In this document: piece by piece, positions 1 to 64,000 of the stretch
How positions within the stretch are numbered: position 1 is the first letter of the stretch
Layout of the letters: each line of letters begins with the position of its first letter
NCBI GenBank assembly: GCA_051418015.1
Contig: JBPRGF010000014.1
Location: 58,101 to 122,100, forward strand
Direction of reading: 5' to 3'
DNA from: Candidatus Nitrospinota bacterium M3_3B_026
GTDB taxonomy: Bacteria > Nitrospinota_A > UBA7883 > JBPRGF01
DNA: 64,000 bases
Made by a program: the position numbers and the translations under genes
The notes under the pieces: model-generated
The model's input: only the letters and a program-made list of their open reading frames with translations
Databases searched by the model: none
Told to the model about the DNA's origin: nothing

Positions 1-241
1 GGCGCTCTCGAGCCGTCTCGAGGGGTGCAATGCTACCACGGATCGCGCCGCCGTGAAAGCCCCCCGCCAGCGGCTCCACAAACCCCTTGCCGGCAGGTTG
101 CGCCATCTTTTATACTTTAAAATTCTTTTCAACAACGAAAGTCAACCGGAGGCCGACATGGCAAGCACGACAAGGAAAAGGAAACAGCGCCGCCGCTGGA
201 GAAGCAAGAAGGCAAGCCACTACAGGAAAGTGAGATAGCCC

Positions 242-532
242 GTGGCCATCTCCATGGACGAGACGCGCCGCGTGGCCGAGCTCGCCCGCCTTGAGCTTTC
301 CGAAAAGGATGAGGAGCTTTTCGCGGAGCAGCTTTCCGCCGTGCTCGACTATATCGGCCAGCTCAACGAGCTGGACACGGAGGATGTGGAGCCGCTGTCG
401 AGCGCGCTGGACATCAGGAACGTGGTCCGGGAGGACCGGGCCGAAAAAAAGTTCGACCCCGGCGCGTGGAGCTCGAACGCCCCCGCCAGCGACCAGGGCC
501 ATTTCCGCGTGCCAAGGATAATAGAGGGCTGA
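242..532 (+). CDS. gatC: Asp-tRNA(Asn)/Glu-tRNA(Gln) amidotransferase subunit C (GatC), GTG start
   Basis: 96-aa ORF '[32 protein letters not shown]' matches the GatC N-terminal consensus. It lies directly upstream of gatA (stop 532, gatA ATG 541). Confidence 0.8.
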
Positions 533-540
533 CACACCCC

Positions 541-2001
541 ATGACGGACATCTTCCGCCTCACCCTGCGCGAGCTTGGGGAGAGGCTCGCCGCCGGAGCC
601 GTCACGAGCGAAGAGGCCGCGGGGGCGTATCTTGACAGGATCAGGCGCGTCGACCCGGAGCTGAACTCCTACATCACCGTTGACGAGGATAGCGCCATGG
701 AGGCCGCCCGGGAGGCCGACAAACGCCGGGCCGGAGGCGAAGAAGGGCCGCTGCTCGGCGTACCCATGGCGGTCAAGGACCTCATAAACACGAAGGGCCT
801 GCGGACAACCTGCGGCTCGAAGATGCTGGAGAGCTTTGTCCCCCCCTTCGACGCCCATGTCGTAAAAAAGCTGAAAGAAGCAGGGGCGGTGATCCTCGGC
901 AAGACGAACATGGACGAGTTCGCCATGGGGTCGTCGAACGAGACCAGCTTTTTCGGGCCGGTGAAAAACCCCTGGGACATCTCCAGGATCCCGGGCGGCT
1001 CCTCCGGCGGGTCCGCGGCGGCGGTGGCGGCGGATCTTTGCGCGGCGGCGCTGGGGTCGGACACGGGCGGATCCGTGCGCCAGCCGGCGTCGCTTTGCGG
1101 GATCGTGGGGCTGAAGCCGACCTACGGGCGTGTCTCCCGGTTCGGTCTCGTCGCCTTCGCGTCGTCGCTGGACCAGATCGGGCCGATGACGAAGGATGTC
1201 GCCGACTGCGCCCTCATGCTCGGCGCCATCGCCGGAGACGATCCGCTGGACTCCACCTGCTCCCCTGAGCCGGTTCCGGACTACACCGCCGATCTTGACA
1301 AAGGCGTGGAGGGGATGACTATCGGCGTTCCGGAAGAGTATTTCGTCGAGGGGATGGACGAGGATGTGGAGAAGACCGTCCGGGCCGCCCTGGAGGCCCT
1401 GAAAGAGGCCGGGGCGGCTGTGAAGCCTATATCACTCCCCCACACGAAGTACGGCGTTCCGGCCTATTACGTCATCGCTCCCGCCGAAGCGTCATCGAAC
1501 CTGGCCCGGTACGACGGAGTGAAATACGGATTCCGCGCCCAGGGGGCGAAGAGCCTGATGGAGATGTACAGCCGCACTCGCGAGGAAGGGTTCGGCGCGG
1601 AGGTGAAACGCCGGATCATGTTGGGGACCTACGCGCTCTCTTCGGGCTATTACGACGCGTACTACCTGAAGGCCCAGAAGGTCCGCGCGCTCGTCAGGAA
1701 GGACTTCGCCGAGGCTTTCGGCGATGTCTCGGCCATAGTGGCCCCCACGTCCCCCTCGGCGGCCTTCGGGATAGGCGAGAGGACCGGCGACCCGCTGAAG
1801 ATGTACCTTTCGGATATATTCACCATCAACGCCAACCTCGCCGGGATACCGGGCCTTTCCGTTCCCTGCGGCCATACGCCGGAAGGGCTGCCCGTGGGCT
1901 TGCAGATACTCGGCAAATGGTTCGACGAGGCGTCCCTGTTCCGCGTCGCCAGCGTTGTGGAAGAAAAGACCGGCGCGGGGGCAAAGAAACCGGCGCTTTA
2001 A
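541..2001 (+). CDS. gatA: Glutamyl-tRNA(Gln) amidotransferase subunit A (amidase family)
   Basis: Amidase signature including '[12 protein letters not shown]', a Ser-cis-Ser-Lys triad region and GatA-like termini. Start placed at ATG 541 (MTDIFRL) inside the longer ORF 466..2001. Confidence 0.93.
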
Positions 2002-3060
2002 TTAAGGCTCCCGCCCTTCCCCGGCCAGGTATATCGTCTGCGTGGGGTAGGCGAACTCGACGCCGAGTTTTTCGAACTCGTCCTTGATGGCGAGGTTTAT
2101 GTTCTGCTGGATGTCCATGTACTTGTTGTAGTCCGCGCCGATCACGTAGTAGACGATCTCGAACACGAGGGCGAAGTCGCCGTAAGAGAAAAAGTGCGCC
2201 CTGTCGAAGACGGTGTCCTCGAGCCCTTCGATGATCTGTCTTATGACCCCCGGTATCCTGGCAAGCTTCTCCGAGGGTGTCTGGTACGTGACGCCGATCC
2301 TGAAGGCGACCCTTCTTCGCTCCATCTTTTTATAGTTATGCACGCGGGAGTTGGCCAGGTCCGTGTTGGCGAAAATGATCTCCTCGCCGGAGAGGCTCTT
2401 TATCCTGGTGGCCTTGAGGCCGATGTACTCCACCACGCCCATCTTGTCGCCGATGATGACAAAATCGCCCTTGCGGAAAGGTTTGTCGAAGAGGATCACG
2501 AAATAGTTGAAAAGGTCGCCCAGGATCGCCTGCGACGCAAGCGCCAGGGCCACTCCGCCGATTCCCAGCCCGGCTATCAGCGTGGTGATGTCGAACCCGA
2601 GATTGTCCAGCAGGAAGATAACGGCGACCGCCCATATGGAGAGCTTCAGGAGCGTCGAGACGCCCTTGGGGATGACCTTGACCGTCCGGGCTCCTTCCTC
2701 GCTGAGCCCCTCGCCCTCGAAGACGTTGTCGACAAGCGCCACTGCCACCCTGGCGGCGAAGAAGCAGAGGATCACAAGGCCCGCCACGTCGATGAGCCTT
2801 TCCACCCTGGGGTTGAGGTACATGGAGCCCGCCGCCGCGTAAAAAACGGCGAAGTAGAGAACAGGCATGGCGCCTTTCTCCACGGCGCTTATCATGAAAC
2901 CGCGCAGGCGGGATTCCGCGCTCTCCAGGTAGGTTTTCACTTTGCTGTCGAACACGCCCTGGAGGGCCCTGATGGCCGCCGCGCCCGCGCCGAGAATCAC
3001 GAGGGCCAGCAGGTAGTCTTCCCAGCCGTTGTTTGTCAGCGTGTCGATGATGGCGTCCAT
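2002..3060 (-). CDS. Small-conductance mechanosensitive channel (MscS family)
   Basis: 352 aa with N-terminal TM helices and the MscS beta-domain motif 'LFDKPFRKGDFV..G..G.VE.IGL..T'. Convergent with gatA. Confidence 0.82.
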   Translation of the reverse strand: MDAIIDTLTNNGWEDYLLALVILGAGAAAIRALQGVFDSKVKTYLESAESRLRGFMISAVEKGAMPVLYFAVFYAAAGSMYLNPRVERLIDVAGLVILCFFAARVAVALVDNVFEGEGLSEEGARTVKVIPKGVSTLLKLSIWAVAVIFLLDNLGFDITTLIAGLGIGGVALALASQAILGDLFNYFVILFDKPFRKGDFVIIGDKMGVVEYIGLKATRIKSLSGEEIIFANTDLANSRVHNYKKMERRRVAFRIGVTYQTPSEKLARIPGVIRQIIEGLEDTVFDRAHFFSYGDFALVFEIVYYVIGADYNKYMDIQQNINLAIKDEFEKLGVEFAYPTQTIYLAGEGREP

Positions 3061-3156
3061 GTCCCGCCCTCCTATCCGGCAGTATCCAAGACTGGCCTAT
3101 TCTAAGTCCCGCCGCGGCGTCTGTTCAAGAACGTCCAGCGCTCCGGGGTGTTTTTC

Positions 3157-4182
3157 TCAGCTTATGACCACCTTTTTCAGCGTGTCCCACTCCTCCAGGG
3201 TCCTGCCCACGCCGCGGACGATGGAGGTGAGGGGGTCTTTCGCCCTGTAGACGGGAATGTTCAACTCCTTTTTCAACCTTGCGCCGAGGCCCTTGAGCAG
3301 CGCCCCGCCGCCCGCCAGGACCATCCCGCGGGTGGATATGTCATGGGCGAACTCCGGCGTCGTCCGCTCAAGCGCCTTGCGCGCCGCGTCCACGATGGCG
3401 TGGACGGGCTCCTCCATCGCCCTCCGGACGTCCTCGTCGGACAGGACGACGGACACTGGCAGTCCGCTGGCCACGTTGCGCCCGTAGACTTTCATCCGGA
3501 TTCTTTTTTTCAGCGGGGCCGCGGAGCCGATGGTCATTTTCACCCTCTCCGCCTCGTAGACGCCTATCTCCAGGTTGTGGCTCTTCCGGACGCTCCTGAC
3601 CAGCGCCTCGTCCATCTCGTCGCCCGCCACGCGGATCGACTCCGTGTAGGCCGTGGCGTACATGGAGATTATGGCCACCTCCGTCGTCCCGCCGCCGATG
3701 TCCACTATGAGGTTGCCCACGGACTCCCCCACCGGCATCCTCGTACCGATGGCCGCCGCCATAGGCTCCTCGACGAGGCTTACCTCCCTCGCCCCGGCGC
3801 CCATGGCGGAGTCTATCACCGCGCGTTTTTCCACCTGGGTGATCCCGGAGGGGACGCCTATCACGATCTTCGGCCTGCGGGGCGTCCAGCGGGGCCTGGC
3901 GGATTTTATGAAGTAGGCGATCATGCTTTTCGTGGAGTCGAAATCGGCTATCACGCCGTCCTTCATGGGGCGGATCGCCTCGAACCTGTCCGGGGTCTTG
4001 CCGTACATGGCCTTTGCCTCCGCCCCGATGGCCACGAGTTTTCCGGTTTCCTTGGAGAGCGTCACCACCGAGGGTTCGTCGATGACCACGCCGCGTCCCG
4101 GGACGTAGACCAGGGTGTTGGCGGTCCCCAGGTCGATGGCGAGGTCCGCCGAAAAAAGGTTGAACAAGCCTCGGAGCGCCAT
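3157..4182 (-). CDS. mreB: Rod shape-determining protein MreB (actin homolog)
   Basis: 'DLGTANTLVYV', 'VIGVPSGITQVE', 'IVDIGGGTTEVAII' and 'LAGGGALL' are canonical MreB/actin-fold phosphate and adenosine motifs. 341 aa. Confidence 0.95.
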   Translation of the reverse strand: MALRGLFNLFSADLAIDLGTANTLVYVPGRGVVIDEPSVVTLSKETGKLVAIGAEAKAMYGKTPDRFEAIRPMKDGVIADFDSTKSMIAYFIKSARPRWTPRRPKIVIGVPSGITQVEKRAVIDSAMGAGAREVSLVEEPMAAAIGTRMPVGESVGNLIVDIGGGTTEVAIISMYATAYTESIRVAGDEMDEALVRSVRKSHNLEIGVYEAERVKMTIGSAAPLKKRIRMKVYGRNVASGLPVSVVLSDEDVRRAMEEPVHAIVDAARKALERTTPEFAHDISTRGMVLAGGGALLKGLGARLKKELNIPVYRAKDPLTSIVRGVGRTLEEWDTLKKVVIS

Positions 4183-4188
4183 CCCGTG

Positions 4189-5652
4189 TTACCGGTCTCC
4201 CGGCGCGCCCAGGGCGCCGCCCCAGGACGCCTCCTGCTCGCTGTAGAACGACACCCTGGAGCCGGAGGCGCTCTTGGCCTTTTCGGAGGCGACCTGGGCT
4301 TTCGCTATGAGTTCCTCCACCCTGTTCCCGTCGGCCGGATACAGGGCCACTCCTATTGAGGGTGAGGCGTAGATATCTACCCCGTCCAGGTGGTACGGAA
4401 GCGACTCCACGGAGTCCACCACCGCCTGGGCCATCGCCATCGCCTGCCCGCCTTCGAGGCCGCGCAGCAGGAGGATGAACCTGTCGCCGTAGTAGCGGCA
4501 TACGATCCCCCTCTCCGCCACCACCTCGGAGAGCCTGCGGGCGGTTTCTATCGTCACGCGGTCGCCCGCGTCCATGCCCAGCTCGTGGTTGATCCGCGTG
4601 AAGCCTATCAGGTTGACGATCGCCACGGCGCCCTTCCCTTCGAGCGTCTGGTGGGTCTCCACCAGGTAGCGGCTCGTGGCGGCGCTGGTCAGCGGGTCGG
4701 TGAAAACGGCCCGCATGTTCCTGTTGTGCAGGTACAGGCTCGTGAACGCGGAGGCGAGCGTCGAGGCCAGGACGGAGAGTGACTTCACGCTCACGTGGCT
4801 GAAGGCGGCCTGTTTTCTCGACACAAGCCCGATGGCGCCGGAGACGTGGTCACCCATGGCCATCGGCGCCCCGATGAAGGACCTCCATTGCTCGTCCGCG
4901 CCGGGCGCGACCTTCGCCCCCTTGAGGTCCGGCACATATATGGTCCTGGCCTGCTGGATCACCCAGCCCAGCCTGTAAGGGGCGCCCGGCAGCTCGGTCC
5001 CGGGCGTTTGCCCGGCGCCGCTTCTCACCATGTAATATTTTCCGTCGTCGCTCATTCTCACGGCCATGACCATCTTGTCATGCGGAATGAGGGAAGGCAG
5101 GGCCAGCCTGAGCGCGTCCGTTATCTCGGAGAACCGCGAGCAGGCGGTTATCCTGCCCACCAGCCCGGACAGGGCGTCGAAAGCCGAGGCCCGGGCATCC
5201 AGGGATATCCTTTTCCTTCCCTCTGTCACGGCCCGGGAAATGACGCCCGCGAATTCCTCCAGTATCTTCAGCGCCTTGTCGGTGAAGACGTAGCTTTTCT
5301 TGCTGTCCACCGCCAAAACCCCCATGACCCTGCCCCCGCCGTCGAAAAGGGGGGCCGCCGCGAAAGACTTTATGTCCTCGTCCTTCGAATAATACTGGAG
5401 CGTGGTGGTGTCCCTGTCGAAGTTCGTGGCGTGGGCGCTCCGTTCGTTCTTGGCCGCCCATCCCACAAGCCCGCGCCCCAGGGGGATCCTGGCTCCGGTT
5501 ACGATGTTGCCGGAAAGCGACTGGCAGGCCCGCAGCGTCAACGTGTCCTCGGACCCTTCGTCCAGCAGGAACAGGGCGGCGGTGAAGGCGTCGGTGACAT
5601 TGCCGGCCAGCCGCACGAGTCTTTGGATATCGTTTTCAAGCGACTGGGGCAT
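4189..5652 (-). CDS. GAF-GAF-GGDEF domain protein with degenerate active site (YYGDRF instead of GG[DE]EF)
   Basis: 487 aa. Two GAF-like sensor regions (e.g. 'LGRGLVGWAAKNERS', 'YRLGWVIQQART'), then a diguanylate-cyclase fold ('NLIGFTRINHELGMDAGD', 'RYYGDRFILL'). The A-site motif (residues ~387-392, nt ~4477-4494) is degenerate and no RxxD I-site sits upstream. 6-nt gap to mreB. Confidence 0.8.
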   Translation of the reverse strand: MPQSLENDIQRLVRLAGNVTDAFTAALFLLDEGSEDTLTLRACQSLSGNIVTGARIPLGRGLVGWAAKNERSAHATNFDRDTTTLQYYSKDEDIKSFAAAPLFDGGGRVMGVLAVDSKKSYVFTDKALKILEEFAGVISRAVTEGRKRISLDARASAFDALSGLVGRITACSRFSEITDALRLALPSLIPHDKMVMAVRMSDDGKYYMVRSGAGQTPGTELPGAPYRLGWVIQQARTIYVPDLKGAKVAPGADEQWRSFIGAPMAMGDHVSGAIGLVSRKQAAFSHVSVKSLSVLASTLASAFTSLYLHNRNMRAVFTDPLTSAATSRYLVETHQTLEGKGAVAIVNLIGFTRINHELGMDAGDRVTIETARRLSEVVAERGIVCRYYGDRFILLLRGLEGGQAMAMAQAVVDSVESLPYHLDGVDIYASPSIGVALYPADGNRVEELIAKAQVASEKAKSASGSRVSFYSEQEASWGGALGAPGDR

Positions 5653-5833
5653 ATGATAGCGCAGGCAACTTTTTCCTGATGGTTGTTTCGCTCAAACTCA
5701 CAATTGAGGGTTAGTATAAACCCACTCCCTCCCGGAAAAAAGGGAAAGCTTGAATCCCGCGCGGCCCCCTCGGCCCCCGCGCGGCCCCCAGGGCCGTCTC
5801 CGGTTGACCATCGGCGCGCGTGGGAATAGAATT

Positions 5834-6508
5834 ATGGCATACCACGCCAGGCCTCTGGAGGATCGCGATATGCATGTGGGACAGGTGATGAGCCGGAAGG
5901 TCGTCACCGCATCGCCCGAGACGAAGGTCGAGAAGGCTTTCGGCGTCATAGTCAGCAAACGTATCGGGCATCTGCCGGTTCTCAGGAGGGGAAGGCTCGC
6001 CGGGATAGTCTCGGACCGCGATTTCCGCATGGCCATGAATCCCGCCAGATCACCCAAATCCGGCCGCGCCGGGGTCAAAAACCTCGCCGTGAAAGACATC
6101 ATGACAAAGGACGTCATCACCACCGAGCCGGGGATGGCCGTCTCCGACGCGGTGAAGCTTATGCTCCGGGCGAAGATCGGGGCGTTGCCCGTGATGACCG
6201 GCGACAGGCTCAGCGGGATAGTGACCAAGGACGACCTGCTCGGCGTTTTCGTGGAGATGCTGAGGTGGATACAGGCATCCTCCACCATAGACGTGGAGCT
6301 GGTGGACGAAATCGACGACCTGCAGGCGCTCTTTTCCACCCTGCGCGAGAGGAAGGCGCGCGTTCTGAGCTATTCCGCCACCCCCGGAGGGGCCAGCCGG
6401 GGACAGATATGCCACATCAGGATGACCCCCTGCGCCGTCAAGCCCATTGTCGGCGACCTCGCCAGGCGAGGGGTGACCGTGCTGGACGCCTATGGGGAGG
6501 ACACCTGA
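5834..6508 (+). CDS. CBS-pair domain protein with ACT-like C-terminus (AcuB-like)
   Basis: Two CBS motifs ('VMSRKVVTASPETKVEKAFGVIV..HLPVL..GRLAGIVSDRD', 'IMTKDVITTEP..AVKLM..GALPVM..LSGIVTKDDL'). ATG at 5834 chosen inside ORF 5750..6508; ATG 5870 is an alternative. Confidence 0.7.
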   Translation: MAYHARPLEDRDMHVGQVMSRKVVTASPETKVEKAFGVIVSKRIGHLPVLRRGRLAGIVSDRDFRMAMNPARSPKSGRAGVKNLAVKDIMTKDVITTEPGMAVSDAVKLMLRAKIGALPVMTGDRLSGIVTKDDLLGVFVEMLRWIQASSTIDVELVDEIDDLQALFSTLRERKARVLSYSATPGGASRGQICHIRMTPCAVKPIVGDLARRGVTVLDAYGEDT

Positions 6509-6567
6509 CATATTCCCGCCCCCGGCCTTATATTAGCTGTAGGAAGACAAAGCAGGGAGCCGGAACC

Positions 6568-7572
6568 ATGACCGTGGCGGAAGGGCTTCATCCCGCCCTT
6601 TACTGGGAAAAGGAGAAGGAGGGGAGGGTCCGTTGCGTCCTCTGTCCCTTCAGGTGTCTTCTGGGCGAAGGCAAGATCGGCATATGCCGGGGCAAACAGA
6701 ACATCGAGGGGAGCCTTTATGCCATAAACTACGCCAGGACCACCTCCATGAACATGGACCCCATAGAGAAAAAACCGCTGTATCATTTTTATCCTGGCTC
6801 CCACATTCTCTCCATAGGCCCGAACGGGTGCAACCTGGGGTGCGATTTTTGCCAGAACTGGGCCATCTCCCAGAAGGAGTTCCCCACGACCTATCTTCCG
6901 CCCGAGGACGCCGTCGGGCTGGCGGAGACCAGGGGCTCCATCGGCATAGCCTACACCTACACCGAGCCGCTGATATGGTTCGAGTACGTGCTGGACACCT
7001 CGAAGCTTGCGCGCGAGGCGGGGCTCGTGAACGTCCTGGTGACGAACGGGATGATAAACCCGGAGCCGATGGAGGAGCTTCTGCCTTACATAGACGCGAT
7101 GAACATCGACCTGAAGTCGATGGACCCGGCTTTCTACAGGAAAGTGAGCAAGGGCAAGCTCGAGCCCGTGCTGGACACCATCCGCCGATGCGCGGACAGA
7201 ACCCACGTGGAGATCACGAATCTTCTCATCCCCGGCCTCAACGACTCCACGGAGATGATAGAGAAACTGACGGATTTTATCGCCGGGCTGGATCCGCTGA
7301 TCCCTCTGCATTTTTCCCGCTATTTCCCCGGCTACAAGCGGACGACGCCGCCGACGCCGATGGAGTCGCTCCTGCGCGCCGCCCACATAGCCGAAAAGAG
7401 GCTCAAGTACGTCTTCATCGGCAACATCGCATCGGAAAAATACAACCAGACAAGGTGCCCCGAATGCGGGGAGACGATCATAGAGAGGGCCGGCTACACC
7501 GTCCTGAAGACCGCCGTCCGCGGGGGGGAATGCCAATACTGCGGGGCGAAGACGGCGATAGTCGCGGATTGA
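6568..7572 (+). CDS. amrS: AmmeMemoRadiSam-system radical SAM enzyme (PFL-activase-like) with C-terminal Zn-ribbon
   Basis: 'CVLCPFRC..GICRG' N-terminal Cys cluster, the radical SAM 'CNLGCDFCQNW' CxxxCxxC motif, and C-terminal 'CPECG..CQYCG'. ATG 6568 chosen inside the longer ORF. Confidence 0.78.
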   Translation: MTVAEGLHPALYWEKEKEGRVRCVLCPFRCLLGEGKIGICRGKQNIEGSLYAINYARTTSMNMDPIEKKPLYHFYPGSHILSIGPNGCNLGCDFCQNWAISQKEFPTTYLPPEDAVGLAETRGSIGIAYTYTEPLIWFEYVLDTSKLAREAGLVNVLVTNGMINPEPMEELLPYIDAMNIDLKSMDPAFYRKVSKGKLEPVLDTIRRCADRTHVEITNLLIPGLNDSTEMIEKLTDFIAGLDPLIPLHFSRYFPGYKRTTPPTPMESLLRAAHIAEKRLKYVFIGNIASEKYNQTRCPECGETIIERAGYTVLKTAVRGGECQYCGAKTAIVAD

Positions 7573-7629
7573 TGTTTAAGTGTAATGTTTTCCGCCTGTT
7601 CCGAATGCTTAAAAAAAGGACAAAAAACC

Positions 7630-7658
7630 TTGACGCGCGCCGGTATTTGTAATTAAAA
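7630..7658 (+). promoter_or_regulatory. Candidate sigma-70 promoter (TTGACG-N17-TTAAAA) overlapping palindrome GTAATTaaAATTAC
   Basis: -35-like TTGACG at 7630-7635, then an AT-rich -10-like element 17 nt downstream. This is the only AT-rich stretch in the 200-nt leader of the 7774 gene. The inverted repeat GTAATT/AATTAC may be an operator. Confidence 0.25.
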
Positions 7659-7773
7659 TTACGCCGATTCACGCTCAATAGGAGACGGGTTCCGGCGCTT
7701 GTCGCGGCGGGGCTCTTGGCGTGGGTCGAAAAAGCCTTAAGTTATCTGTTGTTTGAGTAAGGAGGAGCATCGT

Positions 7774-8988
7774 ATGAGGAGGACATTCCTATCGGTTCTG
7801 TCGGTCGTGGCGGTCGCCATGGCGGGAATCCTCGTAACGCCGGATGAAGGCTCGGCCCTGCCGAACTTCGCCCGGCAGACCGGGCAGCCCTGTTTCAGCT
7901 GCCATTTCCAGCACATTCCAAAACTTTCCGCGTACGGGCGGTCCTTCAAGATGGGCGCGTACACGGACACCTTCGTCGACATGATCGAGGGTGAGAACCT
8001 GTCCACCCCGGCCACGGCCCCCGTCGGGTTCGTGACCAAGCTGCGCTACGTCCAGACCACCGCCAAGGAAGAGCACGGCGAGAAGGCCGGCACCGAGCGC
8101 GGCGAGTGGCAGATTCCTGACGAGGCCGCTCTCTGGCTGGCCGGGCGCGTGTCCGAGAACATCGGCTACGCCATCGAGTTCCCGGAAGGCTGGGCCTCGG
8201 GCAAGGTCATCTTCAAGCTTCCGGTGGACGCCGTGAACGTGGGCCTTTCCGTGTACAGCACGGACGCTCTCGGGCCGGGCTTCGGCATGGAGATCTTCAA
8301 CACCGGCGTTCTGCGGTCCATCCGCATGTTTGAGTCCCGCAAGGAGACGATAGTCGCCCAGGGGATGGGTGTCGGAGCCGGGACGGCCACGGGTCTTACC
8401 CTCTACGCCGGCAGCGACATGTTCTTCGCGGGCGCCGGCCTGTGGGGCCCGCAGTTCGGCGGAGAGGCTCCCATCGACACGGGTTTCGACCTTTCCACCT
8501 GGTACCGCGCGGCCTTCACGCCGACCTTCGGCGATCATAACCTGATGATCGGCGTCTTCGGCACCGCGGGCGAGACCAAGTGCGTCGAGTGTCTCGGTGG
8601 CGACGGTAGCGAGGTGCTGTCCGCCAAGACGGAGTCCTTCGGTGTTGACGCTCAGCTTCAGAGCGTGTTGGGCAACGGCATGACCCTGGAGGTTCAGGGC
8701 ATGTACCTGACCGCTGGCAGCGACGACGCCAACTCCCTCTACACGGAGTCCAACGGCTTCAGCGGCGTCGCGGAGCTTGGCTTCAACCCGATGTTCGGCG
8801 TGGCCGTCGGTTACGCAAGCTACACCGACAAGAGCGGGTCCGAGGACGTGGACACCCAGGCCACGAGCGTCGCGGCTTACGCCAACCTCGCCCAGAACGT
8901 CACGCTGAGGCCGGAGTTCACCTCCTACAGCGGCGACGGAAGGAGCAACGACGACCAGTTCCTGCTTCTCCTGCTGGCTGGCTTCTAA
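7774..8988 (+). CDS. Outer-membrane monoheme cytochrome c fused to a beta-barrel (Cyc2-like candidate)
   Basis: AGGAGG-like RBS (taaggagg, 7758-7765) before ATG 7774. Signal peptide 'MRRTFLSVLSVVAVAMAG'. A single CxxCH ('QPCFSCHF') lies ~20 residues into the mature protein. The remaining ~370 aa are Gly/aromatic-rich alternating beta-strand-like sequence ending in a C-terminal Phe ('LLAGF'), the typical OMP terminus. Confidence 0.5.
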   Translation: MRRTFLSVLSVVAVAMAGILVTPDEGSALPNFARQTGQPCFSCHFQHIPKLSAYGRSFKMGAYTDTFVDMIEGENLSTPATAPVGFVTKLRYVQTTAKEEHGEKAGTERGEWQIPDEAALWLAGRVSENIGYAIEFPEGWASGKVIFKLPVDAVNVGLSVYSTDALGPGFGMEIFNTGVLRSIRMFESRKETIVAQGMGVGAGTATGLTLYAGSDMFFAGAGLWGPQFGGEAPIDTGFDLSTWYRAAFTPTFGDHNLMIGVFGTAGETKCVECLGGDGSEVLSAKTESFGVDAQLQSVLGNGMTLEVQGMYLTAGSDDANSLYTESNGFSGVAELGFNPMFGVAVGYASYTDKSGSEDVDTQATSVAAYANLAQNVTLRPEFTSYSGDGRSNDDQFLLLLLAGF

Positions 8989-9013
8989 GCTCCCGCCTTT
9001 CAAGGCAGATACT

Positions 9014-9048
9014 CCCCCGTCCTCTTTAAAGAGGGCGGGGGTTTTTTT
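9014..9048 (+). terminator. Rho-independent terminator after the Cyc2-like gene
   Basis: Hairpin CCCCCGTCCTC/GAGGGCGGGGG followed by TTTTTTT (9042-9048). Confidence 0.7.
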
Positions 9049-9074
9049 ATGCTTGCCGCGGCGGGCTCCTTTCC

Positions 9075-9270
9075 CGCGGTGTCCATTCTGAGCGCCAGCG
9101 AAGAATCCCGCAACGGACGTGAAACGGCGAGATCCTTCGGCCTCAGGATGACAATGGGGCGGCTCAGGGTGGATAAAATGGGAGCGCTCAGGGTGACAAA
9201 GTGAGGGGAGGTTCAGGGTGACACTATCTCTTCACAGTGTCATGCTGAACGAAGTGAAGCATCTCGCCCC
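9075..9270. repeat. Dispersed intergenic inverted-repeat element family, locus A (core GTCATnCTGAG / CTCAGGnTGAC)
   Basis: 'gtccattctgagcgccagcgaagaatcccgc', three spaced copies of '(c)tcaggGtgaca(a)', and 'gtcatgctgaacgaagtgaagcatctcgc'. The latter is near-identical to 18241-18269; related copies sit at 60327-60357 and 62730-62790. Confidence 0.6.
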
Positions 9271-9304
9271 GGGACAACAACGAAAACAGCTTCTCAGCAG
9301 CCCG

Positions 9305-11266
9305 TCAGGCCCTCGCGGCGCCGGACTCTTTCCAATCTACCAAAAAGATGTCGTAGCGGACGCCCTCCAGCCCCTTGATCTCGGCCCAGCCTATTTCCCG
9401 GAGAACGAACCTGGGGTCGTCCTTGATGGAGTTGTAGACAATGTATGAGACCAGCACGCGGTTCACCAGCGGGAAATCCACAGGGTCCACGTTCAGTTGC
9501 ATGAATGACTCCGGGCCGAGCCTCTCGATCCTCGAAGCGGCGTTCACCGGCACGCCGAACCGGTCGTTGTCATGCCCCACCCTGGTCTCTCCGAAGTCGA
9601 TCCCCACCCGGACGTTTATCCTGTTTTTCTCGTCCGCCCTCCGGTTGTAATCTTCCAGCTCCTTCAGTGTCTCCACGGCCGCGCTGACGGCGTCGGCGTT
9701 GCTCTCGAAAACGCCCATGAACCCGTCGCCCAAGCCCTTTTTGTACGCGAGGCCGTTGCGCGAGGCCTTTTCGCTGAAAATCTTGTCCAGCGAACTGAAC
9801 AGCTTGAAGAAATGGTATCCCCCGTAGACGTTCATTATCTCCGTGGAGCCTGCCACGTCCAGGAACAGGATCGACTCCGGCCGGGAGTCTTTATACGGCG
9901 AGGCGGGGATGGATGGCGCCTGGAGCGGCTTTGACGGGATCGAGGGTGGAGCGTCCCCGGCGGAGCTTGCGGCGGACACTTTTTCTATGAACTCGGCCAC
10001 TCTTTCGGCGCTCCCCCTGAGGGATTCGTCGGCGAGCTTGATGAAGGTCTCGTAGTCCTTGACGGCTTCCCCGGACAATCCCATGTCATACTTCGCCTTG
10101 CCCCTGTTGTGATAGGCCGGGGCGAAGCTGGGGTTGAGCCGTATGGCCTCGCTGTAGTCGGCGACGGCTTCCTTCTTGAGGCCTAAGTCGGACCTGGCGT
10201 TGCCGCGGTTGTTGTAGGCGGCGGCGTAGCTCGGGTCCAGTTGCGTGGCGGCGTCGTAGTCGGCTATGGCCTCTTCCTTCAATCCCATGTATGAGAGGGC
10301 GTTCCCCTTGTTGTAAAAGACCTGCGGCATGTTCGGCTTCAGCCTCAGGGCCTCCTCGTAGTCGGCGACGGCTTCCTTTTTGAGACCCAGGTCGGACTTG
10401 GCGTTGCCCCGGTTGTAATAGGCCGCGGCAAGATCCGGGTCCAGCTCTATGGCGCGGTCGTAGTCGGCTATGGCCTCTTCCTTGCGCCCCAGGGCGGATT
10501 TTATGTTTCCCCTGTTGTTGTACGCCAGGGCGTAATCCGGACCCAGCTCTATGGCGCGGTCGAAATCGGCTATGGCCTCCTCGGCCCTGCCGAGGTCGTA
10601 TTTAGCGTTCGCCCTGTTGAAAAAGGCCACGGCGTAACGGGGACTGAGTTCTATGGCCTGGTCGTAGTCGGCTATTGCCTCGTCTTTTCGCCCCAGCGAG
10701 TCCTTGGCGATGCCGCGGTTGTTGTACGCCTTGGCGAGGCCGGGGTCCAGGCGGATGGCCTGGTCGTAGTCGGCTATGGCCTCCTCCTTGCGCCCCAGGG
10801 CGGCCTTGGCGCTGCCGCGGTTGTTGTAGGCGGCGGCGTGGGAGGGGTTCAGGCGTACGGCCTGGTCGTAGTCGGCTATGGCCTCCTCCTTGCGCCCCAG
10901 GGCGGACTTGGCGTTGCCACGGTTGTTGTAGGCCACGGCGTAGTTCGGGTTCAGCGCGAGCGCCTGGTCGTAGTCGGCTATGGCCTCCTCCTTGCGCCCT
11001 AGGGCGGACTTGGCGTTGCCCCGGTTGTTGTAGGCGGCGGCGTAATCGGGGTTCAGCTCTATGGCGCGGTCGAAATCGGCGATGGCCTCCTCCCTGTGGC
11101 CCAGGGCGGCCTTGGCGCTGCCGCGGTTGTTGTAGGCGGCGGCGTGGGAGGGGTTCAGGCGTATCGCCTCGTCGAAATCGGCGATCGACTCCCCGGTCTG
11201 CTTGTTTTTATATTTTTCGACGCCTTTTTCGAAATATTGTTTCGCTTTTTCCGTCTCGTTTGACAT
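9305..11266 (-). CDS. TPR-repeat protein (about 12 x 34-aa repeats) with C-terminal class III adenylyl/guanylyl cyclase domain
   Basis: Repeated 'AIADYDQAIELNPDYAAAYNNRGNAKSALGRKEE' units. The C-terminal domain carries 'FLDVAGSTEI', 'GDGFMGVF', 'VRVGIDFGE' and 'GVPVNAASRIE' (cyclase homology domain). 653 aa. Confidence 0.88.
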   Translation of the reverse strand: MSNETEKAKQYFEKGVEKYKNKQTGESIADFDEAIRLNPSHAAAYNNRGSAKAALGHREEAIADFDRAIELNPDYAAAYNNRGNAKSALGRKEEAIADYDQALALNPNYAVAYNNRGNAKSALGRKEEAIADYDQAVRLNPSHAAAYNNRGSAKAALGRKEEAIADYDQAIRLDPGLAKAYNNRGIAKDSLGRKDEAIADYDQAIELSPRYAVAFFNRANAKYDLGRAEEAIADFDRAIELGPDYALAYNNRGNIKSALGRKEEAIADYDRAIELDPDLAAAYYNRGNAKSDLGLKKEAVADYEEALRLKPNMPQVFYNKGNALSYMGLKEEAIADYDAATQLDPSYAAAYNNRGNARSDLGLKKEAVADYSEAIRLNPSFAPAYHNRGKAKYDMGLSGEAVKDYETFIKLADESLRGSAERVAEFIEKVSAASSAGDAPPSIPSKPLQAPSIPASPYKDSRPESILFLDVAGSTEIMNVYGGYHFFKLFSSLDKIFSEKASRNGLAYKKGLGDGFMGVFESNADAVSAAVETLKELEDYNRRADEKNRINVRVGIDFGETRVGHDNDRFGVPVNAASRIERLGPESFMQLNVDPVDFPLVNRVLVSYIVYNSIKDDPRFVLREIGWAEIKGLEGVRYDIFLVDWKESGAARA

Positions 11267-11333
11267 AATTTATAATCTTAGCAAAATATCTCTGCTATAA
11301 GGTTGAAATCAGGTAAATAACGTTTTTTGCCGT

Positions 11334-12059
11334 ATGACGCGGGAATCGCCGAGCCTTTTCGAAAACGCCCTTGTCCAGACCCTGGCCGAGCGCATCGGGC
11401 CGTCTTTCAACGTGACTCTGACCGACAACAGGAGAACCCTTATCTCCATAAGGGAAAAGAATGGCGCGACACACGTCAGGCTCTCCAGGATATTCGCCCT
11501 TGCCGACGAGGCGACGACCCGCGGCCTGGTCTTGTACATAAAAGGGAGGGCAAGACGCCTGCCGAGGAGCGTCACGGCCTTCGTCAGGACCCAGCCTCCG
11601 CCTCCCCGGGCCGTCCGTAAAGCCGTTGAAAAACTGGCCCCGAAAGGCAAAGTCCGCGACCTTCGGGACGTAGCCGGGAGGATCGACAAACGCTATTTCG
11701 GCGGCTGCGCCGGGAGGGTGAGGATCACCTGGGGCAGGCCCGCGCCGGTTATGAAAAAACGCCGCGCCCAGAAAAGCGTCCGGCTGGGGTCATACGACTG
11801 GGAGTTCGACCTGATAACCGTGAATCCCGTCCTGGACTCTGCGTCTGTCCCCGTCGAGGTGTTGGAACTGGTCGTGTATCACGAGATGCTCCACAAAAAA
11901 CTCGGCAGGAGGGTGGGGCGCGACGGCAGACTTCTGGCGCACACGCCGCTGTTCCGCGCGCTGGAGCGCAAATACGAGCGTTACGAGCAGGCCGTGGATT
12001 GGGAAAGGAAGCATATATGGAAGGCGCTGCGGCCGGCTCGCGGCGGGCGAAGGCCGTAG
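11334..12059 (+). CDS. DUF45/YgjP-like HExxH zinc metallohydrolase
   Basis: 'VVYHEMLHKK' HExxH motif followed by H..LF....Y......W..H spacing typical of YgjP/M48-like proteins. 241 aa. Confidence 0.55.
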   Translation: MTRESPSLFENALVQTLAERIGPSFNVTLTDNRRTLISIREKNGATHVRLSRIFALADEATTRGLVLYIKGRARRLPRSVTAFVRTQPPPPRAVRKAVEKLAPKGKVRDLRDVAGRIDKRYFGGCAGRVRITWGRPAPVMKKRRAQKSVRLGSYDWEFDLITVNPVLDSASVPVEVLELVVYHEMLHKKLGRRVGRDGRLLAHTPLFRALERKYERYEQAVDWERKHIWKALRPARGGRRP

Positions 12060-12736
12060 ACACGGGCTCTGCCCGGCGGGACGGGTTCGACATCTCAAAA
12101 GCCCTGGGGATCATCCGCCGGGAGGTGAAACGGTGGAAGACCCCGGTGGTGACCCGTTACAGCCGTGAGGGCGAAAGACCGGCCTTCCGCGTCCTCATAA
12201 GCTGCCTTCTCTCCCTGCGGACAAGGGACGAGCAGACCGCCGCGGCCGCCCGCCGCCTCTTCGCCGCCGCCGCCGCCCCCCGCCGGATCATGGCCCTGCC
12301 GGAGAAGAGGATCGAGGAGCTTATTTACCCCGTCGGGTTCTACAGGAACAAGGCCAGGGTCATAAAGGAGGTCTGCCGCCGGCTCGTGGCCGACTACGGT
12401 GGCGCCGTCCCGGACGAGATAGACGAGCTTTTGAAGCTGAAGGGAGTGGGGCGCAAGACGGCCAACCTCGTTGTGACCATGGGCTTCGGCAAGCCGGGGA
12501 TATGCGTGGACACCCACGTTCACCGGATAGTAAACATCTGGGGATACGTCAGGACCGCCGCGCCTGACAAGACCGAGCTTGCCCTGCGGGAAAAACTTCC
12601 CCGCCGCCACTGGATAGAGATAAACGACCTGCTCGTGACCTATGGCCAGAACGTGTGCAAGCCCGTCTCCCCGCTGTGCTCCAAGTGCGCCATACACAGC
12701 ATGTGCCCCAGGGCAGGCGTTACCCGCAGCCGCTAG
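12017..12736 (+). CDS. nth: Endonuclease III (DNA glycosylase/AP lyase, [4Fe-4S])
   Basis: HhH-GPD motif 'LKGVGRKTANLVV..FGKPGICVDTHVHRI' and C-terminal 'CKPVSPLCSKCAIHSMC' FCL cluster. Start uncertain (ATG 12017 chosen); the ORF overlaps the upstream gene. Confidence 0.82.
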   Translation: MEGAAAGSRRAKAVDTGSARRDGFDISKALGIIRREVKRWKTPVVTRYSREGERPAFRVLISCLLSLRTRDEQTAAAARRLFAAAAAPRRIMALPEKRIEELIYPVGFYRNKARVIKEVCRRLVADYGGAVPDEIDELLKLKGVGRKTANLVVTMGFGKPGICVDTHVHRIVNIWGYVRTAAPDKTELALREKLPRRHWIEINDLLVTYGQNVCKPVSPLCSKCAIHSMCPRAGVTRSR

Positions 12737-12791
12737 GCGAAAGCCTCCGTGTGTTAGAATTTTATAATGGCGAAGCTTCGCGAAAAAAAAG

Positions 12792-13550
12792 ATGCCGGAA
12801 CGTGAGCCCGCCCAGATCCTGAGCCTGTCGGTGATGGGGCGCGGGGGGGAGGAGAAAGCGTTCCCGCTGGATCGTGACAGCCTGACCATCGGCAGGGAGT
12901 CCGGCTGCGACATCATCATCCCTGACCTTTCCATATCCAAAAAACACGCGAGGGTTTTCATCGAGAACGGCAGGACGATGATCGCCGACGGCGTGGACGG
13001 CAAGCCAAGCGTCAACGGTGTTTACGTGAACGACGCTCGCATAAGCGGCCCCGTGGCGCTCAAGGAAGGCGACGTGGTGAAGATGGGCGTGCTGAAATTC
13101 ATGGCGAAGCTGAGCCCGGACCTTAAGCGCCAGGCGACGCTGGAGCAGGTGACCTCCGCGGAGAACCTGAGGGCGTTCCTGGAGTACGGCGAGGCCATGA
13201 AGGCCAGGGAGGCTGACATCCTGGCGCGGATATCCTCCCTTGACCTGGGGGCCGGAGAGCTGACGGAGATTTTCGACGCCGCGCTGGACAGGGCGATGGA
13301 GGAAAGCCGCCTCAAAAAGGTCGGGTTCATCTCCGCCCTGAAACACAAAGCGCTGAAAGAGACGAAAAGCGGCGGAGGCCGGAAGGCCGGACAGTGGAGC
13401 GAAGACGCCGCCGGGGACCCGGACGCCACCGTTCTAGACCCCGCCTTCGCCGCGTCCGCCGGGGCCGGGAAGCGGAGAGGGCTTCTGATCGTCGCGGCGG
13501 CGCTCCTGGGGGCTTTCATTGCCGCCGCCCTTGTTCTGATGTATTTATGA
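12792..13550 (+). CDS. FHA-domain protein with C-terminal membrane anchor
   Basis: N-terminal FHA ('LTIGRESGCDIIIPDLSISKKHARVFIENGRTMIADGVDGKPSVNGVYVND..LKEGDVVKMG'), central acidic region, C-terminal TM helix 'LLIVAAALLGAFIAAALVLMYL'. Confidence 0.78.
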   Translation: MPEREPAQILSLSVMGRGGEEKAFPLDRDSLTIGRESGCDIIIPDLSISKKHARVFIENGRTMIADGVDGKPSVNGVYVNDARISGPVALKEGDVVKMGVLKFMAKLSPDLKRQATLEQVTSAENLRAFLEYGEAMKAREADILARISSLDLGAGELTEIFDAALDRAMEESRLKKVGFISALKHKALKETKSGGGRKAGQWSEDAAGDPDATVLDPAFAASAGAGKRRGLLIVAAALLGAFIAAALVLMYL

Positions 13551-13564
13551 GAAAATAGGAAACC

Positions 13565-14590
13565 ATGGCGGAAAACAGGCTGGACAGGATTTTCGAGGAC
13601 GAAAGCTACCGGGCCCTCAAGGGGGAGGAGAAGAGGGTGTACGGCTTCCTCTCCACCGTGGTGGAGAAAAAGAAGATGCTCCTGGAGCTGGAGAAAAGCT
13701 ACCGCGCGAGGCTCAAGGAGATAGCCGACGAGGTGGCGGGCCGCGAGGGGGCCCTGAACCTTTCGGCCCAGGAGGCGGACGCCGCCGCCGATGGCCTGAA
13801 AAAGACCTTGAAAGCCGCGGATGAGAAGATAAAATCCATCCGCCGTGAGCTGGACTTCGCGGAGCTGCGCCTCTCGGCGGGGGAGTTTGGACGGGAGGAG
13901 CTGGACAGAGAAAGAGACAGGCTTCAGCGGGAGCTCTCGAAGGCGGAGGCGGAAAGATCGTGGATCCAGGACAAGATCGCCCTTGTCAAAAAACTGAAGT
14001 CCGGCTCCAGGAGGACGAAACCGCGAGAGGAACAGAAAGAGCGCAAGACCGACGGGGCGAACGCATCCTCCCCCCGCCGCCCCGCGGAGGCGGAGAAAGA
14101 CAATACGCAAACCACCACCTCCCCCATCATGAGCCTGAAAGGCTTTGGCGGCGCCAGGAGCCCCGACGCGACGATCATCTCCGAGATGACGCTGCCGATC
14201 AAACCCACGGGGGGGAATTTCGACGCCGAAGAAACCATGGCCATCCCGGCGGACCTCGTGGGATCGGATCCGGACAGGCTCCTGGAGGCGTCCCTGCACA
14301 TTCATAACGAGGATGGATGGGAGCGTTTCCCCCTGAAAAAGGAGGATGTGAGCATAGGCAACATCCGCGAGCCGGAAAACGACATCGCCCTTTACGACGC
14401 CCAGGTGTCGAGAAGACACGCGAAGATAATCTACGACGAGCCGACCGACTGCTGGTTTCTCGTGGACCTCGGCAGCCGCAACGGCTCCTTCCTGAACAAC
14501 AAGTTCATAGAGTCGAACGACCCGCAACTTCTGAAAGACAAGGACAGGATAACCCTGGGCGAGACCAGCATAGTCATACACCTGCCCTGA
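13565..14590 (+). CDS. Coiled-coil protein with C-terminal FHA domain
   Basis: N-terminal ~150 aa of E/K/R-rich coiled coil, then C-terminal FHA ('VSIGNIREPENDIALYDAQVSRRHAKIIYD..WFLVDLGSRNGSFLNNKFI..LKDKDRITLGE'). 14-nt gap from the preceding FHA gene. Confidence 0.78.
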   Translation: MAENRLDRIFEDESYRALKGEEKRVYGFLSTVVEKKKMLLELEKSYRARLKEIADEVAGREGALNLSAQEADAAADGLKKTLKAADEKIKSIRRELDFAELRLSAGEFGREELDRERDRLQRELSKAEAERSWIQDKIALVKKLKSGSRRTKPREEQKERKTDGANASSPRRPAEAEKDNTQTTTSPIMSLKGFGGARSPDATIISEMTLPIKPTGGNFDAEETMAIPADLVGSDPDRLLEASLHIHNEDGWERFPLKKEDVSIGNIREPENDIALYDAQVSRRHAKIIYDEPTDCWFLVDLGSRNGSFLNNKFIESNDPQLLKDKDRITLGETSIVIHLP

Positions 14591-14682
14591 CGGCTGCCCC
14601 GGCTCCGGCCTTGACTTTCGCGCCGCGGCGTCTGATAAAGGACAAATGAGCTTGAATTTCCTGATGATTCGCAAGAGAGCCG

Positions 14683-15603
14683 ATGGCTAAGGACTACTAC
14701 GACATACTCGGCGTGGACAGGAACGCCACGGTGGAGCAGATCAAGAAGGCGTACAAAAATCTCGCCAAGAGATACCACCCGGACAGGAACCCGGACGACA
14801 AGCAGGCCGAGGAGAAGTTCAAGGAGATAAGCGAGGCCTACGCCGTCCTGAGCGACAAGGAAAAACGCGCCCAGTACGACAGGTTCGGCCACGCCAAGTT
14901 CCGCCAGGCCTACAGCCAGGAGGACATCTTCAGCGGTGTGAACCCGGACGACATATTCCGCGAGTTCGGATTCGGGGGCGATATCCTCAGCCAGATGTTC
15001 GGCTTCAGGACCGCGGGCGGGCCGCGTGTGCGCTTTGAGCAGGGAGGCTTCGGGTTCGAGCCTTTCGGCGCGGGACGGGGGCCGATGGCGGGGCGGGACT
15101 ACGAGACGAGCCTCACCGTCTCCTTCGATGAGGCGATGAAAGGCGCCGAGCGGGCGCTGACCCTGAACACGGAGTCGGGCCCGCGCCACGTGACGGTGAG
15201 GATACCCCGGGGGATATCGACGGGCAAGAAACTCCGCCTGAAGGGGGAGGGCGGGCCCGGCCCCGGCGGCGGGCCTCCGGGCGATCTTTACATAAAAGCG
15301 ACGGTGGCTGAAGACCCGGTGTTCAAAAGAGACGGGGACGACCTGGTCGTGGAGGCGCCGGTCGCCTATTCCACCCTCATCCTTGGCGGGACGGCCTCCG
15401 TCCCCACGTTGGAGGGGGAAAAGACCATAAGGATACCTCCGGCGTCTGACCCGTCGAAAAGGATCAGGATAAAGGGAGCCGGGGCGCCGAAACTGAAAGG
15501 AGGCCGGGGCGACCTTTACGTCAAGCTGAAGGTGACCGTGCCGCCGGAGCCCACCGAAAAGCAGAAGAGCCTGGCCTCGGAGCTTTTGAAGACGGGGCTT
15601 TGA
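14683..15603 (+). CDS. cbpA: DnaJ-class J-protein lacking the zinc-finger (CbpA-like)
   Basis: J-domain '[30 protein letters not shown]', Gly/Phe-rich linker, DnaJ C-terminal substrate-binding domains. No CxxCxGxG repeats. Confidence 0.8.
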
Positions 15604-15758
15604 ACACCGGGGAAAAGGGCGGCGAGACTCGGCGCCGAGCCTCGCCGGGAGCGCATTGGGCGCGCCTGGCTATACCTTTCGCCGGGGCGCGTTTATAATC
15701 TTCTGGAGGATGCTAACCCGCCGACTTTCCCGCGGCGGGCCTTCGTGTTGAGCTGACC

Positions 15759-17246
15759 TTGATGAAACAAGACCGAAGAATAGAGCTTTTAAAGGACATC
15801 GCCGGCCTCATCGGCTCCGTGGCCGACCTGGACAACCTGCTCGCGCTGCTGGTCATCACCGCCACGCGCGTCCTGGAGGTCCGCGCCTCGTCGTTGTTGC
15901 TGCTGGACAAGAAGACCGGCCGCCTTTACTTCCACACCGCCCTCGGCGACAAGAAAGAGAACGTGAAGGAGTTCGAGCTGAAAAAGGGCGAGGGGATAGC
16001 CGGGTGGGTCTTCGAGCGCGGCGAGCCTCTGCTTGTCGAGAACGTGAAGGAAGACCCCCGCTGGGCCTCCGAGATCGCGGAGAAAGTGGGCTTCAACACG
16101 GGGTCCATAGCCTGCGCGCCCCTGAAGGTGGAAGGGGAGGTGATAGGCGTCCTGGAGGTCATAGACAGAGAGGACGGCGCTCCCCTGCGGCCGGAGGACC
16201 TGAAACAGCTGCAGGCATTCTCCGATCTGGCCGCCGCGACGCTCCTGAGCGCCAGGGCGTACAAGAACGTCCAGAGGGAGGTCAGCGAGCTGCGCCGGGA
16301 GCTCGGCTCGAGACGGCGCATAATCGGAAACTCCCCCTCCGTCAGGAAGGCCCTGGAGGACTGTTCCAAGGTGGCCGACTCCAAGGCCACGACGCTCATC
16401 ACCGGGGAGTCCGGCACGGGCAAGGAGCTTTTCGCCCGGCTCATCCACGATCTGTCGCCGCGGAGCGGCGGCCCCATGACGGTTGTCAACTGCGGCGCGC
16501 TGCCGGAGACCCTGCTGGAGCGGGAGCTTTTCGGCCACGAGAAGGGCGCCTTCACGGGGGCCGATTCCATGAAGCCCGGCCTTTTCGAGTCCGCCGACAC
16601 GGGTACCATATTCCTCGATGAGATAGCGGAGACGTCCCCCGCCATGCAGGTCAAGCTGCTGCGGGTCCTGCAGGAGGGAGCGTTTTACAGGGTCGGCGGC
16701 TCCTCGCCGATCCGCGTGGACGTCAGGGTCATCGCGGCCACGAACAAAGACCTTGAGAAGATGGTGAAGGAGAAGACGTTCCGCGAGGATCTTTTTTACA
16801 GGCTCAACGTCTTCAGGCTGCGCCTGCCGCCGCTGCGGGACAGGAGGGACGACATCCCCGCCCTCGCGGAAAAGTTCCTGGCCCGGACGGCGCGGGATAT
16901 GAGCCGCCCTGTCAGGGGTTTTTCGGACGAGGCGATGAACGCCCTCATGAGATACTCCTGGCCCGGCAACATCCGCCAACTGGAGAACGCCGTGGAGCGC
17001 GCCGTGATAATGTCCGAGTCGGAGTTGATCGAGCTCGACGACCTGCCTGGGGAGGTGCGGGAGACCGGCGGCGGGGACATTCACGTGGGCATGAGCCTGA
17101 AAGACGCCCAGGACGGCTTCAAGAGGGCGTTTATAGCGCAATCGCTGGCGTTCCTCGGCGGCAACAAGACGAAAACGGCTAAGATGCTGGGCATACAGCG
17201 CACCTACCTGAGCAGGCTCATAAGGGAGCTTGGCATAAACTCTTAA
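15759..17246 (+). CDS. Sigma-54-dependent transcriptional activator with N-terminal GAF sensor (Fis-type HTH)
   Basis: GAF region, then AAA+ 'ITGESGTGKELFAR', the GAFTGA loop ('EKGAFTGA'), 'RVDVRVIAATN', and C-terminal Fis-like HTH 'KTAKMLGIQRTYLSRLIRE'. Confidence 0.9.
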   Translation: MMKQDRRIELLKDIAGLIGSVADLDNLLALLVITATRVLEVRASSLLLLDKKTGRLYFHTALGDKKENVKEFELKKGEGIAGWVFERGEPLLVENVKEDPRWASEIAEKVGFNTGSIACAPLKVEGEVIGVLEVIDREDGAPLRPEDLKQLQAFSDLAAATLLSARAYKNVQREVSELRRELGSRRRIIGNSPSVRKALEDCSKVADSKATTLITGESGTGKELFARLIHDLSPRSGGPMTVVNCGALPETLLERELFGHEKGAFTGADSMKPGLFESADTGTIFLDEIAETSPAMQVKLLRVLQEGAFYRVGGSSPIRVDVRVIAATNKDLEKMVKEKTFREDLFYRLNVFRLRLPPLRDRRDDIPALAEKFLARTARDMSRPVRGFSDEAMNALMRYSWPGNIRQLENAVERAVIMSESELIELDDLPGEVRETGGGDIHVGMSLKDAQDGFKRAFIAQSLAFLGGNKTKTAKMLGIQRTYLSRLIRELGINS

Positions 17247-17274
17247 AACGCCGGGCGGCGGGACGCGCCCGGGG

Positions 17275-18099
17275 ATGGAAGGCATGGAAAACCTCGTATG
17301 GATCGCCGCGGGCCTCGCCCTGATAGCGATGATAGCCACCAGGCTGAGGGAGCAGAGGCAGGAGTCGCGCCACAGGAGGGGGCTGTCACCCGCCGCGTCC
17401 AACCGGTTTCGCGGCGGCCACGACGGGATGTTCGACGCGCGGGTTATAGCCTTGGAGTTCGACGAATCCGGCCCGGTGATGTTCATAAACGGCAAGTTCA
17501 AAAACGGCGAGGAGCCTACGGACATCGGGCTGGTGACGGCGGAGGTGGAGCACGCCGCGGGGACGGAGACTTTTTTCCCGTTCGACGCCGACACGGGCGA
17601 GGAACCCGGCGAGCGCAGGCTGGGAGACCTTGTGAACCTTGTCGCGCCCGCCTCCTTCTCTCCCTTCGAGAGGGGGATGTTCCGCGCGCCCCTTTTCTCT
17701 CCGGACCGCGAGGAGCGCCTCGCCAGCGCCGTCGACCGGCTGGACAGCGCCGCCATGCGCATGGTGGAGAAGCTCGATCGGGAGTTTGACAGCTACTCTC
17801 TGGAGGGGGAGCCGCTGGCCCGGCTGGAGGAGGACTTCCGGCGTGATTTCGTGGTGAAGGAAATCGCCGATGAGATAGAACGCGAGCTTCTCTGGCGGCC
17901 GGGACGCTTTTCGATCATCGCGAAGTTCGTGTCCGGCGGCAATGACGTCGTGGACAAGATATCCCTGACGATCCATCTCGACCAGAGCAACGCCGAAAAG
18001 CTCAGGAAAAACGTGGACGCGATAATAACCAACGCCCTCCGCGCCGAGCTGGACCTGGAGCCTGCGCTCTACACCCCGGTGATATTCGAGAGAGAATAG
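17275..18099 (+). CDS. Hypothetical protein with N-terminal TM anchor
   Basis: 274-aa ORF with GC3-rich codon usage. N-terminal hydrophobic helix 'LVWIAAGLALIAMIA'. No recognised domain. Confidence 0.45.
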   Translation: MEGMENLVWIAAGLALIAMIATRLREQRQESRHRRGLSPAASNRFRGGHDGMFDARVIALEFDESGPVMFINGKFKNGEEPTDIGLVTAEVEHAAGTETFFPFDADTGEEPGERRLGDLVNLVAPASFSPFERGMFRAPLFSPDREERLASAVDRLDSAAMRMVEKLDREFDSYSLEGEPLARLEEDFRRDFVVKEIADEIERELLWRPGRFSIIAKFVSGGNDVVDKISLTIHLDQSNAEKLRKNVDAIITNALRAELDLEPALYTPVIFERE

Positions 18100-18119
18100 G
18101 CGGCGCGAAGACAGGCGGC

Positions 18120-18350
18120 GGGATCCTTCGCCCCGGGATTTTTCGGCTTCGCCTTAGAATGACAAGGGGGGCTCCGAGGATGGCGAAAGCTCATCGTGGC
18201 GCCACTCTGAGCGAAGAGCCTCGCAATGGACTCCGCTATGTCATGCTGAGCAAAGCGAAGCATCTCGCGCCGGATAAAACGATGAGATCCTTCATCTGCG
18301 GCTCAGGATGACAAAGGGGCGCCTCAGAAATGACAAAGGTGGGTCTCAGG
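18120..18350. repeat. Dispersed inverted-repeat element family, locus B
   Basis: 'gaatgacaaggggggctccgagga', 'gccactctgagcgaagagcctcgc', 'gtcatgctgagcaaagcgaagcatctcgc', 'ggctcaggatgacaaaggggcgcctcagaaatgacaaaggtgggtctcagg'. Sits between the convergent 17275 gene and lpxB. Confidence 0.6.
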
Positions 18351-19539
18351 CTTGTTTGAGCTTGCGCAGGTAGTCCGCCATTATCCTCGCCGCCCGGTCC
18401 GCCGCGCCCGGCTCTCCCAGCGAGTCCCTCACTTTTTCAAGCTCGTTCCGGGCCTTCTCGCGCCTGCCCGCGTCCTCGAGAAAGGAAAGCGTTGTTTTGG
18501 CGATGTTCTTCGCCGTGACTTTGCGCTGGATGAGCTCCGGGACTATCTCCCGCCCCGCGATGAGGTTCGGCAGCCCGGCCCACTTTACGTGGCTCAATAG
18601 TTTAGCGAGAAAATAGGAGAGAGCATCGGCCTTGTAGACGATGACCATCGGCGTCCCCGCTATGGCCGCCTGGAGAGTGGACGTGCCGGACTTGCATATC
18701 AGGAAGTCGCAGGCGCTCATCACCTCCCACGTCCTGCCCCGAACCACCGCCGCCTCCACGCCGGCGGCCTCGACCTTTTCCCTTATATAAGAAGGGTCGA
18801 CCGACTCCGCGGCGGGGATGACCACCTTGACCGGCTTTTTCGCGCGGATGATCTTCACCGCGTCCAGCATCTCCGGCAGCATCCGCTCCACCTCCGCCTC
18901 CCGCGAGCCCGGCACAAGGCCCAGCAAAGTATGCCCCATCCCGGCGCCGAGTTCGGCCCGCAGGGCGGCCCTGTCCTCCACGGGCTCAAGCTCGTCCAGC
19001 AGGGGGTGGCCGACGAAATGGGCGTTCACACCCCGGCGGATGTAAAACTCCTCCTCGAAGGGGAAGGCCACGATCATGAGATCCACATATCGTTTTATCG
19101 TCTTCACCCTCCCCCTGCGCCAGGCCCAGACCTGCGGGCAGACGTAGTAGAAAACCGGTGTGGCGGAATTCTCGGCGGCCTTGGCGAGGCGGAGGTTGAA
19201 CTCGGGATAGTCGATCAGGACGATGGCGTCATACTCCCCCGCGGCGGCCTTTTCCTTGAGCTTGCCGAGGACGTCGAAGAAGAAGCGGAACCTGCCGGCC
19301 ATGGAGCCGAGCCCCACGGACGACATCTCGGTGACATCGAAGAAAGTCGTTCCCCCCGCCTGCCTCATGCGCCCTCCGCCGATCCCTTCCACCCGCAGAC
19401 CTTCGATGAGCCTCTTCAGGCTTCTAGTGATCTGGGCCGCGTAGACGTCGCCGGACTCCTCCCCCGCGACGACAAGGATCTTCTCGGCGGCGGGCTTTGC
19501 GAGGCCGGGTTTTATCAGATCATGAAACGGATCTGCCAT
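18346..19539 (-). CDS. lpxB: Lipid-A-disaccharide synthase
   Basis: 'ILVVAGEESGDVYAA', 'VLIDYPEFNLRLAK', 'YVCPQVWAWR', 'GLVPGSR' and 'CKSGTSTLQAAIAGTPMVIVYK' are LpxB (GT19) hallmarks. 397 aa. Confidence 0.9.
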   Translation of the reverse strand: MADPFHDLIKPGLAKPAAEKILVVAGEESGDVYAAQITRSLKRLIEGLRVEGIGGGRMRQAGGTTFFDVTEMSSVGLGSMAGRFRFFFDVLGKLKEKAAAGEYDAIVLIDYPEFNLRLAKAAENSATPVFYYVCPQVWAWRRGRVKTIKRYVDLMIVAFPFEEEFYIRRGVNAHFVGHPLLDELEPVEDRAALRAELGAGMGHTLLGLVPGSREAEVERMLPEMLDAVKIIRAKKPVKVVIPAAESVDPSYIREKVEAAGVEAAVVRGRTWEVMSACDFLICKSGTSTLQAAIAGTPMVIVYKADALSYFLAKLLSHVKWAGLPNLIAGREIVPELIQRKVTAKNIAKTTLSFLEDAGRREKARNELEKVRDSLGEPGAADRAARIMADYLRKLKQA

Positions 19540-20219
19540 ACCCTGTAGAAAGCCTCGAAAAATATTGTCCAGGACATCTTGGACTTGCCACCCTCCCTGT
19601 CCTTGAAGACTATCGGAATCTCCTTTATCTTAAACCCTTTTTTGCTCGCCCTGTAGGTCATCTCTATCTGGAAGGAATAACCCTCGGAGCGGACCTCGTC
19701 CAGGGGCAGCGACTCCAGGATCCTCCGCCGGAAACATTTGAAGCCCCCCGTGAGGTCGCGGTATGGCAGGGAGAGTATGATCCTGGAATAGAGGCTTCCT
19801 CCCATGGATATGATCTTGCGGAAGAAAGGCCAGTTCTCCACGCCGCCGCCCTCCACGTAGCGGGAGCCTATGACAAGATCCGCCTCGCGCGCCGCCTCCA
19901 GGAAATCGGGGAGGTAGGCCGGGTCGTGGGAGAAATCGGCGTCCATCTCGAATATGTATTCGAACCCGTGTTCCAGGGCGTGCTTGAACCCGGCGATGTA
20001 CGCCGTGCCCAGACCGAGCTTGCCAGGCCTGCGCAGAAGGCGGACGCGCTCGTCTTTTTCCGACAGCCTTTCCACGAGGCCGCCCGTGCCGTCGGGAGAG
20101 TTGTCGTCCACCACCAGGACGGAGGCTTCGGGGAGCCTGTCGTGTATCGCGCCGATAAGCCTTTCTATGTTCTCTATCTCGTTGTAGGTCGGGATGATGA
20201 CAAGGGTTTGGGAATTCAT
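19515..20219 (-). CDS. GT2-family polyprenyl-phosphate glycosyltransferase (dolichol-phosphate mannosyltransferase-like)
   Basis: 'LVIIPTYNEIENI', 'VVDDNSPDGT', 'GLGTAYIAGF', 'FEMDADFSHDP'. Start at MNSQTL inside the longer ORF. 3' overlap with lpxB indicates an operon. Confidence 0.85.
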   Translation of the reverse strand: MNSQTLVIIPTYNEIENIERLIGAIHDRLPEASVLVVDDNSPDGTGGLVERLSEKDERVRLLRRPGKLGLGTAYIAGFKHALEHGFEYIFEMDADFSHDPAYLPDFLEAAREADLVIGSRYVEGGGVENWPFFRKIISMGGSLYSRIILSLPYRDLTGGFKCFRRRILESLPLDEVRSEGYSFQIEMTYRASKKGFKIKEIPIVFKDREGGKSKMSWTIFFEAFYRVWQIRFMI

Positions 20220-20397
20220 AGGAGGGCATTTTAAGGTAAAGAGCCGCTGGAGGGCAATCACGGAGAGAGGAGCGTCAAAATTCCGTCTATCAAGTTATCC
20301 TGAAACTCTCCGACAATTAGGGTGTAATCTCAACGTGGCCAGGCCCCAGAGCGCCTGAAACTGGATCTACATTAATAACGTCGATTACGTTTGAACG

Positions 20398-21000
20398 ATG
20401 GCGATTCGCATGAAACCTGCCGTGGCTTTCAGTCTTGTTCCGGTTCTCCTGCTGGCCTTCCTCGGAGCCTGCGCGCTGCTGGAGCGGGATTTCACGGCAA
20501 GCAAGGCCGAGGCGCTGAACAGGGAAATAGGAAAGGTCGCCATAGAGCTCGCCAACCGCCTGCGTGAGTTCGACCCCACGGACAAGACCATAGCCGTCGC
20601 CACATTCGTCGAGCTGGACCGGCTGGAGAGCACATCCTCCTTCGGCAGGCTGGTAGCCGAGCGGCTCGCCGCGGAGCTTTACAAGCTCGGCTTCAGGGTC
20701 CGCGAGCTGCGGCAGATGAGCGAGGTGGAGATCGTCCCGGATAAGGGCGAGCTGGCCCTCTCCCGCCGGGCGGAGCGGCTTGTGAAAAAATACCGGGTGG
20801 ACGCGCTGGTCACGGGCACCTACGCCATGGTCGGCGACGAGGTGATGGTCAGCGCCCGGCTTTTGAGCGTGGACACGGCAAGGGTGGTCTCCGTGGGCAA
20901 GATGGTGGCCCACGCGAGGATGAACTCCTACATCCATGATCTTCTGACCCGCCGGTCCGAGGCGAGCGCGCCGGTGGTGAGGGTGCACGGCGATGAGTAG
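20398..21000 (+). CDS. Lipoprotein with FlgO/TolB-N-like domain (paralog 1 of 3)
   Basis: Signal peptide plus lipobox 'LAFLGAC'. Shared motif 'IAVATFVELDRLESTSSFGRLVAERLAAELYKLGFRVRE...GELALSR...VDALVTGTYAMVGDEVMVSARLLSVDT'. Confidence 0.55.
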   Translation: MAIRMKPAVAFSLVPVLLLAFLGACALLERDFTASKAEALNREIGKVAIELANRLREFDPTDKTIAVATFVELDRLESTSSFGRLVAERLAAELYKLGFRVRELRQMSEVEIVPDKGELALSRRAERLVKKYRVDALVTGTYAMVGDEVMVSARLLSVDTARVVSVGKMVAHARMNSYIHDLLTRRSEASAPVVRVHGDE

Positions 21001-22189
21001 GGGGATCACAGGGATGAGCGCGAAACACTGGGCGGCTCTCGTCATGTCCGCCGTCATCGCCGCGGGATGCTACCCGTACCGCAAGGAGCCGGACTTCCAG
21101 AGCAGGCTCGTCCCTTCGCGGCCTTCCTATGGCGGGCAATATGAGTGGCCGCCATACTCGGCGATATACACCCAGCGCTTTGTCTGGAAGATGCGCTACA
21201 TGGCCGAGAGGCTGGCCGCCGGGATGCCCGAGGGGGAAAGGGAGAGAACGCCCCTGCTCATGACCACCATGGCGCCGGCGGACGACATCTACCGCGGGAC
21301 GAGCTTCGGCAGGCTTGTCACCGAGACGCTGATGACGGAGCTTTCCGCGCAGGGGTTTGAGGTCATCGAGGCGAGAAAGATGGACGGCTACAAAATCCTC
21401 GACCACGAGGGCGAGTTCTATCTCTCCCGCGACGTCAAGAGGATAGCCGCCGAGCACGAGGCCGGCGCGGCCCTCGTCGGGACGTACTCCGAGTCCGGCG
21501 GCCAGGCCATCATAAACACCAGGATCATAGACACAAGGCAAGGCAGGGTCATCGCCGCCGCCACGGCCATGATGGACATACGCGGCGACAGGTTCCTCGG
21601 GCCGATCCTGACCGGGGATGGCGCTGGCGGGACAGGCGCCGAAACGCCGGAGATAGCCACGCGCAAGAAGGTGATGCCCGCCGAGGATCCATACTCCGAG
21701 GTGTTGCGGGACATGGCCCGCGATATGGCCTATGACGTGGCCGAGGCGGCCGCGGGCGAGGCGGGCCGGGCGCCGGTCATCGCCGTCGCCACCTTTGTGG
21801 ACGTGGACAACATGTACCGCGCCGCCACCTTCGGAAGGTACATTACGGAGCTTCTGATGGAGAACCTCTCCTCCATGGGCCACGAGGTGCTCGAGCTTCG
21901 CGCCGCGCCGGAGGTGTTCGTCGACCTGCGGATAGGCGAGCTTGCCCTGACCAGGGAGATGAGCCAGCTCGTCGGCTCGACCGGCGCCGGCGCGGTCGTC
22001 CTCGGCACCTACACCAAGGCCGGCGACAAGGTGATGGTCAGCGCCAGGATGGTCGTGAAAAAGACGAAGAGAGTTATCGGCGTGGGGAGCATGACGGTGG
22101 ACGCGGGCGAAGAGAACGAGTTCGTCGCGGCGCTTCTGAAAAACGAGATAGCCGCCGTTCCACCAACCGAGACCGTGGAGGGTTTTTGA
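20993..22189 (+). CDS. Lipoprotein with two tandem FlgO/TolB-N-like domains (paralog 2)
   Basis: Lipobox 'IAAGC'. Two copies of the motif ('LLMTTMAPADDIYRGTSFGRLVTETLMTELSAQGFEV..GAALVGTYSESGGQAIINTRIIDT' and 'VIAVATFVDVDNMYRAATFGRYITELLMENLSSMGHEV..GAVVLGTYTKAGDKVMVSARMV'). ATGAGTAG start/stop overlap with the upstream paralog. Confidence 0.55.
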   Translation: MSRGITGMSAKHWAALVMSAVIAAGCYPYRKEPDFQSRLVPSRPSYGGQYEWPPYSAIYTQRFVWKMRYMAERLAAGMPEGERERTPLLMTTMAPADDIYRGTSFGRLVTETLMTELSAQGFEVIEARKMDGYKILDHEGEFYLSRDVKRIAAEHEAGAALVGTYSESGGQAIINTRIIDTRQGRVIAAATAMMDIRGDRFLGPILTGDGAGGTGAETPEIATRKKVMPAEDPYSEVLRDMARDMAYDVAEAAAGEAGRAPVIAVATFVDVDNMYRAATFGRYITELLMENLSSMGHEVLELRAAPEVFVDLRIGELALTREMSQLVGSTGAGAVVLGTYTKAGDKVMVSARMVVKKTKRVIGVGSMTVDAGEENEFVAALLKNEIAAVPPTETVEGF

Positions 22190-22190
22190 G

Positions 22191-22745
22191 ATGAAAGCGG
22201 CAAGACTCATCGCGGGACTCTTGTTCGCGGCGGCCGCGCTTTCCGGCTGCGCGGGGCTCGCGGCGGCCCCGAAACGCGCCGTGGGGCCGGCGCCGGACGA
22301 CCAGTTCGGCGCGATGTACCTGGCCTACACGATCAAGGGCCAACTCCGCCACAGGGAGGTGATGGACCAGCCTATCGTCGTCACCACCTTCGTCGACCTG
22401 AACAACCTGGCCAGGTCATCGGTCTTCGGCAGGGTCCTGGCGGAGAAGCTGCTGACGGAGCTTCACCTGGCGGGGTTCACGGTGTCGGAGATAAGAAAAG
22501 GCAGGGACATCTTCATCCGCAAGGAGTTGGGGGAGCTTATCCTCTCCCGCGACTCCAGGGAGATACTGGGCAAGTCGAGGGCGCGGGCCGCCCTGGCGGG
22601 GACCTACGTGGCCACGGAGGATTCCGTGATAGTCAACGCAAGGCTCATAGACGTGGGCAGCCCGCTGATCCTCTCCTCCTGCTCCTACAATCTCCCCATG
22701 ACGGGTGAGCTTCAGAAACTTTTGACGGGCGAGGCCCCGTTTTAG
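22191..22745 (+). CDS. Lipoprotein with FlgO/TolB-N-like domain (paralog 3)
   Basis: Lipobox 'ALSGC'. 'IVVTTFVDLNNLARSSVFGRVLAEKLLTELHLAGFTV..AALAGTYVATEDSVIVNARLIDV'. Starts 1 nt after the upstream stop. Confidence 0.55.
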   Translation: MKAARLIAGLLFAAAALSGCAGLAAAPKRAVGPAPDDQFGAMYLAYTIKGQLRHREVMDQPIVVTTFVDLNNLARSSVFGRVLAEKLLTELHLAGFTVSEIRKGRDIFIRKELGELILSRDSREILGKSRARAALAGTYVATEDSVIVNARLIDVGSPLILSSCSYNLPMTGELQKLLTGEAPF

Positions 22746-22769
22746 AAGATGAGCCGAGGAGACTGGAAA

Positions 22770-23327
22770 ATGAGAGTTTTTGAGCTTGCGGTGGCGGTCT
22801 TCTTCGTCGCGGCCCTCGCCGCGCCGCCGGCCTTCGCCAACGGTGTCCCGGAGAGCGCGACGCCCGCCGACGGGGCCATGGCCGGGAGCGCGGAGGCAAA
22901 AGAGATGAAAAAGACCGAAAGCGCGGGGCCGACGCCGCCCTCCGCGGAAGCGGACCAGGAGATAACCCCCCCGGTGAGCGGCGCGGGGGCGGAGGCCGTC
23001 GCCCCGGCAGTGAGCGGGGAGGGGACGACCGAGAGGAGGATCGGCGTCGTTACCACGTCCCCCATGCCGCCGACGATACGCAAGGTCTCCGTGCTTATAG
23101 AGTCGTCCCCCTCGAATTGCGACATCGAGATAGACGGCGTGTACGTGGGGTCTACACCGGTACAGCTTTCGCTAAAAGAGGGCGTGCACCACGTCAAGAT
23201 ATCGAGGGAGGGGTACCTCCCCTGGGCGAAGGCGGTGAAGGCTTACCACGGCCTTTATGTGAACCCGGCGCTGGTCAGCGAGTCGGCCCGCTCCGCGGAC
23301 ATCAAGGAAAGCGCGAGCGCCAGGTGA
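22770..23327 (+). CDS. Secreted PEGA-domain protein
   Basis: GGAGA RBS before ATG 22770. Signal peptide 'MRVFELAVAVFFVAALAAPPAFA'. Ala/Pro/Glu-rich linker, then PEGA fold 'NCDIEIDGVYVGSTPVQLSLKEGVHHVKISREGYLPW'. Confidence 0.68.
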   Translation: MRVFELAVAVFFVAALAAPPAFANGVPESATPADGAMAGSAEAKEMKKTESAGPTPPSAEADQEITPPVSGAGAEAVAPAVSGEGTTERRIGVVTTSPMPPTIRKVSVLIESSPSNCDIEIDGVYVGSTPVQLSLKEGVHHVKISREGYLPWAKAVKAYHGLYVNPALVSESARSADIKESASAR

Positions 23328-23352
23328 CGCCTTTAGCGGCGCGCCGGGCTTG

Positions 23353-24243
23353 TCATTCCTCCTCGGCCAGCCTCCGAAGGTATTCGCCGTACTCGTTCTT
23401 GCTCAAGGGGTCGGCAAGCCTCAGGAGCTGGTCTTTGTCTATGTAGCCCATCCTGTAGGCCACCTCCTCAACGCAGGCCACCTTGAGCCCCTGCCTGTTC
23501 TCGATGGTCTCGATGAAGTTCGCCGCCTCCAGCAGCGACTGGCTGGTGCCTGTGTCGAGCCATGCGACCCCCCGCCCCAGTACCCGCACGTCCAGGTCGC
23601 CGCGCTCGAGGTAGACGTTGTTGATGTCGGTGATCTCAAGCTCGCCCCGGACGGAGGGTTTCAGCCCCGCGGCTATCTCCACGACGTCGTTGTCGTAGTA
23701 GTAGAGCCCCGTGACGGCGAAATGGGACTTGGGATTTTCCGGCTTTTCCACGATCTTCTCCGGCCTGCCGTCCTTTGAAAGCTCCACCACCCCGTAACGG
23801 CTCGGGTCGCGCACCCAGTAGCCGAATATGGTGGCGCCGGATTCCCTGGCCGCGGCCTTTTTCATGGTCTCGGGCAGCCCCTCGCCGTAGAAAAGATTGT
23901 CACCCAGGATCATGATGACGGGATCGGAGCCTATGAACTCCCGCCCGATGATGAAAGCCTGCGCCAGCCCCTCGGGCCTGGGCTGTATGGCGTAGGATAT
24001 ATCGAGGCCCAGCTGCGAGCCGTCCCCTAAAAGCCGCTCGAAGCCGCTCTTGTCCTCGGGGGTGGTTATAATAAGTACCCGCCGGACGCCGGAGAGCATC
24101 AGCGTGGAGAGGGGATAGTAGATCATCGGCTTGTCGTACACCGGCAGAAGCTGCTTGCTGCCCGTCAGGGTCAGCGGATACAGCCTCGTCCCGGCGCCGC
24201 CGGCGAGGATTATCCCTTTTCTTCCTGTTTCGCTTTCACTCAT
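23353..24243 (-). CDS. rfbA: Glucose-1-phosphate thymidylyltransferase
   Basis: '[16 protein letters not shown]...[25 protein letters not shown]', 'GLAQAF', 'ILGDNLFYG', '[18 protein letters not shown]'. Confidence 0.95.
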
Positions 24244-24369
24244 GGAAAACCGTCAGTTTTGTTTTGAAAACACCGCGGAAAAGATTGTAACATCACGCGA
24301 GCGGCTGATCGCTCATTATACACAGCCCGCTCGCCTCGAATCCATGGCATACCCATTATGGCGCGTTGA

Positions 24370-26487
24370 ATGGCTTCGCCGGAAAAGGACCTGGCCCGGC
24401 CGGTCCAGTACCTGAAAGGGGTGGGCCCGAAACGGGCCGGGCTTTTCGAAAAGCTCGGCGTCCGGACGATAGAGGACCTGCTGTTCTACCTCCCCCAAAG
24501 GTACGAGGACCGCTCCCGTCTCAAGACCATCGCCGAGCTTGAGCCGGACACGGTGGAGACCGTCCGGGCCGCGGTGAAATCCGCCTCCGCCTCGGCGCGC
24601 AGGGGCAGACGGCGTGTCTTCGAGGCGGCCTTCGCGGACAAAACTGGGGTGTTGCGCGCCACGTGGTTTCATTACCACTCCGCGAAGGCTTTCCTGAGCA
24701 GGTTCAGGTTCGGGTCGGAATGGATAGTCTCCGGCAAGGTCACCATCAACAGGCTTCGCGGTTCGAAGGAGATGATCCACCCTGAGACGGAGGAGGCGGC
24801 CGCGGGACGCGAGGAGGATTTTTTGAACCTCGGTAGGATAGTCCCCGTGTACGGCCTCACCGCGGGCCTTTCGCAAAGGGCCGTGCGGGCCGCCACGGCG
24901 GCGGCCATGCCATACGCCGCGCTCCTGGAGGACTTCGTCCCCGAAGAGCTGAACAGGCGCTACAATCTCCCCGGCCTGGCGGAAAGCGTCGCTCGCGTCC
25001 ACTGGCCGGAGATGGGGACGGACGTGGCGAAACTCGAAAACTTCCAGACCCGCGAGAGGAAAAAACTTGTCTTCAACGAGTTCTTCCTGCTCCAGGCCGG
25101 GCTGGCCCTGAATAAAAAGAGGATAAGACAGGAGCGCGAGGGGGTGGCGCTCAAGACCACGGACGAGCTGATGTCGAAGATATACTCCGTCTTCCCCTTC
25201 ACCCTGACCCGCGCCCAGAGGAGATCCATAGCCGCGATAGCGTCCGACATGTCGTCGAAAAAGCCGATGAACAGGCTCCTGCAAGGCGACGTCGGCTCCG
25301 GCAAGACGGCGGTGGCCCTCGCCGCCGCGCTGATCGCCGTCCGCAACAGGCGGCAGGCCGCCATCATGGCCCCCACGGAGATACTAGCCGCGCAGCATTT
25401 CAGGAATTTCCAGAAGCTGCTTGAGAAGACGAAAGTCAGGATGGAGCTTCTCACGTCGGGAGCGCCGTCGAAGAAGACCGTTTACGAAAAGATCGCCTCG
25501 GGCGAAATACACATAGCCGTCGGCACGCACGCGCTCATACAGGAAAAGGTGAAATTCCACTCCCTGGGTCTCGCGATAATAGACGAGCAGCACAGGTTCG
25601 GCGTGCGCCAGCGGGCGGAGCTGATAGGCAAAGGCGAGCCCGCCCACACCCTCATCATGACCGCCACGCCCATCCCCCGCACCCTGGCCATGACCCTGTA
25701 CGGCGACCTGGACGTTTCGGTCATCGACGAACTCCCGCCAGGCAGGGCCGCAATATCCACCACCGTCTTCCCGCCGGGCGGAAGGGGGGAAGCGGTGGGG
25801 ATCGTCCGCCGCGAGGTGGAGAAGGGCAGGCAGGCGTACATCGTCTGCCCGCTGGTGGAGGAGAGCGAGAAGCTCCAGCTCAAGGCCGCCACCGCCGTGT
25901 TCGAGCGGCTGTCGGGCGGGGAGTTCGCGGGTTTTCGCCTGGGGCTGATCCATGGCAGGATGAAAAGCGCGGAGAAGGACGGCGTGATGGAGAGGTTCAC
26001 GAGCGGCGCGATCGACATCCTCGTGGCGACGTCGGTCGTGGAGGTGGGGGTGGACCAGCCCAACGCCACGGCCATGATGATCGAGAGCGCCGACAGGTTC
26101 GGCCTATCCCAGCTGCACCAGCTGCGCGGCAGGGTGGGGCGGGCCAGCCACCGGTCGTACTGCCTGCTGATGGCGGACGCGCGGCCGGGGACGCCGGCGT
26201 GGAGAAGGCTCAAGGTGATGGAGAAGACAACCGATGGGTTCAGGATTGCCGAGGAGGACCTTGCCTTGAGGGGCGCGGGCGACCTTTTCGGCGAGAGACA
26301 ATGGGGGCTGCCCGCCCTGCGGGTGGGGGACATCGTAAGAGATCACAAGATTCTCGCCGCGGCCAGGGAGGCGGCTTTCGACATCATAAAACGCGACTCC
26401 GGCCTGGCCGCCCCGGAGAGCAGAAAGCTCCGCGAGGCCGTGAAAAAGGCCTGGACGGGCCGTTTCAAGCTCGGCGAGGTAGGATAA
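24370..26487 (+). CDS. recG: ATP-dependent DNA helicase RecG
   Basis: Wedge domain, then SF2 motifs 'LLQGDVGSGKT', 'DEQHRFG', 'TATPIPRT', 'VATSVVEVGVDQPNA', 'QLRGRVGR'. 705 aa. Confidence 0.95.
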   Translation: MASPEKDLARPVQYLKGVGPKRAGLFEKLGVRTIEDLLFYLPQRYEDRSRLKTIAELEPDTVETVRAAVKSASASARRGRRRVFEAAFADKTGVLRATWFHYHSAKAFLSRFRFGSEWIVSGKVTINRLRGSKEMIHPETEEAAAGREEDFLNLGRIVPVYGLTAGLSQRAVRAATAAAMPYAALLEDFVPEELNRRYNLPGLAESVARVHWPEMGTDVAKLENFQTRERKKLVFNEFFLLQAGLALNKKRIRQEREGVALKTTDELMSKIYSVFPFTLTRAQRRSIAAIASDMSSKKPMNRLLQGDVGSGKTAVALAAALIAVRNRRQAAIMAPTEILAAQHFRNFQKLLEKTKVRMELLTSGAPSKKTVYEKIASGEIHIAVGTHALIQEKVKFHSLGLAIIDEQHRFGVRQRAELIGKGEPAHTLIMTATPIPRTLAMTLYGDLDVSVIDELPPGRAAISTTVFPPGGRGEAVGIVRREVEKGRQAYIVCPLVEESEKLQLKAATAVFERLSGGEFAGFRLGLIHGRMKSAEKDGVMERFTSGAIDILVATSVVEVGVDQPNATAMMIESADRFGLSQLHQLRGRVGRASHRSYCLLMADARPGTPAWRRLKVMEKTTDGFRIAEEDLALRGAGDLFGERQWGLPALRVGDIVRDHKILAAAREAAFDIIKRDSGLAAPESRKLREAVKKAWTGRFKLGEVG

Positions 26488-26580
26488 ACAGGGAGACGGC
26501 GGGCGATGTTTGGATATAATTGTCCCTTCGCGGCGTGAAGCCTCGCGGGATGATTTGAACAGCATGATGGAAAAGAGCGA

Positions 26581-27600
26581 ATGACAAAAGACAATAAAGA
26601 AGGCGCCCCGGCGAAGCGAAGCTGGCTCGTGACGGGCTGCGCCGGGTTCATCGGCTCCCACATAGTCGAAAGGCTCCTCTCGGACGGCCATGCGGTGCGG
26701 GGGATCGACGACCTTTCCACGGGGTCTAAGGAGAATGTCGAGGAAGCTTTGAGGAACGCGGGTGAAGACGCCGCGGGCCGCTTCACCTTCGTGGAGGGGG
26801 ACATCCTGGACGAGGCCAGGCTGGAGGAGGCGATGAGGGGGACGGAGGTCGTCCTCCACCAGGCGGCCCTGGGCTCCGTCCCGCGCTCCATCGAGGAGCC
26901 TTTGAAGACCACCAGGGCGAACGTGGACGGCTTCGTGGCCGTCGTGAAGGCGGCCGTGGACGGGGGAGTGAGACGGGTCGTTTATGCCTCCTCCTCGTCG
27001 GTCTATGGCGACCACCCGGACCTGCCCAAGGTGGAGGAGAGGATCGGCTCTCCCCTTTCCCCCTACGCCGCCAGCAAGCTCGCCGACGAGGTCTTCGCCG
27101 AGGCTCTCACGAGCTCCTATGGCGTGGAGCTTGTCGGCCTGCGCTACTTCAACGTCTTCGGCCCGCGCCAGAGCCCGGAAGGGCCCTACGCCGCCGTCAT
27201 ACCGCGATGGATAGACACCCTGCTCGAAGGCGGCCGGCCGATAATAAACGGCGACCCGGAGATATCCCGAGACTTCACCTACATAGACAACGCCGTGGAG
27301 GCCAACATCCTGGCCGCCGAAACGCGAAAAGGCGTCAACACCTCCTACAACATCGCCGCCGGGGAGCGGACGACGCTGGCCCAGCTCCTCGACGGTATAC
27401 TCGAGGCCATGATGGAGGCAGGCGCGCTGAAGGAGCGCCCGGAGCCGGTTCTGGGCTCTCCCCGTCCCGGCGACGTGAAACACTCCCTGGCGGATATATC
27501 GAAGGCCAGGGCTGGCCTTGGCTACGAGCCGCGCGTCGGCCTGAAGGAGGGGCTCCGCCGGACGGTTCGATGGAGCGTCTCCAGGGAGGCGGGTGGTTGA
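26581..27600 (+). CDS. NAD-dependent UDP-sugar 4-epimerase (WbpP/CapD-like SDR)
   Basis: 'WLVTGCAGFIGSH' Rossmann motif, catalytic 'YAASKLADE' (YxxxK), and an extended-SDR C-terminal domain. Confidence 0.85.
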   Translation: MTKDNKEGAPAKRSWLVTGCAGFIGSHIVERLLSDGHAVRGIDDLSTGSKENVEEALRNAGEDAAGRFTFVEGDILDEARLEEAMRGTEVVLHQAALGSVPRSIEEPLKTTRANVDGFVAVVKAAVDGGVRRVVYASSSSVYGDHPDLPKVEERIGSPLSPYAASKLADEVFAEALTSSYGVELVGLRYFNVFGPRQSPEGPYAAVIPRWIDTLLEGGRPIINGDPEISRDFTYIDNAVEANILAAETRKGVNTSYNIAAGERTTLAQLLDGILEAMMEAGALKERPEPVLGSPRPGDVKHSLADISKARAGLGYEPRVGLKEGLRRTVRWSVSREAGG

Positions 27601-28193
27601 GGCTCGTTTTGGCGTCGTCCTCGCCCAGGAGGGCGCGTCTGTTGAAAGAGGCGGGGTTTTCTTTCGACATAGCGCCGTCGTCCGCGCCGGAGGATATAAA
27701 CCCGTCCCTCGGGCCGGGGAAGAACGCGCGCCTCATCGCCATCCGCAAGGCCGGGGACGTGGCGGCCTCGCGCCCGGACGACGCCGTCCTGGCGGCGGAT
27801 ACGATGGTCGTCGTGGACGGGAGAATCCTGGGAAAACCGGTGGACGAAAATGACGCGAGGCGCATGTTGAAAAAACTTTCGGGAAGGGAGCACAAGGTCA
27901 TCACCGGCGTGGCCGTCATATGCCCCGCCCGGCGGGAAGAATGGAGCCACGTGGAGGTATCCCGCGTGCGGTTCCGGAAAGTACCGGAGAAGGCCGTTGA
28001 GGAATACGTCGAAAGCGGCGAGCCGATGGACAAGGCGGGAGGCTACGCCATCCAGGGCGGGGCGGGTGAGTGGATCGAAGGATACGAGGGAAGCCTGACG
28101 AACATTATCGGCCTGCCTATGGAGCCGTTGCTCGAGGAGCTTGAAAGGCTCGGGTTCGAAACAAGCCGCGGAGGGGGCGAATCATGCCGCTGA
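27570..28193 (+). CDS. maf: Maf-family nucleoside triphosphate pyrophosphatase
   Basis: 'LVLASSSPRRARLL', 'AADTMVVVDGRILGKP', 'HKVITGVAV', 'GGYAIQG'. ATG 27570 chosen; a TTGA start/stop overlap at 27597 is an alternative. Confidence 0.85.
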   Translation: MERLQGGGWLRLVLASSSPRRARLLKEAGFSFDIAPSSAPEDINPSLGPGKNARLIAIRKAGDVAASRPDDAVLAADTMVVVDGRILGKPVDENDARRMLKKLSGREHKVITGVAVICPARREEWSHVEVSRVRFRKVPEKAVEEYVESGEPMDKAGGYAIQGGAGEWIEGYEGSLTNIIGLPMEPLLEELERLGFETSRGGGESCR

Positions 28194-28780
28194 TAGGGCT
28201 CACCGGCGGATACGCGACGGGCAAAAGCTCCGTCTGCTCCATGCTCGTCAAGATGGGCGCGGAGCTGATCGACTGCGACCTGCTCGCCCGCGAGGTGGTG
28301 GCGCCGGGGACGGATGGCCTGAAAAAAGTGGCCGAACGGTTCGGCGAGGACGTCATGAACCCCGACGGGACGCTGAACCGCCGCGAGCTGGCCGACATCA
28401 TCTTCACCGACGCGGAAAGCCGCCGCGGCCTGGAGGCGATACTTCACCCTCTCATAAGAGAGCTGGTCTTCAAAAGGGCGAAAGAGCGGCTCTCCCGCGA
28501 CCCCGGCGCCGTCGTGGTGGTGGAGGCGGCGTTGTTGTTTGAGTCCGGCCTGTACGAGAAGATGGACAAGAACATCGTCGTCACCTGCCGCGAAGACCAG
28601 CAGATCGAACGGGGAATGGCCCGCGACGGCCTGCCGAAGGCGGAGGTGATAAAAAGAATGAACGCGCAGTGGCCCCTCTCCAGGAAAGCGGAGCTTGCCG
28701 ACTTCGTGATAGACAACTCCGGCGCCGTCGAAAAGACCAAAGAGCGCGTCCGCGAAATATGGGCCGGGATCGCGAAATAG
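28184..28780 (+). CDS. coaE: Dephospho-CoA kinase
   Basis: P-loop 'IGLTGGYATGKSSV', 'IDCDLLAREVVAPG'. Overlaps the maf 3' end by 10 nt. Confidence 0.9.
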   Translation: MPLIGLTGGYATGKSSVCSMLVKMGAELIDCDLLAREVVAPGTDGLKKVAERFGEDVMNPDGTLNRRELADIIFTDAESRRGLEAILHPLIRELVFKRAKERLSRDPGAVVVVEAALLFESGLYEKMDKNIVVTCREDQQIERGMARDGLPKAEVIKRMNAQWPLSRKAELADFVIDNSGAVEKTKERVREIWAGIAK

Positions 28781-28985
28781 CGTAGCGTCTTTTCCACATT
28801 CGTCATATAATCCGTGGAATGATGTCCACGTATTTCTCGTATGGCGGCCGCCGGGCGCTCATGGCCATGGCCGTTTACCCAGTCTATTCACGAGCTTGCC
28901 CTCCCGCCGCGGCGGCGGGCACGGGTTTTGTTTATAAAAGCATGTCAGCGATAGTTTTTCACCACCTGATGAGAGGGTCCGGCTG

Positions 28986-30269
28986 ATGAGAGAGGATCTT
29001 TCGAAGCTCACCAAGGCGCAGCTTCTGGAGCTTGCCGCCAGGAGGAAGGTAAAGGCGGTCTCCTCGATGAAAAAGGACGAGATCGTCAAAGCCATCGAGA
29101 AGGCGAAAGCCGCCGCTAAAAAGAAGGCGAAGACGGCCGCGGCGAAGAAAAAAGCGGCGGCGGGCAAACCGAAGGCGGCCCCGGAAAAAAAGAGCGCCGC
29201 CGGGAAAGCCGCCCGTCCCGCGGCGAAAAAGAAGGCGAGAGCGGCCGCGAGGCCCGCCGCGAGGGCGAAAACGGCCAGGCCCGCAAAACCCGCGCGGGAG
29301 AAGGCGCCGGAGACCGCTCCCTCTCCCGCGGCTGAGCCGAAGAGGAACAACTGGGACATCAACCTGGAGGGCAAGAAGTTTTTCGTCGCCGAGGAGGTGG
29401 AGGATTTCCCGCCGCCGGAGCCGGACGAGGCGCCGGAAAGCTACGCCGACAACAGGATCGTCGCCCTCGCCCGCGACCCGCGCCATCTTTACGTCTACTG
29501 GGAGACCAACCCCGGCCTTGCCGAAAAGGCCCGCCAGACCCTCGGCGGCAAGGGCTGGGACAAGCTGCGATGGACGTTGCGCGTTCACGACGTCACCGGC
29601 GCGGAGCTTGAGAATGCCTCGCGTGTCTTCGACGTCCCCGTCGAGCAGGGCGCCGGCAGCGCTTATGTCGATGTCGGCCGTCCTGACAGCGAGTATGTTG
29701 TCTCCGTGGGCCTGATGGACGACGAGGGCGGGTTCGAGGCGGTGGCCGTCTCCGGCAGGGCCATGACGCCCCGCGAGGCCGTCTCCTCCGAGACGGACGC
29801 GGAGTGGATGGTCCCGGCGGAGACGTTCGAGAAGCTTTACGGCATATCCGGCGGCGGAGTCCCTGGGGAGAGCTCTCTTGGCCTTGGCGGCTCGGAGCTT
29901 GGGATAGGCGCGTCGGAGCTTGGCGTTCCCATAGAGGAAATATCGTCCGGCGCCGTGTCGAGCCTTGGGGCGTCCGAGGAGTTTTTGGCGAAGGCCGCCC
30001 GCGAGCGGGGCTTTTTCTTCTGGCTGAACTGCGAGCTGGTCGTTTACGGCGGGACCATGCCGGACGCCACGGTCACCCTGAAGGGGGAGAGAATAAAACT
30101 CCGGCCGGACGGCACTTTTTCGGTCCGCTTCTCCCTGCCGGACGGCGCCCTCGACATCCCCGTGACGGCCGAGTCCGCCGATGGCGCCGACAGGAAGGAG
30201 ATATCCCCCACGGTGACCAGGGCCACGAAGGTGAGCGAGGCGCGCGGCGAGAGGGAAAAGGCGAGATAA
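28986..30269 (+). CDS. Rho_N-like / Lys-Ala-rich / DUF4912 protein (GH57-associated)
   Basis: N-terminal 'LSKLTKAQLLELAARRKVKAVSSMKKDEIVKAIE' (Rho N-terminal-like fold), K/A-rich basic spacer, and DUF4912-like core 'IVALARDPRHLYVYWE'. Immediately upstream of the GH57 gene, a recurrent pairing. Confidence 0.7.
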   Translation: MREDLSKLTKAQLLELAARRKVKAVSSMKKDEIVKAIEKAKAAAKKKAKTAAAKKKAAAGKPKAAPEKKSAAGKAARPAAKKKARAAARPAARAKTARPAKPAREKAPETAPSPAAEPKRNNWDINLEGKKFFVAEEVEDFPPPEPDEAPESYADNRIVALARDPRHLYVYWETNPGLAEKARQTLGGKGWDKLRWTLRVHDVTGAELENASRVFDVPVEQGAGSAYVDVGRPDSEYVVSVGLMDDEGGFEAVAVSGRAMTPREAVSSETDAEWMVPAETFEKLYGISGGGVPGESSLGLGGSELGIGASELGVPIEEISSGAVSSLGASEEFLAKAARERGFFFWLNCELVVYGGTMPDATVTLKGERIKLRPDGTFSVRFSLPDGALDIPVTAESADGADRKEISPTVTRATKVSEARGEREKAR

Positions 30270-30303
30270 GGGGCCGGGCGGCGGCTTCGAAGCGGCGAGA
30301 CCG

Positions 30304-31905
30304 ATGGACACGGGATACCTGGCGCTGGTCCTTCACGCGCATCTGCCCTACGTGCGCCACCCGGAGCACGAGGAGTTTCTGGAGGAGGACTGGCTTTACG
30401 AGGCCGTGACGGAAACCTACCTGCCACTGCTGACGGTTTTCGAGGGGCTTTTGAAGGACGGGATCGATTTCAAGGTCACGGTCTCGCTCTCCCCCACTCT
30501 GATCGCCATGCTTTCCGACCCTCTTCTCCGGGGCAGGCTCTCAAGAAGGCTTGAAAAGCTCATCGAGCTAAGCGCGGCGGAGATCCACAGGACGGCCGCC
30601 ACGCCCTCCGTCAACGCCCTCGCCAGGATGTACAACTGGCGTTTCACCCGCGCCCTTGAGCTTTACGAGAACACCTACCGGCGCGACCTCGTCTCCGCCT
30701 TCGCGAGGCTGGCCGACGAGGGCGCGGTGGAGATAATCACCTCCACCGCCACGCACGGGTATCTGCCCTTGCTGGCGGTGAACGAGGCGGCGGTCCGCGC
30801 CCAGGTCCGCGTCGCCTGCGACTTCTACCGGAGGACCTTCGGCAGGCCGCCGCGGGGGATGTGGCTGCCGGAGATGGGCTACTGCCCGGGAGTCGAGAAG
30901 ATCTTAAGGGACGAGGGGATACTCTACTTTTTCACCGACGCCCACGGCGTGCTCCATTCAAGGCCGCGCCCGCGCTACGGCGTCTTCGCCCCCATATACA
31001 CGGACGAGGGGGTGGCCGTCTTCGGGCGGGACATGGAGTCCGGCAGACAGGTCTGGAGCGCGAAGGTGGGGTATCCCGGCGACCCCTGCTACCGCGACTT
31101 TTACCGCGACATCGGCTTCGACCTGGAGTTCGACTACATAAAGCCCTACATCCAGCCCAACGGCCACAGGAAGATGACGGGGATAAAATACTACCGCATA
31201 ACCAGCGGCGCCGCCGACAAGGAGGTCTACGACCACGCCGAGGCCCTCCGCAAAGCCTCCGAGCACGCCGCCGATTTCCTGGAGCGCAGGGTCGAGCAGG
31301 CGCGAAAGCTCAAAGGGCTGATGGACAGGCCCCCGGTCATCGTTTCCCCCTACGACGCGGAGCTTTTCGGCCACTGGTGGAACGAGGGGCCGGAGTTTTT
31401 GAACTTTCTGTTCAGGAAGCTTCATCACGACGGCCGCGGGCTGAGGGCCGTCACGCCATACGAATACCTGAAAATCCATCCCGTCAACCAGAAGGCCGAG
31501 CCCGCCGCCTCGTCCTGGGGATACAAGGGCCACTCCGAGGTGTGGCTCGACGAGAGCAACGACTGGATATACCGCCACCTGCACAAGGCCGCGGACCGCA
31601 TGACCGAACTGGCCTCTTCGCGCCGGGAGGCAGACGGCGTGACGCGGCGCGCGCTCAACCAGGCCGCCCGCGAGCTTCTGCTGGCGCAAAGCAGCGACTG
31701 GGCTTTCATAATGAAGACGGGGACGATGGCCCCCTACGCCGAGAAGAGGACGAAGGAGGGCATCGCGCGGTTCACCCGCCTGTACGGGCAGATAATGAAC
31801 GGGGAGATAGACGAGGGGTTCCTGGAATACCTCGAGGGAGTGGACAACATCTTTTCAGACATAGACTACAGTGTCTACGCCGACAACGCTTCCGGCTCCC
31901 GCTAG
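30304..31905 (+). CDS. GH57-family 1,4-alpha-glucan branching enzyme
   Basis: 'YLALVLHAHLPYVRHPE', 'ITSTATHGYLPLL', 'MWLPEMGY', 'SPYDAELFGHWWNEGPEFL' match the GH57 branching-enzyme catalytic Glu/Asp region. 533 aa. Confidence 0.85.
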   Translation: MDTGYLALVLHAHLPYVRHPEHEEFLEEDWLYEAVTETYLPLLTVFEGLLKDGIDFKVTVSLSPTLIAMLSDPLLRGRLSRRLEKLIELSAAEIHRTAATPSVNALARMYNWRFTRALELYENTYRRDLVSAFARLADEGAVEIITSTATHGYLPLLAVNEAAVRAQVRVACDFYRRTFGRPPRGMWLPEMGYCPGVEKILRDEGILYFFTDAHGVLHSRPRPRYGVFAPIYTDEGVAVFGRDMESGRQVWSAKVGYPGDPCYRDFYRDIGFDLEFDYIKPYIQPNGHRKMTGIKYYRITSGAADKEVYDHAEALRKASEHAADFLERRVEQARKLKGLMDRPPVIVSPYDAELFGHWWNEGPEFLNFLFRKLHHDGRGLRAVTPYEYLKIHPVNQKAEPAASSWGYKGHSEVWLDESNDWIYRHLHKAADRMTELASSRREADGVTRRALNQAARELLLAQSSDWAFIMKTGTMAPYAEKRTKEGIARFTRLYGQIMNGEIDEGFLEYLEGVDNIFSDIDYSVYADNASGSR

Positions 31906-31999
31906 ATTCGGACATTTGTCCGCGGCGTGTTATAATTCAACTTGGTAGAAATTCAGCGGACAGTCATTCGGAATCACGGCGCGATATAGAGGAGCGTTT

Positions 32000-32386
32000 A
32001 TGTCCGACTTCAACACCCTGCTCGCCGCCAGGGACCTGATGACCAGCGATATCGTCACATCGTCAAGAACCATCACGGTCAAGGAGGCCGCCGGGATAAT
32101 GGCGGACCGGGAAGTCTCCAGCATCGTCCTGACGGAGGAGAACGGCGCCATCGCCGGCATCGTCACCGAGACGGACATAGTGAGAAAAGCAGTGGCCGAG
32201 GGGGCCGACGCGGCCCGCGCAGGGGCCGCCTCCATCATGAGCGAAAACGTCCACAGCATCCCTGGCGACGCCTCCATATTCGACGCCAGGGCGAAGATGT
32301 CCGATCTCGGAGTCAAACACATGATAGTGGAGGACGGCGGAAAGCCTATCGGGATAATCTCCTCCACGGCCCTTCTCGGTTCTTAG
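32000..32386 (+). CDS. CBS-pair domain protein
   Basis: Two CBS motifs ('LMTSDIVTSSRTITVKEAAGIM', 'IMSENVHSIPGDASIFDARAKM..VKHMIVED'). 128 aa. Confidence 0.8.
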   Translation: MSDFNTLLAARDLMTSDIVTSSRTITVKEAAGIMADREVSSIVLTEENGAIAGIVTETDIVRKAVAEGADAARAGAASIMSENVHSIPGDASIFDARAKMSDLGVKHMIVEDGGKPIGIISSTALLGS

Positions 32387-32387
32387 G

Positions 32388-33188
32388 TCACACTTCCGAC
32401 AGAAGGCGCGTGAGCGCCGCGCCGGGGTCCTCCTCCCTCATGAGGGCCGAGCCGACCAGGAAACCTCCGACGCCCGCCCGGGCGAGACGCCTTATGTCCC
32501 CGGCGGACTCAATCCCGCTTTCGCTCACCACGATGACATCTTCCGGCAGGGCCGGGGTGAGCCTGGATGTCGTCTCGAGGTCCACCTTCAAGTCATCGGA
32601 GAGAAAATCCCGATTGTTTATCCCGACGATCCCTGGCTTTAGGGGCGCGGCCTTTTCCCAGTCCTCCTCCGAGTGTATCTCCACCAGCGCCTCCAGCCCG
32701 AGCCGGGCGGCGTAATCGTGGAAGGCGGCCAGCGTCTGGCCGTCCAGGACGACCGCCATCAGCAGCACAGCGTCTGCGCCGAGGGCGGCGCTCTCGGCGA
32801 TCTGCCATTCGTCGATTATAAAATCCTTGCGCAATACCGGGATGGAGGCCGCCTCCCGGACCATCGGGACATAAAGGGGCGAGCCGAGGAAGAACCTCGC
32901 GTCGGTGAGAACGGAGACCGCCACGGCGCCCGCCTTCTCGTAGGACCTTGCGATGGCGGCGGGGTCGAACTCCGACGGCTTGAGCATGACCGAAGGCGTG
33001 GCGCGCTTGACTTCCGCGATGATCCTCGCCGGCGCGTTCCCAGAGCTTAAAGCGGCCTTCAGCGATCTTTTTCGCCCCGCGGCCCCTGCGGCGTCGGTGA
33101 GGGCGTCTTTCGGCGCCATGCGTTTGGCGAGCCGTACCTCCTCGCGCTTGTGCTCCAGGATTTTCCGCAGAACCGGGCTGAGCCTCAC
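32388..33188 (-). CDS. trpC: Indole-3-glycerol-phosphate synthase
   Basis: 'ILEHKREEV', 'IIAEVKRATPS', 'AVSVLTD..FF.GS', 'IPVLRKDFII', 'EIHSEED', 'IVGINNRD'. GTG start at 33188 forms a GTGA overlap with the malic-enzyme stop. The 5' part of ORF 32388..33818 is discarded. Confidence 0.85.
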   Translation of the reverse strand: MRLSPVLRKILEHKREEVRLAKRMAPKDALTDAAGAAGRKRSLKAALSSGNAPARIIAEVKRATPSVMLKPSEFDPAAIARSYEKAGAVAVSVLTDARFFLGSPLYVPMVREAASIPVLRKDFIIDEWQIAESAALGADAVLLMAVVLDGQTLAAFHDYAARLGLEALVEIHSEEDWEKAAPLKPGIVGINNRDFLSDDLKVDLETTSRLTPALPEDVIVVSESGIESAGDIRRLARAGVGGFLVGSALMREEDPGAALTRLLSEV

Positions 33189-34924
33189 GCCGTCTCCACC
33201 TTCGGGACGGCGGCGTCTTTTTTCCTGTAGGGCAGGTACTCCGGGCGCCATATCCTCTCTCTTATCGCCTCCAGCGGCTCCACGCCCTCCGGCGGGTCCG
33301 CCACGCCCTGCCTTGCCGCTGTATTGAAGACAGCCAGGGCCACCTGCTCCGTCACCTTCGAAAGCCGCGTGACAGGAGGATAGACACACCGCGTCAGGGC
33401 CGCGTCGGCGGGGATCATCCCGGCCAGGCGCCTCGCGGCGGCGTTGAACATCTCGTCGGTTATCATCCTGGCGCGGGCGGCCAGCGTGCCAAGCCCCACG
33501 CCGGGGAATATGAAGACGTTGTTGCCCTGTCCCACCCTGTACCTCCCACCCTGCAGTTCGACGTCGGAGAAGGGGCTGCCGGTGGCCACTATGGCCCTGC
33601 CGTTCGTCCAGCTGTAAATATCGGCCGGCGCGGCCTCCGCACGGGATGTGGGGTTGCTCAGGGGGAAGATCACCGGCATGTGGGTGTTCGCCGCCATGGC
33701 CTCCACGACGGGCCTCGTGAACGCCCCTCCCTGGCCGGAAAGGCCGAGCAGGACGGTGACCCCGGCGTTCCTTATAACCTCCTCCAGAATGATCCTCTCG
33801 CGGTTCCGCGCGCTCCATCCCCCAACCCTTGACACGGGCTGCGCGAAGCCTTTCTTATAATACTCGACGTCTTTCCTGTCCGACGTCAACAGCCCATGGC
33901 TGTCCACCACGAATATCCTCTCCAGCGCCTCCCTTTCCGGCAGGCCGTCGTCCGCCAGGGCGCTTTTTATCCTTCGCGCAACGCCTATGCCGCCCGCCCC
34001 GGCGCCGTAAATGAGGAAACGCTGATCGGTGAGCCTCTCCTCCTTTATCCTCATGGCCCCCAGTATCCCCGCCAGCGCCACGGCGCCCGTCCCCTGGATG
34101 TCGTCGTTGAAGGAGAGTATCTTGCCGCGGTAGTTGTCCAGGTTCGAGAAAGCGTTCTGCTTCGAAAAGTCCTCCCACTGCAAGAGCGCCCCCGGGCAAT
34201 GCCTCTTTACCGCATCGACGAAGGCTTCTATGAGAGAGTCGTATTTTTCTCCGGTCAGGCGGTGATGCTTCTGCCCGAGGTAGAGCGGGTCGTCAAGGAG
34301 CGCCTCGTTGTCCGTCCCCACGTCCAGGCATATCGGCAGACAGGCGGCGGGGGGGACGCCCGCGGCGAGAGTGTAAAGCGACAGTTTCCCTATGGGGATG
34401 CCCATGCCGCCTATCCCCTGGTCGCCTATCCCCAGGATACCCTGGTTGTCCGTGACGACGATGACCTCTATGTCCTGCGACGGGAGGTTTTTTATCATCT
34501 GTCCCATCATGGCGACGTTGGCGGGGGATATGTAAAGACCGCGGGAGTATCTGTATATGTGGCTTCCCTTCCTCACCGCCTCGCCGACGGTCGGGGTGTA
34601 GATTATGGGGATCATCTCCGCGGCGTGCTCTCTGAGCAGGGCGTAGAAGAGCGTCTCGTTCCTGTCCTGCAGGGCGCGCAGGTAGACGTAGCGCTCCAGG
34701 TCGTTGGGCTTGGCCTGGTAGTTCTCGTACACCCGCCCCAGCTGCTCCGTCATGGTGGAGACGTGCGGGGGGAGAAGGCCGGCGAGACTCAGCTCGCGGC
34801 GCTCGCTCTCGGTGAAGGCGGTCCCCTTGTTCAAAAGCGGATTGTGCAGAAGGTCGGAGCCGGACTGGTCCACCTCGATGAAACGGCTTCCCGTCTCGTC
34901 CCGCCTTACAAGGTAATGAGACAT
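33185..34924 (-). CDS. maeA: NAD(P)-dependent malic enzyme (large, SfcA/MaeA type)
   Basis: 'LLNKGTAFT..ERRELSL', 'YTPTVGEAV', 'IVVTDNQGILGIGDQG..GMGIPIGKL', 'FLIYGAGAGGIGVA', 'VIFPLSNPTS'. Start at MSHYLV. Confidence 0.9.
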   Translation of the reverse strand: MSHYLVRRDETGSRFIEVDQSGSDLLHNPLLNKGTAFTESERRELSLAGLLPPHVSTMTEQLGRVYENYQAKPNDLERYVYLRALQDRNETLFYALLREHAAEMIPIIYTPTVGEAVRKGSHIYRYSRGLYISPANVAMMGQMIKNLPSQDIEVIVVTDNQGILGIGDQGIGGMGIPIGKLSLYTLAAGVPPAACLPICLDVGTDNEALLDDPLYLGQKHHRLTGEKYDSLIEAFVDAVKRHCPGALLQWEDFSKQNAFSNLDNYRGKILSFNDDIQGTGAVALAGILGAMRIKEERLTDQRFLIYGAGAGGIGVARRIKSALADDGLPEREALERIFVVDSHGLLTSDRKDVEYYKKGFAQPVSRVGGWSARNRERIILEEVIRNAGVTVLLGLSGQGGAFTRPVVEAMAANTHMPVIFPLSNPTSRAEAAPADIYSWTNGRAIVATGSPFSDVELQGGRYRVGQGNNVFIFPGVGLGTLAARARMITDEMFNAAARRLAGMIPADAALTRCVYPPVTRLSKVTEQVALAVFNTAARQGVADPPEGVEPLEAIRERIWRPEYLPYRKKDAAVPKVETA

Positions 34925-35475
34925 CAAAAATCCTTCCAAGAGTCATGAGCTCCACGCGGCGCCGAGAGAACAGTATAGCAAAGCCGGTCCGCCAGGCTCT
35001 CCCACCGCCGGGCAAAAACGGGCTAAAGCCAGCGCCGCTGCCCGCCGATAAAAATACCAGAACACGAGCTGGGTAAACACCCGCGATGGATTGCGGGCTT
35101 ATGCTCAACCATGGAGGGTTTTTGTCATGTCTTCAGTGTCAGGTGGTTCCTTTTCGCAGGGAGAGGTTAAGCTTCTCCGGGCGACTCTTGCCCCCAGGTC
35201 ACTCCCCAAGCTGGGAGAGGGGCTGAATCTTTTCAACGCTCCGCCCCAGGCCGCTGGGAACTCGCGGCTGATGCTCGAGACCCAGGGTGCCAATATCTCC
35301 GTGCGCGCTTGAACCCGCGGCGCCCGCCCCGGCGCCGTGGCCACGCGCCAATGATACCCGTCCTCTTTTCGCCCGCCCCGATCCGCGGCCGCCGGATGGC
35401 CGGATGTCCCTCGAAAATATTTCGAACAATATTTTACGAAATTAGTTGTAATTAGCTATAAATGTGATTATAATG

Positions 35476-35503
35476 TTGACAATTTATATGGCATAAATAT
35501 AAA
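35476..35503 (+). promoter_or_regulatory. Strong sigma-70-like promoter (TTGACA-N16-TATAAA) inside a 230-bp AT-rich island
   Basis: TTGACA at 35476-35481 and TATAAA at 35498-35503. The 35345-35575 region is about 25-30% GC against a background of about 65%. Confidence 0.45.
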
Positions 35504-35576
35504 ATCTGACTATTAGTTAGTTAATTTAGAGATAAGTAGTATGTAATAAATGTAAAAGATCTGAGGAAAACAGCGT

Positions 35577-36179
35577 TTGAAAGGCTCCAATCGCGTCAGG
35601 ATCGAATGCAGAAATCCCAGGTACGCGGACAGAGAACTCAAAGAGCACCTGCTGGAGCTTGTCCATTATTCCAGGTACGCGGGCATAGAGCCAGCGGGGT
35701 TGCGGCAGGCCATATCCGGGGCGGATCTGGAGTTCGGGAGGCAGGGCCCGGATTTGCGGCATGGAGGCAAGCTGATACTGGAGGCCGACCAGAAGACGGC
35801 GAACCTCATCGGTCAACTGGTTCAGATGTATCCCGTGTTCACGATGTGGGATATCAAGGTTTTTAAAGAGAGGGTCAAACCAGCTAGGGGTAAAACCAAG
35901 GCAAAGAAGAAGGAGAAGAAGATGGCTGCGACCAAGAAATCCGCCGCTAAGAAGAAGACGGCCAAAAAGAAACCGGCCAAAAAGAAGGTAGCCAAGAAGA
36001 AACCGGCCGCCAAGAAAAAGACGGTCAAGAAGAAGGCCGCCAAGAAATCCGTCGCCAAGAAGAAGACGGCAAAGAAGGTGACCAAGAAGAAGGCCGCCAA
36101 GAAAAAGACGGCCAAGAAGAAGACCGCCAAAAAGAAAACGGCAAAGAAGAAGACCGCGAAGAGGAAAAAGTCCTCCTAG
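35577..36179 (+). CDS. Histone H1-like Lys/Ala-rich DNA-binding protein
   Basis: TTG start with GAGGA RBS. The C-terminal 85 aa is a pure (A/T/V)KKK(T/A)AKKK repeat tail. An internal ATG at 35922 (MAATKK) has a perfect AAGGAG RBS and could yield a short form. Followed by a strong terminator. Confidence 0.6.
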   Translation: MKGSNRVRIECRNPRYADRELKEHLLELVHYSRYAGIEPAGLRQAISGADLEFGRQGPDLRHGGKLILEADQKTANLIGQLVQMYPVFTMWDIKVFKERVKPARGKTKAKKKEKKMAATKKSAAKKKTAKKKPAKKKVAKKKPAAKKKTVKKKAAKKSVAKKKTAKKVTKKKAAKKKTAKKKTAKKKTAKKKTAKRKKSS

Positions 36180-36229
36180 CGGGGGTTTTTCCAGGGAACG
36201 GTTTTTTCTTTAGACTGTTTCGTTTTTAT

Positions 36230-36267
36230 CCGGCCGGAGCCGTGAAAAGCTCCGGCCGGTTTTTTTT
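36230..36267 (+). terminator. Rho-independent terminator shared by convergent genes
   Basis: CCGGCCGGAGC..GCTCCGGCCGG hairpin followed by TTTTTTTT. Confidence 0.78.
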
Positions 36268-36294
36268 GTCCCCGGCCTGCGGGGAAACGTTTCT

Positions 36295-37296
36295 TCAGGA
36301 CACGATGGCGCCGCCGCAGGTGAAACCCGCCCCGGCTGCGCACGCGTGGCAATGATCAGACGTGGCTATTGGCGAGCCGGGCTCCGGCGGGCCGGGCATC
36401 CTGCTTACATGGGTCTTTTCTCCACCGAGAGGGATGGAGGCGGCTATATGGAAGTCGCAGTCGTAAAGGAAGCCGTCCCACGCCACGGAGACCTGCGTCC
36501 TGCACATCAGACCCTCCACGGCCATGGGGTTGAAGCTGTCCGCCAGCTTGTTTTCGTACCGCTCCAGGTTGCCCGTGCTCTCAAGCCAGCTTCTGAACCT
36601 CCCCAGGGGAACGTTGGCGAAGCCGTACAGGTTGTTGAACGTCACTCCCCATTTTCCGGCCAACTCCGCCTTGAACCTTTTTTCCATCTCGCCCTGCGAG
36701 GACGCAGGCAGGAAGGCGCCGGACGGGTTTGACGCGAAATTGATCTCGAGGCCGGTACCCTCCTTTCCGTATCCAAGCGAGTTCAACGCGCGCAGCGTCC
36801 TGATGCTTTTGTCGAAGACTCCCGCGCCGCGTTGCGCCTCCACCTGCTGCCTGTTGAGCGAGGGGAGGGAGGCGAACAAAACCACCTTTTTTTCCCCGAG
36901 CAGCTCCATCAGCTCGTCCTTGCTCTCGCCGGATATGGCCGTGAGGTTCGAGCGTAGTATTATTCTCGGCGCGAACGCGGAAAGCTCCTCTATGAGCCTC
37001 GGCAGGCCTGGGTTCATCTCCGGCGCGCCGCCGGTTATGTCCACGACACCAAAACGCCCCCGCCTCGCGTAGTCTATAACCTCGGTTATCGTTTCGCCGT
37101 CCATGAGCTCCCCCCGCGCGGGTCCCGCCTCCAGGTGGCAGTGGCGGCACTCCTGGTTGCACAGCAGCCCCACGTTCACCTGCAGAGTCGTTGTCTTCGC
37201 CCGGCTGAGCCTTACGCCGTTGTCCGCGAGAGCCCGGGAAAACGAGTCCCCGCCCCCCTTCGTCCCGGCCGTCGTTCCGTCCATGCCCTCCTCCAT
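36295..37296 (-). CDS. arsS: Radical SAM/Cys-rich-domain protein (arsenosugar-biosynthesis ArsS-like)
   Basis: 'VGLLCNQECRHCH' (CxxxCxxC), and the C-terminal Cys-rich 'CHACAAGAGFTCGG' typical of the ArsS family (here Cys, not Sec). Start at MEEGMDG within the longer ORF. Confidence 0.65.
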   Translation of the reverse strand: MEEGMDGTTAGTKGGGDSFSRALADNGVRLSRAKTTTLQVNVGLLCNQECRHCHLEAGPARGELMDGETITEVIDYARRGRFGVVDITGGAPEMNPGLPRLIEELSAFAPRIILRSNLTAISGESKDELMELLGEKKVVLFASLPSLNRQQVEAQRGAGVFDKSIRTLRALNSLGYGKEGTGLEINFASNPSGAFLPASSQGEMEKRFKAELAGKWGVTFNNLYGFANVPLGRFRSWLESTGNLERYENKLADSFNPMAVEGLMCRTQVSVAWDGFLYDCDFHIAASIPLGGEKTHVSRMPGPPEPGSPIATSDHCHACAAGAGFTCGGAIVS

Positions 37297-37301
37297 GGAA
37301 T

Positions 37302-37634
37302 CTACATAGAAAGTTTTTCCGCCAGGTCGCGCATCTGCACGCCGTGGACAAGGGACGCGCCGCCGCGGATGGCCGCCGCCACGTGGACGGCTTCCGTCAT
37401 CTCCGCCATGTTGGAGCCCTTCTCCAGGCAGGACTGCGTGTAGGCGTCGATGCAGTAGGGGCACTGCACCGCGTGGGCCACCGCCAGGGCGATCAGGGCT
37501 TTTTCCCTGCCCGTCAGCTCTCCCTCGGCGAAAACGGAGTTGTAATAATCGAAAAACTTCCTGGCCAGGTCCGGCGCGTCCTTCCCTATTTCCTTGAACC
37601 GTGGAAGGTCCTTCGGGTCGTAATATGTCTCCAT
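37302..37634 (-). CDS. AhpD-like carboxymuconolactone-decarboxylase-family protein (ArsS-partner peroxidase-like)
   Basis: AhpD core 'ALAVAHAVQCPYCIDAYT' (CxxC). 110 aa. 5 nt upstream of arsS on the same strand. Confidence 0.65.
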   Translation of the reverse strand: METYYDPKDLPRFKEIGKDAPDLARKFFDYYNSVFAEGELTGREKALIALAVAHAVQCPYCIDAYTQSCLEKGSNMAEMTEAVHVAAAIRGGASLVHGVQMRDLAEKLSM

Positions 37635-37850
37635 CCCTTCAAGCTCCCTTATCTATATAGACGGGCGCCTATTCCCGTTCATGGATCACAGGATATCAGG
37701 GCCGAAGGCCAGCCCGCAATAAAGCCCGCCCGGAGGCGGCGTTGACGGCAGGGGCTCCGCCACGGGATAATATCAGCGGCTCCGTGGGCAAAGGCGCGGG
37801 CCTAAAGAAATGTTACCACCCGAAAGGGCGTTCCCGGCAAGGTTTGTTGG

Positions 37851-39542
37851 ATGCTTCGATCCGGTCTTTTCATCCTGCAAAAAGCACGCTTCCGGTTGGC
37901 GAGCAACTCCGTTCTCCGGCCTGGCCGGGGAAGCGCCGCAAGGAGGGCCGTCCTGGGGGCGCTCGCCGCGCTCTTTGTCCTGGGTGACTGGTGGTTCTTC
38001 AGGCGGATACTCGTCTATTTCAACAGCCTGCCGATGGACGTGGGGGAGATACTCGTCATACAGCTTCTGAACCTTCTGTGCCTCACGCTCTTTTCGATGC
38101 TGGTCTTCTCCAACGTCATCGCCGCGATATCGACGCTTTACATGTCGCGGGACCTTGAGCTGCTGCTTTCCGCGCCCCTGCGCCCCGTCGAGGTCTTCGT
38201 CTCCAAGTTCATCCTGACGCTGATAAACTCCTCGTGGATGCCGGTACTTTTCGGCATGCCGATCTTCGTGGCCTACGGCCAGTCCGGCGGCGCCTCGTGG
38301 CTCTACTATGCCTTGCTGCCCGCCGCTGTCCTTCCGTTCCTTGTGGCGCCTTCGGGGCTCGGTGTGCTGTTCACGATGGTCCTCACCCGTTTCTTCCCGG
38401 CGAGAAGGGCCTACCAGGTCCTGACGTTTGTGGGCGTGCTTTTCATGGGCGGGCTGGTGATGTACTTCAGGTTCCTGAGGCCGGAGAGGTTCGTCGGCAA
38501 GGATGTCCCCGACGAGGCGATAATCGGATTCGTGGAGAGCCTCAAGGCGCCGGACTACCCATGGCTGCCTTCCAGCATGATGGCCTCGGCCCTGCAGGCG
38601 GGGGCGCTGGGCGACTGGGAGATGTTCTGGGGCGGGCTGGGCAAGCTGTGGGCCGTGGCGGCCGCGGCCTCGGCTGTGGCAGTCGTTGCGGCGTGGAGGT
38701 TCTACTACGCCGGATGGACGGCCGCCGCGGGGGGCAGGAGCGTGGTTATGCCCAAAAAGGAGCGGATGATGTACCGCGCTGCGCGAAAGATGATGGCCCC
38801 TCTCGCGCCGGAGTCGAGGGCGTTGCTGATGAAGGACATGAAGCTCTTCTGGAGGGACACGGGACAATGGTCCCAGCTTTTCATACTCGGCGCGCTGGTG
38901 GTGGTCTACATATTCAACATCAGGAACCTGCCCCTGGACACCGTTTACCTGAAAAATGTCGTCTCGGTGATGAACATCGGCCTGGCGGGCGTGGTGCTGG
39001 CGGCGGTCGCGGCAAGATTCGTCTTCGCCGCGATAAGCGTGGAGGGAAAAGGGTTCTGGGTCATCCACTCCGCGCCGCTCGATCCCCGGAGGCTTCTGTG
39101 GGCCAAGTTTTCGCTTTACATTCTTCCTCTGATAATCCTGGCCGAGGCGCTGGTCGTTGTCTCCAACCTGTTCCTGGGCGTCGACGGGTTTGTGATGGCC
39201 GCTTCCGCGGCGGCCATAGCGGCGCTGACGGCGGGGCTTTCGGGCCTGGGGACCGGGATGGGCGCCATGTATCCCAAGTTTGACTTCGAGAACGTGGCCG
39301 AGGTGGGGACGACAACCGGCGCGATCATGTACATGATAATATCCCTCGCTTACGTGGGCGCGTCGGTGAGCCTCGTGGCGGGGCCCGTCAGGGCTCATCT
39401 GCTCCACGTCTTCCTGGGCGCGCCCGTGAGCCAGGCGGACATCTGGGGCCCCTTCGCCGCGCTTTTGATCCTCACGGCGGTGTTCGTCTACGCGCCCATG
39501 AGGATGGGAGCGGACGCGCTGGCGAGAATGGAGACCTTCTAG
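37851..39542 (+). CDS. Uncharacterized polytopic membrane protein (10 or more TM, ABC-2/exporter-permease-like)
   Basis: 563 aa, predominantly hydrophobic helices. No soluble catalytic motif recognised. Start uncertain. Confidence 0.65.
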   Translation: MLRSGLFILQKARFRLASNSVLRPGRGSAARRAVLGALAALFVLGDWWFFRRILVYFNSLPMDVGEILVIQLLNLLCLTLFSMLVFSNVIAAISTLYMSRDLELLLSAPLRPVEVFVSKFILTLINSSWMPVLFGMPIFVAYGQSGGASWLYYALLPAAVLPFLVAPSGLGVLFTMVLTRFFPARRAYQVLTFVGVLFMGGLVMYFRFLRPERFVGKDVPDEAIIGFVESLKAPDYPWLPSSMMASALQAGALGDWEMFWGGLGKLWAVAAAASAVAVVAAWRFYYAGWTAAAGGRSVVMPKKERMMYRAARKMMAPLAPESRALLMKDMKLFWRDTGQWSQLFILGALVVVYIFNIRNLPLDTVYLKNVVSVMNIGLAGVVLAAVAARFVFAAISVEGKGFWVIHSAPLDPRRLLWAKFSLYILPLIILAEALVVVSNLFLGVDGFVMAASAAAIAALTAGLSGLGTGMGAMYPKFDFENVAEVGTTTGAIMYMIISLAYVGASVSLVAGPVRAHLLHVFLGAPVSQADIWGPFAALLILTAVFVYAPMRMGADALARMETF

Positions 39543-39559
39543 GCCGTGCGGCGGGACCG

Positions 39560-40024
39560 ATGAAGCTGGAAGATCAGGACAGGGAAAAATGGATAGCTCT
39601 GATCGGCGGGGTGAAATTTTTCGACGGGCTGGGCGAGGACGACCTCGGCATGCTTCTCGACGCCGGGAACGTGAAACGCTACGAGTTCCACGAATACATC
39701 TTCAAGGAAAACGAGGTGGACCTCTCCTTTTTCGTGATACTCAAAGGCTCCGTGAAGCTCATAAAGCTGGGGCCGCTGAGAAAAAAACGGGAGGTGGGGA
39801 AGCTCGCGGCGGGCGACTGTTTCGGGGAAATGGGGCTCTTGCTCAAAAACCCGAGAAGCGCCAGTGTCCTGGCGGCGGAGGAGTGTTTCATCTTCAAGAT
39901 AAACATGGAGGATATCGAGACCATGCCCGCCGCCACCCAGGCCGGCCTCTACAAACGGTTCGCCACGTTCCTGGCCCAGCGGCTGCGCCAGGCCACCGAA
40001 AGCATCGTGAACCCCGGTTCCTGA
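39560..40024 (+). CDS. Cyclic-nucleotide-binding domain protein
   Basis: cNMP-binding fold 'FFVILKGSVKL', 'GDCFGEMGLL', 'RSASVLAAEECFIF'. 154 aa. Confidence 0.8.
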   Translation: MKLEDQDREKWIALIGGVKFFDGLGEDDLGMLLDAGNVKRYEFHEYIFKENEVDLSFFVILKGSVKLIKLGPLRKKREVGKLAAGDCFGEMGLLLKNPRSASVLAAEECFIFKINMEDIETMPAATQAGLYKRFATFLAQRLRQATESIVNPGS

Positions 40025-40049
40025 AAACCGCCCGGCGTGTCATTGCGCG

Positions 40050-41384
40050 TCATCTGGCCCAGCGCAGGGTCGCCGTGTTTCGCGCCTCCCGCCCGGCGGC
40101 TATGGAAGGGGCCAGGAAAAGCCCGGGAACCCACAGGACCTCGTTTTCCTTCACCAGCACGGGCAGGACGTCTCTTATGCCGGACGGGGTTTTCCTGTCG
40201 ATGAAAAAGGACTTGAGGGTCTTGCGCCCCTCGAGGTTTTCGAGGCCAAGCCAGTCGCCGGGACGGCGCGTCCTGAAGACGGCGCCGGGGGGAATCCTGT
40301 CCAGGTCGGCCACCTCACCTTCGCGGCGCCCCTTCTCCACGGCGAGGCGCCCCTCGGGAAGTTCGACCTTCAGGGGACAGGAAAAGGGAGTGCGCACGAT
40401 GAAGGGGATCGCCTTCTTCACCCGGAACGAGAGCCCGCCATGATCCAGCCTGACCGCGTACCCGCCCGGGACCTCCACCTCCCTCCCGAGCGATCCGGAC
40501 ACGACGGCGCGGTCTATCGCCTCCACCCGCTCGAAGCTCACGCGGGCCGGGTCCAGCCCGGCTGATTTCAACGCTGTCCTGTAGACGGACCATCGCAGAG
40601 CCTCCGGCTCGCCCGCGATCCTGCCAGGGTCCAGCGTCACGGCGCCTTCGCCCACGGACAAAGCGGCGCGCTCGATCAGCTCCTCCGCCATCCTGTCCAC
40701 GAAAAGCTCCTGCGCCCGGACGATCCTTGCCAGCCGGGCCACGGCCGCCACGGCGTCCCCGGCCTCCCGCTCCATGGCGGGGATCAAGTGATGACGGATC
40801 CTGTTCCGCAGGTAGTCCTCCGTCAGGTTGGAGGGGTCTTCCCGGAAGCTCGCCCCCCTTTCCCTGAGCCAGGCCAGGATATCTCGTTTTCTCGTCTCGA
40901 TGAGGGGGCGGATATATCTTTCCCGGACGGGCGGGATGCCGCTGAAACCGGCCGGCCCCGTTCCCCGCAGCATCCACATGATCGACGTCTCCACGCTGTC
41001 GTCCATCGTGTGCCCCGTGGCGATGAGGCCGGCGTAGCCTGAGTCCAGCAGCCGCTCGAAAAACGAGTACCGGAGCCTGCGTCCCGTCTCCTGCAGCGCC
41101 GCGGCGGGCCTGCCTTTCTCGTTGCGCTCCATCTTCATTTCGATCCCAAGCCGGCGGGCCAGGGCGGCGGCGGCCTCGGCGTCCTTCGCCGAATCCTCCC
41201 GGAAGGCGTGGTCGAAATGGCAGGCGTTCAGCGTGAACCCCATGGGTCCCGAGAGAGCCGCCAGCGCCTCGGCAAGGGCGGTCGAGTCCGGTCCGCCTGA
41301 AAGGGCGGCGCAGACGGCCGAGCCCCGCGGGATCATGCCGTGCCCGGCGATGGTGGATTTCACGCGGTCTATGAAACGGTTCAT
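40050..41384 (-). CDS. tilS: tRNA(Ile)-lysidine synthetase
   Basis: PP-loop 'ALSGGPDSTAL', 'IATGHTMDDSVETSIM', and TilS C-terminal domain. Start at MNRFIDRV inside the longer ORF. Confidence 0.85.
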   Translation of the reverse strand: MNRFIDRVKSTIAGHGMIPRGSAVCAALSGGPDSTALAEALAALSGPMGFTLNACHFDHAFREDSAKDAEAAAALARRLGIEMKMERNEKGRPAAALQETGRRLRYSFFERLLDSGYAGLIATGHTMDDSVETSIMWMLRGTGPAGFSGIPPVRERYIRPLIETRKRDILAWLRERGASFREDPSNLTEDYLRNRIRHHLIPAMEREAGDAVAAVARLARIVRAQELFVDRMAEELIERAALSVGEGAVTLDPGRIAGEPEALRWSVYRTALKSAGLDPARVSFERVEAIDRAVVSGSLGREVEVPGGYAVRLDHGGLSFRVKKAIPFIVRTPFSCPLKVELPEGRLAVEKGRREGEVADLDRIPPGAVFRTRRPGDWLGLENLEGRKTLKSFFIDRKTPSGIRDVLPVLVKENEVLWVPGLFLAPSIAAGREARNTATLRWAR

Positions 41385-41514
41385 GAAGCGGCCAGGGAAA
41401 ATACAAAGATTTGAAAAATCCGTCACCCGGGATGAAAATTTACACCCCTTCGGGCATTTCGTCAACGGCCGCGGCCGCCGCGAGAGCGGGGAAAAGGACG
41501 GGGGGACAGGCCTG

Positions 41515-42489
41515 TCAGAGGCGGCCCCAGTCGAACACGATCCGCTCCGACTCGTACCACACGCCCGGCTTGTCGGGGTCCGGGTTTTCCCGCGTTATCT
41601 CCGAGGTCAAAAGCTCCGGCGGCACCCGGGCCATCTGCAGGTAGAGGTCCGCTTCCTCCTCCTTGTACCCCAGGTAGCTTTCCACCTGTTCGATGACATC
41701 CTTTCTCGACTCCGCGTTGACGTAGAGAGTGGAGTAGAACCCCCTCGGCTTCTCCACCTCGTCGAGACCCGGTTTGTAGCCCCGGATATCGACCTTCCAG
41801 CAGGTCATGCCGATGGGGACGCCGTCCTCGTCAATCTCCTCGTCCTCCTCCTCGTCGAGATAGAGGTCGTACCGGTCCGCCAAGTCCTCGAAAGCGGTCA
41901 GATAATCGTCGCCGTTCTCTTCGTCCAGCGGGAGCGGCTCATGGTAGTGGGGCTCGTCGAGGAACAGGCCCAGCTCCATGACGAAGGGTATTCCCATGCG
42001 CTCCAGGGCTCTTTCCATCATGTCAGGGTCGTGGTGGTACACCTGGATCGTCTTGTGCTCGTCGAGGAAAACCTCGGCGGGGCTTCCGTGCGAGAACGCG
42101 CCTATCCCGAAAAAACCGTCGTCCAGGACGACGTCGCGCCAGTTTTTAATCCACTCCACGATCTCCCTGCGGTTTATCAGCGAGTCGCTTATGTATGTGT
42201 CATGATCGCGGTAGTAGTCGTCCGAATGGATCTTGACCACGAGGTGGACCATTTCCGGGAGTCGGCCGAGCAGGGACAGGAACGTCGCCATGAGCCGCTC
42301 GTGGGGCACGGCGATATGGTAGTGAAAACAGCCCTCCTCGCGCAGATACTTGGAGTCGTAGCCTGCCTTCTGACAGTACTCTCCCTCGGGGTAGGCTCCG
42401 AACGAGTACGTGAAGCCGTCTTCCCTGATCCTGTCGGTCAGTTTCCTTCGGGCCGGAAGCGCGCTCCGGCGGGGGTCTTTTTCGCTCAT
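41515..42489 (-). CDS. Hypothetical acidic protein (unknown function)
   Basis: 324-aa ORF with GC3-rich codon usage and Asp/Glu/Tyr-rich low-complexity segments. No recognised domain. Confidence 0.45.
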   Translation of the reverse strand: MSEKDPRRSALPARRKLTDRIREDGFTYSFGAYPEGEYCQKAGYDSKYLREEGCFHYHIAVPHERLMATFLSLLGRLPEMVHLVVKIHSDDYYRDHDTYISDSLINRREIVEWIKNWRDVVLDDGFFGIGAFSHGSPAEVFLDEHKTIQVYHHDPDMMERALERMGIPFVMELGLFLDEPHYHEPLPLDEENGDDYLTAFEDLADRYDLYLDEEEDEEIDEDGVPIGMTCWKVDIRGYKPGLDEVEKPRGFYSTLYVNAESRKDVIEQVESYLGYKEEEADLYLQMARVPPELLTSEITRENPDPDKPGVWYESERIVFDWGRL

Positions 42490-42748
42490 AGTAGTATTTT
42501 AAATTAACAGCCGATTTTGACAAGCCGTAAAAGCCGATGGTCCGACGGCCCCGGCGTCAGGCTGGACGCGCCGGACGGCCTTTTCAGCGCCGCCGGTTTT
42601 TTGCTGGTATAATGTAAGACCTTTTTTGCCGCCGCCGAAGTTCCGGGGCAAGCGGCCGAGGCGGCCCGGCCCGGCGGCTGGAGCTTTCTGAAAATAACTT
42701 TTCCGCCGCCTTACCCTGGCTGTTTAACTGTTTGTTGGGGACATCGGA

Positions 42749-44098
42749 ATGAGATTTTCTTTCAGGAGCGTGGTCACGGCCTGGCTTGGAGTGGCCGTCG
42801 CCTCGATGGCCTTCATGGGGGTGTACGCTTTCATGATAGTCCTGAGCCGCGCGCCCGGCTTCAACCTCCTTTTCACGGAGCAGGACTTTTTCCACACCGC
42901 GCTTGTGACGCACGTGGTTCTGTCCGTCGTGATATGGTTCCAGGCGTTCATACTCTTTCTCATCCATTACACGACGTCCGGCAGGCCGCCGGGGACTCTG
43001 GACGGGCTTTCCGCCCTCGGCGCTCTGGCTGGCGTGGCGCTTATCGTTGTGACGCCGCTGACCGGCCAGGCCTACCCGATGCTCAACAACTACGTGCCGG
43101 TGCTCAACAGGCCCATGTACATCACCGGGTTGGCCCTCTTTTTCGGGTTCGCGTCCCTGGGGGTGGTTTTGCGCGCCCCGGCGCTGGCGGGGAAGATCAT
43201 GGAGAGGGCGCGGGGCGGGGAAGTTCCGCTCGCCGTGACGGCGCCATTGGCGGGGGCGGGGCTCTCCATCGTCATGGGGGTGGCGCTGGTCGTCCTTGCG
43301 CTGATCCGTCTTTCCGGCGGTGCCGGGGAGGGGCTTGCGCCGACGGTCTATTTCGAGATCCTCTTCTGGGGAGGGGGGCATGTGCTGCAGTTCGCGAACA
43401 CTTTCGGGATGATGGCCGTCTGGTCCCTGCTTGCCCTCAGGCTTGGCGGCGGCGCGCTGGCCGATGACAGGGTCGCCCTCGCCGCCGTTATCATAATGGC
43501 CGCCTTCGTCGTCTCGGCCCCGGTGGACTATTTCACGAAACCGATAGAGTCCTTCGAGTCCCGGGCGTTTTTCACCACCATGAAGGGATGGGGGATAGCC
43601 CTTGGGCCCATAGTCCTTGGGCTTTCCGCGGCGTTGAGGTGGAAGAGGCTGGGGGACGACTTTCTGGCCCGGCGCGGGCTGGCGCTGTCGATGGCGCTTT
43701 TCGGTATGGGGGGGCTGATAGCCCTCACCATACAGGGCAGCGATACAAGGATACCGGCCCATTACCACGGCGTCATCGGGGGGGTGACCATAGGCTACAT
43801 GACCCTGGGGCTGCTTGCCATGAGGGACAACGGATGGCTCGCGGCGGGACGGAGGTGGCTCAAGATACAGGTCAACTCCTACGGGGTCGGCCAGGCGCTT
43901 TTCGTGGTGGGCATGTTCGTCGGCGGCCTTTTGGGCCTTGCCAGGAAAACCTACGGGCAGGCCCAGGTGCTGGACACTTTCCAGAAGGCGCTGAGCATGG
44001 CCCTTATGGGCATAGGCGGAGTGCTGGCCATAGCCGCCGGGGGCCTTTTCGTGGTCATCATGATAATGTCGCTTGCGCGGGGAAGGAGGGAGGCGTGA
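42749..44098 (+). CDS. His-motif polytopic membrane protein, paralog A (heme-copper-oxidase-like motifs but not canonical; NnrS-like is an alternative)
   Basis: 449 aa, about 12 hydrophobic helices. Conserved His at H49/H55 ('FFHTALVTHVV'), 'FWGGGH211VLQF' and 'AH338YH340GV'. Stop overlaps the GTG of the downstream cytochrome c (GTGA). Confidence 0.7.
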   Translation: MRFSFRSVVTAWLGVAVASMAFMGVYAFMIVLSRAPGFNLLFTEQDFFHTALVTHVVLSVVIWFQAFILFLIHYTTSGRPPGTLDGLSALGALAGVALIVVTPLTGQAYPMLNNYVPVLNRPMYITGLALFFGFASLGVVLRAPALAGKIMERARGGEVPLAVTAPLAGAGLSIVMGVALVVLALIRLSGGAGEGLAPTVYFEILFWGGGHVLQFANTFGMMAVWSLLALRLGGGALADDRVALAAVIIMAAFVVSAPVDYFTKPIESFESRAFFTTMKGWGIALGPIVLGLSAALRWKRLGDDFLARRGLALSMALFGMGGLIALTIQGSDTRIPAHYHGVIGGVTIGYMTLGLLAMRDNGWLAAGRRWLKIQVNSYGVGQALFVVGMFVGGLLGLARKTYGQAQVLDTFQKALSMALMGIGGVLAIAAGGLFVVIMIMSLARGRREA

Positions 44099-44418
44099 AG
44101 GGCTTTTTTCTTTGGCCTGCCGTGACCTGCGCTTTTTTCCTGGCGGCGGGCTGCCGGACGGCGGACAGACCGGCCGCTTACCAGAAATGCGTTAAATGCC
44201 ACGGGGAACCGGGGGGCGGCGGGACGATGACGGCGCCGGACCTCGCCGAGACGGAGTACGACCTAGGGCAGTTCAAAAAACAGTTGCTGAGCGGTTCGGA
44301 TTGGGAAGGGAAACCGCCCGGGAAATGGAAATACCGGTGGAAAAAGATGCCTCCCCAGGTGGGTCTTTCCGAAAAACAGATCAAAGCCCTTTTCGAGTAC
44401 ATAAAATCCGCTAATTAG
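44095..44418 (+). CDS. Monoheme c-type cytochrome lipoprotein (paralog 1)
   Basis: GGAGG RBS plus GTG. Lipobox 'FLAAGC'. 'CVKCHG' heme site. Shared downstream 'KKMPPQ..LSEKQIKALFEYI' with the two paralogs. Confidence 0.8.
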   Translation: MKGFFLWPAVTCAFFLAAGCRTADRPAAYQKCVKCHGEPGGGGTMTAPDLAETEYDLGQFKKQLLSGSDWEGKPPGKWKYRWKKMPPQVGLSEKQIKALFEYIKSAN

Positions 44419-44611
44419 ACGGCGTTCCGCATCAGACTGGGTTTAATTTCTGTACCCGGTATTTTCTCTGGAATCGGTATTTACACGCGAGGGTTGTTTG
44501 TAATACTATTAGGCGGCTTTTTTCGCGGCTCCGCTTTCGCGGGCCCGCGAAAGAGGGGGGTAAGTCAAGGATGGGAACCGCAATGTTCAACAAAACGCTA
44601 GGAGGTCAATT

Positions 44612-44944
44612 ATGATGAGAGCGGTGATTCTCTCCCTGGTTTCCCTCGCCCTGCTGGCCGCCCCTTCTCTTGCGGGTGACGCGCCGAAGGCTTTCAGGAA
44701 GTGCAAGACCTGCCACGGTCCGATCGGAGCGGGCAAGGGCAAGCTTGGGCCCGACCTTATCAAGGACCGCTTGAATTTCGAGCAGTTCACCAAGCAGATC
44801 AAGAACGGCTCCAAGTGGGAAGGCAAGCCGCCCAAGATGGAAGGCTTCGAGAAGAAGAAGATGCCTCCCCAGAAAAAGCTTTCCGACGAGGACATCAAGG
44901 CTTTGTTTGACTATATCCAGGCCGCCCAGGCAGCCGCCAAGTAA
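44612..44944 (+). CDS. Monoheme c-type cytochrome (paralog 2, Sec signal)
   Basis: AGGAGG RBS. Signal peptide. 'CKTCHGP'. 'KKMPPQKKLSDEDIKALFDYI'. Confidence 0.85.
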   Translation: MMRAVILSLVSLALLAAPSLAGDAPKAFRKCKTCHGPIGAGKGKLGPDLIKDRLNFEQFTKQIKNGSKWEGKPPKMEGFEKKKMPPQKKLSDEDIKALFDYIQAAQAAAK

Positions 44945-44960
44945 CGACTCTCTTGGGAAA

Positions 44961-44997
44961 CCGCCGGATGGCCGCGAAGGCTCCGGCGGTTTTTTTT
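44961..44997 (+). terminator. Rho-independent terminator
   Basis: CCGCCGGA..TCCGGCGG hairpin plus T8. Confidence 0.72.
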
Positions 44998-45051
44998 GTC
45001 CACGCCCGCAATACACGGGCCCGGACCGGCAAAATTTTTCGGAAGTGACGA

Positions 45052-45080
45052 TTGCATGCCGGATTCGTTTATAATATGAT
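45052..45080 (+). promoter_or_regulatory. Candidate sigma-70 promoter TTGCAT-N17-TATGAT, followed by inverted repeat CCGGTGA-N8-TCACCGG
   Basis: Spacing and hexamers fit the consensus. The perfect 7-bp inverted repeat at 45094-45114 lies between the promoter and the RBS of cytochrome c paralog 3. Confidence 0.35.
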
Positions 45081-45181
45081 ATGTTCGCTTTTCCGGTGAG
45101 TTATTTTCACCGGATTCACCGCAGAGGGTATATCTGAGTAATATCCCGGAATTGTTCAACAAATAGTAGGAGGGGTAAGTT

Positions 45182-45502
45182 ATGATGAGAGCGATGTCCG
45201 TTTTTTTTATTTCCCTGGCCCTGCTGGCTGGCCCCGCCCTGGCCGGTGGCGCGCCGAAAGCTTTCAAGAAATGCAAGACCTGCCACGGCCCACTGGGAAA
45301 AAACAAGGGCAAGATAGGGCCTGACCTGGCCACGACCAAATACACCTTCGAGCAGTTCACCAACCAGGTGAAGAACGGCTCCAAGTGGGACGGCAAGCCG
45401 GCCAAGAGGGAAGGCTTCGAGAAGAAGAAGATGCCTCCCCAGAAGAAACTTTCCGACGAGGACATCAAGACTCTGTACGACTACGTGCAGTCCGCCAAGT
45501 AA
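45182..45502 (+). CDS. Monoheme c-type cytochrome (paralog 3)
   Basis: AGGAGG RBS. Signal peptide. 'CKTCHGP'. 'KKMPPQKKLSDEDIKTLYDYV'. About 70% identical to paralog 2. Confidence 0.85.
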   Translation: MMRAMSVFFISLALLAGPALAGGAPKAFKKCKTCHGPLGKNKGKIGPDLATTKYTFEQFTNQVKNGSKWDGKPAKREGFEKKKMPPQKKLSDEDIKTLYDYVQSAK

Positions 45503-45519
45503 CCACGGCTCAAGGAAAA

Positions 45520-45559
45520 CCGCCGGACGCCTCCGAAAGGGCGTTCCGGCGGTTTTTTT
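45520..45559 (+). terminator. Rho-independent terminator (near-duplicate of 44961..44997)
   Basis: CCGCCGGACGC..GCGTTCCGGCGG hairpin plus T7. Confidence 0.72.
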
Positions 45560-46805
45560 ATGACCTTGAGCCCCTGAGATACGACACCATCTGCCAGGCC
45601 GCGCCCGCCGCCGCGGCTGACGAGGCGAAAAGAAGCGCCAGCGTCCCGGCCGGGTGATCGGCCCACAAGCCGTCCACGGACACCGTTTTCCTCAAAAGCC
45701 GCGTTCCGGCCAGCCACAGGAAGGAGAGAGCCATCAAAAGCCCCCCAAGCCCGAAAAGCGCCGCGGGGACGGTTGTTTTCGCCTTCCTTCCCGTGAGTAG
45801 TCCGAGAAAGCTGGCCGACACGGCGATCAACAGGCCGTGGTAATGCCCCGTGAGGGCCATGGACTCCCGGTCGTCGAGGCTGGGCAGGAGGCCGCCCGCC
45901 ACAAACGAGACCATGGCGACCGCGACCAGCGCCAAGGCGCCAGACGGCCTGCCCCTCCCGGCAAAGATGACCACCGCGGCCAGGAAGGATGTTGTCCCCA
46001 GCCCGCCGCCGAGGACCAGCGTCCATGTCATCTTCAGCGTCTGCGACACGGGGTCCTCGAAGATGTAGATCAACGGGGTCGCCATGGCGGCGCAGGCCGC
46101 GGCGGCGTAAAGGAGGGCCAGGGCGGTTCTCTTGAGCCCTTCATCCCTGAAGCCTGAGAGCATGATCCACGCGCAGGTCATGAGCGTCACGTGGGTGAAC
46201 TGGATGGAGTGGCCGGGGCCGTAGGCGACCGTCCCCAGGGAACTGGCTCCGGCGAGGCTCCCCGGCGTGGCCAGCCATGCCAGCAGGGCGTTCACCGCGG
46301 TGGCCCAGGCGGCGGCGGAGGCGGCCATCATCCCCGCCAGGATGATGGGCGGAGCCGCTCCGTCCGGATCTTTCCCCAGAGCCGCCCATGCCCGAAAAGG
46401 GGTCAGCGAGGCGGCCAGCCACGCGGCGTAGACGGCGGCCATCCCGGCGGTAAACAAGGGTGACCCGAAGGCGGGCGCGTAGTCCACGGGCGCCGGCCTG
46501 TCCCACCCCGCCACCGTCCCCGCCAGGATCAGGACGCCGCCGCCCGCCGCCACGGGGCCCGTCCAGCGATATGATTTTACCCGTGTCCCGGCGATCCGCC
46601 CCGCCATGTTCCAGATGGTTATCTCGGCGGCCGGGATCCATACGTGAGACATCAGGGCGAGGTGGGCCGTGAGGGTGGAGTAAAACCAGTCCCTCGCCCC
46701 GAAGATGAGCGGATACAGGGAGGCGAGGCCGAAAAGGCCCGCCGCCGCCAGCCCTGAAAGCGCCGCGCCGAGGGCGGGTTTCGGGCCGTCTGGTTCATAG
46801 CGCAT
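45558..46805 (-). CDS. His-motif polytopic membrane protein, paralog B (convergent)
   Basis: 415 aa. Shares the HX5H ('TAHLALMSH'), 'GPGH199SIQF' and 'GH321YH323GL' motifs and helix pattern with paralog A. Confidence 0.7.
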   Translation of the reverse strand: MRYEPDGPKPALGAALSGLAAAGLFGLASLYPLIFGARDWFYSTLTAHLALMSHVWIPAAEITIWNMAGRIAGTRVKSYRWTGPVAAGGGVLILAGTVAGWDRPAPVDYAPAFGSPLFTAGMAAVYAAWLAASLTPFRAWAALGKDPDGAAPPIILAGMMAASAAAWATAVNALLAWLATPGSLAGASSLGTVAYGPGHSIQFTHVTLMTCAWIMLSGFRDEGLKRTALALLYAAAACAAMATPLIYIFEDPVSQTLKMTWTLVLGGGLGTTSFLAAVVIFAGRGRPSGALALVAVAMVSFVAGGLLPSLDDRESMALTGHYHGLLIAVSASFLGLLTGRKAKTTVPAALFGLGGLLMALSFLWLAGTRLLRKTVSVDGLWADHPAGTLALLFASSAAAAGAAWQMVSYLRGSRS

Positions 46806-46916
46806 GGGGCATTATACAATCCCGCGGCGCCATCCCCCCTTCTCCCGGGCGCCGGTTTCAAGTAAAATCACTCGGAGTCAGCTAACCTCTTCGTTTTGAT
46901 ATTAGCGCGCGGGACA

Positions 46917-48098
46917 ATGAAAACCATCGCCAGCCTGTTGAGCATGGAAATCGCGGGGATAACCATCTACCAGTTCATCCTGAGCTTTGCCATACTGTTG
47001 GCCACCCTTACCCTGCGCAGGGTGATAACCAGGGGGATCATGCGTTGGCTGGAGTCCCGCGCCGAGCGCACGAAGACGAAGTGGGACGAGACGCTGATCT
47101 CCTCCGTCCGTCCTCCCATCGAGGCGATGATCCTGGCTTACGGCATCCTGCTGGCCATAAAGGTGCTTCCGCAGCCCGAGGAGCCTGTGAACATAAAACG
47201 CTTCGTGGAGATGGCCGGCCACGTGCTCATCCTGTTCATCGGGGCGTGGCTGCTTCTGCGGATGGTCACCGTCGTGGACATCGTCCTAAAGAGAAAAGCC
47301 GCCGACCCGAGACACTGGCTGGAGTACGGCATGGTGCCGCTGATCAGCAAATCCATAAGGATAATGATCGCCATAGTCGCCGGGATAGTGATAGCCCAGA
47401 ACATGGGCTATTCCGTGAGCGGCCTCGTCGCCTCCCTGGGCCTGGGCGGCGCGGCGCTGGCGCTCGCCTCCAAGGACACGCTTTCTAACCTGTTCGGTTC
47501 CATGATGATCCTCGTGGACAAGCCCTTCAAGGTGGGGGACTGGATAGTGGGCGACGGATTCGAGGGGATAGTCGAGGAGGTCGGATTCCGCTCCACCAGG
47601 ATCAGGACGTTCGAGAAGACGGTGCAGAACATCCCAAACAACATCCTTGCGAACATGACGGTGGAGAACATCGACAGGAGAAGGGACGCCGGGCTCAACG
47701 TCCGCAGGATCAGCATGACCGTTGGTGTGACCTACGCCACCACCGCCGACCAGATGGAAGAGGCGGTGAAAGAAATAAAGGAGATATTAAAGACCGACGA
47801 GGGCGTAAGCGGCGACGCGCCATGCCTGGTCTCCTTCACGGACTTCGGCGACTCGTCGCTGAACATTTTCGTCTACTACTTCGCCAACAAGGCCGACTGG
47901 GCCTACTATCTGAAAGTGCGGCAGAGGGTGAACCTGAAGATCATGAGGAAACTGAAGGAGCTGGGGCTTTCCGTGGCGTTCCCCTCCAGGTCGATATACC
48001 TCGAGGCCCTGCCTGGCGGCATGGAGCGGGTTCACATACCCTTGCCCCCGCCGTACACCGCGCCGGCGGACAAGCCGCCCCCGCCGACGAAGGCTTGA
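46917..48098 (+). CDS. Mechanosensitive channel (MscS family), second copy
   Basis: TM helices, then 'LVDKPFKVGDWIV..GFEGIVEEVGFRSTRIRT'. ATG 46917 chosen; TTG 46896 is an alternative. Confidence 0.82.
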   Translation: MKTIASLLSMEIAGITIYQFILSFAILLATLTLRRVITRGIMRWLESRAERTKTKWDETLISSVRPPIEAMILAYGILLAIKVLPQPEEPVNIKRFVEMAGHVLILFIGAWLLLRMVTVVDIVLKRKAADPRHWLEYGMVPLISKSIRIMIAIVAGIVIAQNMGYSVSGLVASLGLGGAALALASKDTLSNLFGSMMILVDKPFKVGDWIVGDGFEGIVEEVGFRSTRIRTFEKTVQNIPNNILANMTVENIDRRRDAGLNVRRISMTVGVTYATTADQMEEAVKEIKEILKTDEGVSGDAPCLVSFTDFGDSSLNIFVYYFANKADWAYYLKVRQRVNLKIMRKLKELGLSVAFPSRSIYLEALPGGMERVHIPLPPPYTAPADKPPPPTKA

Positions 48099-48101
48099 GG
48101 C

Positions 48102-49949
48102 TTATCTTCCGCCTATCCCATAAAACGCCCACAGGCCGATGACGGTCACGATGATAAATACAACCGTCATCCCTCCTCCCGCCTTTATGTAGTCCATGGT
48201 ACGGTATCTGCCCGGGCCCATCAGCAGGGCGTTGACCTGGTGCGTGGGCAGTATGAAGGAGTTCGACGTGGCAAGGCCCACCACAAGCGCCGCCATTCGG
48301 GGATCCGTCCCCGTTTCCTCGGCCATGCTTATGACCAGGGGAACCAGCAGGACGGTGGCTCCGACGTTTGATATCACCAGCGTGAAGACCGTTGTCAAAA
48401 CCGCGATGACCGTGAGCAGGGCCAGCGGCGAGATGTCCCCCATGACGGCCAGGGCGTTGTGGGCTATGTAGGCCGCCGCCCCGCTCTTCTCCGTGGCTAT
48501 CCCCAGGGGGATGAGGCCTGCGAGCAGGAAAACCGTCCGCCAGTCGACGGCCTCGTATGCCTCGTCGATGGACAGGACGCTGGTGAGGACCATCAGCAAC
48601 GCCCCCGTCATGAGGCACACGGAAAGGGATATGGGAAGGCCGAGAATATCCTTGAAAATTACCAGGGTAATGGCCACGGAGAAGCTGATGAAGGCCGGTT
48701 TCGCCTTGCTCAGGCGGAACTCCTCGTATTCCACGGGGACGGAAAAGAGAAGGTCCGGCGAGTCCTTGAGCTTTGCGAAGGAGCGCCAGGAGCCGTGCAA
48801 AAGCAACGCGTCGCCCGGCAGGAGGGGTATGTCGGCGATGCCGGCCATGAACACTTTCCCTTCCCTGTAGAGCGCCACCGGCGTTATGTCATACTCGCTC
48901 CTGAAACGGTAGTGCCGCAGGGTCGTCCCCACCAGCTCCGAGCGCGGCGACACGATCGCCTCCACCAGCCCCGCCCTGGCGGCGGACATCTCCTCGGCGA
49001 AGACCTCCAGCTCCTGTTTCACCTGGAAATCGTAGCTTTCGGCCAGTTTCCTGACGTTGTTCTCGTGGCCGATCACGGCCAGGGTGTCGTTCGAGTAGAC
49101 CCTGTGGCTGCGGAGCGGCGACAGGGCCTTCTGGGTCACGCCAGCCTGGGCTATGGCCACGACCGTCACGATAAAGGACCGGCGGATCTGGAGCTCCTCC
49201 AGCGTTCTGCCGGAATAGCGGAAATCCGGCGGGGCGACAAGCTCGTAGACCTTGCCGCTGGCGCCGTACAGGTCGAGTATCTTCAGGGCGCCGCCGATAT
49301 CCACGCCCGCGGCGTCCGCCCGGACGGGCAGGATGAGCTTGCCGAAAACGAGGAAGTAGACGATGCCAGAGGCGACGAGCATAAGGCCTATGGGGGTGAC
49401 GGAAAAGAGGCCGAAAGGCTCGAGGTCCGCGTATTCAAGCAGGTCGTTCAAAAGTATCAACGGACTCGAGGCGACCAGGGTGACGGTCCCGCCAAGGATG
49501 GCGCAAAAGCCCATGGGCATGAGAATCCGCGACAGGGGTATGTTGAGCTGCTTGCTGACCCGCATGGAGGCGGGCAGAAAGAGGGCCGCCGCGCCGATGT
49601 TCTGCATGAAGCTCGATATTAGGGCCACCGTTCCGCATATGGCCGTCAAAAGGTGGGAGTAACCTTTCTTCCCGAACCTTATTATAGGCGCCGCCACCTG
49701 GTTCATTATCCCCGTCCTGTCCAGGCCCGCCCCGATTATTACCACCGCGATGATGGCGACCACCGCGTTCGAGGAAAGGCCCGAGAAGGCTTCCTTGGGG
49801 GTGACAAGGCCGAGCAGTGGAAGGCTGACCATCATTATTATGGCCACCACGTCCACCCGGACCAACTCCGTGATGAACAAAGCGACGGCGGCCGCGAGGA
49901 CGCCGAGGACCATCAATATCTCTATCGTGAGGACGGGGTCTGTCTCCAT
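48102..49949 (-). CDS. SLC13/DASS-family anion permease with two central TrkA-C domains
   Basis: 615 aa. Two hydrophobic halves separated by about 200 aa with TrkA-C-like 'LVG.TLR' and 'LLPGD.L.L.G' motifs. Confidence 0.8.
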   Translation of the reverse strand: METDPVLTIEILMVLGVLAAAVALFITELVRVDVVAIIMMVSLPLLGLVTPKEAFSGLSSNAVVAIIAVVIIGAGLDRTGIMNQVAAPIIRFGKKGYSHLLTAICGTVALISSFMQNIGAAALFLPASMRVSKQLNIPLSRILMPMGFCAILGGTVTLVASSPLILLNDLLEYADLEPFGLFSVTPIGLMLVASGIVYFLVFGKLILPVRADAAGVDIGGALKILDLYGASGKVYELVAPPDFRYSGRTLEELQIRRSFIVTVVAIAQAGVTQKALSPLRSHRVYSNDTLAVIGHENNVRKLAESYDFQVKQELEVFAEEMSAARAGLVEAIVSPRSELVGTTLRHYRFRSEYDITPVALYREGKVFMAGIADIPLLPGDALLLHGSWRSFAKLKDSPDLLFSVPVEYEEFRLSKAKPAFISFSVAITLVIFKDILGLPISLSVCLMTGALLMVLTSVLSIDEAYEAVDWRTVFLLAGLIPLGIATEKSGAAAYIAHNALAVMGDISPLALLTVIAVLTTVFTLVISNVGATVLLVPLVISMAEETGTDPRMAALVVGLATSNSFILPTHQVNALLMGPGRYRTMDYIKAGGGMTVVFIIVTVIGLWAFYGIGGR

Positions 49950-49954
49950 CGGTG

Positions 49955-50443
49955 TCAGTATTCGTTGGCGGCGAGGCAGAAGGCCGGGATCGACCTCGGC
50001 CCCTCCTCCGCCTCGTTTACGAACTCCGGCTCCATGAGGACGAGGTCTATATCCCCTCGCTCTTTGTATACCCGGTGGACGACGCTGTCCAAGTCACCGA
50101 TCATCGTCGCGCTCTCGAACCCGACGCCTCGCTCCCGCGCCATGCTCTCGAACTCCGCCACGGCGGCCTTCGCGTCCTCTTTCAACTCGTTTTCTTTTTG
50201 TTTTATCTCATCGGGGCCGAGCCCGCGAAGCCTCGTCCGGGGCAGGAAACGATAGTTCAAGGCGACGATGGAGTATCCCATCCTCATGGCCATGTCCAGG
50301 GCGTAGATTTTCAGCATGTCCGAAAAGCCCGCGTCGTCTCCGATCACAAGGAGCTTGTCATAAAAACCGGCCCCCCCTATGGTCTGTGCCCGCCCCTCGG
50401 TCTTTTTCGGCATGATTTCGGCCTTGTCTTGCTGTTTCCCCAC
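49955..50443 (-). CDS. Universal stress protein (UspA family)
   Basis: 'KLLVIGDDAGFSD', 'DLVLM' and a USP-like C-terminal ATP-binding region. Start uncertain (50443 or 50413). Confidence 0.72.
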   Translation of the reverse strand: MGKQQDKAEIMPKKTEGRAQTIGGAGFYDKLLVIGDDAGFSDMLKIYALDMAMRMGYSIVALNYRFLPRTRLRGLGPDEIKQKENELKEDAKAAVAEFESMARERGVGFESATMIGDLDSVVHRVYKERGDIDLVLMEPEFVNEAEEGPRSIPAFCLAANEY

Positions 50444-50574
50444 GGAATAAAATGCCGCCCTTCACCGGCCGCGGCGCGCAAAACACCCCAGGAGCCCTGA
50501 AAGCTCGCTCCCATCTTAGATAAACCGCCTCTGGAAAAGATTCACCAGGCTTGTTTTTACAGGTGCCGCCGCCC

Positions 50575-51219
50575 TCAGCCCATGGGGGAGACGCAGTAGT
50601 CGTAAAAACTTTGTATGGCCTCGAGGCTTTTCCTGTCCTCCGTCTCAAACTCCACCCCAACGAGGCGAAGGCTTCTCGGCTCCCGTATGTTCCGCGCCAG
50701 GCACCCCAGCCGCTCCACCGCCGCTCCACCGGGCAGCTTAAGCGATATCCATACGGTCTCCCCCACCTCCGGTAGAAAGTCCCCCTCGAAGGATAAAAGC
50801 GCCCCCTCCCGCGAAAGGTCCATCATGGCCCCCCCCTCGGGCTCCGTCTCCTCCTCGAACGCTATCTTGATGGGGATGAAGGTTTTGATCCTCTCGCTCC
50901 GGCGAAGGTTGCGCTCCTCCACGGCCTTCGGGAAATCCACGACCAGTATCTGGCTGGGGGCGAGGTACTCGTGGTTCACGATGGCGCGGAACCCGAACAT
51001 GACCCCCTGGTGGATGTACCTTATGAGGACCGTTTTGCCCTTGGGCAGCGAGATGAGCCTGCCGTCTTTTTTCGGCATGTCCAGCAACACCCACCGGGGA
51101 GGGACAATGCCGCGGATGACGGTGGAATATTTCTTGTTCTCCACCTGTATCTGCGCCCCCTCGCCTATGGGAATGGCGGCGCCTTCGGCGGCGGCCGGCC
51201 TCGGCTCCGTCTCCCTCAT
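50575..51219 (-). CDS. YcgR-like PilZ-domain c-di-GMP receptor (paralog 1)
   Basis: YcgR-N-like N-terminal beta-domain. PilZ motifs 'RRSERI' and 'DLSREGALL'. Confidence 0.7.
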   Translation of the reverse strand: MRETEPRPAAAEGAAIPIGEGAQIQVENKKYSTVIRGIVPPRWVLLDMPKKDGRLISLPKGKTVLIRYIHQGVMFGFRAIVNHEYLAPSQILVVDFPKAVEERNLRRSERIKTFIPIKIAFEEETEPEGGAMMDLSREGALLSFEGDFLPEVGETVWISLKLPGGAAVERLGCLARNIREPRSLRLVGVEFETEDRKSLEAIQSFYDYCVSPMG

Positions 51220-51827
51220 GGCGAAGCCTCCATCCTGGCGGCGGCCATCTCCAGGAATTCAGACAACGTTCTCTCGTTGTCGTCCCCAAGGGAAACAAAG
51301 TCCAGTCCCAGTTCGTAACCTTCCTGTATTCTGGCGATCCTTCTCACCACCGCCTGCGCGTTGTCCACCTCGCCCCCCTCGCCGGGGGTGAAGGTCAAAA
51401 AAAGCGTTTCGTTCACCGCGGCGGGGCGGGGGCTTATGATACGGGCGCCGTTGTGGCTGATGTCGCGGATGACCCCGCGCCACTCCTCGAGCTCGTGGCC
51501 GGCCAGTATCTGCAGTATCTCGACGGGAATGGAGACGGGGACCCTCTCGCTTCTGCGCTCGGAGTTGCGCTCCACACGCTCCGGATAGGCAAGGAGAGCC
51601 AGGCTGTGATTGTAGAGAAACTGGAGCAGGGTCGTAACGAACCCGAAAGGCTCGCCTCCCATGAAGAAACGGGCGACCATTTCGTCGCCGGTCTTGAGGC
51701 TCGCGCCGGGTTCTGTGGTGTAGTCCATGTCGATGAGGATATAGCCGCCCTTTCGCCAGCCTCTCACGCGGCTTTTGAACCGGCCATTCTCACCTTCCAT
51801 CTGTATTTCCTGACCAGCGATGAACAT
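51216..51827 (-). CDS. YcgR-like PilZ-domain c-di-GMP receptor (paralog 2)
   Basis: PilZ motifs 'RRSERV' and 'DISHNGARI'. ATGA overlap with the downstream paralog. Confidence 0.7.
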   Translation of the reverse strand: MFIAGQEIQMEGENGRFKSRVRGWRKGGYILIDMDYTTEPGASLKTGDEMVARFFMGGEPFGFVTTLLQFLYNHSLALLAYPERVERNSERRSERVPVSIPVEILQILAGHELEEWRGVIRDISHNGARIISPRPAAVNETLFLTFTPGEGGEVDNAQAVVRRIARIQEGYELGLDFVSLGDDNERTLSEFLEMAAARMEASP

Positions 51828-51891
51828 GGCTCTCCGCGTGACATTGTTTACACAATATTACAACAAAGCGCGGCGGAGGCGCCCGGACTTA

Positions 51892-51907
51892 TGGCCGGGT
51901 ACTTGCC
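51892..51907 (+). promoter_or_regulatory. Candidate sigma-54 promoter TGGCCG-N5-TTGCC (-24 GG / -12 GC)
   Basis: GG at 51893-51894 and GC at 51905-51906 with the exact 10-nt spacing. 125 nt upstream of the histidine-kinase start. Confidence 0.35.
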
Positions 51908-52030
51908 GCCCGGCTGCGAAAAGGTGGATATCCCAGGTTGCCCCCCCCTAATTCATATATAATTCATAGAACATGTCGGCTGAAAGCTGACCGTTTCTCC
52001 ACTCGGGGGGAGAGGAAGGAAACGCCCGTC

Positions 52031-53425
52031 ATGGATAAGCATTCGTCACCAGATCCTTTCGCGCTGTCTCTGCGTCACCTTGTGGCCGTCCTGTCGGTGA
52101 TATTCGCCGGAGAGGCCGTCATAATGAGCCTGATCCACCAGTTCCTGCCTGAGGATTATTTCACCATCCCCATCGCGTTTCTCGACGCCCTATTTCTCTT
52201 TCTGATAGCATTTCCGCTAATCTATTTCTTCTATCACAGGCCGCTTGCGGCCGCCTACGGCGAGTTGCTCCGCGCCGAGGAGAAAAGACAGCTCCTCCTG
52301 GACGGCTCCCCCATGGGAATATACGAGATCGGTCTCGACGGCAGGCTCGTCTTCGCCAACCGGACTTGCGTGAGATTGCTGGGATACAGGGACCGCGATG
52401 AGCTGACGGGCGGGAACGCTCACAAGCTTTTCCACTACAAGTGCGCAGACGGAACACCCTACCCAGTGGAGGAGTGCGAGGTCCACAAGGCCCACAAGGA
52501 AGACGCGGGTACGCACGTTGAGACCGATGTTCTGTGGCGGGCCGACGGAGAAAGCTTCCCCGTCGAATACTGGTCCAACCCGCTCGTCAGCGATGGCCGG
52601 GTCACGGGCTCCATCGTGACGTTCATCGACGTCACGGAGCGAAGAGAAACCGAGGAGCGCCTCCGGAAAACGAGCGCCCAGCTGATCCGCTCCGAGAAGC
52701 TGGCCTCCCTGGGCGAGCTTTCCGCCGGGGTGGCCCACGAACTCAAAAATCCCCTCAACATAGTATCCACCTCCACCCAGCTTCTGATGATGGACGAGGG
52801 CGTCCCCGCCGAGGTCATGGACCAGTACAAGATAATCATGGAGCAGGTGGGGCGATCCGTGAAGATCATAGAGAACCTGCGCGACTTCGGCAGGGAGAGA
52901 AAACCGGAGGTGAGTCAGATCGATCTCCACGAGTTTTTGAACAAGACACTGGCCCTGGTGGAGTACGAGATGAAGGTGGAGAACATAGACATTGTCCGAA
53001 GCTTCGCCGCGGCTCCGCTGACCGTGGAGGGCGACCCGGACCAACTGGCCCAGGTCTTCCTTAACATAATCAACAATGCCCGCGAGAGCATGAACGAAAA
53101 ACAGAAGACCGGCGGACCGGCGGCGCTGCGGCTGGCCGGGTGGAAAGGGCTGCTGGAGGTGGGGACCCGCGTCGAGGACGGCCTTGCCCGCGTCTCTATC
53201 AAGGACACCGGAACGGGCGTCCCAGCCGCCATGCTGGAGAAGGTGTTCGACCCGTTTTTCACGACGAAGGGGGAGAAGGGGACAGGGCTCGGCCTTTCCA
53301 TAGCCTTCGGCATCGTCGAGAACCACGGCGGGAGGATAGAGGTCGCAAGCGAGGAGGGCGGAGGCACTGAGTTCAGGGTGTTCCTGCCGCTGGCGCCGCG
53401 GGACGGGGAAATGACGGCGTCTTGA
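52031..53425 (+). CDS. Membrane-anchored PAS sensor histidine kinase
   Basis: Two N-terminal TM helices, a PAS region with a Cys/His-rich insert, the H-box 'LSAGVAHELKNPL', the N-box 'NIINNARES', G1 'IKDTGTGV' and G2 'GTGLGLSI'. Confidence 0.85.
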   Translation: MDKHSSPDPFALSLRHLVAVLSVIFAGEAVIMSLIHQFLPEDYFTIPIAFLDALFLFLIAFPLIYFFYHRPLAAAYGELLRAEEKRQLLLDGSPMGIYEIGLDGRLVFANRTCVRLLGYRDRDELTGGNAHKLFHYKCADGTPYPVEECEVHKAHKEDAGTHVETDVLWRADGESFPVEYWSNPLVSDGRVTGSIVTFIDVTERRETEERLRKTSAQLIRSEKLASLGELSAGVAHELKNPLNIVSTSTQLLMMDEGVPAEVMDQYKIIMEQVGRSVKIIENLRDFGRERKPEVSQIDLHEFLNKTLALVEYEMKVENIDIVRSFAAAPLTVEGDPDQLAQVFLNIINNARESMNEKQKTGGPAALRLAGWKGLLEVGTRVEDGLARVSIKDTGTGVPAAMLEKVFDPFFTTKGEKGTGLGLSIAFGIVENHGGRIEVASEEGGGTEFRVFLPLAPRDGEMTAS

Positions 53426-53481
53426 GACGGCGTTGGTGGCATTATTATTAGAGCCGCGTTGACACATTTTGCGGGTGGGCA

Positions 53482-54450
53482 ATGGACCGATTCGACCGTA
53501 TTTACGCTCTGCACAACATCCTTGGCGCCTCGCGCTATCCCGTGTCGCGCAAAAATATCCAGGAGCGGCTCGAGTGCTCCCGCGCCACCTTCACGAGGCT
53601 CGTGGAGGACATGCGGGATTTTCTGGGCGCGCCCATAGAATATGACCGGAGGCTCAACGGCTATCACTACGCCGAGACGGACGAGGGGCCGTATGAGCTT
53701 CCCGGCCTATGGTTCAACGCCTCGGAGCTCCACGCCCTCTTGACTTGCCAGGAGCTTTTGTCCAGCGTTCAGCCCGGCCTGTTGGACGGCCACATCGCCC
53801 CGCTCAAGAAGAGGATCGGCCAGATCATGAGATCCACCGGGCTGGATCACGGCGGCGTCGGCGGCAGGATCAGGATACTGAGGATCGGCGGCCGCGCGCC
53901 GGATGAGCGGATATTCAAGACCGCCGCCGACGCGACGATCCAGCGGCGGCGGCTGCTCATCGAGTATCGCGGCAGAGAGCGGGACGAGACCACCGAAAGG
54001 GAGATATCCCCCCAGCGGCTGGCTTATTACAGGGACAATTGGTACCTGGACGCCTGGTGCCACATGAGGCGCGCCCTGCGGAGCTTCTCCGTGGACAGGA
54101 TCAGAAAAGCCGGCGCCACCTCCCGCAAGGCGAAGGAGATCAGCGGGAAAAAGCTCGACTCCTATTTCGCCGGGTCCTACGGCATATTCGCCGGGAAACC
54201 GAAACACCGGGCCGTGCTCAGGTTCAGCCGGAACGTGGCGCCATGGGTTTCGCGGGAGGTATGGTTCCCTGGCCAGGAGGGAAGGCTCGACGGCGGCGAG
54301 TATGAATTGAAAATACCATACGCCGACCCGCGGGAGCTGATCCTGGATATACTGCGCTACGGCCCGGACGTTGAGGTGATAGCCCCGGCGTCCCTCCGCC
54401 GCGCCGTCCGGGAAAGACTCCGCGCCGCCGCCCGCCAGCACGAGGTGTAG
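53482..54450 (+). CDS. HTH-WYL-domain transcriptional regulator (YafY-like)
   Basis: N-terminal wHTH 'SRYPVSRKNIQERLECSRATFTRLVEDM'. Central 'RDNWYLDAWCH' WYL motif. WCX-like C-terminal domain. Confidence 0.75.
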   Translation: MDRFDRIYALHNILGASRYPVSRKNIQERLECSRATFTRLVEDMRDFLGAPIEYDRRLNGYHYAETDEGPYELPGLWFNASELHALLTCQELLSSVQPGLLDGHIAPLKKRIGQIMRSTGLDHGGVGGRIRILRIGGRAPDERIFKTAADATIQRRRLLIEYRGRERDETTEREISPQRLAYYRDNWYLDAWCHMRRALRSFSVDRIRKAGATSRKAKEISGKKLDSYFAGSYGIFAGKPKHRAVLRFSRNVAPWVSREVWFPGQEGRLDGGEYELKIPYADPRELILDILRYGPDVEVIAPASLRRAVRERLRAAARQHEV

Positions 54451-54589
54451 GGCGCCGTTTCGCCCCGCCGCGAAAATTTTTTCCACTGCCTCACGGATTG
54501 AGGCGCCCCCTGTCGTAATCTGCCATGCGTGGAGGCCCGGCGGTGCTCCGGGCGAGGTGGTGGATTGCTTGACAGAGGAGGTCTGGATT

Positions 54590-55231
54590 ATGAAAAGCTG
54601 GAAACTTTTCGGGCGAAAGATTCGTGTGAGGGTTGTGACGCTGTTTTTCATCGGCGCCGCTGTCGCGCTTTCCGGCGCGGGAGCCGCGTCGGCGCAGGAG
54701 ACGCCCAGGGGGAACGTGAACGTCCTGCTGGGGCAGAGAAACCTGAGCAGCGACTGGGACCCCGTGGATAAACAGACGACGTTCGCCGTGGAGGTGGACT
54801 TCGCCTCCGCGGACTGGCCCGTGAACGTCATCTTCGGCATGGCCGGATCAGTGGCCGAAGAGGATACAACCGTCACCGTAACTGATGGATGGCGCCTTTA
54901 TGACGTAAACGTGACCCTTGAGGGGAAGACGTCGGAGATATACGGCGGCGGGCGCAAATACTTCGACACCGGCTCGCCAATGGCGCCATACATCGGAGCC
55001 GGCCTGTCTTTCATAAAGGCCGAGCTTTCCGCTTCGGCGGGAGGATACAAGGTTTCCCTGGACGACACCTCCGCGGGCCTTTTTATCGACGGCGGCCTGG
55101 TTTACAGGGTCGGTTCGTTCAACATCGGCCTCGATCTGCGCCTGCTGACAGGGACATCGATGGAAGCGGCTGGCTACTCCACGGACGCCAACTATACCCA
55201 GGCCGCGCTGGTCATAGGGTACGGGTGGTAA
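54590..55231 (+). CDS. Small outer-membrane beta-barrel protein (OmpW/OmpA-barrel-like)
   Basis: Signal peptide 'VVTLFFIGAAVALSGAGAASA'. Alternating amphipathic strands. C-terminal 'LVIGYGW' aromatic terminus. Confidence 0.65.
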   Translation: MKSWKLFGRKIRVRVVTLFFIGAAVALSGAGAASAQETPRGNVNVLLGQRNLSSDWDPVDKQTTFAVEVDFASADWPVNVIFGMAGSVAEEDTTVTVTDGWRLYDVNVTLEGKTSEIYGGGRKYFDTGSPMAPYIGAGLSFIKAELSASAGGYKVSLDDTSAGLFIDGGLVYRVGSFNIGLDLRLLTGTSMEAAGYSTDANYTQAALVIGYGW

Positions 55232-55420
55232 GCCTGCCCCTCCCCATGGACGGGGAGGGCTGTTAAATTCGCGCCGCGCCCCCGGATTAGATGGGCTATG
55301 GGTGTCTTTTTTTCAATGGCGCAGACTGCGCCTCAAGCTTCGGACGGCGTTTTTTTCATCCGGGCGGAAAGGCTTGCTGAACCGCCGCGCGTAAGTATAT
55401 GATGAATTACGTTGAGGTAT

Positions 55421-55497
55421 CGGGGCGTAGCGCAGCCTGGTAGCGCATCTGCTTTGGGAGCAGAGGGCCGGAGGTTCAAATCCTCTCGCCCCGACCA
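55421..55497 (+). tRNA. tRNA-Pro (anticodon TGG)
   Basis: Cloverleaf with 7-bp acceptor CGGGGCG/CGCCCCG, anticodon stem TCTGC/GCAGA, loop TTTGGGA (anticodon TGG, G37), T-loop GGTTCAAAT, encoded CCA. Confidence 0.9.
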
Positions 55498-55527
55498 ATA
55501 TGGTCATCGGCCCGCCGTCTGGGAATT

Positions 55528-55603
<76 letters not shown>

Positions 55604-55703
55604 ACGCTGAAAGTTTAAAATAGCAAAAAAACGCGCGCTTAGCAATATGGCGCCGCGCTTTACGGAAGATCACCGCAAGCTTATAACAAACCCCGGAACG
55701 GAT

Positions 55704-56396
55704 TCAGCGGCCACATGCGGGCACCCAGTTTCTCAGGGCTTTCAGAACCCGTTCCCGTTTCCTATCATTCGTCATGAAGGGCCCCCGGCTTATCTCCAGC
55801 TGGACCCAGGGAAGCTCTCCTGAGTGGGAGCGGATTATGTGGCCCCCCTTGAAAGGATCGTCGATCCTGACTTCCGGCCCGAACTGGTCCCGGAAGCTTT
55901 CCGCCAGCGCCTTCACCCATTCCCATGGACAGGAGGCCCCCTCCGCGCAACTTATGCAGACCAGCGGCCGCGCCGCCCCTTCGTCCGGGCCCACGGGCGG
56001 GCCTTCGGCGGCCATGGTGTGGCAGTCCACCCCCGCCCTCGCCTTGGGCGCAAGCTCGCTCAAGCGCCGGTGATAGGGCCTGTAATAGCGCGCGAGCAGC
56101 GTCTCTATCACATCCTCCGGCGGAGGATCCCCGTAGACGGGGACGCCCCAGCATGTGTGTGTTTTCACCACGCCGTCGGGTCCCCTGTCGTCCTCGGCGC
56201 GGTTCGGGTCCACGATCGCCCTGGCCACGTCAGTGGTAATGTAGGCCGCCACCTCATCCGCGATGTCATACACCTCCCCCGCGCCCTCGTCCCCGTCGGC
56301 GATTATGTCCTCCGGCGAAAGCGAGGCGTAGCCTTGCGCTTCGGCCGGGATGGAGAGTCCGGCGTGGGGGACGGAGATGAGAAGAGGCAGCGTCAT
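55704..56396 (-). CDS. N-formylglutamate amidohydrolase-family protein
   Basis: 'LISVPHAGLSIP' N-terminal motif. 230 aa. The start overlaps the GGT stop by 4 nt. Confidence 0.7.
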   Translation of the reverse strand: MTLPLLISVPHAGLSIPAEAQGYASLSPEDIIADGDEGAGEVYDIADEVAAYITTDVARAIVDPNRAEDDRGPDGVVKTHTCWGVPVYGDPPPEDVIETLLARYYRPYHRRLSELAPKARAGVDCHTMAAEGPPVGPDEGAARPLVCISCAEGASCPWEWVKALAESFRDQFGPEVRIDDPFKGGHIIRSHSGELPWVQLEISRGPFMTNDRKRERVLKALRNWVPACGR

Positions 56397-57979
56397 CGCC
56401 GCGCCCCCCCGGCCGAGCCGTCCCGCCGCGGGTCGGCCACGGCGATGAACTTGGCGCCGTCGCGCATGACCATCTGTACGCAGCCGAGGTAGAAGGAGTA
56501 AGGCTTGCGTATGTCTGTCTCGTACCCTTCCGCCTCCAGGGCGTCGATGATATCGCTTCGCATCCTGGTCGCCTCAAGGGAGACTTTGCCGTCCAGCGAG
56601 CAGCTCATCCTCGCCGCCGCTACGGCCTCCAGTGGGCTGTGTCCCGCCCTCAGCCGCAAAAGAACCTGCGCTATGGCGGCGGCTATCCTCTCGCTTCCCG
56701 GCGAACCCAGGGCCAGCCACGGCTTCCGGCCGAGGAAGACGATGGTGGGCGCGACGCTGGCCCAGGGGACGGCGGCTGGGCGCAGATAGTGCGGATGCCT
56801 TATGTCCCCGTACTCGAAGGCGCTCATATAGTTGTTGTATAAAAAGCCAAGGCCCGGCGCGGCCTCGAAGGAGCCGTACACCCTCTCGATCGACTGGGTG
56901 AGCGCGACGACGTTGCCGAACCTGTCCATCACTGAAAGATGCGTGGTGTCCCCCCGCCTTTCTATCTCGTCCCGCACCTTGTCCGCCACGGTCTGGGCGT
57001 ATTCCGTGCTCAGCATCTTCTTTGTGCGCCGTTGCGGATAATAGGTCGGGTCGAAGGGGCGGTCTTTCCTGTCGATCTGGCTTTGGCGGATGACCGCCGC
57101 CAGGGCGAGCGCGGCTTCGGGGGTGTCCGGGTCCCGGAGCCGCTCCGGCAGGCGGTCTAGTATGTTCAGCATCTCGATAAGGGGCCTGCCGGCGCCCGGG
57201 GGGGGGAACGTGATAACCTTCCACGCCCCGAACCTGCAGGAGATCGGCCTGCGTTCCACCGGCCATGGTATCTGGGCGAGGTCGTCCTTTCTTATCAACC
57301 CGCCATTTTCCACCATGTCCTCGTGGATGACCCTTGCTATCTTGCCGTGATAGAAGGAGCCGGGGCCGTTTTTTGAAAACCTTTTCAGGGTCTCCGCCAG
57401 GACCGGCTGCTTCAGGATCTCGCCCGCTGGGTAGGGCCGCCTGCCGTCCTTCAGGAAAAACCTGGCGGCGCTGGATTTTCTGAGTTTTTTCAACTCCCGC
57501 TTTGTCAGCCTGTTCATCAGCGATGAGACCTCGAACCCCTCCTCGGCGAACCTTATCGCCGGAGCGAGGACCTGCCTTCTTTTCAGTTTCCCGAAGCTCC
57601 TGCGGGCGTATTCCAGGACGGCGGGTGTGCTGGGGACGGTGGTGGCGCCATGGCCGCGCAAAAGGTCTTTTTTCAAGTACTCGCCGGGTATCACGCGATG
57701 AGGCGCCCTGGAAGAGCCGTCGAGGGCGATGGTCTTGCGTGAGTTGGCGGTGTATATCATCATCATGGTTTGCCCCCCCAGGCCGGAGGCGAACGGCTCG
57801 ACGACGCCGAGGGCGTAGGCGGCCGCCACCGCCGCGTCCACCGCGAGTCCGCCCATCTCGAGGATCTCCACCGCCGCCTCGGTAGCCCTGTAGTGGGCCG
57901 TGGCGGCCGCGCCGTGGCGGGAGGCCGCTATCCGTTGCGGCTCCACGGGACGGGCAGCGGCGAAGCCGCGCTCAATCAT
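56393..57979 (-). CDS. ggt: Gamma-glutamyltranspeptidase-family protein lacking a signal peptide (cytoplasmic GGT-like)
   Basis: 'TAHYRATEAAVEILEMGGLAVDAAVA', 'GLGGQTMMMIY', 'TTHLSVMDRFGNVVALTQSIERVYGS' (autoprocessing Thr). ATG 57979 chosen inside the 817-aa ORF. Confidence 0.82.
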   Translation of the reverse strand: MIERGFAAARPVEPQRIAASRHGAAATAHYRATEAAVEILEMGGLAVDAAVAAAYALGVVEPFASGLGGQTMMMIYTANSRKTIALDGSSRAPHRVIPGEYLKKDLLRGHGATTVPSTPAVLEYARRSFGKLKRRQVLAPAIRFAEEGFEVSSLMNRLTKRELKKLRKSSAARFFLKDGRRPYPAGEILKQPVLAETLKRFSKNGPGSFYHGKIARVIHEDMVENGGLIRKDDLAQIPWPVERRPISCRFGAWKVITFPPPGAGRPLIEMLNILDRLPERLRDPDTPEAALALAAVIRQSQIDRKDRPFDPTYYPQRRTKKMLSTEYAQTVADKVRDEIERRGDTTHLSVMDRFGNVVALTQSIERVYGSFEAAPGLGFLYNNYMSAFEYGDIRHPHYLRPAAVPWASVAPTIVFLGRKPWLALGSPGSERIAAAIAQVLLRLRAGHSPLEAVAAARMSCSLDGKVSLEATRMRSDIIDALEAEGYETDIRKPYSFYLGCVQMVMRDGAKFIAVADPRRDGSAGGARR

Positions 57980-57981
57980 TT

Positions 57982-60171
57982 TCAGCCGGAAGCGGTTTTG
58001 CGGGATTTGCCACGCTTTTTCTCCTCCACTATCTCCCCGGCCAGAAACTGCGCCAGAAGAAGCGTCCGCTGGATGAGGCTTATCCTTTGTACCGCCTCCT
58101 GTGCGGTGTAGACGTCCCGGGCCACGGGGCCCGCGCCGCAGACCACGGAAGCGCCCTCCGGCGCAAGACCCGCCACAGATGGCCACACCGAAGACTCGTA
58201 GTCGAGCGGGATGTCCCAGCGCGATGCTATGCCTTTCAGCTTTCTGGCGAGGCGGAGGGTACCCTGTTTTTTTTGCATCGGCGGCCTGTCGGATACGACG
58301 GAAAGCTCCAGGCGCAGGCCGGTGTTGACAAGGATCGATCTGATCTTCTTCTCGGTCCTGTCGGCCGTCCTGACATCCGGGTAGGAGGCCAGGATCGAGA
58401 CCCATGCCTTGTGCGGCAGCATCATCGGAAAGCCGTCCACCCTGATGTCCACGGGGGAAACGGCAAGGCGCTCCTTGCGCGAGGAGATGGCGGAAAGCTT
58501 CTTCATCGTGGAAAATATCCAGGAAAGAGGCTCCGGCTCTTTGGAGAGTTTGCCGAGGGGCTGCGGCTTGCCCTCGACCAGGAGACGGTATCGGCGCTGC
58601 CCCCTGCGCTGGGTCACCAGCCGGCCCCCGGGATTGGCCGGGCGCAGAACAATCGTCCGGCCCGCGCGGGCCATGGCGCCGGATATCGTCCCGGCGCTGT
58701 ACCTGCAGCCGCTCCCTTCGTCGGTGTAGAAAAGAACGCCAAGGGGAACGCGGCGCAGGAGACGATGCGCCCGGAGCGACCTTAAGGCGTACTCCATCAT
58801 GACCAGCGGCGCGCGGGAGCAGCCCACGCCCTCGCCGTAGAGCCATTCCGGATCAACGCGGAACCTTTCCGCGGGGGTGGAAGGGTCCAGGGGGACGTCC
58901 AGGTGGGCCACAAGCAGGATTCCTCCCTCGAAGCCCTTCTTTGTCTCCCAGGCCCACGTGGCCCTTTTCTCGCTAAGTTCCCTGACGGGCGTCATGCCCA
59001 TCTCATCGAAAAAATCGCCGAGCCGTTTCACCACCGCCTCGATCCCCACCGGGTCCGCCGTCCTGCTCGACACCCCCACCCACCGGCCAAGGCTTTTTTC
59101 TATCTGGTCCCGCCTTTGCGTGAGGTAGCCAAGGACAAGGCTCTCCGGCTCCTTTTTCTCCACCGCGACGGGGGTGGGGCTGGGCGTGCCGAAATACCTG
59201 GCGCTGGCCACCTCGATGAGCCGTTTTACGAGGGCGTCGTAGTCCAGCCCGTCGTGCTCCGCCGCGGCGGTGTAAGATCCGTGCTCGCCCAGGCTGGGGA
59301 GACTGTTCACCTCCAGTATGTAAATGTTCCCCGCGGCGTCGATGCGCATGTCCACCCTGGCGCAGTCGTAACAGCCGAGGGCGGAGAAGGCGCGCAACGC
59401 CAGCTCTTTCGCCTCCGAGGCGGTCTGGGGGCTTATCCTGGCGGGGCATACGGGGTGTATCTCCCTGCCGGACCTTTTGGTCTTGTCCTCGTATGTATAG
59501 ATGGGGGGGCCGCTGGAGCCGAAGTCTATCTCCGCCGGGGTCAGGGCCTCCGGCGGGTCGTTGCCTATGAGCCCCACGTTTATCTCCTTGCCCTCGATGA
59601 ACCTCTCCACGAGGGCGGGCTGGTGGAACTCCCTGAATATGTAGTCCGCGGCCTCCCTTAGCTCTTCTTCATTTTCCACTATGGTAAGCCCCATGGAGAC
59701 GGCCTCGTTCTTTGCTTTCACTATCAGGGGATATTCAAGCTCCGGCTGCTCGAAACCTGGGCCGTAGAGCACGGCGAAATCCGGTGTGGGCAGGCCGCTC
59801 TGGCGGAAGATCATCTTCGCCACAACTTTGTCGAGGGCCAGCGAGTGGGCCAGGGGGCCGGAGCCGACGTAGGGGATCCCCACCATCTCCAGGATGCTTG
59901 GCACGTGTGTGTACCGGGCCTGGCCCTGGATGCCGTACGACAGGTTGAAGACCATGCCCGGCCGCTCCCCCTTAAGCGCGCTGGGCATGAAGCTTTGCAG
60001 CTTGTCTATCAGGTCCTTGTCGCCCTCGAGGGCCACCGTCTTGTATCCCCCCTTTTTCAGGGCGTCCATTATGCGCCGGATCGTCCTGAGGCCGTAGCGC
60101 TCCCTGTTCGGCGTTCCGAACAGGTTTATCACGTTCCTGCTCTCCCGGTTATAAACGACGGCTATCTTCAT
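57982..60171 (-). CDS. D-Ala-D-Ala-ligase-like ATP-grasp enzyme fused to an M20-peptidase-like domain (possibly degenerate)
   Basis: N-terminal 320 aa: 'GIPYVGSGPLAHSLALDKVVAK', 'KAKNEAVSMGLTIVENEEEL', 'VERFIEGKEINVGLIGN', 'CARVDMRIDAAGNIYILEVNSLPS' (Ddl family). C-terminal 400 aa: 'LLVAHLDVPLD', 'YTDEGSG' M20-like metal-site remnants. The canonical GxxDDKG Asp is absent. Confidence 0.75.
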   Translation of the reverse strand: MKIAVVYNRESRNVINLFGTPNRERYGLRTIRRIMDALKKGGYKTVALEGDKDLIDKLQSFMPSALKGERPGMVFNLSYGIQGQARYTHVPSILEMVGIPYVGSGPLAHSLALDKVVAKMIFRQSGLPTPDFAVLYGPGFEQPELEYPLIVKAKNEAVSMGLTIVENEEELREAADYIFREFHQPALVERFIEGKEINVGLIGNDPPEALTPAEIDFGSSGPPIYTYEDKTKRSGREIHPVCPARISPQTASEAKELALRAFSALGCYDCARVDMRIDAAGNIYILEVNSLPSLGEHGSYTAAAEHDGLDYDALVKRLIEVASARYFGTPSPTPVAVEKKEPESLVLGYLTQRRDQIEKSLGRWVGVSSRTADPVGIEAVVKRLGDFFDEMGMTPVRELSEKRATWAWETKKGFEGGILLVAHLDVPLDPSTPAERFRVDPEWLYGEGVGCSRAPLVMMEYALRSLRAHRLLRRVPLGVLFYTDEGSGCRYSAGTISGAMARAGRTIVLRPANPGGRLVTQRRGQRRYRLLVEGKPQPLGKLSKEPEPLSWIFSTMKKLSAISSRKERLAVSPVDIRVDGFPMMLPHKAWVSILASYPDVRTADRTEKKIRSILVNTGLRLELSVVSDRPPMQKKQGTLRLARKLKGIASRWDIPLDYESSVWPSVAGLAPEGASVVCGAGPVARDVYTAQEAVQRISLIQRTLLLAQFLAGEIVEEKKRGKSRKTASG

Positions 60172-60309
60172 CGCTCCCTCATCGGTTTTGAGGCCGCGGG
60201 GCCTGGAGCGCCCCTCCGGGATATTCTAACCGCCAAACATGGCGGGGAAAACGAAAGAAAACGCGGGGCGGGGGGCGGAGGCTCAAGGCGCTGACATGGC
60301 CGGCCGGTC

Positions 60310-60420
60310 TGTCTCAGTCCCACGTTGTCATTCTGAGGCGAAGGCGAAGAATCCCGCCACCTCCGGCATGGCCGCGCGGGATACTGCGCTGGCGCTCAGC
60401 ATGACATTATCGAAGCGTCA
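60310..60420. repeat. Dispersed inverted-repeat element family, locus C
   Basis: 'gtcattctgaggcgaaggcgaagaatcccgc' and the inverted copy 'gcgctcagcatgacatt'. Intergenic between the ATP-grasp gene start and the hemL stop. Confidence 0.55.
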
Positions 60421-60446
60421 CGCTCGATTCGATGATGTCGCTCTTC

Positions 60447-61727
60447 TCAAAGGCCTTTCAGGGATTCTTCCGCGGCCTCGAGTGTTTTGTCTATGTCGCC
60501 TTCCGTGTGGGCGAGCGACATGAACCCGGCCTCGAACTGGGACGGGGCGAGGTAGACTCCCCGCTCCAGCATGGCGCGGAAGAACTTTCCGAACTTTTCG
60601 GTGTCGGAGGTCTTCGCCGTCTTGTAGTCATAGACCTCCGGCTCGCCGGTGAAGAAGGTGATGAACATCGCCCCGGCGCGGTTGTGTACGGATGGTGTTT
60701 TCAGCCTGTCAGTGATCTCCTTCAACCCTTCGCCGAGCTTTGCGGAAAGCTCCTCCAGCCTCTCGTAGACACCGTCTTCCTTCAGGATTTTAAGCGTCTC
60801 GATCCCCGCCGCCATGGCCAACGGGTTGCCGGAGAGTGTCCCCGCCTGGTAGACGGGCCCCGACGGGGCGACTTTTTCCATGATCTCCCGCCTGCCCCCG
60901 TAGGCGCCGACGGGCAGCCCGCCGCCTATGACCTTGCCCAGCGTCGTAAGGTCCGGCGTGACGCCGTAGCGCTCCTGGGCGCCCCCGTAGGCCACGCGGA
61001 AACCGGTCATCACCTCGTCGAAGATGAGCACCACGCCATACCTGTCACAAAGCTTGCGCAGTCCCTCCAAGTAGCCCGGCTTGGGCGGTATACAACCCAT
61101 GTTGCCGACTATGGGCTCGAGTATCACGCAGGCGATGTTGTCCCCCTCGGCGGAAAGCTCCCGCTCCACCGCGTCAAGGTCGTTGAAGGGGAGCGAGCGG
61201 GTGAGGTTGGCCAGCGCCGCGGGGACGCCGGGCGAGTTCGGCAGACCGAGCGTCTCCACCCCCGAGCCGGCCTGTACAAGCAGAGAGTCCGGACAGCCGT
61301 GATAGCATCCGTCGAACTTTATTATCCCGTCGCGCCCCGTGAATCCGCGCGCCAGGCGGATGGCGCTCATGGTGGCCTCCGTGCCGGAGTTTACCATCCT
61401 GACCATCTCGATCGACGGAACGGCGTCCACTACCATCCGGGCCATCTCCACCTCCAGCTCCGTCGGCGCGCCGAAGGACGATCCGTTCTCCAGGGCTTTT
61501 CTGACCGCCTCGGTGACCCGCGGGTTGGCGTGGCCCGCGATCATCGGGCCCCAGGAGCCGACGTAGTCGATGTATTCGTTCCCGTCGACATCGAATATTT
61601 TCGAGCCGGCGGCCTTTTTTATGAAAGGCGGCTCGGCGCCCACGGCGCTGAAGGCCCGGACGGGGCTGTTCACTCCGCCGGGGATTATCTTTTTGGCTCT
61701 CTCGAAAAGCTCGGAAGACTCGCTCAT
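60447..61727 (-). CDS. hemL: Glutamate-1-semialdehyde 2,1-aminomutase
   Basis: '[13 protein letters not shown]', '[15 protein letters not shown]', '[10 protein letters not shown]', '[17 protein letters not shown]' (PLP-Lys). Start at MSESSE inside the longer ORF. Confidence 0.95.
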
Positions 61728-61741
61728 CTGAAAAATCCTTG

Positions 61742-62590
61742 CTAAATGTATTTCCCGATGATTATGTCCAGGTCCTTTTTCGTCTTGTCCGGGATCATCT
61801 CGGGCTTGGTGATGATCCCATATTGAAGCGCGCTGGCGCAGTGGCAGTCTCTTTCCCCCTTGATTTCCGGGACGGCGGCCTTTATGGCGGCCTTGGAGTT
61901 TTCTATGTTCGAGGCCATGGTCTTGAGCACCTGTTCTATGGTGACGTCCTCCTCGCTCCAGCAGTCGTAGTCCGTCGCCAGGGCCAGGGTGGCGTAGCAA
62001 ACTTCCGCCTCGCGGGCGAGCTTGGCCTCCTGCAGGTTCGTCATGCCTATGACGTCGGCGCCCCAGGAACGGTACAGGTTCGACTCCGCCCTGGTGGAAA
62101 ACTGCGGCCCCTCCATGCAGATGTATGTCCCGCCCTTGTGTGAGGCCCAGCCAATCTTGCGCGTGGCCTCGTAGAGAACGTCGCTCAGGTAGGGGCAGAC
62201 AGGGTCGGCGAAGGTGATGTGGGCCACGATTCCGTCGCCGAAAAAGGTCCCCGTCCGCGTCCCCCGGGTCCTGTCTATGAACTGGTCGATGACCACCGCG
62301 TGGCCCGGTTCTATCTCCTCCTTCAGCGAGCCGACGGCGGAGACGGATATGATCCTGTCCACGCCGAGCTTTTTCATGGCCCAGACGTTGGCGCGGAAGT
62401 TAAGCTCCGACGGCAGTATCCTGTGGCCCCGGCCGTGGCGCGGCAGGAAAGCCATCTCCACGCCGCCGAGTTCGCCCAGGACAAGCTCGTCAGAAGGGTC
62501 GCCGAAGGGGGTGGGGACCTTTTCCGTCCTCACGTTGGCGAGCCCCTCCATCTCGTACAGGCCGCTTCCGCCTATAACCCCGATGGTCAT
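61742..62590 (-). CDS. mtnP: S-methyl-5'-thioadenosine phosphorylase
   Basis: '[10 protein letters not shown]', '[21 protein letters not shown]', '[16 protein letters not shown]', and a PNP-fold C-terminus. Confidence 0.9.
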
Positions 62591-62729
62591 CTTTCGCTTT
62601 CTCCGTGTCAGCCGTTTCAGTTTGAAGTGAGTAACTATCGCATATCAGGAAAACTCGTTCAAGATGGCCTTCCGCCAGCGGGCAGCGGGTTGATTTGAAA
62701 AAATCAAGGCCCTTCACTTCACGGGTGTT

Positions 62730-62800
62730 TCGTTCAGGACGGCAAAGCGTGACAGCGCCACCCGCTCGCGCCGTCCTGAGCCGCCAGGCGAAGAGCCTTG
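62730..62800. repeat. Dispersed inverted-repeat element family, locus D (divergent copy)
   Basis: 'ttcaggacggcaaagcg' .. 'cgtcctgagccgccaggcgaagagcc' form a 9-bp-arm hairpin (TCAGGACGG/CCGTCCTGA) and resemble the U2/U1 units of loci A-C. Confidence 0.4.
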
Positions 62801-62921
62801 CCTTTTGGGGAAAAATCAGACTGACCCACCGCCAGTGGCTTTTGTTGAAAGCTTTGCCGTAAATGGGCTAATATACAAAATTCTTTTGTTAAACCGTTGT
62901 CTTGGTTTTAAGTCTGGTAGG

Positions 62922-64000
62922 ATGGAGAAGAGCAAAGGCAAGGGGCCGCGCATAGCCCCCACCGGCATAAAGAAGGGCATGGGCGTCGACGAGTTGATAG
63001 ACGCCCACTTCAACGCCTACAACGCCGCCAGGCTCTCCGAGGCGTGCCGCCTGCTGGAGCGGAAGATCCTCAAGAAGGACGTGGTCGTGGGCATGTCGCT
63101 GTCCGGCGCCCTCACGCCGGCGGGCCTCGGCGCGTCGGCCATCGTCCAGTGGATAGAAAAGGGTTGGGTGGATTACATCGTGTCCACGGGGGCGAACCTT
63201 TACCATGACATGCATTTTGGCCTGAACCTGCCGTTGCACAAGTCCACCCCATTCCAGAACGACGTGGAGCTGAGGGAAGGCCGCGTTGTGCGGATATACG
63301 ACATCGTGATGGACCTCGACGTGCTCCTTCGCACCGACAAGTACGTCTACAACATCCTGGAGGCGCCGGAGTTCAAAAGGAAGATGGGCTCCGCGGAGCT
63401 TCACTACCTGATCGGCAAGTACGTGGACGGGACGGAGAAGAAGACGGGGATGGAAGGCGGTACGATACTGGGCGCGGCGTACCGGAACGCGGTTCCGATA
63501 TTCTGCCCCTCGCCGGGCGACTCCACCATCGGGCTGAACGCCGCGGCCTTGTCTTTCGTTAGCCCCGGCCTGGAGATCGACCCCATACAAGATGTCAATG
63601 ATTCCACCGCCATAGCCATGATGGCCAAGACGCGCATGAAAAGCGGCGTGGTGATCTTCGGCGGGGGAAGCCCGAAGAACTTCATTCTCCAGACCATCCC
63701 CCAACTCGACGAGGTGATGGAGATACACGTGAAAGGGCACGACTATTTCATACAGATAACCGACGCGAGGCCGGACACGGGCGGTCTCTCTGGCGCCACG
63801 CCGCAGGAGGCTGTGAGCTGGGGGAAAGTGGACCCGGACATGGTCCCGGACTCGGTCGTGGGTTATATGGACAGCTCCATAGCCATGCCGCTGATGACGG
63901 CGTATATACTGAACAGGGCCGAGCCCAGGCCGCCCCGCAGGCTTTACGACAGGCGGGAGGAGCTTTTCAGGGAGTTGGAGGCAAAGTACGCGAGCGTGCG
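62922..64000 (+). CDS. Deoxyhypusine synthase-like protein (3'-partial, continues beyond window)
   Basis: ATG 62922, then 'VVVGMSLSGALTPAGLGASAIVQWIEKGWVDYIVSTGANLYHD' and 'GGGSPKNFILQ' (DHS/homospermidine-synthase NAD-binding fold). No stop before the window end. Confidence 0.78.
   Translation, partial: MEKSKGKGPRIAPTGIKKGMGVDELIDAHFNAYNAARLSEACRLLERKILKKDVVVGMSLSGALTPAGLGASAIVQWIEKGWVDYIVSTGANLYHDMHFGLNLPLHKSTPFQNDVELREGRVVRIYDIVMDLDVLLRTDKYVYNILEAPEFKRKMGSAELHYLIGKYVDGTEKKTGMEGGTILGAAYRNAVPIFCPSPGDSTIGLNAAALSFVSPGLEIDPIQDVNDSTAIAMMAKTRMKSGVVIFGGGSPKNFILQTIPQLDEVMEIHVKGHDYFIQITDARPDTGGLSGATPQEAVSWGKVDPDMVPDSVVGYMDSSIAMPLMTAYILNRAEPRPPRRLYDRREELFRELEAKYASV

Follow-up and report, generated by a model that had tools for sequence, protein, structure and literature searches.

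Flagellar motors differ in structure and torque chiefly through additional rings in the periplasm and at the outer membrane. To our knowledge, work on FlgO has so far been confined to Vibrio-type H-rings, where it occurs together with FlgP and FlgT. FlgO-type domains are also found in non-flagellar periplasmic proteins. We know of no observation of motility in cultured Nitrospinota, although flagellar genes are present in this phylum.

FlgO of Vibrio cholerae, a lipoprotein tethered to the outer membrane, assembles into a 58-subunit (C58) ring of the H-ring and contacts the neighbouring FlgP ring (bioRxiv 10.64898/2025.12.02.691832). Its gene belongs to the sigma-54/FlrC class III genes and is not a sigma-28 gene (PMC6504787), and in the Gammaproteobacteria flgT, flgO and flgP are adjacent (PMC6375700). 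The core genome of Nitrospina/Nitromaritima is reported to contain genes for flagellar assembly and chemotaxis (PMC5029188), and FliO has been found in Nitrospinota (PMC12403147).

Gene structure and FlgO domains

The window (the whole 64-kb stretch of Nitrospinota DNA analysed here) contains four consecutive genes, A to D, that are best explained as one self-contained four-gene operon (Table 1). The sequence-only reading had described three lipobox proteins with four FlgO-like domains followed by a secreted PEGA protein, and the open reading frames lie exactly where it placed them. The chaining of the genes by stop and start codons also reads as described at the A/B junction (ATGAGTAG, an overlap of 8 nt) and at the B/C junction (TGAgATG); the C/D junction is TAGaagATG. 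The NCBI annotation starts gene D at M8 (position 22770, giving 185 aa), which is likely the true start.

Table 1. Positions of the four genes and of the upstream motif in the window
Feature	Coordinates	Strand	Description
Gene A	20398-21000	+	200 aa; predicted lipoprotein, lipobox LGA↓C; one FlgO domain, aa 47-168
Gene B	20993-22189	+	398 aa; predicted lipoprotein, lipobox AAG↓C; two FlgO domains, ~aa 70-194 and 247-385
Gene C	22191-22745	+	184 aa; predicted lipoprotein, lipobox LSG↓C; one FlgO domain
Gene D	22749-23327	+	192 aa; predicted secreted protein, signal peptide without lipobox; C-terminal PEGA domain, aa 114-169
Sigma-28 (FliA)-type motif	20290-20316	+	TCAAGTTA-N11-TCCGACAA; 81 nt upstream of the gene A start codon

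The assignment of the module to FlgO was borne out by Pfam matches to PF17680 (cut-off 22.6) in gene A (105 bits, E 2.9e-30), in two stretches of gene B (195 bits, E 6e-58) and in gene C (115 bits, E 3e-33). Gene D matches PEGA (PF08308) with 54 bits (E 1.3e-14; cut-off 20.8). The fourfold repetition of a module of ~130 amino acids, with two copies in B, holds as well: the domains are mutually 28-40% identical with pairwise BLASTP E values of 1e-18 to 1e-26, a similarity far above chance. Profiles of the B and C families match V. cholerae FlgO (PDB 9YDS/9YFG) with E values of 1.7e-16 and 6.6e-22, respectively, and this is the only solved structure that the two families match at the sequence level. 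Judged by these sequence comparisons, the domains of A, B and C are true FlgO homologs.

An LpoB-like fold had been suggested too, and a Foldseek search with gene B recovered LpoB, GNA1162 and PelC with probability 1.0 and TM-scores of 0.49-0.62 (normalised to the target). In the AlphaFold model of gene B the domain cores have a pLDDT of 80-89, and the single-chain model has a pTM of 0.43. Membership in the LpoB family was rejected, as there is no LpoB Pfam or NCBIfam match and the likeness is at the fold level only; the same is true of PelC, for which we found no pel genes in the window or at related loci. KaiC matches of B (TM ~0.12) are an artefact of a two-domain alpha/beta query. A CsgG/HfaB channel (PF03783) was also discarded: the match has 12 bits against a cut-off of 20.8 (E 0.13) and covers 23 residues of B only, and by inspection the sequences in the region of the transmembrane hairpins are highly charged.

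Lipoboxes and the signal peptide of gene D were judged by inspection. The lipobox cysteine is present in nearly all orthologs of A, B and C, with a few displaced or truncated, and none of the three lipoboxes has an aspartate at +2. The signal peptide of gene D is of the ordinary type (AFA↓NG), without a cysteine. In alignments, gene B has a conserved N-terminal segment (EPDFQ...WPP..YTQRFVWKM) and an invariant C-terminal end (P-x-E-T-V-E-G-[YF]), and the C-terminal end of gene C is conserved as LLTGE-x-PF. In gene D, a conserved GGGA motif lies within a low-complexity linker. The PEGA domain of this protein is modelled as a seven-strand beta-sandwich (pLDDT 85-94) with a transthyretin-like/carboxypeptidase-regulatory fold, and a search of the PDB gave no sequence relative.

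Conservation, neighbourhoods and promoter motif

The four genes had been treated as a unit, and they are conserved as one: the A-B-C-D order is kept in ~17 non-redundant Nitrospinota loci with varied flanks. One locus (L003) lacks gene A. Orthologs of gene A are 48-57% identical and come first in the block in all cases. Conservation is strongest in gene C, most orthologs of which share ~65-78% identity; the figure for the divergent L012 block is 47%. Protein B, with its two domains, is rare: at E<=1e-30 it has 8 cluster representatives among 1.84 billion. All named homologs of B and D come from Nitrospinota-type MAGs, and the homolog search with gene C also retrieved divergent FlgO proteins of other cluster types (L013/L014). 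The conserved order and the overlapping or abutting genes amid heterogeneous flanks are consistent with a stoichiometric structural complex that has a promoter to itself.

The observation that no flagellar genes lie nearby stands, since none of the ~50 ORFs of the window searched against Pfam proved to be a flagellar structural gene. Such genes are also missing from ~20 different neighbourhoods of the block, and an 8-kb contig recovered with the gene at one end of the window has no flagellar genes. FlgP (LPP20) and FlgT domains were found neither in the block nor in the window or the ~20 neighbourhoods. A functional partnership with the lpxB-GT2 genes had been proposed and is unsupported, because their adjacency is restricted to one sub-clade and the block at other loci has different upstream genes (DUF1615, GGDEF, radical SAM, CHASE2-cyclase, PFK or amidohydrolase). 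In the window the block is flanked by GT2, rfbA and an epimerase. Two YcgR-like PilZ proteins are encoded at 50575-51827 of the window.

Upstream of the first gene is a motif, T[TC]AAGTTT-N11/12-GNCGAAAA, that is conserved where the surrounding DNA varies. In a broader form (T[TC]AAGT[TA]N-N11/12-NNCGA[ATC]NN) it occupies the same position at 16 non-duplicate Nitrospinota-type loci, and at L003 it precedes B in place of A. With a PWM from which it was left out, the site in the window reaches 15.9 bits. It has 12/16 identities to the E. coli sigma-28 consensus, TAAAGTTT-N11-GCCGATAA (PMC2859248), and the motif agrees with this consensus in both boxes and in spacing. The unmodified E. coli consensus finds at least 12/16 identities in 12/18 loci, compared with 2.5% of null windows. 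At nine new loci with enough upstream sequence, all left out of PWM building, the motif is the locus-wide top site (in L026 it shares first place, and in L032 it comes second by 0.1 bit). In 1.14 Mb there are 39 PWM sites of at least 15 bits, and ~31 of these are directly upstream of a FlgO gene cluster. One high-scoring site, in L026 (3871), is uninformative; it falls at the end of a histidine-kinase gene and precedes a receiver-domain ORF.

FlgO gene pairs of an unrelated lineage with 60-62% GC (L045-L057, L062) are also preceded by the motif, and there the sites are even nearer to the consensus (for example TTAAGTTT-N11-GCCGATAA in L055). The motif is absent from the sister loci L004 and L010. 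A scan for sigma-70 promoters and terminators over 20100-23500 gave nothing useful on the + strand. We also considered a sigma-54 promoter and rejected it: a loose pattern has 15 matches in the window, compared with 10.8 expected, and none in the intergenic region upstream of A. From its sequence, we infer that the motif is read by sigma-28 (FliA). ECF-type promoters have a similar geometry (AAC...CGT).

A candidate flagellar ring and competing readings

We give a probability of about one half to the reading that the block encodes a flagellar ring module, regulated by FliA and tethered to the outer membrane, which does without FlgP and FlgT and has the PEGA protein as partner. A flagellar ring module is more likely than a non-flagellar complex because the conserved promoter resembles that of sigma-28 (FliA). 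The sequence-only reading had moved from the absence of flagellar neighbours to a non-flagellar complex, a step that runs against the sigma-28-type motif at the 16 loci and the FlgO pairs of the other lineage. It is also countered by the flagella genes reported in Nitrospinota (PMC5029188, PMC12403147).

We predict that transcription of the operon starts at a sigma-28 (FliA)-type promoter of its own, and so propose that the four genes are expressed with the late flagellar genes. The way in which the stop and start codons of A, B and C overlap or abut suggests that their translation is coupled and their proportions are fixed. These three proteins would be lipidated at the N-terminal cysteine and anchored to the inner face of the outer membrane. 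By analogy with V. cholerae FlgO, the only characterised member of the family, the four paralogous FlgO domains may form hetero-oligomeric or concentric rings under the outer membrane, around the flagellar L/P-ring region, and may contact the motor. Subunits are likely to touch through the conserved GE[LF]xLSR segment and through the C-terminal tails that are invariant in B and in C. Protein D may be a non-lipidated partner that takes the place of the Vibrio FlgP or FlgT.

Several observations count against the flagellar reading: the missing linkage to flagellar structural genes in the 64-kb window and the ~20 neighbourhoods, the block's want of a FlgP or FlgT homolog, the sigma-54/FlrC class III regulation of V. 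cholerae flgO, the two sister loci without the motif, the likeness to ECF-type promoter geometry, and the presence of FlgO-type domains in periplasmic proteins unconnected with flagella. We hold a wider version only tentatively and at somewhat less than even odds. It would have Nitrospinota, and independently at least one other lineage with FlgO pairs, build a previously unseen outer-membrane-associated flagellar disk or ring solely from FlgO-family lipoprotein paralogs, with four distinct domains in each unit, and a PEGA beta-sandwich protein, without FlgP or FlgT and with late, FliA-dependent expression.

The missing flagellar neighbours and partners would also suit a non-flagellar envelope complex, in which the three FlgO/LpoB-fold lipoproteins, tethered to the outer membrane, and the PEGA protein serve as a periplasmic scaffold or ring for the organisation of the outer membrane or cell wall. 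Expression would then depend on an alternative sigma factor (ECF-like or of the sigma-28 family) with no tie to flagella. LpoB, GNA1162 and PelC, lipoproteins that are not flagellar, have this fold as well, and adjacency to lpxB and GT2 is frequent in one sub-clade, but this adjacency is not universal, and the sole solved relative by sequence is the flagellar FlgO. Such a complex is also at odds with the fit of the conserved promoter to the sigma-28 consensus in both boxes and spacing and with the recurrence of the motif before FlgO genes of an unrelated lineage; we consider it rather less likely than a flagellar ring module.

Two more specific functions suggested by the fold appear far less probable. 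PelC forms a 12-mer ring, and B matches the PelC dodecamer in Foldseek (probability 1.0); together with GT2, rfbA and the epimerase around the block in the window, this could point to lipoproteins that form a PelC-type ring and funnel a secreted polysaccharide to an outer-membrane porin and would thus be tied to the nearby sugar-nucleotide genes. We think this highly improbable: pel, porin and polysaccharide export genes are neither in the block nor conserved beside it, the sugar-nucleotide neighbours are missing at many loci, and there is no similarity to PelC at the sequence level. It is just as doubtful that A, B and C are outer-membrane lipoproteins that activate or scaffold peptidoglycan synthases or hydrolases in the manner of LpoB. 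In Foldseek, B comes closest to the C-terminal domains of LpoB (E 7e-06, probability 1.0), and an M23 peptidase is encoded near the block in L001, but this neighbour occurs in one context only, no PBP gene is linked, no LpoB match was found at the sequence level, and all three proteins lack the long disordered linker typical of LpoB.

Literature searches on FlgO with PEGA, PF17680, COG5616 and periplasmic PEGA lipoproteins returned no description of this system. Nitrospinota are a deep-branching and environmentally important phylum, for which the block is a concrete candidate for a new motor architecture. The flagellar reading would provide evidence that FlgO rings are possible without FlgP or FlgT, and the block would supply a sequence-defined model of the sigma-28 promoter in Nitrospinota. 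If the wider version holds, FlgO-based rings would be an ancient and widespread motor accessory, not a speciality of Vibrio and Shewanella. A non-flagellar block would instead give the first hint that true FlgO homologs can have a role outside the motor.

Comparison with described systems

LpoB, GNA1162 (DUF799) and PelC have the same domain-level alpha/beta fold as B and are outer-membrane lipoproteins, as A, B and C are predicted to be, but the block has no sequence-level similarity to them and lacks their partner genes (PBP1b, the pel operon and the CsgG-like/DUF4810 trio). With the Campylobacter-type basal disk (FlgP/FlgQ) the proposed module would share the concept of large, concentric outer-membrane lipoprotein rings around the L/P-rings, as well as genes located away from other flagellar genes (general knowledge and PMC5758724). 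That disk belongs to the FlgP/LPP20 family and not to FlgO, and the Nitrospinota block has no FlgP-family match.

The closest described protein is V. cholerae FlgO, with which the block shares homologous domains of ~130 aa each, the lipobox cysteine, an aligned G-[DE]-[FL]-x-[FL]-[ST]-R segment and a partner protein encoded in the same operon. The FlgO of Vibrio is one protein with a single domain, whereas the block has four paralogous domains distributed over three proteins, of which B is a two-domain fusion. The Vibrio gene adjoins flgP and flgT, in whose place the block, unlinked to flagellar genes, encodes a PEGA protein. Finally, Vibrio flgO is a sigma-54 class III gene, whereas the promoter of the Nitrospinota block appears to be of the sigma-28 type.

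Gene content and domain architecture

The block consists of four consecutive plus-strand ORFs (genes A to D; table), at exactly the coordinates given by the sequence-only reading, and their codon-position GC pattern is typical of real genes (62% GC sequence). The A/B junction, ATGAGTAG, is an 8-nt overlap, and the B/C and C/D junctions are TGAgATG and TAGaagATG. By inspection, A, B and C carry lipoboxes (LGA↓C, AAG↓C and LSG↓C, with no Asp at +2), and the signal peptide of D is of the ordinary type, without a Cys. In the NCBI annotation of Candidatus Nitrospinota bacterium M3_3B_026, the identical proteins are called "FlgO family outer membrane protein" and "PEGA domain-containing protein", so membership in these families is already known; there, D starts at M8 (22770).

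Pfam places one FlgO domain (PF17680) in A (E 2.9e-30), two in B (E 6e-58) and one in C (E 3e-33), and a PEGA domain (PF08308) in D (E 1.3e-14). The earlier claims of three lipobox proteins followed by a secreted PEGA protein, and of one module repeated four times, are thus borne out, the FlgO domains sharing 28-40% pairwise identity (BLASTP E-values of 1e-18 to 1e-26). The motif best conserved across all four is GE[FL]xLSR. The AlphaFold model of B has a mean pLDDT of 69 (80-89 in the domain cores) and a pTM of 0.43, and its low-confidence parts (residues 129-145 and 305-319) overlap this motif, as may be expected for an interface element that orders only upon assembly. Foldseek matches the model to LpoB, GNA1162 and PelC with probability 1.0, so the FlgO/LpoB-like fold first proposed is right. 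The only solved relative at the sequence level is V. cholerae FlgO (PDB 9YDS, 9YFG), with profile matches to the B family (E 1.7e-16) and the C family (E 6.6e-22). In D, the signal peptide is followed by a low-complexity linker, in which a GGGA motif is conserved, and then by a PEGA beta-sandwich that is predicted well (pLDDT 85-94) and has a transthyretin-like/carboxypeptidase-regulatory fold; no sequence relative of D was found in the PDB.

Coordinates of the block genes (window) and of motif sites in other FlgO-bearing loci (L numbers)
Feature	Position	Strand	Description
Gene A	20398-21000	+	ORF, 200 aa
Gene B	20993-22189	+	ORF, 398 aa
Gene C	22191-22745	+	ORF, 184 aa
Gene D	22749-23327	+	ORF, 192 aa
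Sigma-28 box	L055:40-66		before FlgO pair
Sigma-28 box	L050:3189-3215		before FlgO pair
Sigma-28 box	L057:8537-8563		before FlgO pair
Motif	L013:1675-1702	-	before DUF4124-SLT gene
Motif	L037:6246	-	before DUF4124-SLT gene
Motif	L036:44	-	before DUF4124-SLT gene

Conservation and genomic surroundings

Homologs of the two-domain protein B are few: just 35 are word-indexed, each ~400 aa, and a set of 1.84 billion proteins holds only 8 cluster representatives at E<=1e-30. Most of the 35 are unnamed; wherever a source is named, it is a Nitrospinae/Nitrospinota MAG or a vent metagenome binned as Nitrospinae. The block is conserved as a unit, its order retained in ~17 non-redundant genomic and metagenomic loci despite varied flanks, and the overlapping or abutting arrangement is kept in most of them. 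Ortholog identity is ~48-57% for A, ~46-51% for B, ~65-78% for C and ~46-58% for the PEGA part of D, and is lower in all four genes (34-50%) of one divergent block (L012). The C-terminus of B (P-x-ETVEG[YF], 22166-22189) is invariant in 33 sequences, that of C (LLTGE-x-PF, 22722-22745) is strongly conserved, and the N-terminal part of B has a conserved EPDFQ...WPP..YTQRFVWKM segment. The extreme C-termini of B and C both end in an aromatic residue and look like docking peptides. One locus (L007:7684-8117) has ~430 bp extra between B and C, which abut elsewhere. Another, L003, reads GGDEF-B-C-D, without A. On a 752-kb contig (L064:9543-10885) a solitary C-like FlgO gene lies 3' of a GGDEF gene; A, B, D and the sigma-28-type motif are all missing there. 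The gene content of these two loci suggests stepwise loss in one sub-lineage.

In one sub-clade the upstream flank is lpxB, with or without GT2; elsewhere it is DUF1615, GGDEF, radical SAM, CHASE2 cyclase, phosphofructokinase or amidohydrolase. Downstream are rfbA/recG, CDP-alcohol phosphatidyltransferase, ribonucleotide reductase or dUTPase. Because the flanks vary, the block is an autonomous module, and lpxB-GT2, which the sequence-only reading took for one of its genomic partners, is a lineage-specific neighbour and not an obligatory one.

The window also encodes a 653-aa protein (9305-11266, -) in which ~10 TPR repeats precede an adenylate/guanylate cyclase domain; in L017, a CHASE2-cyclase lies directly upstream of the FlgO block. 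The stretches 12792-14590 (+) and 15759-18099 (+) encode, in order, two adjacent FHA-domain proteins, DnaJ, an activator of the GAF-sigma-54 type and a protein of 274 aa without a Pfam match. The last two genes remain beside lpxB in L004 and L024 and thus form a separate conserved neighbourhood. A DUF4912 protein and a GH57 1,4-alpha-glucan branching enzyme (28986-31905, +) are probably a glycogen-metabolism pair.

A sigma-28-type motif upstream of the block

Searching the 136-bp region upstream of A with the sigma-28 consensus finds TCAAGTTA-N11-TCCGACAA at 20290-20316. In 16 non-duplicate Nitrospinota-type loci, the form T[TC]AAGT[TA]N-N11/12-NNCGA[ATC]NN stands 25-150 nt before the first gene, amid DNA that is not conserved; in L003 it lies upstream of B. 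With a PWM made without it, the window site scores 15.9 bits. Shuffled 64-kb windows hold 0.77 matches at this level on both strands together, or ~8e-4 expected in the 136-nt intergenic region. Nine new metagenome or genome loci that did not contribute to the PWM extend far enough upstream; in all of them the A-upstream site is the top-scoring one of the entire locus, save for a tie in L026 and second place by 0.1 bit in L032. There are 39 sites of at least 15 bits in 1.14 Mb, ~31 of them directly 5' of a FlgO-domain gene cluster. At least 12 of 16 identities to the unmodified E. coli consensus, TAAAGTTT-N11-GCCGATAA (PMC2859248), occur within 220 nt upstream in 12 of 18 loci, versus 2.5% of control windows. 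The motif is missing from two sister loci (L004, L010), where a TTGACG-type element takes its place. By resemblance alone, the sigma factor reading the motif would be FliA/sigma-28; ECF promoters are similar in geometry.

A second match in the window, TCGAGTAT-N12-GCCGATAT at 49273-49300 (+) (16.9 bits, leave-window-out PWM), is probably due to chance, since it lies inside and antisense to a CitMHS transporter gene (48102-49949).

An unrelated 60-62% GC lineage (L045-L057, L062; many contigs with Ga01233xx sample prefixes) has FlgO-domain gene pairs, ~350 nt apart, preceded by near-consensus sigma-28 boxes, TTAAGTTT-N11-[GT]CCGATA[GA]; that of L055, TTAAGTTT-N11-GCCGATAA, is near-perfect. The L057 flanks examined (exonuclease VII, DUF362) are not flagellar. 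A second kind of cluster (L013:4059-7270, L014:4985-8176, L033-L039) encodes three lipoproteins, each with a single FlgO domain; the middle one also contains a long Q/P-rich linker. Flanking them are two conserved proteins without Pfam matches, one secreted and of ~130 aa, the other of ~145-152 aa. A PEGA gene is absent, and the sigma-28-like motif does not precede the FlgO cluster. In this lineage the motif, as TTAAGTGA-N12-TCCGAAAA, lies directly 5' of a DUF4124 and SLT lytic transglycosylase gene, with a FapA (DUF342) gene between that site and the FlgO cluster.

A possible flagellar ring module

V. cholerae FlgO is a flagellar H-ring lipoprotein that forms an outer-membrane-tethered 58-mer ring touching FlgP (bioRxiv 10.64898/2025.12.02.691832). 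This homology and the conserved FliA-type promoter, two independent lines, favour the block being a FliA-regulon, outer-membrane-tethered flagellar ring module (probability about 0.5). In that case, hetero-oligomeric or concentric rings could be built from the four paralogous FlgO domains, with the PEGA protein D replacing FlgP/FlgT as ring partner. The Nitrospina/Nitromaritima core genome includes flagellar assembly and chemotaxis genes, and motility has never been observed in culture (PMC5029188); a FliO was also reported from Nitrospinota (PMC12403147).

The sequence-only reading, a non-flagellar envelope complex, is a serious but less probable rival. Its observation that flagellar genes are absent nearby stands: Pfam finds no flagellar structural genes in ~50 window ORFs or in ~20 neighbourhoods, and no synteny supports a flagellar link. 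The promoter and the FlgO homology point instead to the flagellum. The Foldseek matches also bring to mind PelC-like export, which is very improbable, and LpoB-like regulation, for which the odds are just as slim; membership of A-C in the LpoB, PelC or CsgG families is rejected at the sequence and context levels.

YcgR-like c-di-GMP receptors act on the motor in flagellated bacteria. Tandem YcgR-like PilZ proteins (PilZNR and PilZ) are encoded at 50575-51219 (-) and 51216-51827 (-) of the window; the DNA 5' of the pair showed no sigma-28-like motif. The only other motility-flavoured genes are one for FapA and one that is MptE-like, at two distant loci.

According to our searches, the literature does not describe the combination of three lipoproteins with four FlgO domains, the two-domain fusion, the obligate PEGA partner and the sigma-28-type promoter, in an architecture without FlgP/FlgT that is restricted to Nitrospinota. 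In Gammaproteobacteria flgO adjoins flgT and flgP (PMC6375700), whereas the Nitrospinota block stands without flagellar neighbours. V. cholerae flgO is also sigma-54 dependent (PMC6504787), a caveat to the flagellar ring reading, whereas a sigma-28-type motif precedes the Nitrospinota block.

Follow-up and report, generated by a model that had tools for sequence, protein, structure and literature searches.

The Pseudomonas protein PhaF carries a tail resembling that of histone H1 and is associated with storage granules. IF2 (alpha and beta), ClpB and CheA (long and short) are each made as two proteoforms through in-frame internal initiation. DdbA from Streptomyces combines H1-like and DksA-like domains (PMC3643593), the repeat number of Hc2 differs between close strains (PMC2848022) and AlgP acts on polyphosphate (polyP) granules (PMC9239181). 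In-frame internal starts giving rise to N-terminally truncated isoforms have been documented in bacteria by genome-wide maps (bioRxiv 10.1101/520783; PMC11005335). Our literature search found no papers on Nitrospinota chromatin proteins, and searches on histone-like or nucleoid-associated proteins of Nitrospina and Nitrospinota found nothing on the family described here. No dual start was found in the papers on DdbA, AlgP and Hc2 that the search returned, and none is known for the other H1-tail fusions (Hlp/MDP1, HupS and PhaF).

Among marine nitrite oxidisers, the Nitrospinota are the main group. We analysed a locus within a 64-kb stretch of DNA, the whole of which is referred to below as the window. 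Its 200-aa product was 100% identical to a hypothetical protein from Candidatus Nitrospinota bacterium M3_3B_026. The locus holds a real gene, which forms a transcription unit of its own that is conserved across its clade (Table 1). We suggest, with slightly better than even confidence, that this unit encodes a Nitrospinota-specific basic protein which binds a polyanion and which, in the clade of the window (clade A), is made as two isoforms.

The family comprised at least 63 uncharacterised proteins, all consisting of an N-domain of about 95 aa and a Lys-rich tail, with total lengths of 135-204 aa. Nine close homologues were found, a profile search recovered 58 clusters, and seven cluster representatives came from searching 1.84 billion proteins exhaustively. 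Every member carrying an organism name came from Nitrospinae or Nitrospinota, and a scan of species representatives detected one locus per genome. Judged by these sequence searches, the family is restricted to Nitrospinota. Homologues in which the N-domain is missing and the tail forms a separate gene would have counted against the original prediction. No homologue without the N-domain was found, and the full-length protein is therefore considered genuine.

Table 1. Observed and predicted features of the locus, in window coordinates.
Feature	Coordinates	Strand	Basis
AT-rich island, promoter region and 5′ leader	35411..35576	.	Lowest GC in window; trough in orthologues
A/T tract, inverted repeat AAAATATT-N6-AATATTTT	35414..35435	+	8 nt, 100% complementary
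Predicted promoter P1, TTGTAA-N17-TATAAT	35446..35474	+	10/12 matches; clade-conserved
Predicted promoter P2, TTGACA-N18-TAAAAT or N16-TATAAA	35476..35505	+	11/12 matches (N18 reading)
5′ leader, AT-rich, unstructured, ~95 nt from P1	35482..35576	+	RNAalifold, folding z-score, Rfam
Shine-Dalgarno GAGGA, 9 nt 5′ of TTG	35563..35567	+	Sequence; predicted anti-SD pairing -6.1 kcal/mol
N-terminal globular domain, residues 1-100, predicted beta-alpha-beta-beta-alpha-beta	35577..35876	+	AF2, codon-position differences
Long-isoform CDS, TTG start, 200 aa, 22.5 kDa, pI 10.8	35577..36179	+	100% identical protein; clade conservation
Internal Shine-Dalgarno AAGGAG, 6 nt 5′ of ATG 35922	35910..35915	+	Invariant in clade A
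Predicted short isoform, tail alone, 85 aa, 9.3 kDa, pI 12.0, +46, in frame	35922..36179	+	Conservation
15-nt tandem array, ~14.5 copies, (A/T/P)KKK-type pentapeptides	35949..36166	+	TRF
Intrinsic terminator, 11-bp stem with 10 GC pairs, then T8	36230..36267	+	Stem 36230-36259

Start sites and predicted products

As originally predicted, the TTG at 35577 and its GAGGA opened a 200-aa ORF, and this start proved to be a conserved feature of the clade. Among the distinct clade-A loci the long-start codon was TTG, at the same codon position, in 16 of 18 and GTG in the other two (ATG in 0/18), and residues 2-4 (K-G/S-S) were conserved. Outside clade A, 15 of the 16 distinct loci started with ATG. 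Two minus-strand ORFs (35526-35816 and 35822-36130) and one ORF in the +2 frame (35606-35866) overlap the gene and were rejected as shadows; the codon-position pattern favoured the annotated frame. Differences in the N-domain were distributed over the three codon positions as 0.33/0.22/0.57, and different codons were used at 51% of identical N-domain residues. By this pattern of substitutions, the N-domain is under selection at the protein level.

A second start had been proposed at ATG 35922, placed 6 nt past AAGGAG and leaving an 85-aa product. It too was borne out by conservation in clade A. The string [A/G]AGGAGA-N5-9-ATG-GCN, located at the junction of linker and tail, was present in 18/18 distinct clade-A loci and in 0/16 outside the clade, although the paired start features have a single evolutionary origin and the 18 loci cannot be counted as independent events. 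One sign expected of a dual start, a Shine-Dalgarno (SD) sequence and a start codon that lie within the ORF, correctly spaced and conserved, was thus found throughout clade A (18/18). At the protein level, an E-x2-3-M-A motif was seen in all 17 clade-A proteins and in none of the 45 clade-B proteins.

It is conceivable, if somewhat unlikely, that the full-length protein is the sole product. In that case the internal AGGAG...ATG would reflect selection on the peptide (E-x-x-M-A, such as a site of proteolysis or modification where domain and tail meet) or elongation pausing, and the TTG start would merely set a modest expression level. The E and the M-A are indeed invariant at the amino-acid level too, and clade B and an intermediate lineage use one fused protein with no internal Met. 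Against this, the internal SD was invariant though the surrounding linker varied, and where the residue before E changed from K to E (AAG GAG to GAG GAG, in loci L009-L011 and L030) the AGGAG nucleotides remained the same. The choice of NAG-GAG codons never varied, genomes with a GC of 37-45% included, while in the remainder of the same clade-A genes AAG made up only 38-71% of K codons and GAG 29-100% of E codons; the chance of the invariant choice, taken as a product over seven lineages, was about 5e-4. In addition, the spacing between SD and ATG was kept at 5-9 nt, the second codon was always GCN, and the loss of ATG at the first start coincided exactly with the gain of the internal site.

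Anti-SD pairing was predicted at -8.7 to -9.1 kcal/mol for the internal SD and at +0.4 to -11.2 kcal/mol for the first start; Lys and Glu codons easily yield SD-like strings. The internal initiation region had less structure than the TTG region in every locus, and less than N-domain coding windows on average; in the mRNA of the window it was the least structured 60-nt stretch, though purine-rich sequence is inherently unstructured. Since clade A has kept both the weak TTG and the strong internal start, we suggest that in this clade the gene probably makes both a long and a tail-only protein, the latter by putative initiation at ATG 35922.

The N-terminal domain and the lysine-rich tail

The AF2 model of the N-domain had a pLDDT of 86 and a pTM of 0.76. 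Searching with the full-length and N-domain models, Foldseek returned only generic ferredoxin-fold neighbours. The top neighbours of the N-domain were CutA1, PII-like and ACT proteins (TM 0.45-0.56, E 7e-3 to 3e-2, 8-20% identity, rmsd 4-7 Å), with no match at E ≤ 1e-3. Because de novo designed ferredoxin folds scored as well as CutA, PII and ACT, only the fold class is supported. The N-domain is thus predicted to be ferredoxin-like, with weak similarity to CutA/PII. CutA1 and PII-like proteins are trimers, and the N-domain might by analogy oligomerise, which is speculative because the fold matches are weak. No Pfam or NCBIfam model matched the N-domain: when the whole protein, the N-domain and 16 family members were scanned, all matches were compositional and below threshold. 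An HU/IHF domain (Pfam Bac_DNA_binding) was absent from the N-domain in the 16 family members scanned, and the best match to PDB sequences in a profile search had E = 0.75.

A short, variable linker connects the N-domain to the tail. The tail contained 52% K and 22% A, had a net charge of +46 and was modelled with a pLDDT of about 50, consistent with disorder (AF2). Its length among homologues ranged from 28 to about 90 aa. The proteins of L006 and L007 had identical N-domains, and their genes differed by 9 nt (155 versus 158 aa) in the AAAKPAKK repeat tract. The original prediction had compared the tail with histone tails and bacterial histone-like proteins. The resemblance to H1 in composition was upheld, but membership in the Hc2, Burkholderia or linker-histone families was not, the matches being sub-threshold and compositional. 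HC2 (PF07382) scored 18.2 bits against a gathering threshold of 40 (E = 0.0028), covering the low-complexity tail only, and NF038053 scored 19.9 bits against a curated cutoff of 80 (E = 7e-4), again in the tail only. Pfam Linker_histone gave no match at E ≤ 1.

By analogy with H1-like tails, the tail would bind DNA or another polyanion electrostatically, though a Lys-rich tail alone does not identify the binding target. We consider it rather unlikely that the protein does not act on chromatin and that the tail instead targets polyP granules, RNA or ribosomes, or storage granules, with the N-domain as an adaptor. AlgP, which has an H1-like tail, spaces polyP granules (PMC9239181), the composition of the tail cannot separate these targets, and ferredoxin-like folds are common among ligand- and RNA-binding modules. 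However, no polyP, PHA or ribosomal genes were conserved as neighbours. On the best reading, the product would be an abundant polyanion-binding protein, probably of the nucleoid; the tail charge of +46 and the conserved near-consensus promoter and terminator are indirect signs of such a role.

Promoter region, terminator and origin of the locus

The AT-rich island upstream of the gene was the GC minimum of the 64 kb, falling to 0.19-0.20 per 100 bp against a mean of 0.62 (sd 0.065). The original prediction gave it a length of 230 bp. Its bounds were placed at 35402/35411 and 35576/35583, leaving about 170 bp (23.5% GC over 35411-35576); positions 35345-35400 had 75% GC and thus fell outside. 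An equivalent trough (GC 0.14-0.30) was found upstream of the orthologous loci L001-L012, in host genomes of 45-62% GC. The core of the island was kept in both position and sequence 5′ of the orthologues, which supports its earlier reading as a promoter region, and a conserved one.

P1, with a predicted transcription start at about 35481, was the more widely conserved of two putative promoters. Its hexamers and spacing recurred 115-147 bp 5′ of the start codon in most clade-A loci, as did its spacer TTAG.TGTAAAT. The clade-wide consensus was TTG[T/A]AA-N16/17-TA[T/C]AAT (35446-35474 in the window), and the block ATTTTAAAAAATTAGTTG[A/T]AATTA...TAAAT...TA[T/C]AAT lay at a constant distance in loci whose genomes span 45-62% GC. 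Directly 3′ of P1 is P2, with TTGACA at 35476-35481 and either TATAAA at 35498-35503 (N16) or TAAAAT at 35500-35505 (N18), and a predicted start at about 35510-35512. The TTGACA-N16-TATAAA promoter named in the original prediction is therefore present, but it is not the clade-wide promoter: P2 was limited to the window, L004 (TTGCCA...TATAAT), L008 and L012. A promoter scan gave four promoter-like sites versus 0.9 expected in shuffles, though AT-rich DNA raises such counts. The A/T tract begins and ends about 32 and 11 bp 5′ of the P1 -35 hexamer (about -67 to -46 from the predicted P1 start) and may be an UP-element-like sequence or an operator. Its block GAAAATAtTTCGAAc.ATATTTTA was found also in L004 and L009-L011.

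For the leader, RNAalifold returned zero consensus pairs over 11 loci, the single-sequence fold was no better than shuffles (z-score 0.19), and Rfam had no match in the leader and 3′ region, with sub-threshold noise around the terminator only. A riboswitch or leader RNA was dropped because all three comparisons were null. At the 3′ end, the strong terminator and the convergence with arsS were confirmed. A hairpin and T-run equivalent to the hairpin-T8 of the window occurred 54-101 nt past the stop codon in 12/12 clade-A loci examined, and the downstream minus-strand gene matched arsS (TIGR04167: 363 bits, cutoff 300). A strong promoter and terminator would fit an abundant structural protein, whether of chromatin, polyP, RNA or storage-granule type.

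Horizontal acquisition of the AT island together with a foreign histone-like gene, which had also been raised, is highly improbable and was rejected on synteny and distribution: the local fall in GC is sharp (>6 sd) and the gene has a GC of 0.53 against 0.62 for the window, but the low gene GC is explained by the AAG/AAA-rich tail, all named homologues are from Nitrospinota, the scan of species representatives gave one locus per genome, genes for malic enzyme and IGPS (trpC) adjoin the gene in the window and four other loci (L003-L006), the AT trough and promoter block are conserved at orthologous sites, and neither an integrase nor a tRNA nor flanking repeats were noticed.

Proposed mechanism and comparison with described systems

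Under the two-isoform reading, transcription would begin in the A/T-rich region at P1, in a subclade also at P2 directly after it, and would stop at the strong intrinsic terminator. One mRNA would give the long form from a deliberately weak TTG (35577) and the tail-only form from ATG 35922 behind its perfect AAGGAG, the weak first start lowering ribosome traffic over the internal site. The tail would hold DNA or another polyanion by charge, as H1-like tails do. The N-domain may oligomerise or sense a ligand, and the long form would thereby bridge or organise the target bound by the tails. More tentatively, and with rather less than even confidence, we propose that one Nitrospinota clade re-wired an ancestral single-product protein into a two-isoform module that organises chromatin or another polyanion, built on a new domain family. 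Such re-wiring would have turned ATG into TTG at the same codon position and created a perfect SD and ATG at the boundary of domain and tail. The re-wired mRNA would then set the ratio of a multivalent organiser (an N-domain oligomer with several tails) and a free, H1-like coating peptide.

The family is a candidate lineage-specific protein for organising the nucleoid or a polyanion, and its domain is unannotated. A second point of interest is the clean, conservation-backed pairing of a weak initial start with a strong one inside the ORF, which a simple reporter construct could test. If two isoforms are made, the locus would join the lengthening list of N-terminal proteoforms in bacteria, and the ratio of scaffold to free basic tail would be encodable in one ORF. 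Should the long form be the sole product, this would still be a new domain family with an H1-like tail, a useful but unsurprising annotation.

The C-terminal domain of eukaryotic H1 is similar to the tail in its Lys (~50%), Ala, Thr and Pro content, predicted disorder and high net charge. Eukaryotic H1, however, has a winged-helix domain, which the Nitrospinota protein (predicted beta-alpha-beta-beta-alpha-beta) lacks, and the likeness of the tails is one of convergent composition, not of membership in H1. Pseudomonas AlgP, chlamydial Hc1/Hc2 and the H1-like proteins of Burkholderia and Bordetella (NF038053) share a similar tail composition and short Lys-rich tandem repeats, and the predicted short isoform would look like one of these free-standing basic proteins. 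As in Hc2, repeat number in the Nitrospinota family varies between close relatives. There is no demonstrable homology to any of them, the matches being compositional and far under the family cutoffs. The HU-tail proteins (mycobacterial Hlp/MDP1 and Streptomyces HupS), DdbA and PhaF likewise join a folded domain to disordered, Lys/Ala(/Pro/Thr)-rich polyanion-binding repeats, but the globular domain differs, being neither HU, DksA nor phasin. GlnB-like (PII/CutA) and ACT domains have the topology predicted for the N-domain, including the beta2-beta3 loop, but no sequence-profile match to it. IF2, ClpB and CheA likewise have one ORF in which a second SD and ATG give a C-terminal isoform, as is predicted here. 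In contrast to these three, the evidence at the present locus is purely comparative, the internal site is accompanied by a clade-wide non-ATG first start, and the shorter of the two products would consist of the disordered basic tail alone.

A small family restricted to Nitrospinota

The N-terminal 115 residues of the family protein, used as the sole query, recovered nine proteins with E-values between 1e-69 and 1e-29, including a hypothetical protein from Candidatus Nitrospinota bacterium M3_3B_026 that is 100% identical. An exhaustive phmmer search of 1.84 billion cluster representatives yielded only seven matches. A profile search yielded 58 clusters, all with E <= 5e-28, and since no weaker match lay beyond them the family is small and sharply bounded. 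All named sources are Nitrospinae or Nitrospinota; three bins were labelled Nitrospirae and one just "bacterium". Species-representative genomes held 15 loci, one per genome, labelled Nitrospinota, Nitrospinales or Nitrospinaceae. All members share a ~95-aa domain (N-domain), a variable linker and a Lys-rich tail, with a total length of 135-204 aa. Homologues without the N-domain, which would speak against the full-length protein of the original prediction, were looked for and none was found among the family members; the full-length protein is genuine.

Among 12 genes of clade A, the window's branch of the family, pairwise differences at codon positions 1/2/3 were 0.33/0.22/0.57, and 51% of identical residues were encoded by different codons. 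Judged from its codons, the N-domain region is a real protein. Ten residues were invariant in 59 sequences (E10, R15, E27, Y31, Y34, G36, Y85, P86, F88 and W91). AlphaFold2, run on the domain alone with the family alignment, gave a confident model (pLDDT 86, pTM 0.76) with the predicted topology beta-alpha(alpha)-alpha-beta-beta-alpha-beta. Its Foldseek neighbours in the PDB were CutA1, PII and PII-like proteins, ACT domains and even designed ferredoxin folds (TM 0.4-0.56, E >= 7e-3, 8-20% identity). These matches support only the fold class of the model, ferredoxin-like. A domain of this kind may oligomerise or sense a ligand. The N-domain had originally been left unassigned, and so it stays: it matched nothing in Pfam, in NCBIfam or among PDB sequences. 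By sequence comparison it founds a new domain family, on which a two-domain basic protein is built.

Predicted promoter region, terminator and neighbouring genes

The original prediction placed the ORF, both its starts, the terminator and a TTGACA promoter-like sequence correctly (Table). The convergent downstream gene is indeed arsS (TIGR04167, 363 bits), beyond which lies an arsenosugar-associated peroxidase-like gene. The upstream neighbour, on the minus strand, is malic enzyme.

Table. Features of the family gene and its flanks in the window
Feature	Position	Strand	Description
AT island core	35411-35576		166 bp, 23.5% GC
P1 (predicted promoter)	35446-35474	+	window's copy of the invariant promoter core
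P2 (predicted promoter)	35476-35505	+	starts two bases past the P1 -10 hexamer
TTGACA	35476		then TATAAA or TAAAAT
Family ORF	TTG 35577 to 36179	+	200 aa; GAGGA, 9 nt, then TTG
Internal start	ATG 35922	+	AAGGAG, 6 nt, then ATG; 85 aa
Intrinsic terminator	36230-36267		11-bp hairpin, 10 GC pairs, then T8

Mean GC in 100-bp windows was 0.62 (sd 0.065), falling to 0.19-0.30 at approximately 35402-35583, the lowest in the 64 kb. The proposed AT island is therefore present, but the first 55 bp of its original interval are still GC-rich. Horizontal acquisition, also raised in the original prediction, is contradicted by the retention of malic enzyme and IGPS on the flanks of the family gene (window and clade-A loci L003-L006) and by the recurrence of the trough: wherever a clade-A locus had sufficient upstream sequence, GC fell to 0.14-0.30 within the 150-200 bp 5' of the start codon, despite a genome GC range of 45-62%. 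The upstream alignment had an invariant core, TT.GTTG.AATT.....T.AAT.....TA.AAT, preceded by an A/T tract and lying 115-147 bp from the start codon. It can be read as TTG[A/T]AA, a 16-17 nt spacer and TA[T/C]AAT. P2, the TTGACA promoter of the original prediction, is common only to the window, L004, L008 and L012. As it stands right behind P1, the promoters of this subclade are probably arranged in tandem. The AT island is a conserved putative promoter region, not foreign DNA.

A strong hairpin with a T-run followed the stop codon by 54-101 nt in 12/12 clade-A loci examined, and a comparable terminator was found in 0/8 clade-B 3' flanks (clade B lying outside clade A). Transcription-unit structure therefore changed alongside the start-codon arrangement. 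The family gene is a real transcription unit of one gene, inherited vertically, whose predicted promoter and terminator signals are conserved.

In the AT-rich leader, neither a conserved structure nor one of unusual stability was predicted, and Rfam gave no match. The leader contains a minimal start-stop, ATG-TAA (35541-35546, plus strand), lacking a clear SD, with aligned copies in L004 and L005 and none in L003, L006 or L008. At the GC-rich edge just 5' of the island is a perfect tandem duplication, GCCGGATG GCCGGATG (35391-35406), which is probably trivial. The second lowest trough (11174-11368, minimum 0.29) separates a TPR/cyclase-like gene (minus strand, start 11266) from a divergent plus-strand gene (start 11334) and resembles an ordinary promoter region between divergent genes; no sequence block common to it and the 35.4-kb island was found.

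Between malic enzyme and the island, a 61-aa ORF (35127-35312, plus strand) matches a called 60-aa gene that occupies this position in L004 (2469-2651), the two being 57% identical across 47 aa; 60-aa genes are likewise called next to malic enzyme in L003 and L005. The ORF product, for which Pfam gave no match, is apparently a small conserved protein. In clade B, a 126-aa protein with 79-100% identity, higher than that of the basic protein itself, was encoded 5' of the family gene, some 150-700 bp away, in 7/8 genome loci (L014-L017 and L019-L021, e.g. L021 2462-2845; L018 is the exception), on the same strand in 6/7. It showed weak CI-repressor/HTH similarity (E = 1e-3), was found neither in the window nor in clade-A flanks, and may be a partner or regulator.

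Paired start signals in clade A

Loci were pooled from the window, encoding contigs, and genome and metagenome scans. Collapsing identical N-domains left 18 distinct clade-A loci and 16 outside it (clade B and one intermediate lineage). The clade-A first start was TTG in 16/18, always the same codon, nine before the invariant E10, GTG in 2/18 and ATG in none; outside, ATG stood at or near this position in 15/16, and 1/16 had GTG only. At the linker/tail boundary, 18/18 clade-A and 0/16 outside loci had an internal [A/G]AGGAGA-N5-9-ATG-GCN, and E-x2-3-M-A in 17/17 clade-A and 0/45 clade-B proteins.

The linker near this site is otherwise variable. Four loci (L009-L011 and L030) had Lys replaced by Glu just before the Glu, with the nucleotides AGGAG intact. 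NAG-GAG was invariable at the site, though the rest of each gene often uses AAA and GAA (product over seven lineages roughly 5e-4). Predicted anti-SD pairing was uniform at the internal site (-8.7 to -9.1 kcal/mol) and ranged from +0.4 to -11.2 kcal/mol at the first start. In every locus, predicted structure was weaker in the internal initiation region than in that of the TTG; it was also weaker there than in the average N-domain coding window. A non-ATG first start and a strong predicted internal start signal are thus paired clade-wide. The pairing arose once; its retention in 18 lineages is a sign of maintenance, not of 18 independent events. A terminator-like 12-bp hairpin followed by CAAGGTTTTT also lies within the CDS (35828-35854, plus strand); its stem is partly forced by conserved peptide, TATCC (Y-P) pairing with GGATA (W-D-I), and the hairpin is probably incidental.

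We infer that the gene is highly expressed. Ribosomes initiating at 35922 would produce a 9.3-kDa tail-only isoform, with the 22.5-kDa long form alongside and less abundant. As a start codon, UUG is usually weaker than AUG, and a weak first start might also cut the traffic of elongating ribosomes across the internal site. Bacterial genes with in-frame internal starts are well known (bioRxiv 10.1101/520783; PMC11005335).

The lysine-rich tail and related proteins

The tail is encoded by a tandem array of about 14.5 copies of a 15-nt unit. Lys makes up 53% and Ala 22% of residues 116-200 (net charge +46, pI 12), and with a pLDDT of about 50 in AlphaFold2 the tail is best read as disordered. Matches to the Hc2 model (18 bits, cutoff 40) and the Burkholderia H1-like model (20 bits, cutoff 80) were compositional. 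Tail length varied from 28 to about 90 residues across homologues. The loci L006 (4001-4468) and L007 (3001-3477) have identical N-domains and near-identical upstream DNA, with two substitutions in the 200 bp compared, but a 9-nt difference (155 vs 158 aa) inside the AAAKPAKK repeat tract; repeat number therefore shifts over short evolutionary distances. DNA binding, the commonest role of such tails, is presumably that of this one. Chlamydial Hc2 varies similarly in repeat number (PMC2848022), and AlgP offers polyphosphate as an alternative target of such tails (PMC9239181).

A literature search found no paper on a Nitrospinota lysine-tailed family, and every sequence-family membership test applied to the protein was negative. 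Its features are most closely described as a new Nitrospinota-restricted domain combined with an H1-like tail and a dual-start arrangement that conservation supports. As a fusion of a folded domain with an H1-like tail, the family gene works like the HU-tail proteins, PhaF and AlgP, and likewise DdbA (PMC3643593).

Follow-up and report, generated by a model that had tools for sequence, protein, structure and literature searches.

Proteins A and B, encoded in the 64-kb stretch of DNA that was analysed here as a whole (the window), are divergent members of the catalytic-subunit fold of the heme-copper oxidase (HCO) superfamily, with 12 helices. As predicted from sequence, they represent a variant of this fold in which both heme sites are kept and most of the copper site is lost. 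A is translationally coupled to c1, an exported monoheme cytochrome c, and its wider family is widespread and uncharacterised; B is a highly divergent paralogue of A in a rare subfamily. We give an even chance to A being an HCO paralogue that is redox-active with hemes alone, does not pump protons and is supplied by cytochrome c; a role in biogenesis of, or as a scaffold for, heme-A enzymes is the main rival.

Gene arrangement and the three cytochromes c

All five genes lie where the first-pass annotation had placed them (Table 1). The GTGA overlap described there was found as well: the GTG start of c1 shares bases with the TGA stop of A, and GGAAGGAGGGAGG is located immediately 5' of this start codon. 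c2 and c3 are soluble duplicated paralogues, each with its own RBS and terminator as annotated before: AGGAGG precedes the ATG in both, and both genes are followed by a strong hairpin and a U-run. A tandem duplication of 570 nt, which included RBS, coding sequence and terminator, gave rise to the two units. B runs convergently onto c3 on the opposite strand, as had been described, and the hairpin on the c3 side folds on the minus strand too, behind B. The MscS channel probably lies outside the redox module. Neither a COX2-like ORF nor eNOR, ctaA, ctaB, sco1 or an HCO operon was found within the window.

Table 1. Genes, transcription signals and predicted ligand motifs of the locus (positions counted from the first letter of the window)
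Feature	Position	Strand	Description
Protein A gene	42749-44098	+	449 aa
A helix II, HTALVTHVVLSVVIWF	42893-42940	+	H55 = low-spin heme ligand (eNOR-like H71), by alignment
A helix VI, EILFWGGGHVLQF	43355-43393	+	H211 = CuB/FeB His (bovine H240)
A helix VII end, APVDYFTKP	43517-43543	+	D260/Y261 at CuB His positions (eNOR-like H282/H283)
A helix X, PAHYHG	43754-43771	+	H338/H340 = bovine H376/H378
A R399-K400-T	43943-43951	+	= heme-propionate Arg-Arg pair (bovine R438/R439)
Cytochrome c1 gene	44095-44418	+	107 aa, GTG start; CVKCH at 44188-44202
Cytochrome c2 gene	44612-44944	+	110 aa; Sec signal, CKTCH, own AGGAGG RBS
Intrinsic terminator 3' of c2	44955-45003	+	hairpin -28.3 kcal/mol, then U8
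Cytochrome c3 gene	45182-45502	+	106 aa; second copy of tandem duplication
Terminator hairpin between c3 and B, bidirectional	45513-45560	both	-32.7 kcal/mol on + (U7, z -5.2), -28.8 kcal/mol on -
Protein B gene	45558-46805	-	415 aa, convergent on c3
MscS-type mechanosensitive channel gene	46896-48098	+	divergent from B

The heme motifs noted earlier, CVKCH in c1 and CKTCH in c2 and c3, were confirmed, and all three proteins have the features of class I monoheme cytochromes c: an export signal (signal peptides were read off the sequence), a single CxxCH, a distal Met and a Pfam match above the gathering scores of Cytochrom_C/Cytochrome_CBB3 (30-45 bits, cutoffs 21-27). The Met of KKMP is the probable sixth heme ligand of c1. 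c2 and c3 are 73% identical (77/106), close to the 70% estimated before, and c1 shares 43-44% identity with them. The lipobox proposed for c1 held up in part: LAAGC is present at a lipobox-like signal end, but its Cys is missing in orthologues elsewhere, and LAAGC may be a lipoprotein site. None of the three cytochromes is a CcoP (ccoP scores of 16-20 bits, cutoff 180); only generic class-I cytochrome c domains matched, and c1 gave no Pfam match as a FixO/CcoO-type cytochrome or NorC.

Relationship to HCO subunit I and the heme and metal sites

A and B had been regarded as paralogues and, indeed, BLASTP aligned them with 23% identity (E 3e-5) and profile-profile comparison with a probability of 99.9% (E 1.9e-32, 403 columns). 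A matched Pfam COX1 over its full length (41.1 bits, cutoff 34.8), and in hhalign the A family aligned with eNOR-like subunit I with a probability of 100% (E 5.2e-56, 440 columns) and the B clade with an E-value of 2.5e-10. AF2 models of A and B had pLDDT values of 89-90, the input alignment for B consisting mostly of A-family sequences, and the 12-helix core fold of HCO subunit I was found. Out of HCO subunit I, NorB, NnrS and CydA, the comparison proposed in the first-pass annotation, only oxidase relatives were matched; Foldseek with both models returned solely oxidase subunit I (TM about 0.7). No PDB sequence matched A, family profile included, B had no Pfam match, and a search of NCBIfam with A and B gave nothing at E ≤ 1, including ccoN, NorB and CtaD. 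B is NCBI entry MGK7344838.1, a "hypothetical protein", and A is annotated by NCBI as a cbb3 oxidase.

Ligands were mapped onto bovine COX1, the sequence of which was confirmed as 1occ_A, and conservation was counted over 199 A-family sequences. H55, H211, Q214, H338, Y339, H340, R399 and K400 of A were conserved in 100% of them, and E203 is invariant in the family as well. The corresponding residues of B are H48, G198-H199-x-x-Q202-F203, P244..Y247, H321-Y-H323 and R372-K373. The motifs G-H-x-x-Q-F and H-Y-H-G are thus common to both proteins, as first noticed, and invariant in the 199 family members; HCO alignments identify the first as the active-site His motif of helix VI and the HYH of the second as the heme-ligand pair of helix X. 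By alignment, the low-spin heme ligands are H55 and H340 in A and H48 and H323 in B, and the high-spin heme ligand is H338 or H321, respectively. The shared HX5H motif had to be given up, since H55 of A aligns with H48 of B and the two His pairs are therefore out of register; H49 of A varies within the family (K/R/H/Y/Q) and H54 of B is conserved in the B clade only.

The HH pair of helix VII is missing from both proteins, as had been seen before, and reads D260-Y261 in A and I246-Y247 in B. With x-Tyr in place of His-His, the three-His CuB/FeB site is lost and the helix VI His alone remains (H211 in A, H199 in B), leaving a predicted His-Gln-Tyr pocket above the high-spin heme. Y261 is ~90% conserved, with His in 4/199 sequences, and position 260 is variable. 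Y261 sits at a CuB-His position, for which two alignments disagree by one residue in register, and not at the C-family Tyr position; the placement of H211 and Y261 relative to the heme is predicted from alignment. The cross-linked Tyr of O2-reducing HCOs (A, B and C families) was not found: at the A/B-family position (bovine Y244) A has F215, and Phe is invariant at this His+4 site. In the helix VIII region no conserved polar residues were found, and the K-channel residues of eNOR are not kept.

Distribution, proposed function and alternatives

The locus is not the isolated novelty it was first taken for: A belongs to a family present in at least 597 species genomes, mostly without a cytochrome c partner. 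Most members adjoin ctaA/ctaB and eNOR or aa3 operons and have neither a cytochrome c nor a CuA partner. Among 80 loci examined, ctaA or ctaB was located within 10 kb of the A-family gene in 58 (34 of the 40 with full flanks) and directly adjacent in 32, and the UbiA neighbours exceed the heme o synthase equivalog cutoff. A cytb-4Fe4S gene lies within 900 bp in 26/80 loci and an eNOR-like COX1, called by GHSSQQ, presence of HH and the Gln signature (PMC8756737), within 10 kb in 33/80. There, A matches the second COX1-like gene at about 185-230 bits, which places A in one sequence family with this gene of eNOR operons; within the window, A is not located in such an operon. A cytb-2Fe2S-FAD-NAD fusion is also carried by eNOR operons.

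Co-occurrence with cytochromes c was borne out by other genomes. A cytochrome c gene immediately 3' of an A homologue was found in the window and at loci L004, L006, L008, L088, L089, L092, L093 and L094, in 9 genomes of the Nitrospinota-type clade with differing flanking genes, and start and stop codons overlap in five. The order A-c-c-B-MscS recurs in four genomes. B-type proteins are rare (9 clusters); the divergent B/MscS pair is kept in six other loci (L006, L007, L090, L091, L093, L094), and B-like genes occur without A or cytochrome c too. At L009, a close A homologue stands alone.

The earlier proposal of a di-heme protein with dedicated cytochromes c is best supported for A, by the pair in 9 genomes; B is tied to the cytochromes only by synteny within one lineage. 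A would bind two hemes. The high-spin one is probably heme O/A, a farnesylated type, given that genes of the family so persistently accompany those for heme o and heme a synthases. Electrons would run from c2/c3 via c1 to the low-spin and on to the high-spin heme, in exchange with the periplasmic cytochrome c pool, a route which topologically resembles NorC-NorB or CcoO-CcoN. The high-spin heme would be the place where a small substrate, for which NO, O2, peroxide and heme O itself are candidates, is turned over in a metal-free His/Tyr/Gln pocket; proton pumping is presumably absent, as A keeps not one of the eNOR-conserved K-channel residues. In other lineages, membrane cytochrome b-FeS fusion proteins may take the place of cytochrome c as partners of the A-type protein. 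With either kind of partner, its gene would stand within or beside heme-A-dependent oxidase/NOR clusters, so the protein may assist this branch of respiration as an auxiliary redox component. B most probably represents another copy of this device, further derived than A. Counted against a redox enzyme were the lack of cytochrome c or CuA in most relatives, "scaffold protein" as the sole published label, the solitary L009 and the absence of ctaA, ctaB and an HCO operon from the window.

Heme-carrier proteins, too, typically have a His/Tyr arrangement over the heme. A might be read as a non-catalytic biogenesis factor, an HCO subunit-I look-alike that stores or delivers heme O/A for eNOR and aa3 as a scaffold, chaperone or buffer, which we regard as possible but rather unlikely; that the His/Tyr pocket is a transient heme-binding site is part of this reading and carries the same tentative weight. 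The embedding of the family in biogenesis clusters fits: in L050 and six similar loci the gene adjoins ctaA and/or ctaB beside surf1-cox11-coxC-coxA, other members lie inside eNOR operons with ctaB and sco1, and in L092 the A-type gene and its cytochrome c follow SCO1-COX2-COX1-CtaA-CtaB. The loss of CuB ligands and proton-channel residues fits lost catalysis, and a protein of Ferrigenium labelled "eNOR scaffold protein" was found in the proteome, with transcripts several-fold below those of eNOR I (bioRxiv 10.64898/2026.01.22.701106). However, any enzyme that depends on heme O/A itself would be just as likely to have ctaA and ctaB as neighbours. Nor would a passive scaffold require an electron carrier of its own, whereas a cytochrome c is translationally coupled to A in one clade, the A-type gene lies directly 3' of a cytb-FeS protein gene in the other, and every ligand of a full low-spin to high-spin electron path is invariant.

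It is unlikely that the family is a heme-only enzyme with an oxidase scaffold, acting on, or in the service of, heme O/A instead of O2 or NO. If true, the family could, for example, provide an alternative step, linked to cytochrome c or ferredoxin, in formation or delivery of heme A(s); this step would explain maturation of heme-A-dependent eNOR at very low oxygen. The cytochrome-c-linked form would then be represented in the window by A and c1 (with c2/c3), and B would be another, specialised copy. Quite unlikely is the idea that heme O is the substrate at the high-spin site and A helps to oxidise it to heme A(s); equally so its extension that A is an alternative to, or partner of, CtaA with electrons from cytochrome c (Nitrospinota type) or cytb-FeS/FAD-NAD (eNOR type). 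Mitochondrial Cox15 needs a ferredoxin/ferredoxin-reductase pair, which the cytb-2Fe2S-FAD-NAD fusion of eNOR operons resembles; the family adjoins heme o synthase and CtaA, and how heme A for eNOR arises under anoxia has been asked (bioRxiv 10.64898/2026.01.22.701106). This support is purely circumstantial. The conserved pocket residues lie over the iron and away from the C8 methyl group undergoing oxidation; a normal CtaA is also encoded at many loci, and ctaB is absent from the window.

That A is a canonical oxidase or NOR, the cbb3 enzyme of its NCBI name, is hardly credible. The COX1 match, the name and a small cytochrome c gene placed 3' like ccoO after ccoN speak for it, but two of three active-site His and the cross-link Tyr are gone, and these missing ligands refute it, in line with what the first-pass annotation had concluded from the helix VII pair; the NCBIfam and PDB searches were negative, c1 is not of the FixO/CcoO type and COX2 is absent from the window. 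CcoN was rejected for want of an equivalog match and a CcoO (FixO)/CcoP partner, and the NOR families (cNOR, qNOR, eNOR, sNOR, bNOR, gNOR, nNOR) for their missing FeB ligands and COX2-like ORF in the window. An NnrS-like heme-copper protein, as suggested earlier, or a non-redox transporter that shares only the helix number is extremely improbable despite the 12 TM helices and the lack of a Pfam match for B, since family searches with A and B matched neither NnrS (PF05940, E ≤ 1), CydA nor a transporter family, structural matches to transporters were at noise level (TM <0.2 against ~0.7 for oxidases) and profile comparison ties B to A and eNOR-like subunit I.

Comparison with known systems

Subunit I of eNOR/B-family HCOs (Rhodothermus marinus eNOR, Thermus ba3) shares with A the 12-helix fold, the His ligands of both hemes and the helix VI active-site His at near-identical spacing, the R-x basic pair at the propionates, D-P after helix VII and a conserved Q in helix XI; eNOR subunit I and an A-family gene are often found in one operon with heme o synthase and Sco1. 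Unlike these enzymes, A has x-Tyr for His-His in helix VII and so lacks a three-His metal site; neither a CuA subunit II of its own nor conserved K-channel residues are present, and A is shorter (~450 aa vs ~565) with ~21% identity. NorBC of cNOR and CcoNO of cbb3 resemble A in the minimal 12-helix catalytic subunit of ~450 aa and in the neighbouring gene for a small monoheme cytochrome c, which would feed the low-spin heme, but c1 has a class-I Cytochrome_CBB3/Cytochrom_C domain unlike NorC/FixO, and A lacks the FeB/CuB His triad, the NOR glutamates, the cross-linked Tyr and a sequence-level match to NorB/CcoN.

In the eNOR operon of Ferrigenium straubiae, the second cox-I-like gene (IMG 2878407321, K02274), which encodes a hypothetical protein, carries the name "eNOR scaffold protein" (bioRxiv 10.64898/2026.01.22.701106); the operon also contains heme o synthase, sco1 and two cytb-FeS genes. 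The same genes surround most A-family members, and from this operon position the protein appears to belong to the family; unlike A, it has no cytochrome c partner, and "scaffold" is a label rather than a result. The active-site His are fully conserved in all families but gNOR, with one His replaced by Asp (Murali et al. 2024, PMC11214002), and NORs are defined by FeB with three His (gNOR: two His and Asp) together with a CuA/cupredoxin or heme c subunit II; NOD is related to qNOR (PMC11214002). gNOR and NOD are precedents on the HCO fold for a changed CuB/FeB ligand set, but both are treated as keeping the catalytic site, whereas A keeps one of the three His.

Gene layout and cytochromes c of the locus

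The five open reading frames of the locus were found where the first-pass annotation had placed them. They encode the membrane protein A, three monoheme cytochromes c (c1, c2 and c3) and, on the opposite strand, the paralogous membrane protein B. B is deposited at NCBI as MGK7344838.1 ("hypothetical protein", "Candidatus Nitrospinota bacterium M3_3B_026") and the other proteins are from the same source. The GTGA overlap of A and c1, and an AGGAGG ribosome-binding site (RBS) and a hairpin terminator for each of c2 and c3, as described earlier, were confirmed by sequence reading and folding. The hairpins 3' of c2 (-28.3 kcal/mol) and c3 (-32.7 kcal/mol, z -5.2) are each followed by a U-run; with loops of more than 8 nt, both are missed by a simple terminator scan but confirmed by folding. 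The hairpin between c3 and B can form on the minus strand as well, where it lies behind B, and no terminator was found behind c1.

All three cytochromes exceeded the Pfam thresholds for class-I cytochromes c. c2 and c3 share 73% identity and are the copies of a 570-nt tandem duplication which includes RBS, coding sequence and terminator (80-89% nucleotide identity). Since the related loci L006, L093 and L094 have two cytochromes c each, an orthologue of c1 and one further, the extra copy is recent. A lipoprotein anchor on c1 was rejected as a conserved feature because the Cys is absent from orthologues.

The 324-aa protein encoded beside tilS had no Pfam match; in L094 it has a strongly conserved (E 4.5e-123), syntenic counterpart. 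The two genes upstream, encoding a radical SAM/DUF3641 protein and a PF16949 protein, have, as far as seen, no relation to the findings on A and B.

Features of the locus in the window and of selected loci in other genomes
Feature	Position	Strand	Remarks
Radical SAM/DUF3641 protein	window 36295-37464	-	upstream
PF16949 protein	window 37851-39542	+	'putative ABC' membrane protein, upstream
324-aa protein	window 41515-42489	-	beside tilS
A	window 42749-44098	+	449 aa
A E203	window 43355-43357		eight residues N-terminal of the His in helix VI
c1	window 44095-44418	+	GTG start overlapping the TGA stop of A; GGAGG-rich RBS
c2	window 44612-44944	+	AGGAGG, Sec-type signal, CKTCH
c3	window 45182-45502	+	AGGAGG, Sec-type signal, CKTCH
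Duplication copy with c2	window 44604-45000		
Duplication copy with c3	window 45174-45560		
B	window 45558-46805	-	415 aa, convergent on c3
B residues 243-252	window 46050-46079		D-P-V-x-Q-T after the helix VII Tyr; B-clade-specific, absent from the A family
B residues 42-57	window 46635-46682		H54, a second His in helix II, six residues past the heme ligand; B-clade-specific
B and MscS-type gene	window 45558-48098		divergent pair
A homologue and cytochrome c	L088 1915-9646		Nitrospinota genome; directly downstream of heme-biosynthesis genes
Cytochrome b fusions	L001 3942-8008		two, membrane-bound, directly upstream of the A homologue
ctaA and/or ctaB beside A homologue	L050 8779-17229		

Homology and ligands of the membrane proteins

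A matched the Pfam COX1 profile over its full length (residues 8-421 on positions 2-431 of 436) with 41 bits at a cutoff of 35; B did not match this profile, and NCBIfam gave no match for either protein. PDB sequence searches, run both with the A sequence and with a profile of 22 sequences, returned nothing relevant and, therefore, homology was established via Pfam, hhalign and fold comparison; the relationship is thus remote, yet solid. In hhalign, the A family (22 sequences) aligned over its whole length with eNOR-like subunit I (36 sequences of COX1-type neighbours from other genomes, which carry the helix VII His-His), with 100% probability and an E-value of 5e-56. For the B clade, the E-values were 1.9e-32 against the A family and 2.5e-10 against the eNOR-like sequences. 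AlphaFold2 models of A and B (pLDDT 89-90, pTM 0.91-0.92) retrieved only oxidase subunit I chains in Foldseek, with TM-scores of about 0.7. Transporters, a confident match to which would have spoken against the first-pass annotation, stayed below 0.2. The resemblance of A and B to oxidases is homology, and an NnrS-like protein, offered earlier as an option, is not what they are. Both have the heme-copper oxidoreductase (HCO) fold.

Ligand positions were mapped on the eNOR-like alignment and on bovine COX1 (1occ_A). B carries a set matching that of A: H48, H199-x-x-Q202-F203, I246-Y247, H321/H323 and R372-K373. The HX5H motif thought to be common to A and B turned out to be a coincidence; H55 of A pairs with H48 of B, H49 of A is variable and H54 of B is conserved in the B clade only.

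Ligand positions of A and their counterparts
A	Counterpart	Role of the counterpart
H55	eNOR-like H71	low-spin heme His of helix II
H211	bovine H240	CuB His of helix VI
F215	bovine Y244	site of the cross-link Tyr
D260-Y261	eNOR-like H282-H283	two CuB His of helix VII
H338 / H340	bovine H376 / H378	His of the high-spin / low-spin heme
R399-K400	bovine R438-R439	Arg pair, propionate-binding

On bovine COX1, Y261-F262 fall on H290-H291, which leaves an uncertainty of one residue relative to the eNOR-like register. Among 199 non-redundant family members, H55, H211, Q214, H338, Y339, H340, R399 and K400 are invariant and about 90% have Tyr at position 261; at position 260, the Nitrospinota-type clade has polar residues (E/Y/Q/D) and the other members have aliphatic ones. 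HCOs are defined by a heme and a three-His metal site. The A family is a large, strongly conserved branch that is predicted to keep both hemes but has just one of the three active-site His. The lost CuB ligands of helix VII bear out the earlier statement that this is neither a canonical oxidase nor a canonical NOR. Because the copper ligands are absent, the NCBI label of A, a cbb3-type oxidase, is misleading; the A family is an uncharacterised, mis-annotated branch of the heme-copper superfamily without a CuB site. Such oxidase labels on A homologues inflate the aerobic capacity inferred for metagenome-assembled genomes (MAGs) such as M3_3B_026.

At the position of E203, 194 of 196 A-family members have Glu and two Asp; the residue is not conserved in B, and eNOR-like proteins have Arg there. 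It is possibly a periplasmic-side contact for a metal or a partner.

Distribution and gene neighbourhoods

The A family comprises more than 1,900 clusters at 90% identity, and relatives of A were found in at least 597 species genomes. Hosts include Nitrospinota, Nitrospirota, Deltaproteobacteria-type lineages, SAR324, one Rickettsiales MAG and many Gamma- and Betaproteobacteria (Thiodiazotropha, Sedimenticola, Thiothrix, Rhodocyclaceae, Burkholderiales). Motiliproteus and Rhodoferax MAGs have it as well. The earlier interpretation is partly supported: A is a divergent, predicted two-heme protein of HCO fold with dedicated cytochromes c, and it is not unique to this locus. The B type is rare: an exhaustive profile search of 1.84 billion representatives yielded nine clusters below 1e-30, after which scores dropped from 184 to 90 bits, where the A family starts. 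This search was needed to see the nine clusters and the gap, since a word-indexed search found only four relatives of B.

In 80 species-level loci, 40 of them with full flanks, a heme o synthase (44 loci) or the heme a synthase CtaA (34) was encoded within 10 kb of the A-family gene; at least one of the two was present in 58 loci (34 of the 40 with full flanks), and directly adjacent in 32. The neighbouring heme o synthases exceeded the TIGR01473 cutoff. Within 10 kb, 33 loci encode an eNOR-like COX1 (GHSSQQ, HH present) and ten an A-type COX1, and 26 have a cytb-4Fe4S fusion protein within 900 bp. Three layouts recur: the eNOR operon as in L001 (COX2, eNOR-I, ctaB, sco1, cytb-2Fe2S-FAD-NAD, 173-aa protein, cytb-4Fe4S, A homologue, CtaA-like gene), that of L050 (ctaA, A homologue, ctaB, adjoining surf1-coxC-cox11-coxA) and, in the Nitrospinota-type clade, the A homologue followed by a cytochrome c.

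The fusions of the eNOR operon (cytb-2Fe2S-FAD-NAD and cytb-4Fe4S/FlpD-like), with the 173-aa single-helix protein, were also seen in about 26-40 loci besides L001, directly upstream of the A homologue; together they could form an electron path across the membrane that is linked to NAD(P)H. L032, L033, L036, L049, L061 and L086 resemble L050, and these Gammaproteobacteria have a complete aa3 cluster (surf1, coxC, cox11, coxA) alongside.

The proposed co-occurrence with cytochromes c was found again in L004, L006, L008, L088, L089, L092, L093 and L094. The stop and start codons overlap in five of those loci and the flanking genes are unrelated; this recurrence argues that A and c1 form a conserved functional pair, as read from gene order. 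In L092, SCO1-COX2-COX1(A-type)-CtaA-CtaB stands immediately before the pair. L009, with a close homologue of A, has no cytochrome c. In L088, the upstream genes encode a siroheme-type NAD-binding protein, a CcsA-like protein, HemA and HemC.

The arrangement A-c-c-B(convergent)-MscS is repeated in L006, L093 and L094 (A identity 69, 51 and 46%), together with wider synteny (TilS, 324-aa protein). L090 and L091 have a B-like gene and a divergent MscS gene without A or a cytochrome c. B is only a candidate member of the module. The divergent gene for an MscS-type mechanosensitive channel was observed at every B-type locus (the window, L006, L007, L090, L091, L093, L094), with a spacer of 90-145 bp where measured.

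Putative function and relation to known systems

Fold, kept heme ligands and propionate pair, lost metal ligands and conserved cytochrome c coupling are established, and the following model is built on them. Like all HCOs, A would hold one low-spin and one high-spin heme one-third in from the periplasmic face; the recurrent linkage to ctaA and ctaB suggests that the latter is heme O or A. Soluble c2 and c3 would feed c1, which may dock periplasmically and exchange electrons with the low-spin heme, by analogy with NorC and CcoO. Chemistry, if any, would take place at the heme with its His211/Gln214/Tyr261 pocket and no second metal. The helix VIII region, in eNOR the site of conserved proton-channel residues, is unconserved in the A family; since there is no conserved cytoplasmic proton path, A would pump no protons.

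A redox-active A family is favoured because each clade has a dedicated electron carrier, a cytochrome c or a cytb-FeS protein; we give this reading about an even chance. The neighbourhoods fit both a protein that uses heme A and one that helps to make or insert it. A passive scaffold or heme carrier for heme-A enzymes is less likely, given the electron carrier in both clades, and a third, more speculative reading, in which A takes part in heme O to heme A chemistry, is improbable. The constant neighbours (heme o/a synthases, eNOR/aa3 operons, cytochrome c or cytb-FeS partners) raise two possibilities, a hitherto overlooked catalytic activity that uses heme only and belongs to the NO/O2 branch of respiration, or a missing factor in the maturation of heme A enzymes, and both are open to direct test.

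No published description of the missing ligands, the cytochrome-c-coupled clade or the B type was found. In a preprint on Ferrigenium straubiae (bioRxiv 10.64898/2026.01.22.701106), IMG 2878407321, there labelled 'eNOR scaffold protein', is listed as KEGG cox subunit I and present in the proteome, with transcripts ~3- to 25-fold below those of eNOR I under denitrifying conditions; judged by its operon position alone, it very probably belongs to the A family. The unusual cbb3 oxidase of Nitrospina gracilis (PMC3578206) differs from A because it is fused and has all three His, and was rejected as its counterpart. The NOR, 'N2O reductase-like' and NOD families of Murali et al. 2024 (PMC11214002) were likewise rejected; they are described as near to cNOR, qNOR or the B-family and as keeping their His sites. 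In that work, the latest survey, which covers eNOR, bNOR, sNOR, gNOR, nNOR, NOD and N2O-reductase-like families, the active-site His are fully conserved in all except gNOR, where one is changed, whereas the A family keeps just one of the three.
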